Below are positions 1 to 52,792 of a stretch of DNA of 52,792 bases, one piece after another. Within the stretch, counting starts at the first letter, position 1, and each line of letters starts with the position of its first letter. Source of the DNA: Folioceros fuciformis (taxonomy: Eukaryota); contig JBNGIO010005929.1 of the NCBI GenBank assembly GCA_049999805.1, positions 82,040 to 134,831 on the forward strand, given 5' to 3'. Both the position numbers and the translations under genes were made by a program. Below the pieces are notes generated by a model that was not told the DNA's origin, searched no databases, and saw only the letters and a program-made list of their open reading frames with translations.

Positions 1-75
1 TGCCCAGGATGCTCTAGTCAGTATCCAGTCATAGAGTCTTAGGTGCTATGTTTCCCATACAGCAACAGCATGACA
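1..75. mobile_element. Terminal 75 bp of an LTR, same family as the solo LTR at 42927-43761
   Basis: Matches 43687-43761 with one mismatch. Similarity ends just after ...CATGACA, a canonical LTR CA terminus. Confidence 0.75.
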
Positions 76-1065
76 GGCACCTGCCTCTTGCTTAGGATCT
101 TGTATCCTTACAAAGAGTGTAAACTGCCATAATCCGACTTTTCTCCACGGAAAAAAAAACCTTTGTCACTAATAGACTTGTGCCCTTGTGCCCTCGAATT
201 AAATGGGGAGAGACACTTGTTACAACGCTAGATCACCCACATCACAATTCATGGTGCTAGGGTGATGATGTTTCAAAAAACCTACATGAAGCTTGTCAAA
301 CAATCTAAGAATCAAACCAACTAAGAATGTCCAAGAAAGGTTAATGTGCTAAGTGGTGTGCAAAACATGAAGAGAGGATGCGAAAAGCCAGCCATGGCTT
401 CAATATCAACAGGAAGTGTAGTTTTCAATGGTTTCCGTATCACAATGTAAACCTGAAATGACTCGCAACATATGTGCAAAATTTTGATCTGGCTCTCATA
501 TGGATAAAAGTAAAATTCTTCATCTGTTTATCCCTCGTCTAAATATGATCCTGAAGAGACTCAACACGTGCTTAGGACTGTGAACGGTCGTCCATGTGGA
601 CAGCGTAAAACTCATCACAGTACATGAGGCACGACATTACACAGCTGTGATGAAGCAGCAAGCTTTCATCCGCAACCGGGCAGTCACGGAGTCATGTACG
701 GCGCGGCAGGTAAGGGAATTTCATGACGGGAATTCCACCACCCATGACTACACGAATTGGGGAGAGCACGCTGCCAGAACCTCCGGCAGCTTTCTACTAA
801 CCATTCAATTCGATGGCGGCCCGATTCATTTGTCCTTACAAGACGTCGGCAAGGGCAAGTTCGAGCCCACTTGGCTGGAACTTCTTGGGTGTTCCAGCAA
901 AGAATATTTCGGTCTGCAGAGGCTGATCACTGTAGGAAGTGATGCATGACAGAGCAGAGTTCCGGAATCCTGAACCGTTTTGCACCCCGTCTGTGAATGC
1001 CACAGAGGTGAGGGCTGTAGACCAGGGTCAGGGTCTCTGGGAGGTTTGCAGGAAGGTACCAACCA

Positions 1066-3666
1066 TCAAGTCACAGCATCGTCCGACAAAGCCTTCGTGC
1101 TCCAGGGATGGACACACATCTGGGAGGCAGCGTCGTGCCGCCAGATTGGCGTTTGCCGCAGTGTGCCATTCAGCATGAGCTCCCCGCAGTCGACTGAGAA
1201 GCTAGTGGATGCTCTGCACCTGCTTATAGCTTCATGTGCTTGCTGGACGGAGGGCAATGGGGTCCAAGGGAAGAGGTTGGCAGACAGAGCAATGACATGC
1301 AAGCCATTGTCGTAGGCACAGCCTGACGTTTTGGACCATTTCTCCCCCTGCAGCCCACAGAGGATAGCATTCAGGCTCTCCTCTTCTGTGATGTTGGCTG
1401 CCACTGCGAAGTTCAGTACAGCTTCCAGAGCTTGGATGGTGGCCCTTTCGGCCCTGGCGAAGAGGAACCGGAGGTCGAACTGCTTGAGGGCATCCGGGGG
1501 TGGGTCCTCCTCGTAAAGCACGCTNNNNNNNNNNNNNNNNNNNNNNNNNNNNNNNNNNNNNNNNNNNNNNNNNNNNNNNNNNNNNNNNNNNNNNNNNNNN
1601 NNNNNNNNNNNNNNNNNNNNNNNNGGAGAGCACCACTGCCATACGAGAGGAGGAAGGGGCGGGGATCTCGGACCCAGTACAGCCCTGGATCAGTCAGCAC
1701 CACATGCTTCCCCTGCTTCAGCAGATGCAAAACTGCCGGCAACACAGGGAGAAGCTCCGGCTCGCAGAAAGGATCAGTGTCGCAGTTGATGTCGGCAAAG
1801 TTTTCCTCCCTCCTCAAAGGCTCCATGTACACGGCCAGGCCCAGCGTGAAGGCATATCGGTACAGCTCCTCATCCAGGGCGGATACCAGTAGGGTGATGT
1901 GCATCTCCTTCAACCTGCAAGCCAAGTTTGCCACCATCTCCTTCTCCCTCCCAGTTCCCACAGCCAACACCACAGTGCCATTCTCATCCTCCACATGTGG
2001 GAGCAGGTCTTCCATCATGAGAGGAAAGCCAGGAGTACGTAACCCCCTCTCCTTGGGAATCAACTCCACTCCCACTTCGATCTCCTGAGGAACATTCCCA
2101 CAATAGATGCCCTTCCCATGGACCTCCATCCCGTTCTGCGTCCGCTCAGCCTCCACACTGTAGCTGCAACGACAAGTCCCCGCCTTCAGGTGGTACATGA
2201 GGCACAACCCCCCTTCCGAGACCTCTGCACATGGCAGCAGCTTCCAGGGCAAATGCAACGACATTCCCATCTGCTCCCGAAACGACCCACTCAACCTGGA
2301 CAAAAAAATATTGGCATCCGCTTCATAGTTGGTCCTCTTATTCGAGCTCCAGAAGTTCTTCACTCCCCTGGCCTCAGCAAACGAGGACGACGCGATGTCG
2401 TTGGCCTCCGTCAGATGGGCATAGGAGTGCGAAACATGGATGGCAGTCAAAGCCGTCGACGCATCCACCACCATCCGGCTTCCACTATGCAGCATCTCAT
2501 GAGTCATCCAATTATCATACCTCCCTCTCCCGTACGCAAAAGGCGGCATCTGCGTCTCAAACAAGGGAGGAGAATTCGGCCCTCCATTCCAAGCCCAAAA
2601 ATCCAAGCCACCATGAGTATGCAACGTCCCCTGCTCAGCCACAAACCGCCCGACATCCCGATCCGTCACAACCTCTTGGGTCTCCCTATGCTGCCACTGC
2701 CATTGCCACTGCCACTGCCACTCCCACGCTGCCTCAGCCCCGTCCTCGTCACCATCCCACCGCCCACCATCTCCTCCTCCTCCAGAAACATTCCTCTCGA
2801 ATCCCGCCCCTTCCCTCTCCGACAGCGAGAAGGGGAAATGGATGACGTCCCACCGGTTCCCCGTCACGACCCAATGGCGAAACCTGGAACCCACCTTCTG
2901 TAGAACAGGGAGAAAGTCATGGAGGAAGTAGATATCCGCATTGCTGAGCACATAAATCCCGGGGGAAGCAGCCCTTGCCACAGCCGCCTGCACCCGGGCC
3001 ACCACAGAATGGAACTGCGGGATTCCCAAAAAATTGTGATCAATCTCAGGCTCCACAGACACCTTTCCGGGAGGAAAAAGACGAGCAACTTCGTGGAAAG
3101 AGGGATGGTCTCCCAGCAGCACCACCTCCTTCACCGGCCTCAGCCGAACCCAGGACCGCAGTGCCTGCACCTGCCGCTCCCTCGCCTCCCCCACAAACGG
3201 CTTGGCGGCTGTGAAGAAGAAGATGGGCAGATCCCGATCAACCGCCATTGCCTCCGAGAGCCCGTCGCTGTCATGCAATCTCCGGGCACCTTTCGATCGG
3301 CCCTCCACATGGCCCCAGGGGCTCCAGAAGCAGAGGCCGCGCTCCAATGCGCCGGCTGGCCGGCCATCCGAGCTCTGCACTGCCCAGAAGAGCAGCACCT
3401 GGATCCCTGTCCCCACCGCAATCCGATCCCGTCACGACCGACCCGACAGAACCAAAACTAGACTGGATGCCATTCTCACGTTCATACGTAACAGGAGAGA
3501 AAAGCAAAACAGAAACCGAAGGTGCACGTTCGCAGGCACCTGCGCAGAGGAGGAGAGCGAGCGCAACCCCGACACTCACGCCCCGGGCCGGGAGGCGGCC
3601 GGAACGGTGCTGTTCAGCCGCCTTGGCGGATTCGTGGATCCTTCGGACACCATCCCCGGTAGCCAT
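1066..3666 (-). CDS. RAY1-like nucleotide-diphospho-sugar transferase (GT77-related, type II membrane), 2 exons, interrupted by an assembly gap
   Basis: Exon 1 3666-3540 plus a GT-AG intron 3539-3407 builds a TM anchor (VALALLLCAGIQVLLFW). Motifs FTAAKPF..RQVQALRSW, EPEIDHNFLGIPQFHS, MPPFAYGRGRYDNW and C-terminal IWRHDAASQMCV resemble Arabidopsis RAY1. The frame continues at 1066-1521 after the N gap. Confidence 0.8.
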
Positions 3667-3795
3667 GGGGCTCGCGTGCAGCAGCAGGACGCTGCATTTG
3701 CAAAATGCAGCCTGTGGGCTCGGGGTCAGGATTCTCCAAAGCCTCAAGCCACTGAAGTGCGTTGCCCGGGCTGGTTGGCACCAACGTCCGCTGCC

Positions 3796-4607
3796 ATGGG
3801 CCTGGACTTCTCTGTTCTCGCTTCCTCGAGATCCTCGCCCCTATGTCATGGCAGGCGCCGCCTTCTGCCACCGCACAACGGCGCTTCCATTATTCAACCG
3901 CCGTCTCCGATCCAGTCAACGACGTCTAATATGTACAGTATGCGTGAGGAGATCACCTACCAACCACACAGCAAGAAGGAAGACGTCTCACTGAGAACGG
4001 TGCGCCGCGTCTCGAGACGACTCGCAGCTCGGTGGTGGGATTGGTGATGATTAAGTGTGTCGGCAGCGCCCGTCATCTGCATGCCCTGAGATTTACTTAG
4101 GATGGCGTGGTGGGTACGAAAACGGGAAGGACTCTCAAGGGACAACACGAGGCACGGATACAGCTCATTACTGTGCACATTACAATACAAGAGGGGTTTA
4201 AGACCCCAAAAGAATTAGAGGAGGACGTCGGTGCTCTTGCTTACAAAACACTCTACTCTCGATTTCTCCTTCACAGCCCAAAAAGCGGCGGCGGCGGCGG
4301 CGGCGACGACGGCGGCAGCAACCTGCGTACCAGGAGACAGCTATCCTATGGCTTCCGTCCACCCAAGGCTGGAGATGAGACCTCAATACTGAATAATGGT
4401 ACAGTACCTGGTCAAGGCGCCAGGCAAAAGGCGAAAGCCAGCCCACCTTCTGCTGAGAGGCCTGTAGAGGAGGTGAAATCGCCTCCGCGCATCCGTATCC
4501 CAGGTTTCTGGAGGAGCAATATGGTGGGCGAGTGGTATACCCACCCTCTCCTTGAGTCCGAAGTCCAGATGATGTCTGCAAGTGGTGATGGTTTTCGCAG
4601 CAGATAA
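3796..4607 (+). CDS. Hypothetical 2-exon protein, no recognised domain
   Basis: CCATGG start at 3796. A phase-0 GT-AG intron 4000-4100 (101 nt) joins two open frames. No homology recognised. Confidence 0.3.
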
Positions 4608-4720
4608 TTGCCTGAGTTACTAATAGGCTTGCAAACTCCAGCAAGTACCCGCTCCGGAGAAGACGGAATTCCAACCTCGGCCAGCCTGTTGCACTACCAA
4701 GACGATCCCAAGCTTAGACG

Positions 4721-7700
4721 TTATCTGAACATATCCGATGAAAATGCCTCGCTACTCTTGTCTGGAGTGGGAGAGGGAGCTTTAATCTTGACATTTTTGC
4801 TCCGATCGGGGGACCCGAATTTACTCCTGTCCGGAGAGGCAAGTGCCAGCACCCGTCCCTTGATCTGCTTGATGCCAGCTTCCACCCTTGCAGACAGTCC
4901 AATGGACGTGCGCTGTACAGCCTTCTTCCTTTCTCGCGACCACATCTCTGGATCCTTGTTGTGCTTGTCCAGGTAGTGAATCTCTTGGATGACGTGGTGG
5001 TCCAGTGGCTTGAATGCCCTTTGAACAACGGCGAAGGCAAAGTAGGGGAGGAGACAAGCCACGGTAATCATCAGTGTACTTATCCAGAAGGACGATGATG
5101 GTGCCAGGGTCTCCGTGAACACCTTATAAGCCGTCGTGGAGGCGTTTGGACTGAGACTTCCATATACCACCATGAAGACATACCAAGCTGCAATACTGCC
5201 CCAGATAACGAAATGCTGGATCCATGTGAAGTAACCGATGACCAGTGCCAGTTGTGCGTTGACAGCCCAGATGACCACTGTGTACATGGCAGCCCCTAGA
5301 ACCTCCAAGTCTGTAGTTTGCCCGTTCGCTCTAAATGCTTGAGGCAAGAAGGTGCGGACGACAAACCAGTACAAGATGACAGAGCTGTACAGCCCATTGA
5401 ACATCCATCCAAGAATGCGGGACCAGTTAAAAAACATGTTGCTTGGACCCTGCTGGTATATAGCTGGGAACTGCACAAACCAGTCACACATGAGAAACTG
5501 GAGAGAGCACATCATACAAGAAACCAATACCCTTAGTTATTTCAACTGTTAGACAGCTCAAGCCAGCTTGTGTAAAAGTAAAAGGAGATACCTGCATGCA
5601 CACTTTTGACGATATGTCTTGCTCAAACACACCCAGGGCAATTACTGGCAAAGAAGTGAAAATGACATTGAAGAGTGACATAAACCAATCATTATACAAT
5701 GTCTGCCCCGAGAACATGGTATAGGCCTCGAAGTAGAATATAGTCAGACCAAAGGTTATGTTCTTGTAGAAGAAGTAACAAATCTGTAAGCCGACCACAA
5801 TAGCATTAGCACACGAGCATCAAGAGTCCTCGAGAATTATTACGACCAACGCAGGAAACACATACTCAAATGAATGTCCTTACCATCAGTGCAATTCGCC
5901 GGTAACACCAATGTCCATGGACAACCAGCAAACGTTCCAAAAATCGAAATTGCGCAATGGCAAAGTCACTGGCCATAACTGCCTGCAAATTGTTCCAAAA
6001 TCCAGAGAGCAAGTCAAGACACAACGTGACAAAACAACCTGACGACAGCAAGGCAAGCAAGCAGAGCCATAACCCCTCTCAATATGCTAGAGAAGGCAGG
6101 ATAGCTTCACAGCCAAGCGAAGGACAGTAGGAACTATCCTTCACTGACCTGCATCCCTTCCACACCGCTGATGCCAATACCAATATCAGCCTCTTGGATC
6201 ATGCCTACATCATTCGCTCCGTCACCAATGCCCAGCGTGGTGCGACCAGTACCTTCTTTAACAAGTCGAGTCACCTATAAATCGAATGCAGATCCATAAG
6301 CACTCAGCATCACACAACTGACAGCCACCAGGTCTAAGGAACCACCATATCTACTTTTAGCAACAGCAACCTCAAGGTACAAGTGCAAGAAGCAAGCTTA
6401 CCAAGGCCTTCTGTTTCGGGGACACTCGACAGCAGACCACAGAGGCACATTTAACCGCCAGGGCAAGGAACTTCTTTTTCATGTCATTTTCCAACGCGTA
6501 AGTCAGAGACTTGCCATCGATAATAAGAGCAAAAGCTGAATCGATGTTCTCATTCTTCTCGATCAAGTCCGCTCCTGCACTAATCTGATTAACTACACTC
6601 TCCCTGCTGACCTGCAAATCGATTGGACGAGTCAGTAACATCACACGCAATGACATGCTTAATAAAACTGAAACTCTGAGATGAAGAGTGTACCTTGGCG
6701 ATATTATCCTTGTCCCCAAATTCCTCTGCTCGATTCACGTCTGGCGTGTCCAGACTGATAATGATTTGCTGCATACCCTGACGCAAAAGACTGCAGGCAA
6801 ACCTGTAGATCCCAAGCACACATCTTGTTCAGGGACACTTCAAAGCATACTCTATACTAGAAGGAGATGCATCTCATGGGGTAGACGACAGACCCAATAT
6901 TGATGGCTGTCTCCACCTTGTCCCCAGTTAGCACCCAGATTTTGAGACCAGCTTGAGCTAATCGGTCAATACACTCGGGGACCTGAAATGATGAGAAAAT
7001 GTGAGCTCACTCCACAAAAACCATTCCAAGAGGTTGGCAGATGTTGACCAGATTGTGACAAAGTGACTACATGTCTACCCACCCCTTTCTGCAATTTGTC
7101 CTCAACTGCTGTGGCTCCAACAAGAATGAGATCCCTCTCCACCAACTCCGATGCAGCATCCACCTTCAGGTCATGGTCGGGACCAACAATCTGCTTGGCT
7201 TTCTGGAAAGTATTACTCCACTCCTCGTACTCCGTGGCACTCAGTTTCCTGTAAGCTAGAGCTAGAGTCCGGAGACCTGAATCACCGTACTGAGCCAAAT
7301 GTGCTTTTGTGTCTGTAGCATACATTTTGCCAGATGGTGCCAGCCTCTCAAAGATTACACTGCCCAAAGACAAAGAGGAGAGAGAATAAGAACCAATTGT
7401 TCTCCTCCATCCACCAAAATGCCTACACACAGGCACGAAGACTGTGCACACCAACCTGTCTGCTCCCTTGCAGAAGATCCAAATCTGATCATCCTCATCC
7501 TTCAGTACAACAGACATGCGCTTCCGTGTACTGTTGAACTCAAGAACATTCAGTATCTTGTACTCCCTGTTCCACCAGCACGTGCCTTCAGAACCTCATA
7601 CCGGGAAAGACGTTAACAGCACAACATGGGTCGAAAAGCTGAGCGAGAAGACCTCAGTGCCAGGTTTCTGTACACCAGAAATGATAGCGACCATCACGGG

Positions 7701-9770
7701 AGAGAGGGCCAGAACCCACAGCTTACCGTTTCACCTTTCTCCCCGAGCTGATGTCAGGTTCCCGGAGCTCAACTGAAGATTGCGTTCGTCTGTAAAATTC
7801 AAATCCAAATTCTCTGGCAGCTACAACAAAAGCAGCTTCATCTGGAGATTCTGCCTCATAGGTTACGACACCAGTCTCCTCGTCCGTGTCTGGAATAGCT
7901 GTATGGCAGACAGCAAGAATGCGGAAGAAAAGCTGGATGTTACCCGAGTTAGGTTCCCTGACCCAGTGACCATCCATAAGTCGAGAATCTCGAAAGCCAA
8001 AACCCTTGACATCAGGCCATGCATCGGCACCATTGCCACTATCAGCTTCCCCAGCAACAGCGGCATCGTCCAACTCCGAAACATCCTGCCCAAGCCTCTT
8101 GGCCGTGGCCCTTTCAACCTCAGTAACCCCACGGCCATATGCGATCCCTCCTATGGAGCATTTCAAAAAGTCCATCTGATTGCAAGTTAGCGTGCCTGTC
8201 TTGTCGGACAGGATGGTGTCCACCTGCCCAAGCTCCTCATTCAGGTTGGAAGTACGAGCTCGTGCAGGTGTATCTGTCTCCTCATGGTACATTTCAATGT
8301 CCTGGTTGATGAACATAGCCTGCAACACCTTCACGATCTCTATGGACACGTAGAGCGAGATAGGAATGAGGTAGCCGTAGAGAATGAGCGCTGTCACAAG
8401 ATGAAGGAGGGCAGACTCGGCCGCTCGACTGGGCTTGTAATAGATGTCAGTCTTGTCGGGCCTCAAATACCACATCTTGGGCATCTCGAAGTGCGTCCTC
8501 AAACCAAACACCACGGACCCAATCAACGAGATGAGCACCAGCACACCAAAGAGCATGTAGATGATAAGATCCATCTTTCGCTCAATGCGAGTCCTCTTGG
8601 AAGGTGGGTCCGTGGCGTTCATCATCACCTTCGTATCGTGTCCAGTAAAGATAACAGCCCCGTAGATGTGGTTGGTATTACGCAACTTAGAATCCCTGAG
8701 CAAAATCTGCTCAGGCCCCAGAGCAAAAGTGTTGCCCTGCGTCTCCAGGTTACCGATGAAGGTGTAGAGACTGGGGTTGGGGTCCTCACACCTGACGACA
8801 CCTTCGAAGGAGTTGAACTCGACTTGGTCATCCAGCTCCATGGTCCGTTCCAGGGACCGCTTCAGCTTCAAATTGGTCTCCCCGTCCAGGTTCATCGTCT
8901 CCACATAACATATCCCATCCGGATAGTTGGAGGACAACAAGAGCAGATCTGCCGGGAAGAACTGATCCTTCTCCACCATCACCACATCCCCCACCCGAAG
9001 CTTCTTCCACTGCCTCTGCAGGAACTCCCCGTTTCCCACATGGACCAGCACTTTCCGATTATTCACCCCATTATCCTACACCACACACACAGCACCACCG
9101 CCACTCACCCGTCAGCAACAGGCAAGCAGACAGACGCACTACATCCACGAGCGCAGCGAAACAGGCAGTCTCCAATCTACCTTTCCATCCATCCAGACAG
9201 AAGGTCCCAAACCTGCATAAACCGCTTCCAGTCTTCCAACGCCTCCTTGAGCATACTAACTCCGACGACGAAGACGAGAGGAGCGATCAAACTGGCGGGC
9301 TTGAACGGCGAGACGGGAGTCAAGGACAAGGCGGCAGCGAGGAGAAAGTAGAGATTCGCCACCCTCCGGAACTGCTCGAACAGCGACTTTGGAAAAAACG
9401 TGAAGACGTTGTACTTGGTGGTGGAGACGTAGTTGGTCCTGTACTTGTAAGGTTTGTGGCGATGTCTGTCGGAGTGATTGGCAAACACAACCCGCGAGAA
9501 ACCGGGGCCCCCGACCGACGCCGACTCCTGCGTCTCCACTCCACCCACGGGGCGCATGCAGCTGCCGTAAGAGTAGAGCTTGCTGAGCCTGATATTCTTG
9601 CGCGCCTTGGCATTCTTAGCCTTCCGGTCGGTGTCGGCCCGGGTGAGATTGTCGACATTCACCTCCACATCCCTCCTCTTCGACTCCGACACGAAGGCCC
9701 TGGACACCCTGGCCTCGACGGACTTGGCCGCCTTGCCGTCGTCCAGCAAGTGCGCCTCCACCTCCTTCAT
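4721..9770 (-). CDS. ALA: P4-type ATPase, aminophospholipid flippase (ALA family), multi-exon
   Basis: Motifs [51 protein letters not shown] (phospho-Asp), [27 protein letters not shown] and [13 protein letters not shown] introns of ~100 nt, e.g. 9212-9076. Confidence 0.97.
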
Positions 9771-10462
9771 CTCGGCGGCACGCGGGATCTCCGGTCCCTC
9801 CTCCTCCGAAACGGGATCCCTTCCCCTATCCCTTTTCCCTTCCCCCTCCCCTTTTCTATATAACCAAGACCTTCCTTTGGCACACTAGGTAGGCGCAAGA
9901 CAATAAACTCGGCCCCCGAGCAGGCGTGCGTCCGTGCTCCCAGGCGGGCAGCTACACCCCGGCGTCGTCCCAGCTCAAGGCCGTGGCTTCGCGGGCCGGC
10001 CAGGATCGGCCTCCGGCCACGCCATGTCCCACGATCTCACGCCCTCCTCCAATCCGGAGCTGAATCCGGCGCTCCCAGGGCAAAGATCCGGCAGTTTTGC
10101 TTGCTGATTCACTCTGCAGCGCCCACCCTCTCCTCCCTCCCTCCCTCTCCTTCACCCACTACTGGTGCCCTCCCCGCAGAGGACGGAGCACAAGAAGGCG
10201 GTTCCCGCAGCAGCACGAGGGAAAGAGCGATGGCCAGTGCAGGGAAGCAGGGAGGAGGCCAGGCGGCAAAGCCGCGTGCTGAGGCGGGAGGAGACGGGAC
10301 CGGAGGCCGAGACGTTGCTAATGCTGGTGCTGGTACTACTCTACTGCTGCTGCGGCTGCCACTACTGCGTTGTGGAGCTTCCGGGAGGATGGAGCGGGCA
10401 TGGTGCGCGACAAAAGAGAAATAATGGAAGCCAGAATTGCTGGACACTGGAGGAGGAGGCGA

Positions 10463-10650
10463 CCTGGCCTGGCTTGGCCTGGCCTGGCCGGGCTGGGCTG
10501 GCTTGGCCTGCAGCAATGACCTGTCGCCATGGCATTCGGCAAAGCTGCCGAGTATTCCGAAACCCAGAGGCCGGGCCCGAGGACCAGCCCAGCCCAGCCC
10601 CCCGGCGACCGGGCAGCCAGGCCAAGGCAAGGCAAGGCAAGGCAAGCCAG
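10463..10650. repeat. Pentamer microsatellite cluster (GGCCT/GGGCT and CCAGC/CAAGG)
   Basis: Visible tandem 5-mers upstream of the ALA gene. Confidence 0.7.
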
Positions 10651-12769
10651 CGAGTCTTCCTGCGGGCCTCCGGGCCTCCGGGCCCGCCCCCTGGCGTCAG
10701 AGGAACGTTTCACTCAGTGACATCAGGCTGATAGGAGCCACTGGAACCCGAGCGCGACTGGCTGAGCAGGTGGCGCCGGTCACCCGAGCCTGCTGTCCGT
10801 ACAGGGTGGGCCCACGGGGCCACTGCGGCGCTGGCAACGGCTAAGTGGAGGCCGGGGAGGCGGATCGGAGTGGAGCGGGAGGGAAGGAAGGAAGGAAAGA
10901 GAGAAGTGAATGCGTTTTTAAGTGCGGGCCCCACAAGGGATGTGGGTGTGGTGTGGAGGTATGCCGTTCGAGACTCCTTTTTAATCTTGGTGGTGGATTT
11001 CAAAGCGGCAGGCCTGGCCCATCAACGCGCTTTCACGCGCCGGCTTTCCACCAAGGCTTGGCCTGCCTTGCCTTGCTGCCTCATGCCTTCCGAATAATTA
11101 CAATTCATAAATTATACATTGAAAATTTCAATGCAGGCCAGAAGGCAGGGCAAACTAAGTGGGCGACACGACCCACACCTCTCTGGCTCGGCCACTCAGG
11201 CTGCTGCCATTCTTCCCATATCATTAAAAGCTTTTCTAGGCGTGGGTACAGTACCATTCCAATATGGATTCAAGAATTCCATATATAATAATTTATAAAT
11301 TTCTATTATAAGTTATGTGAATTCTCAATTATAAGTCATATGAGTTCCCATTATGAGTGGTGTAAGAGTTGAGTGCAATTTTATAAATCGTGGAAGAGTT
11401 GACTGCAATTTATGAGTTGAACACTGCAGAATATATATATATATATATATATTTACTCACTAATTTCGTTTCTTGTACATTTTTCTTCTCTGGGTCATGG
11501 TCTCCGAGGGTGGGACTGGAGACCGGGATACAAGAATGACCATGGTGGGGCCCACCCGGGGGGCGAGGGTGTAATGTGTGTACGAATCTGGTGGGTACCC
11601 TCGTGAAACACACAGACTATGTACACACNNNNNNNNNNNNNNNNNNNNNNNNNNNNNNNNNNNNNNNNNNNNNNNNNNNNNNNNNNNNNNNNNNNNNNNN
11701 NNNNNNNNNNNNNNNNNNNNNNNNNNNNGAGGTCATGCACGCAACGCTCTTTTGTAAGGTTTTTTCGTTGCGGGTTGGCATGAAACAGGGGCCACGGTAG
11801 AGAGGAAAGGGATTGCCTGCACACTGACTGCGATCAAGAATGTTCCATGGGCACCTTCCGGACGGACCCACACAGAGACGGGACACGTGTATGGGGATAT
11901 TTTGGGAACCCACACTTCTTGACTGACCTCAAACGGAAGGCCAGGTCGTGGACTCGGATCCGCCTTGTAGAACGAGGTGCTTGCAAGTGGATGTGCTGGG
12001 AGAGCTCCGAATTCCAGCTGTCATGGACTGGTTGGGATCCACGGCGCGGGCCTCCCTGTAGAGCGTTTGGCTGGATTTTTCTCCGAGTTCGTGGTAGGAG
12101 CTTCCTCGACCTGCAGGATGCCGGCAGAGGGGTAGTGGAGGGCCAGAATGCCATAAAGACTTCGGAGAAGATCCCGTCTTGCACCTGGGTGGGACTTTGT
12201 GAGTTGGTTCAGGTCGCCTGCAAGCGAAGAAAGTAGAGAGATCTCACATCAGCACGTGACTAACGGCTCATGATTGGAGGAGGGAAATCCCAGGTTAGGG
12301 ACAGGCTCGGACCTGAGGTGATGATACGTGACTTCTGGGAAGGCGCCTGCGAAATTATACCGCTGGTCCAGTGACGGCTTCGTCGCCCAGGAAGGTAACG
12401 TGGCTTCCAGATTTCACCTTGTCAGGTGGGCCGCTCCCACAGCCGGGAATAACCATGGGCATGTCGCCTGTTCCTGCAAGAGAAGGGACGCGGAAGGGAT
12501 GGGCTGGTGAAAAAACACATGGAGCCAATTGCGAGTAGGAAGGACAGGGTTTCTCGTCTGCAGCCAGAGCAGAATTGTATGATAACAGAGCCTGCGACAT
12601 GACTGTGACCAGCTGCTGAAAAATGAAAGCCTACGGTATCAGCAGCAGCAGCAGGATGCGAGAGTAGGTACTTCTCCGAGGAGGAGAGGTGCATACTTCC
12701 TTCCAAGAGATGATCCTGAAGAAAGTGGGAAGTTCCCGGTCGGGAGACTGCTGGGTGGGGTGCCGTTGT

Positions 12770-13990
12770 TCATGAGAAGGCTATCTCCTGAAGAATGTTC
12801 AAACTTTCCCGGTGTATCCACTCCAGCTGCTGCACAGTCACCCCTCTCGCGTTCGTGTTGTACATGCCACCGATCACCTGGGTCACGGTGTGAACGAACA
12901 TTCCGGGACGCACAGGAGGCAACTTCTTCTTTTCAGACTTCGGCTGCGGCCTTTGTATCAGCTTCTGCTGCGGAGGTGAGTCATCATCAGTCTCCGGATC
13001 TGCGCCTTCGTCTTTGCCTCGAAGGACCTTCGACAACCTGTCTCTGGCTTTGGGTCCAGGTTGCAATTGAACCAGCTTCGACAGAAAGTCCACCTCGGAT
13101 TCGTGTAAGCTCTTCAACCCCCTGTTGTCGTTGCGCTCATCCAAAAGGCCCCCGCCCATCATGCTGCGCGCTTCTTCCCTCACAATAACCAGCTTGGCTA
13201 GGAGCTTACGGTCAGGAACTCTGGGCTTCTCCTCCATCGTGGCCAGAATGTCGTCTGCTTGAGCTGCTATCTCGTATAGGTTGGCACCGGGGATCACGAT
13301 GCTCCCGCCGGACTCGGTGCTAAACGTTCCCCCGCCTCCAGCCGAGCGTCGGAGAATGTCCAGCCTGTGATCCTTTTTTACTGTGGTGCACAACAGTCCT
13401 ACAACCTGCACCTGAGGAGGAGATTTTCGAGACAATTGCTCCAACACCGTTTCCCTCATCAGTGCCAACAACTCTTTCTGCCGGTCGTCGTTGTCTCCCA
13501 TTGCTTGTTCCACCATATAGTCCAGCGCCAGCATGAAGGCCTCATCCAGCTTGTCCAGTCGCTGACCTACTGCAGCTGCAGCTGCCATCTTCACTGCCAC
13601 TCCCTCCTCCTCCTCGCTCATTGAGATGTCCTTCAACAGATCCACCATCTCTTTCAGCATCTCCGTCACTTCTTCACCGCCTCTTGTCAATGCCTCATAG
13701 TACTTGTGGTCCTTCACACCCTCTGCAGACGTGCCTACTGCTCGGGTACACCATGTTGATCCGTATCCCCCGAGCCTGTCTGTCCCGCAAGGAGTACATA
13801 GCCCGTGCGATCCCCAAGCTCCCGTCTCCCACCAGCGGAGAAGCAATACTCCTGATCTGAGCTTCCACCTGTTTGCCGCACATTGTGAACTCGGATCCGC
13901 CAGCAAAAGCACCTTGCTACTTCTTCGACATCCGCTAGCAGTTACGCGGCTCGTGACACAAACAGAAAATGCCGATGTCACAGCCTCCAT
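12770..13990 (-). CDS. PRDA1: PEP-related development arrested 1 homolog (chloroplast nucleoid protein), intronless
   Basis: Motifs FMLALDYM, PPQVQVVGLLC, PGANLYEIAAQADD, PDRKLLAKLVIVREEARSMMGGGLLDERND and PVRPGMF match At5g48470 from memory. Transit-peptide-like N-terminus. Confidence 0.88.
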   Translation of the reverse strand: MEAVTSAFSVCVTSRVTASGCRRSSKVLLLADPSSQCAANRWKLRSGVLLLRWWETGAWGSHGLCTPCGTDRLGGYGSTWCTRAVGTSAEGVKDHKYYEALTRGGEEVTEMLKEMVDLLKDISMSEEEEGVAVKMAAAAAVGQRLDKLDEAFMLALDYMVEQAMGDNDDRQKELLALMRETVLEQLSRKSPPQVQVVGLLCTTVKKDHRLDILRRSAGGGGTFSTESGGSIVIPGANLYEIAAQADDILATMEEKPRVPDRKLLAKLVIVREEARSMMGGGLLDERNDNRGLKSLHESEVDFLSKLVQLQPGPKARDRLSKVLRGKDEGADPETDDDSPPQQKLIQRPQPKSEKKKLPPVRPGMFVHTVTQVIGGMYNTNARGVTVQQLEWIHRESLNILQEIAFS

Positions 13991-14074
13991 ACCCCAAATC
14001 CCACAGGACAGCCGTGGTCTGACCAGCTTCAGTCACCTAAAAGGACACACAGAACCCTAATACAAGAGATCCTC

Positions 14075-15463
14075 ATGGGCATTCCGAAATGCTATATCAG
14101 CTCAGGGCGCACGGGCTTGGTAAACAGGGCTGGCTGGACGGGCATATTCCGTGATGTACATGCACAGCACAGAGCAATCTTCTTCCAAAACCGCAGAGTC
14201 AGAAACTGCCGAGCCACCCACAAGAGCAACCACGCGGAGGGGCAGATGGGAAGTGGGCGCCTGCACAGTCAACAGCGAGACAAAGTGGTCGTTATATCAG
14301 GCCCGACAGCGGTGGGGAAAACAGCTCTGGCTTTGGCTCTCGCCAGAAAACTGGGAGGAGAGATTGTGAGTGCCGACTCAGTGCAGGTCTACCGAGGTCT
14401 TGACGTTGGGAGCGCAAAGACACCGTTGGATGAGAGACAAGGAATTCCCCACCACCTGCTAGATATCATCTCCCCTACACAAGAATACACAGCAGGATGC
14501 TTCCACGACAACGCCAGAGAAGCCACCGCCAAGGTACTGGCCAGCGGCAAAGTCCCCATTGCTGTGGGAGGAACTGGTATGTACCTGAGGTGGTACATCA
14601 ATGGCAAACCAGGAGCGCCGAAGTCTTCAGTGGAACAGGTCGCAGCAGTGGAGGAAGAGATTTCAGAGCTGCTCAGAAGGGGTGGTGGCTGGGATGCGGC
14701 CCTGGAGCTGCTGGCGGACGGAGGGGATCTGGAGACAGCTCTCACCTTGGAAAGGAATGACTGGTACCGGCTGCGACGGGCGTTGGAGATTCTAAGGGCC
14801 ACAGGCAGACCTCGTACGGATTTTCCTCCAGCTGATCTTGCCTGCAGGGAGTTGGACTACGATTTCCGTTGCTTTTTCCTGTGCAAGCCCAGATTACAAC
14901 TGTACCGTCAGATAGATCTGCGTTGCGAGGAGATGGTGGCACAGCCTGATGGTTTGCTGCATGAAGCATCCTGGCTGTTAGACTTGGGTGTGCCAACTAA
15001 TTCCAGCTGCGCTTCCAGGGCCATTGGGTACAGGCAAGCTATGGAGTACTTAGTAGAGTGCAGAGCAGCAGGAGGCTTGACTACAGAGGATCAGTTTTTG
15101 GAATTTGTCGCCGACTTCCAGAAAGCGTCCAGGAATTTTGCGAAAAGGCAGCTTACTTGGTTCCGCAACGAACCGCTCTTCCAATGGGTTGATGCCTCGC
15201 AGCCTGTGGAGGAGCTGGTCCAGGTTATAGTCGAGGAGTTCCTGGGGTCGGTTCCTGGGATGTCACAATCTCAAATCAAGGCAGCAAGCTATAACGAAGG
15301 TAAAGAATTGAAGCGGTACAGAGCAGAATTGCAAGTGTTCCATGATCCAACCGCAATTGCTCGGGTGATGGATTGGATCAGAGGAACCCAGAGTGCCAAA
15401 TCAATTTCAGATACCAAGTCTCTGACCAGTACAGCTGCAGCCAGCTGTTCAGCACCTTTGTAG
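14075..15463 (+). CDS. IPT9: tRNA dimethylallyltransferase (MiaA-like, IPT9 type), intronless
   Basis: Motifs VISGPTAVGKT, SADSVQVYRGLDVGSAK, PHHLLD, GGTGMYL, NDWYRLRRALEI, RAIGYRQ and SRNFAKRQLTWFR. Confidence 0.93.
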   Translation: MGIPKCYISSGRTGLVNRAGWTGIFRDVHAQHRAIFFQNRRVRNCRATHKSNHAEGQMGSGRLHSQQRDKVVVISGPTAVGKTALALALARKLGGEIVSADSVQVYRGLDVGSAKTPLDERQGIPHHLLDIISPTQEYTAGCFHDNAREATAKVLASGKVPIAVGGTGMYLRWYINGKPGAPKSSVEQVAAVEEEISELLRRGGGWDAALELLADGGDLETALTLERNDWYRLRRALEILRATGRPRTDFPPADLACRELDYDFRCFFLCKPRLQLYRQIDLRCEEMVAQPDGLLHEASWLLDLGVPTNSSCASRAIGYRQAMEYLVECRAAGGLTTEDQFLEFVADFQKASRNFAKRQLTWFRNEPLFQWVDASQPVEELVQVIVEEFLGSVPGMSQSQIKAASYNEGKELKRYRAELQVFHDPTAIARVMDWIRGTQSAKSISDTKSLTSTAAASCSAPL

Positions 15464-15868
15464 TAACAATTCTTCCACACTTCAATTCCTACAGTTCAGA
15501 AATGTAGATGCAAACAGGTCCAGACAAGGGAATAAGTTGCCAAGGATCCCAGAAAATACTAGAATTTTGTTACTTTACACAGTCTTTGTCTTGGAAAGTC
15601 TCTCTGGAGACCAGCAGACTTCACTACGATACTCCTCCCCACTAAACTACTGTTACCTGTGAAACAGATTCCGTTGCACCGTTTTCAAACATTTGGCTTA
15701 CCACCATCACATCTTTTCTAAGGCATTTGTTCAAACTACACAATATACAACGCCAATCTGGTCCTGCCCAAATGCTGAATATTTATTGACCCCGTAAAAG
15801 AATAGATCGTTGATGGAAGAGATAAAAGGCTTAGTTGTACAAGGTGAACGATAAAGATAGTAGAGAGC

Positions 15869-18071
15869 TCACAATCCCCCATTATCCTGCCAGCCGCCGT
15901 CAGCACCATGTGCAAAAATTGCGTTGTGTTGCTCGATAAGGCATTGCACGGCCTCCACCAGTTCGAAGTCAACTGACGTTGGCTCATCGTCCAGGGGTAT
16001 CTGGGCTGAGAGATCAACCTTGTCACCTTCAACGTGCCCGTTTCCATCCCCTGCACAAGACCGAAAAAGCATGTAACGCTGGCTGCCTGAGCAATCCAAG
16101 CCATATAAACAGAAATCCACAAGATGGGGTCTAGGAATTCAGAAGTCAACCTTCCCAATCATGACTAGAATCTTTGACGTTGACGAAGGTGACGGAAACA
16201 CTGGGGGATTTCTTCGGCGCCAGACCCTCCCCAGATGTTCCACCTTGCGATGACCTAAGGGCGGATGTTAGTGGCTTCGATGGGCCCCGTGAACTGCCAT
16301 TAGAGCGTTCTTCTTTCTTCCACAATAAGACAGGAGCCAACACAAACGCAAGGCTTCGAGCATCCATCTACACAAAAAGAACAAATCATCAGCACAATGC
16401 AGGTCTTTCGTTGCATCCCGCTGTGTCCCGTCCCATCCGTTGCTGTTTCACAGTACTACCAAATTAAATAGGACAGCCAAAAACTGCGAGCAAATGCAAA
16501 CAAAGTGTTGACGTCACCTTGTTTATGGAAGACAGCTCGCTGACCCGCAGAAGCAAGGATGTCAAACACTCCAAGGTTGAGTAGTTCACATATGGAAGCT
16601 TGGCAACAACATCACGCCAGCCGCGCACATCTTCACCCACCTTGACTACGTCATCGTACAGATGAAATGTAAGAATGGGCTCCGGCAATGCCCGGAGATA
16701 AACTTTAAGCAGTGAAGCCACATCGATAGGGCTGACTCCATCCACCAAAGGAGAATTCCAATCTGCTCCCACCAGACACGAGGAAATTGTAGCGTAAGTT
16801 TTGTTCAACCCAGTGCTTACTACATTGAATGCGAGATAGTTTTGTTACGCAGTTGATCTCAAGGATCACAAGACAAACCAGCAAGCACAATGAGGGGCAT
16901 CCTAGCAACCCACCTTCATTATACAAGTCCACAAGACGATCCACTACAAAAGGGCTTCCTCCTTCTTTAAAGAGATTCTCTGAGTGCAGGCCTGCAAGAT
17001 GATTTGAACGGTTACTTTCTTCCCGTTCCAAGTCTGTGGACACAGAAGATGACGTCCACGACCACGGACCTGATAGAATCAAGAAGTCGACACATCTTGT
17101 CACAATTTGCGGAATAGGCTTGGGACCTTTCTGGCGTTGAACTATCACCTCAAGGGGAACCCCAAAAACTGGCCAAAGACAAACATGCGCATGAGAGATT
17201 CTCCTAAAATGGAGGATAAGTACACCAGAAGCAAACACTGATAAATCGTACAAACCACGCTTGCCTCAAGTACTTATCCAACAACAAGTTTTGCCTAAGA
17301 TACTCACCACCACGACCGCTGGAGCCCTGCCATAAACGCAAAGCAAGAACACCATCAGACCAGGGTAACTGGGAATTGCAATTACATGGCAGCTTCCCAA
17401 AAAGAATGTCACCAATTTTGAGGAGACTTCGAACCCACCTTCTGCCACCATTCAATGCTTGCAATAATGCTCCTGCTGCGGATTGCCGCCTTTCGCGCTG
17501 CCTAGTACATCAGGAGCGAATCCAGTTATAAAACTTCATACATGCCAGTACATCGGTCTCGCTTCTCCTCCCATACAGCATACAGAAACATGCCCTCTCA
17601 CATCGGGAATACCTCCTCAACTTTCCCCTTGGTCTCATTGAATCCCTTCTTCAAAATGGTGCCTGTTGACGCAGCAGCTGACTTAAGACGAGCTTGCACA
17701 TTTGCATCTCCTCCATTTTGTTGTCGTCGCTCCTCCTGCTCTCGCACCTGCTGCTGCTTTTGCTTTTGCCTCAGAAGTGTCCAGCGTGAAAGAACTGCGG
17801 ATCCAGCACGTTCCGCAGCGTCCGCAAACCTATCGGCGGCATCTACAACTGAGGCGCCCGCAACCTTTGCCGCATCCCTAGCATCAAGAGTTGCAGATCT
17901 GAGCCTAAAACCTGCAACAAAACCGGATACTTGTCCTGGTCACTTCCCCGCTCACAACATCCAAAACAAAACAAGCGAAGCTCACTCCCCTACTGTGCAC
18001 ATGCTAACTGGAAACGTACTGGACGAAGATAGAAACCCGCCAGCCTTTTCCCGCCACTGTGCTGTTGTCAT
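15869..18071 (-). CDS. RhoGAP-domain protein (At5g61530-like), multi-exon
   Basis: Start MTTAQWREKAGGFLSS. Motifs VFGVPLEVIVQRQ..PIPQIVTRCVDFL, DVASLLKVYLRALPEP, MDARSLAFVLAPVLLW and IPLDD..VDFELVEAVQCLIEQHNAIF. Confidence 0.88.
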
Positions 18072-19240
18072 GGTGGAAATACGCTTCAATCGTCCTAGCT
18101 CTCACTGTAACCCCCTGCAAACTGCATCGACTAGCGCAAACTCTTCAGAATCAAACACCAAAACGGGAGCCAAAATTCCTGCAAGCCAGAAACACCGAAA
18201 CCCGTCTTCGCCTTCCCCTTCCCCTACCCTTTCCCCTCTCCGCAAAAAATTCCTCATCATACCACCATCCACAACCCGACGAACACGCACAACAAACACC
18301 AAAACAGCCGCTTGGGACCCGAAAAATCCGAGACGCGCCTACGACTTGAAGCCGGATCTAAAGCAATTAACGCGGATCGGAGATGAGGCCGTCGAGCGGG
18401 CTAGTCCTCTACAAGCAGTCCTCAAACCAAGCCGACAAAACCAGGAAACACCTTTGGTCACACATGTTCTCCAAAACATGCGGATCCAGCACCTGTCACC
18501 AGGTGCAAACCTAGGCACCGAAGCACAAGCTAGAATGCACGAAACGGCGCAGCATAAACGGGCAACCAGCTCCATTTTCCCTGCTCTGCTGCTGCCATCA
18601 GAAAGCCCTACCATTCCACCTAGAGGGACGTGCAAACATCCATAATCTGTCTGCCCACAATGGCACACACCACATCACTCTGCCAGTCCAGTCCAGACTC
18701 CATGGCACGCAGGAAATGCATCATACCTCGACAGCGCAGTCTGCGAGGCGGCGGCGATACGCGGGCGACGGAGGGATGAATTTGAGCTGGATCCCCGGCG
18801 CGCCCAGCGGGAAATCGCAGCGTGTCAGGAACAGGACTCGTCCATGCATACTCCTCCGGCTTCTGAGGTGCTCCGGCCTCGATGCCTTGTGCCTCGTCGA
18901 TGCATAATATACATTTATATACCCACTCTCGGCAACAAAACTATGTACATACGCACACATTACGACATTACGGCGCATTAATTACGGCAGCGATTTGTAT
19001 TGTTTGCGTTTCGACAGTCTGATGTTGTGATGTTGGAATGCTGTAGGATTGTTCCTCTTCGCTTACTTGAGTGTACAAAAGAGTGTGCCACTGGTAGAGT
19101 GTACGAATGGGAACCACTGGAAGAGAATATGTGGCGATAAAAAGAGGAACGAGTCACGTGTGGATGGAATATGCAAATCCGGCGGCATCTTTTTCATTCA
19201 CACTGGTTTTCATCATCGTCCGCGAGCCAGATGGGCCGGA

Positions 19241-21354
19241 TCAGAATTCCTCATCGCCCAGGACAGGCCTAGTCACAGGCACAGCCCATCGGCCCAGATG
19301 GGCCGTGTAGTTGACACACCTGATGATGCCTTTAGAGGAAGGACCATCGGGGAAGTCTACAACGCTGATGCTGCCGGTGTCCGGTTTGAAGGACGCGACG
19401 TTGGTCTCATCAAGAGCCAGGCAGCGTGCCAGGAGGGCAGCATGCATCAACTCGTGGCAGACCACCACCACCGTCCAGTCCTGGTCTGGGGCTTGTTTTG
19501 AAGCGTTTTCCAACTCCAGGAGGATGTTGTCCAAGACCGTGCCTGCTCTGCCCCAAAAGTCCGACAGCTTCTTCCCTGCAGGGCCCTCGGCTTTGAGCAG
19601 GTCGTGTGGCAAGAGACCTGTTCTCGCCTGACCCTGCGTCAACCAACAAAGTTGGTGACTAAACGTTACGGACGTTTCTGTGGGAAACGGGCTTTCAATT
19701 CTGGGGTGATTGATTTCCTTGCTTACCTGCCATTCTCCCCAGTCCATATCCCTTAGCTCGGGCACTTGCTTCACTTCCAGATATCTGGGCTCGCATTCCA
19801 CACCTAAACAGTCGGCTGCCTCTTGTACCTAGTGAGAATTTATTGGCTCAGTTGATGCACACCACGTGACCGAATGGAAGAAATGAAAAGCCAGAGACAT
19901 ACCTCAGCAATTGCTTCAGCAGTCTTGACCGCAGAGGGTTGTGGGCTGCAAATCAGAGAGTCCACCCGGATGTCCAATAGCAACTCGGCCGTCTTTCGTG
20001 ACTGTCCAGAACAGAATGAGGAAGACAGCATGTCAGATGGCCGAGTCATCGGTCGCAACAAAGAAGGTGGTGACAAGAGATACGTCGAACAAGAGACCTG
20101 AATGACCCCCAACATGTTCATCGGCTCTTCAGGCGACACAGAATAGCGTTTCTGCAACAATCCATCTCCACCATGTGAGAAAAACCCCCAACACAGGAAA
20201 AATGCTAAGCCAGACAAGGGGCATCGCCAGATGCAGTACCTGGGTGGTGCTCTCTGTAGCCCCATAGCAAACGAGAACCAGGCGAGAAGCAGCTGACCTC
20301 CCGCCAGACACGCCACCAGCCCCAGCAAGTGGCGGGCTCGGCGTCTGCAACCCCATCATGCCTGCATCAATTCCCTTATCCTGTCATCCTCTCCATACAC
20401 AGGAGAACCGGAGCAGGAGCAGGTAAACAGGCACGAGAGGAAGTGGCAGAAAAATGCCTGATTGAGGCGGTTGAGGCAAACGAACGGGGAGGATCCCTCA
20501 GCAGCTCCAACGGGGGGCAGAAAGTCCAGCACGCTGACTCCGCAGTTGCTCTGCAGCAGCTGCCTGAAGTACTCCGTTCCCAGGCCCGTCGCAGTGGCCA
20601 CAAGCGCCTGATTCACAGCATTATGCGCCACCACCAGGATGGACCGTCCGCTGCTCCCGAGAATGGTCTGCCAGCAGGTCCGGGCGCGGTCCCAGAGCTC
20701 CCGCACCGGATAGTGCCCATCGATCATGAAGTTCGGAGCGTCCCTCTGCCACCTGCTGAACGCCTCCCCGTAGATCTGCTTCCCCTCATTCTTCATCAAC
20801 CCCTGCACCACACCCCAGTTGCTCAACCTCCGAACCCCCAAGAACACAGCACAGCATCACCATCGCCAGAAGGACCATTGAGGACCACGCACCTGGAACG
20901 AATACAGATCGATCTCCCGCAGGTCGTATAGCGGGATCATCGGCTCCTGCCGCGCGCCCCAGATGATTTGCGCAGTCCTGTGCGCCCTGGCCAGCGGGCT
21001 GTAGAAGCAGCAGTCGAAGGAGTCCGCCAGGAGCATCTGGCGGGATGTCTCGGCCTGGCTCTCGCCCTTTGCCGTGAGCACGGACAAATCCGAGCTGCCC
21101 TGGATCCTCCCGGCCTCGTTCCAGGTGCTCTGCCCGTGCCGCACCAGCACCACCCGCTTCGCCGCGGACACCGCCGGGAGCGCTCCCGGCTCCGAAGGCA
21201 GCGCCATCGCCGGGGGCGCTTCCGGCGAGGAAGGCACCGCGCACACTGGAGACACCATCCTCGCGCGCTCCGCTCTGCTCGGCTGCGAAAGATCGGGTTT
21301 CGCTGCTCCTCGACTGCTTACCCACGGCAGTGACCGCAGACTCATCGACGCCAT
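19241..21354 (-). CDS. Tandem histidine-phosphatase (PGM) protein, 2-carboxy-D-arabinitol-1-phosphatase-like, multi-exon
   Basis: Motifs LVRHGQSTWNEAGRIQGSSD, LREIDLYSFQ, DGHYPVRELW, VVAHNAVNQAL and RCVNYTAHLGRW. Transit peptide MASMSLRSL. Confidence 0.9.
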
Positions 21355-21419
21355 GGCCGTCTCAATCAGACCTAAGTTACCGTGCTCCTGTTTCTTTCCA
21401 CACAAAAACTGGTGAGAAG

Positions 21420-21930
21420 GATCACATACAAGGGACGAAGGAGACGAAACGCAAGAAAGGTGGACGAACAAGGAAGACGAAGGAACGGTTGAGGAGGACA
21501 AATCAGGAAGAACTCCTACAAGGCGAAAGACTCCTACAAGGCAATAAACAGGTCGAACAAAGCCAAGCACCGCTGATCCAAGAACAAGTGCAGGAGGACG
21601 ACGACGACGACGACGAAGAACACATCCAGAAGATGAAAAGCAAGTACAATAAAAAGACGAAAGCAATAGGACAAGGGCAAGCAGAAAGGAAAGAACAAGA
21701 GCCCTAAGGTGCAGAGGAAGAAGGAAGGAAGGAGGAGCTGGAAGAGGGGGAAGGAGAGGAGGAGGAAGACGAGGGACAAGAAGAAGAGGCACAAGGAGAG
21801 GACGAGGAAGAGGCACAAGAAGAGGAGGGGGCAGAGGCGTAAGAAGAGGAAGACAAAGCGGAGAAGGAGGAGCAGAGAGGCCAAGGAAAAAAGGGAAGAC
21901 GACAAGGGTAAAAGACGAAGAAACTTCTTA
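21420..21930. repeat. Purine-rich (GA/AAG/GAG) low-complexity tract between divergent genes
   Basis: Strongly A/G-skewed on the + strand with very few T. No credible ORF. Confidence 0.7.
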
Positions 21931-21938
21931 CCTGCTCG

Positions 21939-22535
21939 ATGTATGCAAGAGCTCTGCGAGTGTTGGTGACGTCTCCCCGTCCGATCTCCCGGCCATCGGC
22001 AGCTGTGGCTCGGTTTGTTACGGGTGCCTGTGATCGGAAGGAGACCAAGGCGCACCAGGGGTTCAAGGTTGGGGAGCTTTCGTGCTCGGCATCGAGCGGG
22101 ATGGGAGGAGGACTGGATTATCAGGGATCGGCTCCTGGTGAGAGCAGCAAGGACGGTACGACGACGGTGAGTGGAGTGGGATTCGATTCCTGAAGATTGT
22201 GTTGCAAAGCAAGGTGAGTTCAATTCCTAAGCGGGGTGTTTGATTCTGCCTGGCCGTGTTTGCAGGTCCGGATTGTGATCAGAGGGAAGGTGCAGGGCGT
22301 GTTTTACCGGAAGTGGACAGCGCAGACGGCCGAAAACCTTGGAGTCCGGGGATGGGTGAGGAATCGGCACGACGGGAGCGTGGAGGCTGTCCTCTCGGGT
22401 GAGCCGGATACGGTGGACTTCATGGTGCACAAGTGCCGATCGGGGCCGCCCTCTGCTGTCGTTACCGGGCTGGTTGTGGAGGATTGGCCTCACCCTGTGC
22501 CCGCTAGCTTCGAGGTGAAGCCGACCGCGTCGTGA
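21939..22535 (+). CDS. Acylphosphatase, 2 exons, organellar-targeting-like N-terminus
   Basis: Exon 1 21939-22166, GT-AG intron 22167-22265. Motifs IRGKVQGVFYRKW, GWVRNRHDGSVEAV and CRSGPPSAVV. Confidence 0.92.
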
Positions 22536-24765
22536 ACCGAAAGCTTTCCTGCTCATGGCTTGTTCTGTCACATGTATGTACTGTATGTTGTGCGTGCGTT
22601 CGTCAGCCACTTGCTGTTCAATCTATCTACTGTATGTATCCCTGGTGATGGTCCCAGATCATTAAAATTCATAAAAGCCAAGCTAGCCGAGGTCTGAGGG
22701 AAGAATGGACGCTACTGGCCGACCAAGCTTGGATAGCGCAGTCCCTTGCGTCGCGTCGGTCACGTGTTCGAATCCGGGAGCCGATTGGAAGCAGTTCTAT
22801 TTGTAGGAGAGTGGAGACTGGAGAGCCGAGGACGTCTGAAGGCCTGTTCTCGTAAGGAGACTGACAAGATTTGCCTAGGCAATGGCGTACTGTGGCGTGC
22901 TAGGCACGGCGTCGATCCGCACCTCGGATTGGGCCGTGCCTTGAGCTCAGCGTGTCGCGTAAGCTGTTGGTGGCAGCCCTATTTTTTGTAGATAGGGAGT
23001 CTTTCTTCAATCGGGACGCCAGTTGAGCGGCTCCTTTGAGTTGAGGGGACTTTGTTTTGGCACCGAACGCTTGACTTGTTTTCGACGTTGTTAAAGGTTT
23101 CTGCACCTTGTTCATGACGGGTTTAGGTGGATGGTGCACAAGGCAGAAAAACGATGATATGTTTGGACGTCCTGCGGGAACCCGCGCGCTGTCTCTGTAA
23201 TCTGCAGAGCGCTGGAGTTGGCGCTGGCTGTGGATGGAAGGAGAATCAACACTTGTGACGAATGCACAGACTGCTCATGTTCATGCCCTGAAGGAACGTC
23301 TCTGAAGCTTCGTAGGTCTCTCACCACTGAGCTCTTCTCCTGGACTACTACGTCAGAATCAGACGATTCATTTCCCCTCTCTTCTTTGCATGCAAGGATT
23401 GCTCCTACCGCGATGTGATTGAACAGGATGCAGATCGGGCATCGGACTATTGCGCACTAATCGTTGGAGCTGCTTCCGGCCGTAGAGGAGGCGACGGCGG
23501 CGACACTGGAATGGACAGTGCCGGAGCTGATGCACGATCCAGCCGCAGAACACCGTGACGCATGATCTCGGAGATCCGTGAGGATTGTGGAGGATAAACA
23601 ATTGACATAGCTTACGTGGAGAAGACTGGTAAGAGCCGTGGTGAAGAGACAGCTCCGCCTACAATGCTTTTCCGCGGCAAGTGGGCCACCTACTCTTGCA
23701 GGCTCGGAGGTTGCCACATTCTGGAAGACTGAGTAACCCTAGAGCAAGGTTTGGCCATGGGAAGAGAGGGGAAAATGGCCGGACCTGCAGTTCGCTCCTG
23801 ACACACTCCAGAGCCGAAACATCACGTATGGATTTTACGCTTGTGGTCGGCGAGGCTGCCGTGGATTACAGCTGCCAGACGGTTTTGCTCGTCAATGTGG
23901 CTGGCCTGGTGCACAACTTTGACTGCGTCCTGCACGGCAGGGCAGTCTGGACTTGTCGAGCCAGCTGATTTGGGCTTGATGTCCGGTTGCATGCGTCCTC
24001 TAGTGGCCGCACGCTACCCTCCTTTACCTCCAATGGATCGAGCATGCCACCATGGAGCCGGGGAAAGCCGCGCCTGATGGACGGCTTCCAGTCCCTTGAG
24101 AGTCAAGAATTGGCTATCGCGAGGGTGGTGTTTGCGAGTCTCTGCCTCTCAACGTTCTGTGTGTAGGTTAAGCTGCGATGTCTGGGACTTCGCCGAGGCT
24201 ACCCTAGGGTTTCAACGCGACATCGAGCCCGATAATGGATTGAAATGCATGCCAAGCCCTCCACAGTGGCCTATATATGTAGTTGCGCTCCTCAGAAAAA
24301 TATGTAGTTGCATGTTGAATGAGGACAAGATAGACGAAGCTTCCTTGCGGAGCCTGCCAAAGTCGAGTCTGCCGTAGCCTGTGCTTATCTCTGCGTGTCA
24401 CGCAGCTTAGTGGAGATGTTTGCAATGTGTGGCAGCTCGGAAGATGCTCGAACATGCGATGTTTACTCATTTGATACATACGCTGCCTCCACTGCGGCGG
24501 CGTAGTCCCGAATTCCAGGCTCTGTGAGTGGAGTCTGCTACGGCCTCTGTTATGGAAGAGATGAACTGAAGAAGCGAGTGCCGCATTCCGAACATGGGAG
24601 AAGCTTCCGCACTGACCGTTGTCATCAGCCGCCCATGCGCGGATCAGGTTTAAAACATGGAAGTACCTTATGGTGAGGAGAAGAGAGGAGAGCCTGGTTA
24701 TCTGAAGTTTGAGGTTAGAACTGGAGATTGATGGGTTGTAGGTGGCCTAATAATTCTGCTTTGAA

Positions 24766-26406
24766 ATGTTGGTTAGACTGGTGCAGGCAGGTGGGTCGGA
24801 ATGGAGAATGCACACTGCTCGGAGATGTAAGCAACTAGCTGTGTATGTGGGAGGGGAAGGTCTTGACGCCATGGCTTCTGTTGCCCTGCCAAGGCAATTT
24901 TCAGGCGGAGTTGAGAGTGGTACTTGTGGTGGGTTGCCGGAGCTTCCAACGGCTGCTTCTCTGGCTCCGGTTGGGGCCATGGGGGCAGCAGCATCTTCCT
25001 CCGCTCGCTTTGGTGTGGACATTGGGGGAACTTTGTGCAAGGTTGTTTACTTCGAGCCGCTGAGATCCGGCCACAACGGTGGTGGGATGTATGCTGATTG
25101 CAAGTGGAGCTCCAGCGCCCAGGAAGGTCTGGATCCGGAGCATGGTAGTGCAGGAGATAGAGAGCGGGAGGCGGCATCCGCGGGGCCCGCTACGGACCTC
25201 GATGGGGTAGGGGCAGGAGGGAAGGAAGGATTCAGTGAGATGGAGAGGTCCTGGAGTGAAGGAGCCAAGATGTGGGTGTCCAATCATGATCCAGTTGTGC
25301 TGCCTGGACGGGGCACGCTCTACTTCAAGTGCTTCGAGACATGGCAGATGGAGGAGTTCTTGTGTCTCACCAAGAAGTTCTCGCTGGTGAATGGGGGAAG
25401 AGCAATTGGCGCTACTGGAGGTGGGGCCAAGAGGTTTGGAAAGCAATTTCTGGAAATTGCAGGTTTGCAGCTGCAACGAGCTGATGAATTGAAGAGTCTT
25501 GTCCGGGGAATTGATTTCCTTGCTCGGCATGCCCACTCCGAGGGGTTTGAGTATCCCACGGGCTGCTACGAGGGTGGTGTCATCCAGAAACCTCTACATG
25601 CTGCAGGGGTTAGCAGCGACAATGGCGGGGGAGACGAGGATCTTGCCGAACAGTCTACTGCAGCAGCGTTCCAGGCCGAGAGAGATGGGTTAGAGACGAG
25701 GCCATCTGCGGCAGCGAAGAAGATGAAGGTGAAGGCACCTGTGCTGATGGGACCAGTTTTGGTGAAAACAGAATGCGGTGGCGTACTTGCTGGCAACAAG
25801 GACTTGTACCCTTATCTTGTGGTGAATATTGGATCGGGAGTGAGCATGTTGCGAGTGGATTCCCCGGATAGTTTTGAGCGGGTTGGTGGCACCAGTGTGG
25901 GTGGGAGCACGTTTCTGGGACTCGCTTTGGCCCTGACAGGCTGCACCACCTTCGAGGAGGTACTTGCACTGGCTACGGAAGGGGATTCCACTGAGGTTGA
26001 CATGCTTGTAGGGGACATCTATGGTGGCGACTACTCGGAGATGGGACTCGCAGCAACAACCGTGGCCAGCTCCTTCGGAAAGCTGGTATACCCAACCAGA
26101 CGGGCCGCAGCCATGCAGTCTCCAGCCAACTTGGCTAAAGCAACTCTGCTCATGGTCACCAACAACATCGGCTCTATTGCCATGCTTCATGCTCAACCTG
26201 CTGGAGTTCGGCACGTCATGTTCACTGGCAGCTTTCTGCACAACAATGCCCTGTCGAGGCGGCTACTGTCCGTGGCCATGGGCTTCTGGTCTAAAGGCAA
26301 AATGAAGGCTATCTTCCTTCGACACGAAGGCCAAGCAGGAGCGGTGGGGGCCATGCTGAGCGCCTTAACCATTTCCGATCCTATTGACCGTCTCCTCCTG
26401 AGTTAA
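24766..26406 (+). CDS. Type II (fumble) pantothenate kinase, intronless; start codon uncertain
   Basis: Motifs GVDIGGTL, ATGGGA, DEL..LVRG, YPYLVVNIGSGVS, GGTSVGGSTFLGL, DMLVGDIYGGDY, ASSFGK and FWSKG..AIFLRHEG. Confidence 0.93.
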   Translation: MLVRLVQAGGSEWRMHTARRCKQLAVYVGGEGLDAMASVALPRQFSGGVESGTCGGLPELPTAASLAPVGAMGAAASSSARFGVDIGGTLCKVVYFEPLRSGHNGGGMYADCKWSSSAQEGLDPEHGSAGDREREAASAGPATDLDGVGAGGKEGFSEMERSWSEGAKMWVSNHDPVVLPGRGTLYFKCFETWQMEEFLCLTKKFSLVNGGRAIGATGGGAKRFGKQFLEIAGLQLQRADELKSLVRGIDFLARHAHSEGFEYPTGCYEGGVIQKPLHAAGVSSDNGGGDEDLAEQSTAAAFQAERDGLETRPSAAAKKMKVKAPVLMGPVLVKTECGGVLAGNKDLYPYLVVNIGSGVSMLRVDSPDSFERVGGTSVGGSTFLGLALALTGCTTFEEVLALATEGDSTEVDMLVGDIYGGDYSEMGLAATTVASSFGKLVYPTRRAAAMQSPANLAKATLLMVTNNIGSIAMLHAQPAGVRHVMFTGSFLHNNALSRRLLSVAMGFWSKGKMKAIFLRHEGQAGAVGAMLSALTISDPIDRLLLS

Positions 26407-26683
26407 CAGCTGCACTCGTCAAAAGTACATCGACAGAGCCGGACGTCAGGTTTGCGAAGTACACCTCTGGCCTGCCACCAGCCAGGAGACGCGATTCTAT
26501 GTCCCTTTTAGACTGACTAACTGTAACCAGGTAGATAGATTCTTTGCGCAGCTCAAGCTGCGCAGCATTTTGGAACCCAGCCACCATATGCACATAGCTC
26601 CTTCATTTCATCGGCTGGAGTGTATTTGGAAGATGGATGCTATTTGAGAACACTTTGTTCTCTCAAGTGAGGAAGTGATGCAT

Positions 26684-28722
26684 TCACATCTTTTGTTCAG
26701 ACGCTCCCTTGCAAAGAATGGGATTTCTGGCAATGACATCGGGGCAACCGGATTGTCTCCTCCTGTTGCAGCAGGAGGATTCAGGCTCGTCAAGAGAGCT
26801 CATGTCGAGCTGGAAGAACGGTCTGCAACACAGAAACCGAGACAATTACTTGGGGTTGGGATACATGAAGACTGCGATAGAATGATGGAAGACGGGTAAG
26901 AATGTGTTGGAGCATGCCTGTTATATGCAGGGGTGATTTGTCCTTCCTCATCTACTGTTGCCCAGCTGAAGAGGACCTTGTTATCAGTAAAATCATACAG
27001 CGCGGTGTGCATTTCCCCGGTTTGCTGCAAAGAGATCATCTCGATCATAGCCTTTCCATCCAGAGCACCGTAGTATCTTGTGACGAGGGAATCCATACAG
27101 CCGTCCTGAGAGGGTTGGACGTACTTGTCCACGAACACCACTCCTGGAACATCATCTCCGGGAACCGGAGATGTCAGCTGCAGTTTTGACAAAATGTGGA
27201 GCATTACCAAGGCTGCTTGAGAATCAATGGGAAGGATAGCAGTGGCAGAAGAATATATAGTAGTACTCACTCACCATCGTAAAGTTGCTGTCGTCATAGT
27301 AGACCAAAGGGTCCGGTGAGTAGCCGACAAGATAGAACCGGTTGTCTACAGCCGACCCAATGCCTACCAGGATGGGACATGTCCTAGAAGTATGTTCCAA
27401 ATACTGCTGCGCTTCAGAGATGGTCTTGGTAAATTGAAGAACATCTCGAAGTACAAAATGCCATGGCATTCCTGCCTTGTTGCTGGAACCGTCGTATCCG
27501 AGCCATACCTGTGAAAGAACCCAGCTCGTTAATCTCTGTCTTTGAGCGTCGCTTACAGGCCGAGGGAGGGAGGAAGGAAGGAAAGATGAGATTGAGATTC
27601 TCCAACCACCTTTTCGGATATGCCTAGATTTCCTGAGTAGCATGTCACGCAGCCGATGAATCCAGCCCATGTAAACAGAGCGAATGCATTGCCGTCCACC
27701 GGGTGGTACACAACAACTGCATGAGACTTCAGAATCGGAGCCTCCATGTCCCAATCCAGTGCACGCATTTGATGCAGACTGCCTAGTGCCAGACATGTCT
27801 TGACAAGTCATTGAGGAGGGCAATTCCGACGCCGCTGCATGAAATCAACCCCACGAACCATAGCTTGTTCTACCTTGTCTGGAAGCAGCCAGGGTGGCCG
27901 GGCCCCACGATCCCAGCATGGAGCACGAAGCCTGCATATATTCAGGGATCATTTGAATGCGTACCACATCCCAGTAATACACTTCTGCGCCACTTGCAAG
28001 CCCCGTCATTTCATCTATGAAACCTGAACCACCCACCGATCAAGAAACAGTTAGAGGGACTTCTTTTGCAGTTGGAAAGACTGGGATCCCAGTAAGCCAT
28101 CATCGCTGGAGAGGCTAACGCACCCTTCCAGGCAAGGAGAAGGGTGCAGAGGACTCGCCACATTACGTGAGGGTATGTACATCCATGTGAGCAGATAAGT
28201 GGTATCCAGTGCAGCATTCACTGCCACCCTTGCTATTGCTCTGGCAATCACATCTGGAAGAAATGACAGATGTAGGCTGCCGATCATTTTATCCTCCAAA
28301 TATCTGCATCATGAAGGAAAACAGCAGAGCACAAGAAGACAACGCTGTCAGAAACAGAAATGTTCTCGACCAGATCCTAGTCGCTGCTGGGAGGAACAAC
28401 TCAAACGCAAATGCAGTTGCCATTACGTGAAAAACTTGGAGTACATCTCCTGAATCTCCACTTTCAACAAAGTCCCATGCGCCCGGCCCAGCTCAAAAGG
28501 CGATCCGTACACATGAACCAGAGGCAGCGAATCCTCCAAGCGCTCAATCTGATACCGCTTCCCAAAAGGATCCTCAACCACAAGCTTGGGCTCCACCTCC
28601 AAAACTTCCGCCTCGTTCACACTTCCGGGACACACATCCTCCTCCGCGCTCACCCGCCCAACAGAATCTAGACCCATAACCAGACTCAAAACCAGAACCC
28701 AAAAGAACACGCTCTTCCCCAT
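26684..28722 (-). CDS. Secreted Ntn-hydrolase, Dcd1/acid-ceramidase-like (C45/C89-related), multi-exon
   Basis: Signal peptide MGKSVFFWVLVLSLVMG. Motifs VHVYGSPFELGRAHG, putative nucleophile in ASCSMLGSWG, QMRALDWD, WAGFIG, GISE, PWHFVLRDVLQF, QTGEMH..YD and AYNRPFFQLDM. Confidence 0.75.
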
Positions 28723-29188
28723 CACAACTTCCTCCTCTCCAAGAACCAAGCACCGGATCCTGCCACACTACAGCCAGCCAACACAGCCGCATCGGAATCG
28801 TGATACCAAGACAGACGCGACCCTGGAATCAGCCCAGGAAGGAATGCAGTGTACCAAAATGGAAGTTGCACCTAGAAAAACCGACCCACGGAAAGACGTC
28901 AGACATATATGGTAACCACGTGGTAGGCCTGCGGAAAATCGGGATCGCGTTCTCGAGAGGGTGAACCCAACAACCCAACTGTAGGCTGCCATCCTGGGTC
29001 TGGCGCGAATCGTGACGTGGGTGACCTGCCGGGTCAGAACCAAATCCCTCCTGTCCGACTGTCCTGTCCTAGCTTCCCGTCTCCTGCCAGCCCTGGACCG
29101 CAAGATGAATTGAGGAAGCTTAAGACTGGATGGACCAGCACATGAGGCCTCTGTGAGAGAGTCCCTTGTTGGGTTGTGCGTGGAAGCG

Positions 29189-30042
29189 ATGGCGGGTGGG
29201 CTGATTGTGGAGGATGGCAGAGATGGGAAGGAAATTAGCACGGTGTTGGTGCAGATAGCTATGGAGACAGAGGCGGAGCCGCTGGTGCAGGCTCTGGGGC
29301 TGAAGAAGGTGACACCACTGCCTTTCCCCCACCCGAGCTCCTGGATCCTCTACTCCGGGGAGAGGGAGGGAGTGGCGGTCCACGTGGTGGTGCCCGGCAA
29401 GGACGCTTACCACCAGGTGGACCAGGTGGGCACCGTGGCAGCATCTCTCCTAACCTACGCTTCCTTGCAAGCCTTGAAGCCGGACCTCCTCATCAACGCC
29501 GGCACAGCGGGGGGTTTCAGGGCGCACGGCGCCGNNNNNNNNNNNNNNNNNNNNNNNNNNNNNNNNNNNNNNNNNNNNNNNNNNNNNNNNNNNNNNNNNN
29601 NNNNNNNNNNNNNNNNNNNNNNNNNNNNNNNNNNGCCTCCCAGGCGGGCTTCCATGACCGCAGAATCCCGTTGCCCGGGTTCCAGGCCTACGGGGTGGGC
29701 AAGATTGTGACTCCCGGGACGGTCAATCTGGTGAAGTCCTTGGGATTGAAGGTGGGGGTCTTGTCTACAGGGAATTCCCTTGACATGAGCTCGGAGGACT
29801 ACGAAGTGATTAAGGCTCAGGGGGCTGCCATCAAGGACATGGAGGGGGCGGCTGTTGCCCATACTGCATCCCTGTTGCAGGTGCCCTACATCCTGTTGAA
29901 GGCTGTAACGGATGTTGTGGATGGGGATAGGCCCACGACTGAGGAGTTTTTGGAGAATTTGTCTGTAGCAGCTGAAGCATTGTTGAGGGTCTCTGTTAAG
30001 ATCTTGGACTTTGTGTCAGGAAGGCGGGTGGCTGAGTTGTGA
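29189..30042 (+). CDS. MTN: 5'-methylthioadenosine/S-adenosylhomocysteine nucleosidase; assembly gap inside
   Basis: Motifs IAMETEAEPLV, VDQVGTVAASL, PDLLINAGTAGGF, LSTGNSLD, KDMEGAAVA and KAVTDVVDGDRPTTEEFLENL. Confidence 0.93.
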
Positions 30043-30304
30043 CATCACAAATTCCTGGATTCAGGGTGCAGTTGTAGGGAGGTTCGGTGAAGAAGTGCCT
30101 ACCATTCTCTGCAATCTTGCAATGCAGAGGGCCTTCTGTTGCCTGCTTCCCGCTATTTATCTTCTGTTGTGTGTAACAGGGCAATCAGCCCATGTTTTCA
30201 TGGATTGGACTCCATAGAGTCTCCATGTGAATTTGTATCTACAGCAGGCTGCAAATAGTCTTTATGTATGAATCACAAACTGTGAACATGCTAACTTACA
30301 TCCT

Positions 30305-32253
30305 TCATGTGTGGAGCCTTTCTTGGAAGGAAGACAGGTCGATTTCCTGAGGACCTACCCGCTGCCTGGGGCAGGATTTGAAGTTGGGGCTGAAGTTGTA
30401 AACTTCGGACTGTCTTGTCACACCGAAGTCTGTGGGACTGTTTTGAAACCCTGCTGAATCTGATGATACCTCGTGGTAATCTAGGTTGTTGATCTTCTGG
30501 GCGACTGGAACTGGGTCGCAGCTCAGGTAAGTGGGAGTGTTCTTGTCGATGGGATCGACAAGGGTGAGCGAAACCTGGTTGTTGGTGGGGAGCCCGCTGC
30601 AGGCTCCGGTACGATCTGCAGGGGCACTGCCGCTGGGGTTGCAGTAGATGCCTGACACGGCTCTTTCAGAGCACAGGTTGTTCATCCAGGGGTATCTCTG
30701 CAACCACAAACACGGGTGTACGTGGAGTGCTTGATCAGCATCGCTCTCATCTTGTCACCCTCTCTGGCGGATGAAAGCTTGAACTTGAATCGATCGAATC
30801 CTACCTGAGAGTACTCTGCAGAAGAGTAACTCTGAATCCTTTGCTGCTCCCAGAAGGATCCGGGATCCTGGTCGCAGTTGTTAATGTCGTAGTTCTGGCA
30901 GCTGATCCATCCCGCCAGGCCTTGAGACTGGGAAACGATCAAGCTGGACACGGTGTTGCTGTGTCCCGTGTTGAGCTTCAGTCCGTTAACGTTGTTGTGA
31001 CACACGCCTCCCTCGATGGTGATGCCCGAGCTGGCCCAGTCCAGATAGAGGCAGTGCTCGCCTCCTTCCACATAATTGCAGGACAGATAGTTCCCCGGAT
31101 TGATCCAGTGGGTGGCAAAGTAGATCCCTGTACAACTCACCCACCGCACATCTCAGATCCCACTCCGAAAATTCGACATCTCGCTAGCCAACAACGATGT
31201 ACCCGACTTGCCTGAATTATCCGACAGTTTGTAATCTTGCGGATCTGTGTGGATGTAGTTGTAGGACATGGTATTCAGCATGCAGTCTCCAACATTGTGC
31301 TGACCAAGCCCACACCTGATGGCAGAGAACCCGAAGTCATGGAAGTCGTTGTTGGTGATGGACACACCAACAGCTCCCTGGTAAAGCCAAACTCCCACAG
31401 GGGCCCCAGAAATCTCAGAGTTGGTGACGCTGGTCATGCATTTCCTGAGACGAGGTCCATCCCCGCACATGGCAACATTCACATTAGAAGTGTCCTTTAT
31501 GGTGGACGTGAGCTTCATGCCATCAAGGCTGGATCGCTCAGCCTGAAACATGTCCACACGCCCATCCACAGAGCCCTGCACCAGCATCACGTTTTCCGAC
31601 TTGAATATCACGACTGCCGGGCACACACTGTCGCCATTGTCTGATTGGTACGGCAGCCCCTTGCAGTTAGGAGAGTTGTCGTTCACGCCGTTGGTGAAAT
31701 CCACTCGGCTGATGAGGATGTTGGAAGCTCCCTGCAGCCCAGTTCCACACACACACACAATATCAATGAACGAGTTTAGCTCGCCTTCGATCTCCCTGAC
31801 GAACTCCTTGCATGGAGACTGGTCTTTACTTACCTGGACCGTGAGAGCGGGGCTGTTGTCGGAGGAGGAGATGGTGTAGACAGGTCCATTGTCAGCGGAT
31901 TTCAGAACAGTGCACGAGTAAGCATCCGTGAGGAGCAGGCCTAGCCCAGCCGGCTCCCGACTGGATGAAAACCCATTGTGAAGAACCAAAGTTACAGTCT
32001 CCGTGTTGGGGTGATCTTCACGTGTCTTCACATCCTGAATGCTCCTCACCTGGATCACCACTCCCCCATGCTGGCAGCCTCCAGCTGCCCCAGCGTACAG
32101 GAGTGACACACATGAGAAGGCACGAAGTCTGCTTTCACGACCCGGACGTTGCAACACGCAATGCCTGCTGCAGCACTCACCATGCACCAATACTAGCGTT
32201 GTTGCCAGGAGCAAGCTCCTGACCACATTGTCGATGAAACTGCTTCCCCGCAT
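30305..32253 (-). CDS. Secreted Cys-rich right-handed parallel beta-helix (pectin-lyase-fold) protein, multi-exon
   Basis: N-terminal hydrophobic signal. PbH-type strands VTNSEISG, VSITNNDFHD, DNSGIYF, CLYLDWASSGITIEG and GLKLNTGHSNTV. Spliceable exons, with 5' exon boundaries approximate. Confidence 0.65.
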
Positions 32254-33710
32254 CTGTGACAGCCTTCTCAACGACCCTTCACAATCCTCAGAATTTGCAG
32301 CCTCTGTAGTATGCTAGCCTCATGGACACTGTGACACAGGTCTTCCACACAGGAGCCAACGCTGCCACTGATGACAATCACGGCTTGCCCTTGCAAATCA
32401 GCTCCTGACAGAAGTCTAGCTGATAACAGCACAGCAAAACAGAGTGAACGCAGAAGCTCGAGGAAGATGGCAAGGACTCTGGGGATGGGAGTGTGTGGAA
32501 GGTGTGGCTGTTAAATCCTCTGAGTCTTTCAGGACATGGTCGTGACCTCCATTGAATGCCAGAGTACCCATACGGCAGTTGACAGTTATGTGTTACCCCA
32601 TCCCAGCCCCAAATTCTATGGCGACCTCTCAGCCTCTGCATTCCACACTCCGTTGTACGAAGTATGTGTATCTTCCTGCATCCACATCACACACACACAC
32701 CCAGGTCCATACGTACTCCATATCTAACAACTTCTACCAACATCATCTAATGACCCAGCCTGCATGTACTGCACCATATTAAAGCCATTAGCACCCACTA
32801 ACACGCGAACACTTACCTACTCCACCATCTCACGAGAGCAAGATCTCGATGATGCACGGATGAACGGAAGAGGCATAGAGCCAGCAGGTGAAGGAAATGG
32901 GACCCATTACAGTCTCCCAAAAAGAGGAGAGGCTACCCACATCTCCATGTCTCCAAATTACCAAGGCTGCTTGCAAATGCACATCAGCTGCCATCTACAA
33001 ACATCGATGATCCCAGCTCACAAAGCAGCTGACGCCAGGCAACACATGAAGCTTGGGCTGAGGGTGACCGTAGCTGGAGCTCATGTCAGATGACATGGTA
33101 AAGAGGGCCCTACCAAGGCCTGCACAGTCCACGTCCAAACAGCCAGGCCTGTTTACTGCCAGTTATTATTGGCCTGGCCATGGGCTGCGAATGGGAAGCT
33201 GGTGTCAGAGACTGTAACCTACCAGAGGCATGTGCAGCCCACCTACGGGTCGCCGTCCGCGGCATGTTACAGCTACCGGTACGCGACTGCACCGGGATAC
33301 GTACGCGGCTAGATGTATGTACGTAAGTACATACATACGACACATCGGGCCCGGAGACGAGCCGGCCAGAGACTTATTATCACCGACTTTTTTAGGTCGA
33401 GCGGAGTGGGGAGATGACGTGAGCAGAACGCGGTGGGAGAAGCCCGTACCGGGCCGGCTGCATGTGCAAGAAGACCTGTCACAGGAGCAACTGCGATGGT
33501 GGCCAGGGCGGACTGCGATGCCAAGGATGCGCGCATGGAGCGCCAAGAAACCCTACCGGGCCCTGGCGTGGCTATGGCGGGAAAGCTCTGCGCTGGCGTT
33601 GGGCTTTGATTGAGACTGGCTGCGCTGGGAGCGGGACGGAGACAGCCGAGAGCTTCTGGAGGTCAGGACAGGGAGGGAGAGGACGGGGCAGGACAGGGCA
33701 AGTGGAAGTC

Positions 33711-33755
33711 TGGTCAGGTCAGGTCAGGTCAGGGCTGGCCAGGCCAGGCCAGGCT
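33711..33755 (+). repeat. (GGTCA)n/(GGCCA)n pentamer microsatellite
   Basis: Visible tandem 5-mers upstream of the Myb/SANT gene. Confidence 0.7.
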
Positions 33756-34106
33756 ATGGCACGGCTGGAGGGGACGGGACTGTGGAGGGAGATGAGCAGA
33801 TTTGTTTACAGGCCTCCATCTGCGTGATTCCTGCTCTGTGATGTGCTGTCAGTCAGTCAGTGCTTGCTCTCTTTGCGGGGAGATGCGGAATTGGCAGTCC
33901 AGAATTTATGTGAGGAACGTAGAAGGATTGTGGATTCCGAGGTTAATGAGAGCCAGAATGTGGATGTCCGGGATCGTGTTTGCTGGTTGAGTGTGCGAAT
34001 GATGTCAGGTGGACGAGCTCAGACCAGAGTGAAGTACTTGTAGGAGGTAGTTTGAATTGAAGAAGAAGAGGGAGTGGGATCTGGAGTCGGAGAGTTTGTT
34101 TGGGAG

Positions 34107-35137
34107 ATGGATTCGGCACAGGTGGTGGTGTCCGGTGCCGGTTCCGGGGTGTCCAGTCTCGGCAATGGGCAGTTGCAGCCGGGTTTGATCGCGGAGGAGC
34201 ATCCGACGCTGGGGCTCGGGTTGCAGCAGCGGGTGCTGGTGCAGGCCCAGCATACCCAGCACACGACGAAGAGGAAGGCTTCGAGGGCGGATGATGTTCA
34301 GGTATTTTGTTTCGTGACGCGGACGAGTAGAGTGTGGCTTGTGTGGGATGTTGGTTGCTTGAATGTATTCGTGTGTGAGGGCGCGCGCGCGGGTGCAAAC
34401 TGGTCGGAGGTTGAGGAGGTTGATTTTTGGTGTCGATGGGTGAGTTGGGGCAGTGGGGGGAGGTGGCCACCAACTTCTTCATCGATGCGTTCGAGGAGCG
34501 GTACGTAGAGATCAACAGAGGGAATTTTAGAGGAAAGGATTGGGAAAATCTGGCTACTCTGGTGAGCGCCAGGTTCGCTGGGGAGGGAAAGAGCTTCTCC
34601 GCTTTCCAGTGTAAGCATAAGTTGGAGAATTTGAAGAAGAAGTACAGGAGGGAGAAGGCGGCGATGATGGCGGCGGGGACCGTGAGCTCGGGGTGGCAGT
34701 GGTACAACAGGATGAATCACCTTTTCGGGCACGCGCCAGCCAAGGTGTCGGGCATAGCGGGAGCTGTGGACAACGGAGATCAAGAGGAGGTTGAGAGGCC
34801 TAGGAAGGATGAGCTGATGATGGACAGGTTGACGGATGCAATGGATATGCAGCGCCCGGACGAGCCTGACGAAGGGACCAAGGCCCAGTCGCAGGGAGAT
34901 GAGCCTGAGATGTGTGAAGCAACCCCCGAGGGAAGCCCTGGGGCGGCCGGGAAGAGGGCTGTTAAGAAGAAGAAACGAAGGAGCTCCATGTTTAACCCTG
35001 CCAAGGACTTGGCTGCCAGCTTCAGGGAATACGCGCAGACAATGGCTGAAGTGGAAAGGGAGAAAATGCAGATTTTGCGGGCCCTCCTGGCCCATCACAA
35101 CATCATCGTTCAACCCAGCACGAACTCAGAATCTTGA
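34107..35137 (+). CDS. Myb/SANT-like (trihelix-type) DNA-binding protein, PIF/Harbinger ORF1-type, 2 exons
   Basis: Exon 1 34107-34301, phase-0 intron to 34453. Motifs W..ATNFFIDAFEE..RGNFRGKDWENLA..QCKHKLENLKKKYRREK..WQWYNRM. C-terminal coiled coil. Confidence 0.85.
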
Positions 35138-35188
35138 CAAAGTGGGTGCCCAGGCAGCGCTGGTCCGGTTCGCGTTAACCTAGATCCT

Positions 35189-36463
35189 TCACACACCAGC
35201 AGCTGTTCTTCGAGCTATCCAGTCTTCAAAGAGCGCTACCCTGTTGGCAGAGCCTTGCAGCTGCTGCCCGCTATTCTCACCATCTTGGCCACGGACCACC
35301 TCCTCGTGTAGGCTGTTGGGAACTGGATCTTCAACCTGATCGGGATTAACCTCCCCTGCCATAATGCAGTAATTGTGTAGTACACAGCAAGACACAGCCA
35401 CTCGGGGCGCATACCGGAGATCTGTGTTGCAGTTGTTCAGGATCTGCCACCTGCTCTTGAGCATACCAAAAGCAGTCTGTATTTTATTATGAGACTTCCA
35501 AAGCTGCTTGTTGAAGGCATCCTCTGTAGAACTTCGCGCGTTGAAGGGTTTCACGAGCCATGTTCTCAAAGGATATGCGGCATCCCCTACCAAGTAAGGT
35601 CGAATTTTCCGCCCTCTTACGCTTACGCTGTGGTCACTGAACAACCCCCTGTCTTCCATCTTCGTCCACAAGCTGGTCACCCTCAGATTGCTTGCGTCAT
35701 GAGTAGCCCCGGGCATCTTGCAAGCTACATCCCAGAAAAAGTGCTCCGAATCGCACACTCCTTGCAGGAGAATGGAAGGAAATCCATGCCTCGACCTGTA
35801 CTCCACAGGATTCCGAGCCCTACAAGGCTTTCTAAACAGCCGCACGTGGGTGCCATCAATCGCACCGGACATACCTGGCAGCTCCGTGAGCTGCGAAAAC
35901 CTAGCCATGATTTGCACCAGCCTCTCCCCAGCAGGCACGGATATGTATCGCGAATAGAGCTTATCTCGGTCGGTGAGAATGGCGATCACGATTCTGGTAT
36001 ACTTGGAGATGGTGGACGCCCCGATTCCATACATCTCCGACATCTCGCTAGGAGACTTCCCCGATCCCAGCCGGTGGAGCACCACGGCCACAGCCTTGTC
36101 CTTCTCAACAGGTTGTCTCACGAACGTAGCCGCATGTTCGATAAAGGGAGACAGCAAAGCCACCAGCTTAGTGAAGCTCCTGAACCCCATCCTGAAATGC
36201 CTCCTCCACACAGCATCCCGCTCTTCGTCCCCGACATTGGAGACCTGCCTCTTGATGGTCGCCCACCACAGATTCCTGGTGGACGGCGACCACCAGAGTC
36301 TCTCCCCCTCCTCCGATTGGGCAACCAGAGTGTAGGCGGCCATCAATCTCATAATCCCATCCCTGCCTGCTGGTGGCTCCAACAAAGCAAGGAGGAGCAG
36401 GAAGGGGTGCACCTGGCCATTGTGTGTCAAGGCCCACAGCACTGCACTTTCGAAGTAATCCAT
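35189..36463 (-). CDS. PIF/Harbinger transposase-derived nuclease (HARBI1/ALP1-like), intronless
   Basis: Motifs WRRHFRM..F, HTH VAVVLHRLGSG..YGIGASTISK, GAIDGTHV, SILLQGVCD, PGATHDA, YLVGDAAYPL..LVKPF, AFGMLKSRWQIL and CCVLHNYC. Confidence 0.93.
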   Translation of the reverse strand: MDYFESAVLWALTHNGQVHPFLLLLALLEPPAGRDGIMRLMAAYTLVAQSEEGERLWWSPSTRNLWWATIKRQVSNVGDEERDAVWRRHFRMGFRSFTKLVALLSPFIEHAATFVRQPVEKDKAVAVVLHRLGSGKSPSEMSEMYGIGASTISKYTRIVIAILTDRDKLYSRYISVPAGERLVQIMARFSQLTELPGMSGAIDGTHVRLFRKPCRARNPVEYRSRHGFPSILLQGVCDSEHFFWDVACKMPGATHDASNLRVTSLWTKMEDRGLFSDHSVSVRGRKIRPYLVGDAAYPLRTWLVKPFNARSSTEDAFNKQLWKSHNKIQTAFGMLKSRWQILNNCNTDLRYAPRVAVSCCVLHNYCIMAGEVNPDQVEDPVPNSLHEEVVRGQDGENSGQQLQGSANRVALFEDWIARRTAAGV

Positions 36464-36520
36464 TTCCTTCTCTTGCAGATTTTCAATACTGGAATCATGG
36501 AGCACTGCACGTAGCGCTCG

Positions 36521-39500
36521 TCAGTAAGGCATACAAACATCCGCCCACGGCACCATTGCCGTCATCTTGCGAGTGAACTCGCGTGAGAGGGGAGAAAAGA
36601 GTTTTATAGCCCTAGTGTAAGAACCTGATGCATCGCCTATGGGTGGTGCGTATTTGCGTTCTGTGTAGGTCAGTGCTCTGGGACAGTGTGTAAAGACGTG
36701 GATTTTCACAAGCATTCTGCGGCTTGGCAGCTTCTCGCTGTGCGCAGATACATCTTCCTTTCTATGAGACACATGTACTTTTTGTTTGCAGTTGGAAAGA
36801 GGAGTACATGCTCTAGCCTTACTGGACTCTTGGGATACTGCAATTCTACACCCGACCATAAAACTATGCACCTGGCCGTCCATGTTAGTCCACCAGCTCT
36901 GACCAGGCTGTTGCGATGCCCTGATTCCAGTTCTCTTGGCTTGCATCCGGTGTGCCTGCTCCCACATCTGGGCGCCGGCGTAAATGTTGGACATCAACAC
37001 AAACGCTGCGGCATCGTTCTCGTCTAGCTGCACAGCTTGGTGGAAAGCATGTTGTCCCACCTCGACGTTGCTCCACTTTCGACAAGCACCCAAGAGAGTG
37101 TGCCAGACTGCAGCATCAGGGAGGACACGCATTGTGTTAATGAAAGCTAATGCCTCGTGCAGTCGACCTGCACGCCCAAGGAGATCCACCATGCATGTGT
37201 AATGCTCCACTGTGGGAGTGATTCCGTGGTTTGCGTGCATAGCCTCGAAATACTGTCTCCCCTTGTTCACTAGGCCCGCATGACTACACACTGTTAGCAC
37301 ACTGAGGAACGTGATTCCGACTGGCTTTATGCCATCGTCTGTCATTCTTTGAAACAAGTCAAACACCAATTCGCTGTCTCCTTGACTGCTGTATCCTGCG
37401 ATCAGCGCACTCCAAGCAAATACGTCTCTTTCATGCAACGCATCAAACACCTGCTGTGCATCAACCATGCTCCCTGACTTTCCATACATGTTTATCAAGC
37501 TGCCGGCTAGAGACGCATAAGCTTGAAGCCCCAGTTCTTGAATCTGGGCATGTATCTGCCTTCCCAGATTCAAAGCTGCCACATTTGCACATGCCTGCAG
37601 GAGGAACGCGAAGGTCACCGTATCGGGTAAAGCAATGCCTTCTTCTTGCATATCCCTGTACAGACTAAGGACTTTCTGGTCCATGCCTTGCTGAGTATAC
37701 CCTGCTATCATAGCGGTCCACGTCACGACATCTCTTGATTTAAGTCTGTCAAACACTCTCTGAGCGTCTTCCAAGTTACCACACTTGGCATACATATTCA
37801 CCAAACCGCTGGCTACAAATGCATCACCTTCATGTCCTTGCTCTCGGATCTGCGCATGAAGCTGTATGCCCATCCCCAAACCTTGGCTGCACACACTTGC
37901 ACATGCTTGAAGGAGACACACAAATGTCACAGAATCAGGTTTGGCGATTCCTTCTTCTTGCATAGTACTGTAGAGACGAAGGGCTTCCTGGCCCATAGCC
38001 TGCTGAGAATACCCTGATATCATGGCATTCCACGTCCCCACATCTCTTTTTGGACCAAGTCCATCAAACACCCTTCGAGAATCTTCCAGGCTTCCACACT
38101 TTGCATACATGTTGACCAGACTGTTGGCTACAACAACATCACCTTCGTATCCTTGTCTTCTGATTTGTGCATGGAGCTGCTTGCCCTTCTCCAAAGCTGG
38201 GATGCCGACATTCCCGAATGCCTGCAGGAGGGACACAAATGTTAAAGAATCGGGTACTGTAACACCTCCTTCTTGCATAGAACTGTAGAGGCGAAGAACC
38301 TCCTGCACCCTGCCCTGTTGGGCATAGCCTGCTAGGATGGCAGTCCACGTCACCTCATTCTTCTCACCGAGTCCCTTAAACACAATCTCAGCATCTTCCA
38401 AGCTGCCACACTTCACATACATGTTTACCAAACTGCTGGCTACATACACATCAGCTTGATGTCCTCCAACTTTAATCTGTGCATGCAATTTCCTCCCCTT
38501 CTCCAATGCCTGGGTGCCCAAACTGGCGCATGCCTGAAGGAGGCACGCGAATGTGACGGAATTGGGTACTGTGATGCCTTCCTCTTGCATGGCAGTGTAC
38601 ATACAAAGTGCTTGCTGGCCCATGCCCTGCCGGGAATACCCTGATATCATGGCATTCCATGTCACCACTTCTCTGTGAACAAGGCCATCAAAAACCCTTC
38701 GAGCGTCCTCCAAACTTCCACATCTGGCATACATGTTTACCAGACTATTCGCTACAAGTGCATTATCCTCTTCTCCTCGTTCTCTAATTTGCCTATGGAG
38801 CTCCTTTCCCTTCTCCAAAGCTGGGGACCCCACAGTTGCACATGCCTGGAAGAGGCACACAAATGTGACGCAGTCAGGCGCCACCCCACCATGTTTCCGC
38901 ATATCACCGTAGAGATTGAGGGCTTCGAGGCCCATGCCCTTCTGGGAATAACCTGATATCATGGCATTCCATGTCACCGCATCTTTCCGACTGAGACCAT
39001 CAAATACTTTTCGAGCCGCTTCCAAGCTACCACACTTGGCATACATGTCCACCAGGCAGTTACAGACAAACAAATCAGGCTCAAGCCCACTGGCCAACAG
39101 ATCAGCATGCAGCAGCTGCCCAGTTTTCAGGTCTACTCCCCTTGCACAAGCCTGAAGGGCGGCCACAAAGACATGGCCATCTGGCTTCACATTCGACCTA
39201 CGCATCCGATGATAGAGTTGTATGGCCCGCTTGTCTTCTCCGTGCTTAACATGCGCAGAGATTATGGCCGACCACGTGAATGCATCTGGTTTTGCAACCG
39301 TTGTCAAGACATCCATAGCATCCTGCAACCTGCCGTGACAGGCATACATTCGTAGGATGTGGTTGCAGAGGAACGTATCCGACTGGTACCCCAGTTTCAC
39401 CGTGAAAGCATGGATCCGGCGACCCAGAACAAGATCCTGCTCCACCACAGATCTCTTTAGCACAGTGTAAAACAGGGTTTTCGAAACGCAACAGTCCTTC

Positions 39501-39862
39501 TGAATTAGAACTCCCAAAGCCTCAACAGCCTCAACTAGATGACCATGATAGCACATGTTGCTCACAGTGTCAGGCGACACAAGATGAAACAGGGCAAAAC
39601 TCTGAGCAATATCCATTCCCCTACCCATATCCACATTCAGAACATCGAGCTCTGCAGACTGTCGCCACAAGAGGCCCTGGTCGCTGGAAGATCCGTCTTG
39701 AGGTGAACATCCACTTGGACGAGGTAGCTTCCTCCTTCCTGCAACTCCTTTCTTTGCCAAAGATGTACAATTCCTTAGGTTCATCGGACGAGCAGGAGGT
39801 GTTCCTATCAATCTCCAGACACCCATGGCTCCAAGTGCCACGCACCCGGCCCATGTCAGCAA
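36521..39862 (-). CDS. PLS-class PPR protein with E domains, WW-type PG box and degenerate DYW remnant (organellar RNA-editing factor family); start uncertain
   Basis: Repeated P-L-S triplets (VTWNAMISGYSQ / PDxVTFVCLLQACA / NSLVNMYAKCGSLEDA). Then HYTCMVDLLGRAG, WHTLLGACRKW, PGQSWWT and HSEKL. Confidence 0.95.
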   Translation of the reverse strand: MLTWAGCVALGAMGVWRLIGTPPARPMNLRNCTSLAKKGVAGRRKLPRPSGCSPQDGSSSDQGLLWRQSAELDVLNVDMGRGMDIAQSFALFHLVSPDTVSNMCYHGHLVEAVEALGVLIQKDCCVSKTLFYTVLKRSVVEQDLVLGRRIHAFTVKLGYQSDTFLCNHILRMYACHGRLQDAMDVLTTVAKPDAFTWSAIISAHVKHGEDKRAIQLYHRMRRSNVKPDGHVFVAALQACARGVDLKTGQLLHADLLASGLEPDLFVCNCLVDMYAKCGSLEAARKVFDGLSRKDAVTWNAMISGYSQKGMGLEALNLYGDMRKHGGVAPDCVTFVCLFQACATVGSPALEKGKELHRQIRERGEEDNALVANSLVNMYARCGSLEDARRVFDGLVHREVVTWNAMISGYSRQGMGQQALCMYTAMQEEGITVPNSVTFACLLQACASLGTQALEKGRKLHAQIKVGGHQADVYVASSLVNMYVKCGSLEDAEIVFKGLGEKNEVTWTAILAGYAQQGRVQEVLRLYSSMQEGGVTVPDSLTFVSLLQAFGNVGIPALEKGKQLHAQIRRQGYEGDVVVANSLVNMYAKCGSLEDSRRVFDGLGPKRDVGTWNAMISGYSQQAMGQEALRLYSTMQEEGIAKPDSVTFVCLLQACASVCSQGLGMGIQLHAQIREQGHEGDAFVASGLVNMYAKCGNLEDAQRVFDRLKSRDVVTWTAMIAGYTQQGMDQKVLSLYRDMQEEGIALPDTVTFAFLLQACANVAALNLGRQIHAQIQELGLQAYASLAGSLINMYGKSGSMVDAQQVFDALHERDVFAWSALIAGYSSQGDSELVFDLFQRMTDDGIKPVGITFLSVLTVCSHAGLVNKGRQYFEAMHANHGITPTVEHYTCMVDLLGRAGRLHEALAFINTMRVLPDAAVWHTLLGACRKWSNVEVGQHAFHQAVQLDENDAAAFVLMSNIYAGAQMWEQAHRMQAKRTGIRASQQPGQSWWTNMDGQVHSFMVGCRIAVSQESSKARACTPLSNCKQKVHVSHRKEDVSAHSEKLPSRRMLVKIHVFTHCPRALTYTERKYAPPIGDASGSYTRAIKLFSPLSREFTRKMTAMVPWADVCMPY

Positions 39863-41838
39863 TAGGCAGCGGCCCGTATAGATGAGCGTCAGGTCACATG
39901 TGGAGCAGCAGTAGACCTGGCTAACGTGACCATGTCGCTGCTAAGAATGCCTTGGCCCTTGCCCTTGGCAAGAGAACCCTTACTGGAGGGCGCTGCAAGT
40001 ATCTTATTGACCATATCCTTGTTATACGAAATAGGACTTCCGGCATATGGGTCACATTGTCCATGATTCTTAAGTATCCTGCGATGGCAACGAACACGTC
40101 CTTCTCGTACTACTAGTGATCCACAATATCTCGGAAGTTTCCTGGAGCTGGACAATCTATTCCCACACCTTGTGGTTTTCAAATCAGCGATGGCCACTCA
40201 TCCCTTGCCAAAGTGAAGTCGGTTATACAACCAAAAAACATAGAATTGAGAAAGAATTCTATAAAATATAGTAGTACAAACTTTTTAAGAGCGAGCAAAT
40301 AAAGAAACAGGAGACTTCATTATACAAGAAGCAAGAAACCCATATACCCCCTTAACAGAGAGGGACAACCCATTGAATGGATTAGCCCCACAATCAAGCT
40401 TGCCAAAACTACCAACTACTCTGGAATGTGAAAGGGTATGGTGGGAGAATGTGTCGAAAGATCTAAAAAAGGGTTTGCCTACCACCAAAGTCTAAGAAGT
40501 TGTTGCCCCAAATCCTATAGAAAACAACTACTCAAGAAAGGGAAGACTAGCCCCAATCTTGTTGTGACAGGCCCTAGCGCATCCTTTACAAACTTGATCA
40601 AACCCTTACCCATGCTCCATGAGTCTCCATGAATATGTGGTCATCCTACATAGGAGAGTGTTTGCTGACCTTGCTTGTTGCAGAACCTTCCATCGCCCAT
40701 CATGAAGGGTAACTTAGAATAACATGTTCGCATATGGTGTTTGGAGTTGGAGAAGTAACAACAACATTCACAACAAAAACCTTATGCCCCCTTATCAAAA
40801 ATAGGTCAACCCAATGGGAAAACCCATTAAACTAGGTGTAGGGGCAAACCTTGAATAGAAACCTCACCTTCCTTAGCAATAGTCTGAATATGATATCTTG
40901 GACAATGTCGTCTAGCAAAACGATCCCTATCCATACGACATGAAGCCAAGTGTGTCCCAAGGTCAACAAGAGGGAGCCCATGGCCCCACAACTGTAAGTT
41001 GAAAGGGAGCAGGCCAAAGGATGGACGAACCCTACATGAAAATACATTGGCGATGGAGAATGTCAGTGGTGTAATGCAGAATGCCTAAATGCTAGAACGA
41101 GTAAGAAGCCAAGCTCTACTCCCTTCCCAAAGCAAGAGTGTAGTCAAGCCCAAGTGGGATTAGGAATTGAAGAATCTAGGTTTGAGGAGGGCCAATTGCA
41201 CGTGACAATCTTGTTTCTCTAATAGCAATGCCTTTAGCTCCTAAAGCCTAGCCTAGCCTTAAAGCCTAGCAAGATTCTCAAGACCAAACCCTACACTTAT
41301 TTATTTTGACCTTCAAATTGAAGTGAGAGCTGCACAATGAAGAAACCCAGCCTCAAGAATACATATATCATCTGCTACAAATGGATATACACATTCCCAC
41401 ACAACAAAGGCATGTGAAGATAAGGCCCTTAAATATGCCAAGACAAATAGAGCACCTCCTTAAATCATCTTTTCTAGTATCTTTCAATGAGTCTAGCACC
41501 AAAACCCCTTCAACCGAATGCTCATGTACATAACTAGTTGAGGATGGAAAGAGATCCATGAAAAGAGCAAACAATGGGAATTAGGCTAGCCAATTGCCCA
41601 CCTATATTTTTTAGCTCATCAAATATGGTAGATTGTAAAATAGTATGCCATGCACTCTCTAAATTGACTCAAGGGGCAACCCAAACTAAATGGGTGTCAA
41701 AAGATGCATCCTCTCTCTTCGTGAAAAAAAAAGATGCATCCTCTCCAAAAACCACTATCTCAAAATCCGCTAGAGTAGCAATCCCGAATTAGTGACAGCA
41801 AAGATGGGCCTAGATCTAACGTTCGGAACTAGATACTA

Positions 41839-42071
41839 ATACTACGGCTTGTAGACCCCAAGAACACCTCACTAATGACAATAGGGAACACCCTTAAGTA
41901 CGATTCTACTTGTCCCTACAACCTAATGTGAGAAGGGGTCTCCCCACATCTGAAACTATATACTCATACTACGGCCAGTCGTCCTCAAGAACACCTCCCC
42001 AACGACAATAGGGAACACCCCTTGAGTACGCTTCTACTTGTCCCTAGAGCCTAATGCAAGGAGGTCTCCCC
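41839..42071. repeat. Imperfect tandem duplication, ~127 bp period
   Basis: ATACTACGGC..CAAGAACACCTC..GACAATAGGGAACACCC..TTCTACTTGTCCCTA..GGTCTCCCC occurs twice. Confidence 0.75.
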
Positions 42072-42646
42072 GCAAGCCATTGCAACATGGTGCCCTTCAA
42101 CAAATCGCTAATAGGATCTTTCAAGGTAAAGTGGACATAAAGATGGTCATAGACCGTACTTGAAAGACCACTTGAAGAAAGATACAAACCACTGGAACGC
42201 ACTTGAGCAAAGACCACTCTGTCAAAAAAGAATGGCTCCTTCATGACGTAGTCCCAAATGTCCCGCGAAATGAAGTCCCCTTGAGTGGGGTGAAGAGCGC
42301 AAGGGGCATAAATAGTCTCCTTTAAAGAAGGTGCAACCAATTGTGGGTGGAGAGCCTTAGCTACTCGAATATTCTTTAGCCCAATCCAACAAAAAACATA
42401 TCTTGAGACATGCCTTCATAAGGTCCACTTGAAAATTGTCCTCCTTTGCAAAGTCAACCTAGACCTCACCGCATAGGGTGCCTCCTCTTGCAAGACCTCC
42501 CATTCCGCTCCTAGAGTCAGCAGAGATGAGAGGCAAGCTCCTTGAAACCAAAAAAATGATCCTACCATGGGGCCTTACCTAGGAAGAAAATGAAATAATG
42601 CTTATGCTACTTCTTAGCCACGACCTTGCATTAGACACTCCAAGAG

Positions 42647-42742
42647 AAGGCAATAAGAAAGGCAGACATAATCTTGGGAAGGCAATAAGAAAGGCAGACA
42701 TAATCTTGGGAAGGCAATAAGCAACGTAGACATAATCCTGGA
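42647..42742. repeat. ~33 bp tandem repeat, ~3 copies
   Basis: Repeated unit AAGGCAATAAGAAAGGCAGACATAATCTTGGG. Confidence 0.8.
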
Positions 42743-42926
42743 GGTATCATGAAATGCCTCCAAAAAGGCGTGGTCCCAAAAAGCAAGGCTTAGCCTTATG
42801 TACAATAAGTTTTGGAGATATAAGGCATGAGCAACCATTACCAATACTCTAGCTTAGGCTCATAAGTTGTATCCAAAACTTCAAAGCCATGAGTGGGTCA
42901 AATAGACGCAAGTCTCAATTGGGCCT

Positions 42927-43761
42927 TGTCGCGCAGCAGCCGCATAGCTGCATGCCTACCTAGCCTGTCTACCAAGCTAGGTCACTAAGCTTCCGCCTGC
43001 CTGCGATCTCCTTGGCCTTCGGCCCAGGAGCAACAATCCTAGCCTTAATTTGTCCTTGACCTATGGCCAAGAGCAAGGCTACAAAAAGAGACTAGGTTTG
43101 CCTAAGAGAGGCAGACCCGGGACCCGTCAACAGCCCCCGTCAACAGGTGAAATCAAGCTGGAAAATTCTCCCAACCTGGCAATGCAACGAACCACAAGAA
43201 CCTCTAGGAGACAAAGACACAGCAGGGACGAAGTATGGCTGTCTATTGGAACAAGACAAACATCAACAATCCGAGAATCCATGGCTGGGTGCCTACATAT
43301 ATAGGCAAAAACCCCCAGGAGTTCTCGATGAAGTGTCCACCCGTATCGATGGTGGGCACTTTATAATCCTACTTTCCTTGATTTATGATTTTTATGTATT
43401 TTCTAATATCTTCTAATATAAATCTGCTATCTATATATGCGGCATAGCACCGCGCCTTTCATGCACAACCATGCATATAGGTTGCATGCGCCATGACACA
43501 TCACCTGCCACATGTCCACATACATCACATGTCATCCTTCATCTCCATATGCATGCATACATGGCATACATGTCATGTGCAGGCCATCCATGGGCCATGT
43601 ACATGACATCATCAAGCACTTCAGCATCAGGGCTTATGCCCGAGATGCTCCAGTCAGTATCTAGTCATTTCAGCATTCAGGGCTTATGCCCAGGATGCTC
43701 TAGTCAGTATCCAGTCATAGAGTCTTAGGTGCTCTGTTTCCCATACAGCAACAGCATGACA
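42927..43761. mobile_element. Solo LTR (~835 bp) with 4-bp TSD GCCT
   Basis: Begins TGTC and ends GACA with imperfect terminal inverted repeats. GCCT lies on both flanks (42923-42926, 43762-43765). The end is shared with positions 1-75. Confidence 0.75.
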
Positions 43762-43951
43762 GCCTCTTAAGTAGTCCAACCCAAATTCTTGTGGATGTGG
43801 CCAATGTAACTATCCCTTCACACCCCAATGCTTAAACCATTTCTCACAAGCAGGGCACATATTGCCCTTCACATGATTCAAAAAGAGAGTTCCATGGCAT
43901 CCCAAGGAAAGGAAGAAAGAGAAGCAAAAGTGGAACCAAAAAGATATAGAA

Positions 43952-44150
43952 CATACCCTTCTGCATATCAAACTTTATCGTAAAGTTCCTCCGTTTGAAT
44001 AGGCATTCTACCAACATATCATCCATATTATGAAACCAGAATGGGGGCCTTTTCTTTTCATACCCTTCCACATATCAAACTCTATCTTGAAGTTTCTTTG
44101 CTTGATGGGTGTTCTAACAACATATCATTCATGTCTTGGAATCAAAACTT
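43952..44150. repeat. ~105 bp tandem repeat x2, third copy at ~50487-50582
   Basis: CATACCCTT..CATATCAAACT..AACATATCATCCAT..AAACCA recurs at all three positions. Confidence 0.7.
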
Positions 44151-44337
44151 TCGGTGCTTGAACCAAAACCCATACCCATTGGCGGCGCAGAATCCTCCAA
44201 TGGACCCACCTCACCCGTGAGATCCGCTGGTGCTGCTCCTTTGTCGGACCCCACCCCGCCTACTCCGTTGTCAGCCCATTAATAATTCGTAGTAGAATCT
44301 AACTATCACTCCTCCCTATATAGCTGTGGTTATATGG

Positions 44338-45037
44338 GAGAAGGTGAGATCAAAGGAAATACAATTGGAGTATTGTCCAATAAATGACATGCCGGCACAT
44401 ATCTTTGGCTAAAAGGCTTGAGTTTAGACAAGCATGCCAGGTTTAGCAAGGTGCTTGGTTTAAGGGAATAGTTTTTGAGGTGTTGAGTGGGAGTGTTAGA
44501 AATGAGTGGTTTAGGACAATACCAAGGAGCGCTGTTTGTACCAAACCTACTTAGAAATTGTTAGAAATGAGTGGTTTAGGACAGCATATCAAAAGAGTAA
44601 TTGTTCTAAATTAACACAGCACATCAAAAGAGTTATTGTTCTAAATTAACACAGCACATCAAAAGAGTAATTGTTCTAAATNNNNNNNNNNATTGTTCTA
44701 AATTAACACAGCACATCAAAAGAGTAATTGTTCTAAATTAACACAGCACATCAAAAGAGTAATTGTTCTAAATTAACACAGCACATCATTATGCCATATC
44801 AGAGAGTGGTAGAAGAACTTTGCTTGTAGTTTAAGTAAGGTTATTACTATAGAATAGATAGTGTCTAGGATAGTAACATGGTGATCTTTGAGTATATAAG
44901 GGGTCATGGCCACGCTCTATGGTGTAGTGGTGAATCCATCAATGTTTGAGCTTATTGAGCTCTTAGATATTGTTCACCCTCCCCTCTCTTGTAGAATATT
45001 TCCTCTCGATAAAGGCTAGATCTGTACATTTCTAACA
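44338..45037 (+). mobile_element. Ty1/copia 3' remnant: RNase H C-terminus, PPT and 3' LTR (44494-45037)
   Basis: Frameshifted EKVRSKEIQLEYCPINDMPAHIF..K.L..DKHARFSKVLGL. PPT TTGAGTGGGAG abuts TGTTAGAAATG. Perfect 11-bp inverted end CATTTCTAACA at 45027-45037. Confidence 0.8.
44581..44787. repeat. 35-bp minisatellite (~6 copies, gap inside) within the copia LTR
   Basis: Head-to-tail unit ACAGCACATCAAAAGAGTAATTGTTCTAAATTAAC. Confidence 0.9.
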
Positions 45038-45270
45038 TAGTGCCCTTTGTGTTTGCTAGCGTTGGAGCTTGAGGATGCAACTGCCACCACCCCTAAGATT
45101 GGAGAGGTTTGTTACTCAACTCTCAGACTTGCGCGTTTTGAGATTCTTCCTTGACTAACACTCCAACCGCAATCCACTAGCCTTTCATTCCTTCAATTTG
45201 GTTTTTGGGAATGCAGCAAATACACCGACTTTTGCATATGCTTGAGGAGTAAAGTAGCCGATCTGAAATT

Positions 45271-47217
45271 ATGACTGCGAGTGAGGAGCAGATTGGCGAG
45301 TTAGCAATGGTGACTACGAGTGAGGAACAGAGTGGCGAGTCAGCAATTGTGACTCCCAATGGCATGTCAGGAATTGTGACCACCATCTATGACGATGAGG
45401 AATTTGAGGGAGATTTTTTTGCCTCAAGCGATCTGAAGAAATGGATTCAGAGGCAAGCAGAAGTTGAAGAATCCGCCCAGAATGCCGCGTGGCAAGCTAG
45501 AGCACAAAATTTGATGAATGGCTGGCTGGATGGTACACAAGAGGTAGGGCATAAGGCAGCAAAAGTGCTTTTCACAGGTACCCGAGATGAGAATGACATT
45601 TCAAAGTCGGGACGACTTAGCCCCTTGGTGCGGGTCTGGTTTTACATGAATGATTGGGTGGATTTAGATAGGGATCGTTTGAATGCTCTTGTGGCCACCA
45701 GCACACAAGATTCTCCAGTGAAGTTGGTTAATGATAGGTATAGTGCTTTACGTGGCACTTTTGGGTGGGCGGTTCGTCTGCAAGCTGTGGATCAAGATAA
45801 GCAGCTTACGTATGCTACTGGGTTCCCCATCTCCAAAACGGTTCTCATGTCCGCACTTCATGCTCGCATCAACATGGCAAGGCAAAGTTATAGTGCTTGG
45901 AGGGCATTGCCCCAAGAAGCTCCCTCTTATAGTTTTCACGAACCCGGGAGGCCCAAGTATTACTTAACAGGCATGAAGTGGCCAGAGTCCAACCTCGGTA
46001 CCATGTTGGACCCTATTACGAATGTTGAATATGATCTAACTCACTTAGCTAGTGTGGATGCCGCATCTTGGAGAATCACTAAGTCATCTAAGGGTTTTGA
46101 AGAGTTATCCTCGAAGCAATCTCTGCTGCATTCGTTTCACAATTTTTTTGTCCCAATGTGTGTTAGTATGGAATCTTGCAGCATGGCTTGCTGGATGCCT
46201 CAATACTCTGTGGTGTCCAACTTGAGAGGTTTTATCCAAGATATTCCACATATGCCAAATAATCAGTTACAAAGATTCTTTATGGACCATTGCAGTCTTA
46301 TACATGAAGAGATGCAACATACTATGACTTCTATGGGCAAATCTTTGAAGGAGATGGCACGAGGTGATGCTAGATGTCGAGCACATATTGTTGAGTGGCT
46401 ATCACTACTTACTAGGAGATTAATGGAAGCTACGAAGGATATTAGAGAAGGATCTGTGTATATAGGGATTGGAAAAGTTTTAGAGTACAACGGGAACATG
46501 CTTGCACACTCAGTAAGTACATTCATAGGTTCATCCGGTGCTCCATTGTCGCTGATTGAAGGGCCAGTTGGTTGTTACATTGGAGTTCAGAATGCTCCAG
46601 CAGCGGCATCGATGACTACAGACAAAAGATATAGTATATTACCTAGTCACAATCTTTGTACAAGTGCGGAAAACCCCCTTATTGGCCTTTTCTATTTTGA
46701 TAGTATGTTGGATGAGGTGCCACACCCGGATAGTGATGAGTGGAAAGGACGCTTGGAAGTCTTTTATCGTTTTCTAGAATATCGTTTGCCCTCTATCTTG
46801 ATAGAAAACAGATGCCATATATGGACCTCTCAACAAACTACGTGGATTGATCGACTCCTGCAACACATCGCACAAGACGGGACCTTGTTACAAAACTTCA
46901 ATGCAATTGGGAGCGACTCAGATACAGTTAGCCATGCTGACATATTAGAAGGATTATTGACAGCAGGCGTTCTGAGCATCTTGAGTAAGTGTCCTCGTAT
47001 TCTCGAAAGGCTCTTTTTTCAAGAGGATTGTGGTCCAGAAGTCTTACAGGTACATAACCTTGGATCTTTTGCTGCTTTTTGTGAACGCCATTTTGTTAAG
47101 ATCTTTGACTTTGAACTTAATGACTTGGGTCTACCCTTCAAGATTTCGACCTTGCCAAAGCTGTTGAAAATCATGAAGGTGTGTTCCCGGAGAGCGGATT
47201 TTATAGATAGTTTTTAG
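45271..47217 (+). CDS. Orphan 648-aa intronless protein with a trypsin-like serine protease domain
   Basis: ATGFPISKTVLMSALH (His), VDAASWRI (Asp) and LAHSVSTFIGSSGAPL..IGV (Ser) follow the Trypsin_2 motif pattern. The ORF is uninterrupted. Confidence 0.65.
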   Translation: MTASEEQIGELAMVTTSEEQSGESAIVTPNGMSGIVTTIYDDEEFEGDFFASSDLKKWIQRQAEVEESAQNAAWQARAQNLMNGWLDGTQEVGHKAAKVLFTGTRDENDISKSGRLSPLVRVWFYMNDWVDLDRDRLNALVATSTQDSPVKLVNDRYSALRGTFGWAVRLQAVDQDKQLTYATGFPISKTVLMSALHARINMARQSYSAWRALPQEAPSYSFHEPGRPKYYLTGMKWPESNLGTMLDPITNVEYDLTHLASVDAASWRITKSSKGFEELSSKQSLLHSFHNFFVPMCVSMESCSMACWMPQYSVVSNLRGFIQDIPHMPNNQLQRFFMDHCSLIHEEMQHTMTSMGKSLKEMARGDARCRAHIVEWLSLLTRRLMEATKDIREGSVYIGIGKVLEYNGNMLAHSVSTFIGSSGAPLSLIEGPVGCYIGVQNAPAAASMTTDKRYSILPSHNLCTSAENPLIGLFYFDSMLDEVPHPDSDEWKGRLEVFYRFLEYRLPSILIENRCHIWTSQQTTWIDRLLQHIAQDGTLLQNFNAIGSDSDTVSHADILEGLLTAGVLSILSKCPRILERLFFQEDCGPEVLQVHNLGSFAAFCERHFVKIFDFELNDLGLPFKISTLPKLLKIMKVCSRRADFIDSF

Positions 47218-47934
47218 TCTTTGTTAGTGGATTTGTGTCGGTCCGAAAATAAAGCATCAAAGTGTACCTCCGACGGCATAACGGACCTGTTTTCAAAGTA
47301 AGCAAACATCTTTTTCTCTCGATGTTTTTGACGGAATCGAGCCTTTCGGAGGAAAGCACATGCTGGACTTCACTGGACTGACGGGTAGCACATGCCGAAA
47401 TTCACTGGACGACGGACTGACAGTATGTCCGATTTGAACCGGGACTAGTATTCCGACAACACGCACATGAGGGGGCGTAACCGTCTCGAGCGGTTGCAGA
47501 CGTACTGAAGTCATCGAGCATGAAGTCTTAAACTTGTGAAGGCTGGCCTCATGCTCCACTCACCCTTCTCTCTCTCTCTCCCCTCCGCCCCCGAGTTTTC
47601 TCGCTCTGATTATCGTCTCTCCAGTCTCGCCGTGCTTCTTGATCTTGGTTGAATCAACGCGCTCATCTTCACCAGTAGGACCATTGCCCTCCATCATGTG
47701 TGATGAATGAAGATGGCATGGACCATGGTGAGTACACTATGATAAGAATACATGAGTGTCAATGCAATCGTACCCAAATCACATGAAGAGCTTTATAAAG
47801 AAGTGCTAATAGCACAAAGTAACAACAAAAGAGAGCTTGAAGATGGATAGTGATAAGCCTTTCCCACAAGCATAGAAGAACCTTTGATGTATGTTAGCAA
47901 GACCATCCTAATACAATACTAAAAAGCTAGAAAG

Positions 47935-48150
47935 ACTACTCTATGTACTTTGAACTACTCCAAATCTATTACTAAAATGTAGACTTTAGATTCTTCACTA
48001 GCTATAGGTATTACTGAACATGGAAGGATGCATGGATTCCACACTACTCTATGTACTTTGGACTACTCCAAATCTATTACTAAAATGTGGACTTCAGATT
48101 CTTGACTAGCTATAGGTATTACTGAACATGGAAGGATGCATGGATTCCAC
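47935..48150. repeat. 108-bp tandem duplication
   Basis: 47935-48042 and 48043-48150 are nearly identical. Confidence 0.9.
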
Positions 48151-48184
48151 AGCCCAGATCTCGTTTAATTCTCAATAAATAATT

Positions 48185-48685
48185 TCACACATTATACCTT
48201 GCTTTGAGTATTCCTAAGCACATAAAAGATAAGACCAATATTACCAAAAGGAATTTAATAATATATTTTTTATAGAAATAAAACATTGCAAATATACCGA
48301 ACATGAATAATAACCACACAATAATCATAAAGAACTTTATCCAAAGATCATCCTGATTACTTATCATATAAAACATAGCTGTGTCATCATGATTATAATC
48401 GTTGTGATGATGATGATTGTAATGATGATAATGATTATCATCATGAATTTTAATTTTGTCCACTGTCAAAATTAATCGTCTGCAAATAGGACATGTTGGG
48501 TGTAGAGTGATCAACCATGGTTTAAGACACTTCTTGTGAAAGGAGTGGGAGCATCCATCCACTTGCATGGTCTCTTGATGTTTTTCTATATCATCCAAAC
48601 AAATACCGCATTTCATGACTTCCTCGGCACTATAGATCTTTGTTGTCACATTGCCTAATTCTGAACCGGGCTTGATGAGATCCAT
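48185..48685 (-). CDS. RING-H2 zinc finger protein with His/Asn-rich linker and two C-terminal TM helices
   Basis: CGIC..CSHSFH..C..W....CPIC gives a C3H2C3 pattern. Hydrophobic segments LWIKFFMIIVWLLFMFGIFAMFYF and IIKFLLVILVLSFMCLGIL. Confidence 0.8.
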   Translation of the reverse strand: MDLIKPGSELGNVTTKIYSAEEVMKCGICLDDIEKHQETMQVDGCSHSFHKKCLKPWLITLHPTCPICRRLILTVDKIKIHDDNHYHHYNHHHHNDYNHDDTAMFYMISNQDDLWIKFFMIIVWLLFMFGIFAMFYFYKKYIIKFLLVILVLSFMCLGILKARYNV

Positions 48686-49799
48686 ATTTGCTTCAAACTT
48701 GAATTCCTTTGAGCCAAGTTGTTTGATGTAGTTTGTTGTGTAGTACTCTCAATAATTTAACATATATTGTCTAACATTGGACTTGAACATATATAGTAGT
48801 GTATTTAAGTGAATAGTGAGACTAATGTAAGTTTTTCTCAGTGGATGTGACTAATTAAACTATAATGTTGTTTTATGGTGAGTCGAAGCTTAAGGAGATT
48901 ATTATGTTGTGTGATATTGTGGAGGTGAGATTATTTTGTGATGAAGTAGCTTGAGATGGGAAGAGCAGGGACGTGGGATATAAGAGGAATAAATCTCAAG
49001 AAACATTGAAATACGTAGCAGCCTTTGGACTAAGTGAGTTTGTTTTCCCTACTCCAGCTAGCTCTTAGAATGTCTATCTAGTGTAAGCTAACAAACAACA
49101 CAAACCTAGTGCTCCCGATGCTGCAATCATGTTTATCTGTGTGTGACCTAGCCTGAAGGTATACAACAATTTTGTTTTTCAAAAGGCAATTTTGTTTTTC
49201 AAAAGTGGATGAAGCTCTTGTTGAAATTTAAGTATGGGCTACCTTCAACATGAACCTCTTCTTCTTCTCTCACGATGTGGAATGGAGTTTATGGCCGACC
49301 AACATAGCCCAGCTTGACCAACTCATTAACGAGGGCTCTGCCATTAGTGTTTGTTAGAGAAGGTGTGCATGAATCCCTAGCTAGAGCCTTGGCAAGGAGG
49401 TTCTGCAACTCCAAAGTTTTAGCCTTGGCAAACTTGAGTAGCTCATCAAGCTTGTCACACTTCTTCACTATCAACAGGGGGGTGGCTAATTTGGGCCCTA
49501 TCCGCCTTCATCGGCTAACAATCGTTCTTCAAACTTTCCTCTTTGCTAATGGTACTCCTCTCTAGCGACTCCCCTCTAAGTCTCTGCTGGCTTTTCAAGG
49601 CTCCGTTGCACTTCCATGCCTTGGTGCCCCACAGAGCTGCTCCAATAGCGATGGCTATTCCCAGTGTGATTAATGCGAGGGGGCCAAGTATTCTCATATT
49701 TTCCTAGTCTTCTCGTGTGTCTTTCTTATGAAGCTTAAGCGACGAGCACAATCTCCGTGTGTGTGTCTATTAATTCCTCTTCGTTAACTTGTTTGATTA

Positions 49800-49977
49800 G
49801 GAGGGGGTGTTAGGGTTTATGTTTAACCCTAGTTAGTTAACCTCACAGGTTATTTAGTTTATTTGAGCTAGGGTTACCTCTACATACTTTATAAGACAGT
49901 TTATTATGCACTTTATTTTTCCAAAACTCACATATACAACACCTTGTGCATCTTGAGCTATCTATCATTTTCTCAAC
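49800..49977 (+). mobile_element. Possible short LTR preceded by a polypurine tract
   Basis: GGAGGGGG|TGTTAG start, AT-rich body with TATAA, ending ..CTCAAC at the junction with the PPR fragment. Confidence 0.35.
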
Positions 49978-50435
49978 TTGTTGGAGAGACATAAATTTCA
50001 CCAAATCAGGTTTGGCAATTCCTTCTTCTTGCGTAGTACTGTAGAGATGAAGGGCTTCCTAGCCCATGGCTTGCTGAGAATACCTTGCTATCATGGCATT
50101 CCACGTCCCCACATCTCTTTTTGGACCAAGTCCATCAAACATCCTTTAAGCATCTTCCAGGCTTCTACACTTTGCATACATGTTGACCAAACTGTTGGCT
50201 ACAATAACATCACCTTCATATCCTTGTTTTCTGATTTGTGCATGGAGTTGCTTGCCCTTCTCCAAGCTGGGATGCCGACATTCCCACATGCATGTAGCAG
50301 GCACACAAATGTCAAAGAATCGGGTACTATAACACCTCCTTCTTGCATAAAACTATAGAGGCATAGAACCTTGTGCACCTTGCCCTATTGGGCATAGCCT
50401 ACTAGGATGGTAGTCCAAGTCACCTCCTTCTTCTA
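49978..50435 (-). pseudogene. PPR gene fragment closely paralogous to ~37905-38365
   Basis: Collinear, high-identity match to the PPR gene in this window. In-frame stop (ATG GGC TAG) and a 1-nt deletion (CTCCAAAGCT -> CTCCAAGCT). Confidence 0.9.
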
Positions 50436-50849
50436 ATTCTTTTGGTTTCATGACATGTCGTGAAACCAAAATCGAGGGTGCTTTCTTTTCATACCCTTTT
50501 GCATATCCAACTCTATCTTAAAGTTTCTCCGTTTTGATGGTTGTTCTAACAACATATCATCCATGTCTTGGAACCAAAACTTACCACCGCTTTCCATGTG
50601 GCTGAAACAAAACCAAAACTACTAAAAACAGGGCAGTCCGCTTTTGGAGGGAGGAAAGATTCCCCAATTAGTTTTGGCCCTCCCCAACCCTCCTTTCTGG
50701 TTTTCGCGCCAACATTTGGCATCCTTACAGGCTATTGGCAGTGCCTTTCACCGGTACATCCCGTCACTTTGTAGAGTAGCCACATTGTTTTTTCTCCATT
50801 GCAAAGATTGTCACGGTGTCATGTAGCATACTGAAGGTACAGAATCAAC

Positions 50850-51850
50850 AATGGCATTCAATCAGCCCTTGGTTCTCGATTCCCAGCAACTTCCTCTTCA
50901 ATCACATCAATTTTTTTTTGCCTTTGTCTCAACAGCATCACGCTGAGAGGTCTCCATTGCCTTCTGTAGTTCCACATACACCTCCTCCTCCCTTTGCTCT
51001 ATTGCCTCCACCTCCACCAACATGAATGTCTTGGAAAAACGACGATTGCCTCGTGCTTCAAGCAGTTGTGAGAATTGAAGAAGAGAAACGGGCATTTGGT
51101 GGTGTAAAGGAGAAGATGAAGTCCGCAACGGTGAGGTGGGATGCTATAGCTGATTATTGTGTGAAGCATGGCACCAATGCTTCTCTTGACCAGTGCAGAT
51201 CCAAGTGGGAACTATTACGGCAACAATGGAACAAGATTTTTGACTATAGTCGGCATGGAATGCGAAGTGGTCACTCAGACTATTGAAGAATGTCTTCATC
51301 CAATACGAAAGAAAAAAAATTGCATGTGGACTTCAACCAAGAATTGTATGAAACCATTGCAGCCTGGATGGTGGTTGTGAACTCAACTATTGACCCTCCA
51401 GATGATATGATTGTCGACTCCAATTTTTTGCAGACTCCAGGTACTTCAAGTTGCTCAACAATACCTACTGAGTCAGGCTTCGATTCTCAACCAGATGTTT
51501 CAAGTGAGCCCACGGAGGAGGCATCAAAAGCTCCAATAGATCCCCAACAATGGACAACAGAGAGGATTAAGCGCAGAAAATTAAAGGAGAAAGCTGTTGA
51601 TACCACATTGTCTACAATGATTGAATCATTTGTCCAAGCTCTCAGTGTTGTTGAAGACAAGAGAGGCATATGTCATATTGAGAGTATGCAGCTGGATACA
51701 AGGAAGCATGAAGAGTTGTTGCAGTGCAACAAGGACATGGTTCACATGCTGAACAATATGGTAGAAGTTAATAAAGAAATAGGGCTTGGTTTCGTTGCAG
51801 CTCTAGGGAAAATTGGAGACGGCCTTCTCAAGCTTAGTGATAAACTGTGA
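50850..51850 (+). pseudogene. Trihelix/Myb-SANT (Harbinger ORF1-like) pseudogene
   Basis: RWDAIADYC..G..ASLDQCRSKWELL..WNKIFDY..DY*RMS..KEKKL..DFNQELY, with TGA at 51284-51286 in place of a conserved Trp. The 5' part is frameshifted. Confidence 0.75.
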
Positions 51851-51974
51851 TATGTTGATTGTAGTTTGTAGAATGAGTTATGAAAATTGAAGACGTGTTG
51901 AAGTAAGTTATGGAATCAAACAAAGTAAAGGACCATGTTGCATGATTCATATAATGGCAAATCTTTATAAATTC

Positions 51975-52276
51975 GTATCTCCCTACAAATGCAACGAAAC
52001 TCAACAAATGTATACTTAGAACGCTCTTGTCAAGAGCTACAAGGTGGTACACAAATCATTGTAATACAAGGTGTACACAAAGAGTTACGAGCACTGAACA
52101 ATGCAGGAACCACTTTGCATGATGCATGTCATAGCAACTCTTTAAAATTACGTACCTCCCTTCAAATGCAACAAAACTCAAGGAATGTACACTTGTTAGA
52201 AAGCCCTTGTCAAGATCTACACAGTGGTACAAAAATCATTGTAATACAAGGTGTACACAGAGAGTTACAAGCACTG
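51975..52276. repeat. ~120 bp direct duplication inside the TIR element
   Basis: 51975-52096 resembles 52151-52276. Confidence 0.75.
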
Positions 52277-52512
52277 GAAAGGAGGGTTGGGGAGGGCCAA
52301 AACTAATTGGGAATCTTTCCTCCTTCCAAAAGCGGACTGCCCTGTTTTTAGTACTTTTAGTTTTGTTTTAGTCACATGTGTTTCAGTTACATGGAAAGGT
52401 GTTTTAAATATCTAATATATAAAATACATATTAAAGTAATATAAATCTATAATTATGGTTGACCTTTTACTACAAGGATCTTAAACAATTAAACTACTGT
52501 AAGGGAGTGAAT

Positions 52513-52611
52513 ACTGATTGATCTTCCTAGATCTTGTGGGCGCCGTATTCACTGATTGAATCTTGTGGGCGCCGTATTCTCTGATTGATCTTCCTAGATC
52601 TTGTGGGCGCC
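52513..52611. repeat. Short tandem repeat (CTGATTGATCTTCCTAGATCTTGTGGGCGCC), ~3 copies
   Basis: Visible head-to-tail copies, one internally deleted. Confidence 0.75.
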
Positions 52612-52792
52612 GCCTTCAGAGGTTGCTTCCTTGGCCTTTCCTTCCACTGACCCGCTGTCAATCTGGCTCGTCTTCTGGACAGTCACTGTTATTCCGCCTG
52701 CGCCTAAACCCTAAACCCCAAAGCGCGGGGGAGGGAATTGCTGGAGCGGGGCTAGAGCAAGATTGGGACGGGCGCGCTGGGTAGGGGGAGAG

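Follow-up and report, generated by a model that had tools for sequence, protein, structure and literature searches.

Do the two adjoining genes at positions 34107-36463 belong to a PIF/Harbinger transposon, or have they been retained by the host as a tamed pair? The window, i.e., the whole stretch of 52,792 nucleotides analyzed here, had been read from its letters alone as carrying intact Myb/SANT and nuclease genes lying tail-to-tail 51 bp apart, and both the open reading frames (ORFs) and the Pfam searches agree with this sequence-only reading. The Myb/SANT-like gene on the forward strand and the nuclease gene on the reverse strand are convergent, and a spacer of 51 bp (35138-35188), which is spanned by a single 2636-nt contig of run X1 (record 3), separates their stop codons. 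On the side of the nuclease gene, the spacer between its ATG (36461-36463) and the stop codon of the upstream PPR gene (36521-36523) is too short for a normal element end; it had been put at about 58 bp, and the closeness stands with the exact distance corrected to 57 bp (36464-36520). A spliced host gene (a beta-helix gene; 30000-32632) flanks the pair on the other side, and the tight packing between the two neighbors bears out the gene-dense setting claimed earlier. The other ORFs of at least 110 amino acids in the window belong to host-gene families, and no transposon-protein domain was found among them. The tail of the PPR gene is full length and this gene was thus not split by an element; no remains of a DYW domain, which would be a trace of an insertion into a PPR gene, were found left of the pair in a six-frame reading of 32600-34110.

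The nuclease gene (35189-36463, reverse strand) is intronless and encodes a protein of 424 amino acids, as supported by Pfam, the 2636-nt contig and homologues. The protein was hit by DDE_Tnp_4 (E 3.3e-18; 66.2 bits against a cut-off of 24.8) and Plant_tran (E 2.3e-12). Instead of a complete D-D-E triad, it bears D-D-Q. The first Asp (D203 in GAIDGTH; codon at 35855-35857, reverse strand) and the second Asp (D294 in VGDAAYP; 35582-35584, reverse strand) are kept and correspond to Asp in 142 and 141 of the 155 homologues, respectively. The position of the catalytic Glu is occupied by Gln (Q329 in KIQTAFG; codon CAG at 35477-35479, reverse strand) in the alignments, and the X1 contig carries the same letters. 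In an alignment of 15 sequences, D203 and D294 were invariant and the Glu was found in 14, the window protein being the sole exception. In the larger alignment of 156 sequences, made with MAFFT under faster settings, the 155 homologues had E (132), a gap (8), D (5), K (4), G (2), L (2), A (1) or R (1) at this position and never Q. The two retained Asp residues and the Glu-to-Gln replacement noticed from the letters alone are confirmed. Arg at position 325, which is 90% conserved and lies in the same helix as Q329, is His in the window protein, and 36 of the 41 columns conserved at 80% or more among the 155 homologues are kept. Judged from these alignments, the pattern is that of a nuclease with its fold kept and its active site altered. 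Q329 falls within a predicted helix (312-338) of a structure model with a mean pLDDT of 66.5, from which alone the secondary structure was taken. A change from E to Q abolishes the activity of DDE transposases. Together with the R325H change in the same helix, the E-to-Q change suggests that the nuclease is "catalytically dead."

The partner gene is covered by two forward-strand ORFs, 34107-34508 and 34436-35137, which are the two parts of a single spliced Myb gene. Position 34107 is the first ATG in frame after a stop, and the 5' untranslated part extends at least over 33677-34106, as record 2 of the X1 contigs covers 33677-34301 with no differences. Exon 1 (34107-34301; 65 codons), known from the ORF and the same record, encodes a low-complexity N-terminus with KRK and ends with CAG|GT. 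A phase-0 intron of 152 nt bounded by GT..AG (34302-34453) precedes exon 2 (34454-35137, including the stop codon), in which the Pfam and basic-cluster searches place the Myb/SANT-like domain, an acidic linker, a KKKKRR patch and a C-terminal helix region. One X1 contig contains the joint 34298>34451, which skips 152 nt and conforms to GT..AG when the cut is moved by +3. The reading frame (65 + 227 codons) is kept across the intron and intact, and the start at 34107 proposed earlier is upheld, since exon 1 joins exon 2 in frame. The Myb protein was hit by Myb_DNA-bind_4 (E 1e-12; 48.7 bits against a cut-off of 27) and MADF (E 6.2e-5). Of the three canonical Myb tryptophans, two remain: exon 2 opens with one and the other follows 29 residues on. 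The third position is Leu. The basic clusters of the pair are confined to this protein (KRK at 55 and KKKKRR at 236). A word-indexed search for homologues of the Myb protein returned 307 candidates, none of which reached E ≤ 1e-3, and the ESM Atlas yielded generic animal Myb_DNA-bind_4 clusters only (best score 0.93), adding nothing to Pfam. In a single comparison, exon 2 was colinear with the Myb-derived N-terminus of the Adiantum protein P0005 (E 4e-4).

Both genes are transcribed. The contigs of run X1 span both genes with no differences and contain the joint of the spliced Myb exons; record 3 is colinear with the window over 34451-37086, again with no differences. Although the label of this run in the run listing ("RNA?") is a guess, the run behaves as RNA because four CT..AC joints were found in the neighboring gene. 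X1 gave no cover at 32807-33608 and 40025-42000, and in runs X2 and X3 the cover was confined to parts of the PPR gene; these gaps carry no weight in our reading. Transposons too can be transcribed and spliced.

The earlier failure to find terminal inverted repeats (TIRs) or a TWA target-site duplication (TSD) was confirmed by a shuffle test, as neither was detected above chance around the pair. Between 32500-34106 and 36464-36560, the highest-scoring inverted match had a score of 8, which 182 of the 200 dinucleotide shuffles reached. The only candidate pair of ends, I2 (32884-32900/36460-36476; 17 nt, 88%), was rejected: it was reached by 14 of the 200 shuffles, overlaps the ATG of the nuclease gene, has its mismatches on the outer sides and is bordered by CCA and AGA instead of a TWA duplication. 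No second copy of either gene was found in the window by tblastn, the next-best E-values being 2.4 and 0.74.

We propose, with a probability of roughly 0.55, that the pair is an immobilized module that stems from a single PIF/Harbinger insertion and has been co-domesticated by the host, comprising a DNA-binding Myb protein and a nuclease-derived partner impaired in cleavage. The origin of both genes from one Harbinger element, already suggested by the sequence-only reading, is supported by both Pfam domains and by the same pairing in more distant related loci, 27 of 58 of which have a Myb ORF, always encoded on the opposite strand from the nuclease gene and mostly downstream and convergent. 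The Myb/SANT-like protein, carrying the sole nuclear-localization-like basic patch of the pair, would bind DNA, and its C-terminal part would bind the nuclease-derived protein. The D-D-Q partner would no longer be able to cut or join DNA and for this reason may offer a platform to which other proteins bind, chromatin or transcription factors being the probable candidates. A physical pairing of the two proteins is weakly suggested by a predicted interaction score of 0.59 (the best of the 3 controls was 0.00). In the calibration of this score, 51 of 78 solved complexes came up to the mark against 2 of 108 mismatched pairs, but scores of 0.60 or under included only 5 of the 78 solved complexes and, out of 180 mismatches, all 4 of those passing. 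The contact agreement between the runs was at least 32% and the pLDDT of the partners at least 58. A sequence search of the PDB with both proteins gave no match at E ≤ 1, i.e., no similar complex has been solved.

The same locus could instead be a young relic, a possible but clearly less probable account: one Harbinger insertion was stripped of its ends through a deletion or a local rearrangement, gained E329Q and became immobile without any selection by the host, and its genes would still be transcribed from their own or neighboring promoters with frames intact merely through lack of time. The convergent two-gene architecture of an element is still complete at the locus, which counts against domestication, and the residues at the tryptophan positions are the same as those in element-borne relatives. 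At 0.64 to 0.80, the pair has a GC3 above that of the neighboring genes (0.37 to 0.62), as would be expected of foreign DNA before adopting the base make-up of the host. The E-to-Q replacement requires a single base change and might have arisen only recently in a relic, and two deletions can remove both ends without any selection on the genes. Furthermore, neither an orthologue nor membership of a conserved family was found in the collections searched. On the other hand, it is less readily explained by such a relic that both ends are gone, yet about 2.2 kb of coding sequence is free of stops and frameshifts, or that R325H joins E329Q in the catalytic helix while the great majority of the conserved columns is kept. 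The terminal branch of the window nuclease is long (0.81 changes per column) and no closer relative was found in a collection of 1.84 billion representatives; thus, there is no sign of a source family active in recent times, albeit this argument is weak as the organism is unsampled.

The proposed co-domesticated module has to be placed among its relatives as well. In the above collection, we found 11326 homologues of the nuclease at E ≤ 1e-3. The nearest were approximately 40% identical and none exceeded about 45% in the collections searched. None of 8 window proteins looked up exactly in a 15-billion collection was present (0/8), so that close kin may simply be unsampled and the pair, called lineage-specific in the sequence-only reading, need not be so. 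Residues 1-421 of the window nuclease are colinear end to end with residues 1-422 of Riccia P0056, and N-terminal and C-terminal blocks are common to the nuclease group. Counting against domestication, the window nuclease fell in no conserved host family of the tree and shared a basal polytomy with element-like, multi-copy lineages of Adiantum and Riccia; the gecko protein P0017, named HARBI1, was in the outgroup. In favor of domestication, plant relatives in the same clade have turned more than once into stand-alone host genes with altered triads, such as Selaginella P0057 (G-D-A), P0059 (D-R-E) and a locus (L001) that bears G-N-G and adjoins a methionine synthase gene. None of the 22 closest plant-like loci has a Myb ORF. 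The name "ALP1-like" is applied by NCBI to several families.

The conserved host family nearest to the window nuclease in the trees is the At3g19120-like family, a label resting on one source name ("like AT3G19120") of a Hibiscus protein; At3g19120 itself is described as one of six Arabidopsis nuclease-derived clades (PMC5339849). Like the window nuclease, the family is intronless, has host genes as neighbors (L006, L010, L012 and L018 are stand-alone genes flanked by them) and often has the catalytic Glu replaced, D-D-V being found in 81 of 124 aligned sequences (including the window and 5 added relatives). Its loci have no Myb ORF, unlike the locus of the window nuclease. The pair would be an ancient host module if its nuclease were a fast-evolving orthologue or sister of one of six nuclease-derived families of land plants or angiosperms, ALP1 (At3g63270), At3g55350, HDP1 (At1g72270), At4g29780, At5g12010 or At3g19120, with the Myb gene still adjoining, which we regard as unlikely. 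A group of the window sequence and all 14 At3g19120-like rows was 6.1 log-likelihood units above the free quick tree (AU test, p = 0.63), so that a sister position of the window nuclease to the family as a whole is conceivable, and the colinearity with the Riccia protein and the shared terminal blocks would fit such an origin. Nevertheless, the position inside the crown of the family (liverwort to angiosperm) was rejected (AU test, p = 0.00028; lnL lower by 77.5), with the reservation that this group was named after seeing the tree, and the careful tree put the window sequence outside the starred 17-row group (96/93). The identity to the family is 27 to 34%, as opposed to the 54% shared inside it by Marchantia and the Picea query (P0064), and ALP1 and ALP2 are, as published, genes without an adjacent partner (PMC4671723; PMC7282668). 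Finally, it is very improbable that the pair is a still-mobile autonomous Harbinger, with short or imperfect ends missed and Q329 tolerated or complemented in trans. In favor of this, both genes are intact and expressed, and the unit delimited by I2, at 3.6 kb, would have a typical size. Against it, I2 is not above chance, overlaps the start codon and lacks the TWA duplication, merely 57 bp remain before the PPR stop, and the Glu is kept in 132 out of 155 homologues and nowhere replaced by Q.

Returning to co-domestication, the pair is probably one more tamed transposon pair, of a kind that is already known. HARBI1 and NAIF1 of vertebrates are a Harbinger-derived nuclease and a Myb-like protein that interact with each other. 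HARBI1 keeps the DDE triad. They were domesticated independently in animals and their genes are unlinked, unlike the adjoining genes of the window. DNA binding by NAIF1 is mentioned in the literature (PMC5339849). The closest analogy for how the window pair may work is HDP1/HDP2 of Arabidopsis, a Harbinger-derived pair that belongs to the IDM histone acetyltransferase complex and whose clades are described as older than the diversification of angiosperms (PMC5339849). Both pairs have an incomplete DDE triad, a Myb/SANT/trihelix partner and no TIR/TSD, albeit the HDP1 and HDP2 proteins do interact and the interaction in the window pair is a prediction. For DNA binding of the HDP2-type Myb, W19 and W48 are described as essential and W71 as less so (PMC5339849); the window protein keeps the first two with the same 29-residue spacing and has Leu for the third. 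ALP1/ALP2, a co-domesticated, single-copy and immobile pair of a Harbinger nuclease and a Myb protein accessory to PRC2 in Arabidopsis (PMC4671723; PMC7282668), likewise has altered catalytic residues, the angiosperm ALP1 triad being D-G-A with the catalytic residues lost (PMC4671723). However, all land-plant ALP2 proteins are reported to lack the three tryptophans (PMC7282668), two of which are kept in the window protein, and we therefore liken the window pair to HDP1/HDP2 or an element-borne pair rather than to ALP1/ALP2. In addition, the published ALP1 and ALP2 genes have no adjacent partner, as opposed to the 51 bp between the window genes, and the angiosperm ALP1 and At3g55350 genes are described with a 5' intron, which the window nuclease lacks. 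Any link of the window pair to the PRC2 or IDM complexes would be by analogy only.

In insects, the two genes of one PIF insertion adjoin in co-domesticated pairs without TIR/TSD (DPLG7/DPM7, APLG1/APM1, which are 97 bp apart, APLG2/APM2 and LPLG2/LPM2; PMC9710019), as do those in the window, and a predicted nuclear localization signal is often found in one partner only, again as in the window pair. The criteria of domestication given in the same source are a conserved syntenic site, purifying selection, and loss of hallmarks plus expression. These animal pairs are backed by synteny across distant species and dN/dS values of 0.04 to 0.18 (PMC9710019), whereas what speaks for the window pair among these criteria is the loss of hallmarks (no TIR/TSD) plus expression. 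That the locus is the first plant Harbinger nuclease-Myb pair domesticated in place and still linked (51 bp apart, convergent), perhaps as the sister to the At3g19120-like family and thus a living intermediate, is doubtful in our view. Among titles and abstracts on domesticated Harbinger genes in bryophytes and Selaginella, we found no description of a linked domesticated pair in non-seed plants.

To our knowledge, no transposons have been tamed as pairs more often than Harbinger elements (ALP1/ALP2, HDP1/HDP2, HARBI1/NAIF1 and the pairs of insects), and the partners of the plant pairs known to us are unlinked and old, so that the early steps of domestication are invisible in plants. If the locus were only a relic, it would be ordinary. 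If the two genes have been co-domesticated, a linked, end-less and expressed pair altered only at the catalytic helix would display an early step of domestication outside the angiosperm models. This stage is predicted by the step-by-step co-domestication model of insects to precede the separation of the partners, and ALP1/ALP2 and HDP1/HDP2 must have passed through it before their Myb proteins lost or changed DNA binding. With a Myb protein still apparently fit for DNA binding, the pair would offer a simple system for finding out what such a pair binds and recruits.

Two convergent genes occupy 33.6-36.5 kb of the window. On the forward strand, the ORF starting at 34107 and the ORF ending at 35137 were found to be the two exons of a single gene. 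Exon 1 (34107-34301, +) comprises exactly 65 codons and ends in CAG before the GT of a 152-nt GT..AG intron (34302-34453, +), and exon 2 (34454-35137, +) continues in frame, opening with the first tryptophan of the Myb/SANT-like domain. The product matched Pfam Myb_DNA-bind_4 (E 1e-12) and MADF (6.2e-5). The nuclease-derived gene (35189-36463, -) encodes 424 aa with matches to DDE_Tnp_4 (E 3.3e-18) and Plant_tran (2.3e-12). Its stop codon is separated from that of the Myb gene by 51 bp, and its ATG lies 57 bp from the stop codon of a PPR gene on the same strand (36521-39826, -). The sequence-only reading had located the pair and its motifs correctly, as judged by ORF, Pfam and codon checks. 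The two Myb exons have GC3 values of 0.80 and 0.72 and the nuclease gene one of 0.64, compared with a range of 0.37 to 0.62 across eight coding stretches nearby. Antisense ORFs of 265 aa (34298-35095, -) and 341 aa (35489-36514, +), overlapping both genes, are most likely by-products of G+C-rich coding sequence.

The first two catalytic residues of the nuclease-derived protein, D203 and D294, were invariant across an alignment of 15 sequences. The third position was E in 14 of them and Q in the window protein alone (Q329; motif KIQTAFG, codon CAG at 35477-35479), so that the claimed replacement of E by Q stands. No Q was found at this position in 155 homologues (149 best representatives plus 6 matches from a word-indexed search), the column being E in 132, a gap in 8, D in 5, K in 4, G in 2, L in 2, A in 1 and R in 1, while the two aspartates were present in 142 and 141 homologues, respectively. 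The window protein retains 36 of the 41 columns conserved in at least 80% of these homologues; the five departures are F145Y, S263T, P278H, R325H and E329Q, of which R325H and E329Q are both within the catalytic helix. An AlphaFold2 model of moderate quality (mean pLDDT 66.5), used solely for placing D203 and Q329, puts the former at a strand end and the latter within helix 312-338, as expected for the RNase H-like DDE fold. The change from E to Q in DDE enzymes abolishes catalysis.

The Myb protein retains canonical tryptophans 1 and 2 with a spacing of 29 residues. The third tryptophan position, which we take to lie in QCKHKLENL from the Pfam consensus and from the alignment with element-borne relatives, is occupied by Leu, and the element-borne Myb relatives in metagenome loci bear M or I there. 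In the gene model P0005 of Adiantum, a Myb and a nuclease are fused; a segment of the window Myb that runs from helix 3 through the W-x-Y motif and the basic patch to the next helix is colinear with the Myb-derived N-terminus of P0005 (166 residues aligned at 21% identity; E 4e-4, for this comparison taken singly). According to excerpts of PMC5339849, W19 and W48 of Arabidopsis HDP2 show the same 29-residue spacing, and of its three tryptophans the last matters least. Within the pair, NLS-like basic clusters were found in the Myb protein alone (KKKKRR at 236 and KRK at 55), and none in the nuclease-derived protein.

A complex prediction for the two proteins scored 0.59 against 0.00 for the best of three controls, with a contact agreement between runs of at least 32% and a partner pLDDT of at least 58. 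In this test, run without an alignment of our own, 51 of 78 solved complexes attained the mark, as did 2 of 108 mismatched pairs; only 5 of the 78 attained it with a score of 0.60 or under, the range that also contains all 4 passing mismatches (of 180). No solved complex similar to the pair was found, and thus the score is not the memory of a structure. The prediction weakly supports binding of the Myb protein to the nuclease-derived protein; the score does not discriminate between a transposon pair and a tamed pair. We regard the two genes as probably (roughly 0.55) a co-domesticated, immobile Harbinger pair working like HDP1/HDP2. The Myb partner would bind DNA and carry the nuclease-derived protein to the nucleus and to DNA, where the latter may act as a cleavage-impaired scaffold.

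Transcription was examined in X1, one public run kept as contigs and labelled 'RNA?' as a guess, in which 97% of the words sampled from 33600-37000 were present. When X1 contigs were aligned to 30000-42000, one of them skipped 107, 84, 102 and 96 nt, all CT..AC on the forward strand, confirming four short introns in a neighbouring gene (30000-32632, -) whose product had a weak Beta_helix match (E 0.008); thus, X1 behaves as RNA. Both genes of the pair were covered. One contig covers 33677-34301 and joins 34451/34454 over the 152-nt Myb intron, and another of 2636 nt spans 34451-37086 with 0 differences: it takes in Myb exon 2, crosses the 51-bp spacer and the entire nuclease gene without a gap, and reaches into the PPR gene at its 3' end. 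As the contigs carry no information on strand, ends or level, the coverage of the nuclease gene fits its own transcript and read-through from the PPR gene alike. The Q codon is identical in X1, which may share its source with the assembly. Separately, 2218 X1 contigs aligned at 90% likeness or more, nearly all on the PPR repeats (36817-39222) and many with repeat-to-repeat joints, which suggests that the PPR family of the organism is very large and has expanded recently.

A scan of metagenome contigs yielded 80 related loci, which were searched with a profile of the Myb domain derived from the window sequence together with L025, L032, L036, L046 and L049. The 22 closest loci (L001-L022), several of them no more than about 2 kb in length, yielded no Myb ORF. 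One was detected in 27 of the other, more distant 58 (26 at E below 1e-5), and in each case the Myb and nuclease genes were on opposite strands. The commonest layout was that of the window, with the Myb gene downstream and convergent (e.g., L025, L032, L036, L040, L046, L048 and L049); it was upstream, hence divergent, in L067-L069 and L073, and both layouts are present in the superfamily. Pfam detected no Myb among 145 flank ORFs of 10 closer loci (L001, L003, L006, L008, L010, L012, L015, L018, L022 and L071), which were flanked by host genes (methionine synthase, PPR, kinases, RRM and zf-U1). L001 (50-1018) and L002 (381-1349) encode a protein like P0057 of Selaginella with all three catalytic residues replaced (G-N-G), and have the look of a nuclease gene domesticated on its own, with a methionine synthase gene some 3 kb downstream. 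The altered triads and the host-gene flanks without Myb imply that the plant clade repeatedly yielded host genes that stand alone and have altered catalytic residues. By retaining the partner gene, the window locus differs from what is usual among its nearest relatives.

No close relative of the nuclease was found in the collections. The best of 55 word-indexed matches was 41% identical, and an exhaustive search gave 11326 matches at E<=1e-3 (152 at E<=1e-30), the best being 39 to 45% identical. None of 8 window proteins was present, which implies that the organism, perhaps with its kin, is unsampled, and the distant best matches therefore do not establish lineage-specificity. Riccia fluitans P0056 and R. 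sorocarpa P0205 fall in the same 90% cluster, with the triad D-D-E and colinearity over residues 1-421 of the window nuclease. They represent one well-conserved gene common to two Riccia species (contigs of 55.98 and 55.96 Mb); Riccia also carries several more divergent copies (P0062, P0066, P0069 and P0080), and the set may comprise one host gene beside an element family. Other named relatives include Selaginella P0057, named 'ALP1-like' with the triad G-D-A, and several Adiantum and further Riccia proteins that appear multi-copy. The main alternative would be a young relic, stripped of its ends and of the glutamate, on which host selection does not yet act. This reading, which we hold possible but tentative, is kept in play by the element-like architecture, by a GC3 (0.64 to 0.80) above that of the neighbouring genes (0.37 to 0.62), and by the lack of any orthologue in the collections.

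In a FastTree phylogeny of 145 rows, the window nuclease was inside a starred 27-row plant clade. In the quick (45 rows) and careful (35 rows) trees, which omit most angiosperm members and all distant representatives except 7 and 3, respectively, it was in the basal polytomy of the plant clade (93/91) with an end branch of 0.81, beside element-like Adiantum and Riccia lineages. It was outside a starred 17-row group (96/93) comprising the At3g19120-like family, Riccia P0056/P0205, Selaginella P0057 with locus L001, P0059, P0001 and P0083. Placement within the At3g19120-like crown, a group named after the tree was seen, was rejected (AU test, p 0.00028), and joining the window nuclease to the whole family was not (AU, p 0.63; lnL 6.1 units above the free quick tree); thus, the trees do not fix the placement. 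The trees covered families other than authentic ALP1 and HDP1. Arabidopsis has six nuclease-derived clades according to parts of PMC5339849 and PMC7282668: HDP1 (At1g72270), ALP1 (At3g63270), At3g55350, At4g29780, At5g12010 and At3g19120. The P0064 family, one member of which is labelled 'like AT3G19120' by one source, is strongly conserved: the Picea query P0064, whose cluster includes P. sitchensis P0224, was 54% identical to Marchantia, and, among the best 120 of 790 matches, P0232-P0349 showed about 50% identity between liverworts and seed plants. In an alignment of 124 sequences, which takes in the window nuclease and 5 added relatives, the triad was D-D-V in 81 (largely eudicots) and D-D-E in 33 (from gymnosperms, liverworts and some asterids). 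We consider it unlikely that the pair is an ancient module and the sister of one of the known families.

The sequence-only reading had reported neither TIRs nor a TWA duplication, and neither was found. The best inverted match between 32500-34106 and 36464-36560, flanks chosen strictly outside the coding parts, scored 8, which 182 of 200 dinucleotide shuffles reached. The candidate ends I2 (32884-32900/36460-36476, 17 nt, 88%) were rejected: their score was reached by 14 of 200 shuffles, they overlap the nuclease start codon with mismatches at the outer ends, and they are flanked by CCA and AGA, not by a TWA duplication. The window holds no further copy of either gene, and its remaining ORFs of at least 110 aa include no transposon-protein domain and belong in part to host families (P4-ATPase, IPP transferase, RhoGAP, histidine phosphatase, pantothenate kinase (Fumble), PNP_UDP and RING). 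A still-mobile element is highly improbable, and it and an ancient module are both less likely than a co-domesticated pair or a young relic.

An insertion splitting the PPR gene was ruled out. The PLS-type product (1101 aa) has an E motif at residues 918-978 and a tail about the length of a DYW domain, which keeps 'HSEKL' and lacks the C-terminal zinc and DYW motifs of the DYW consensus. The tail looks like a full-length DYW domain of degenerate or variant type, and nothing left over from a DYW domain was found to the left of the pair. The region 40000-52792, presumably the 'decayed TE island' of the sequence-only reading, is lower in G+C (0.34 to 0.47) with few long ORFs, among them a 648-aa ORF (45271-47217) with no Pfam match, and no transposon-protein domain was detected in its ORFs of at least 110 aa.

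Altogether, ORFs, Pfam, alignments and shuffles confirm an intact, end-less D-D-Q pair. Linked co-domesticated pairs are known in insects (excerpts of PMC9710019). In contrast, the published plant pairs are unlinked as far as described in parts of PMC4671723 and PMC7282668, whereas the window genes lie 51 bp apart. If the co-domesticated pair is real, the locus would add a linked plant pair to a kind that is itself already known.
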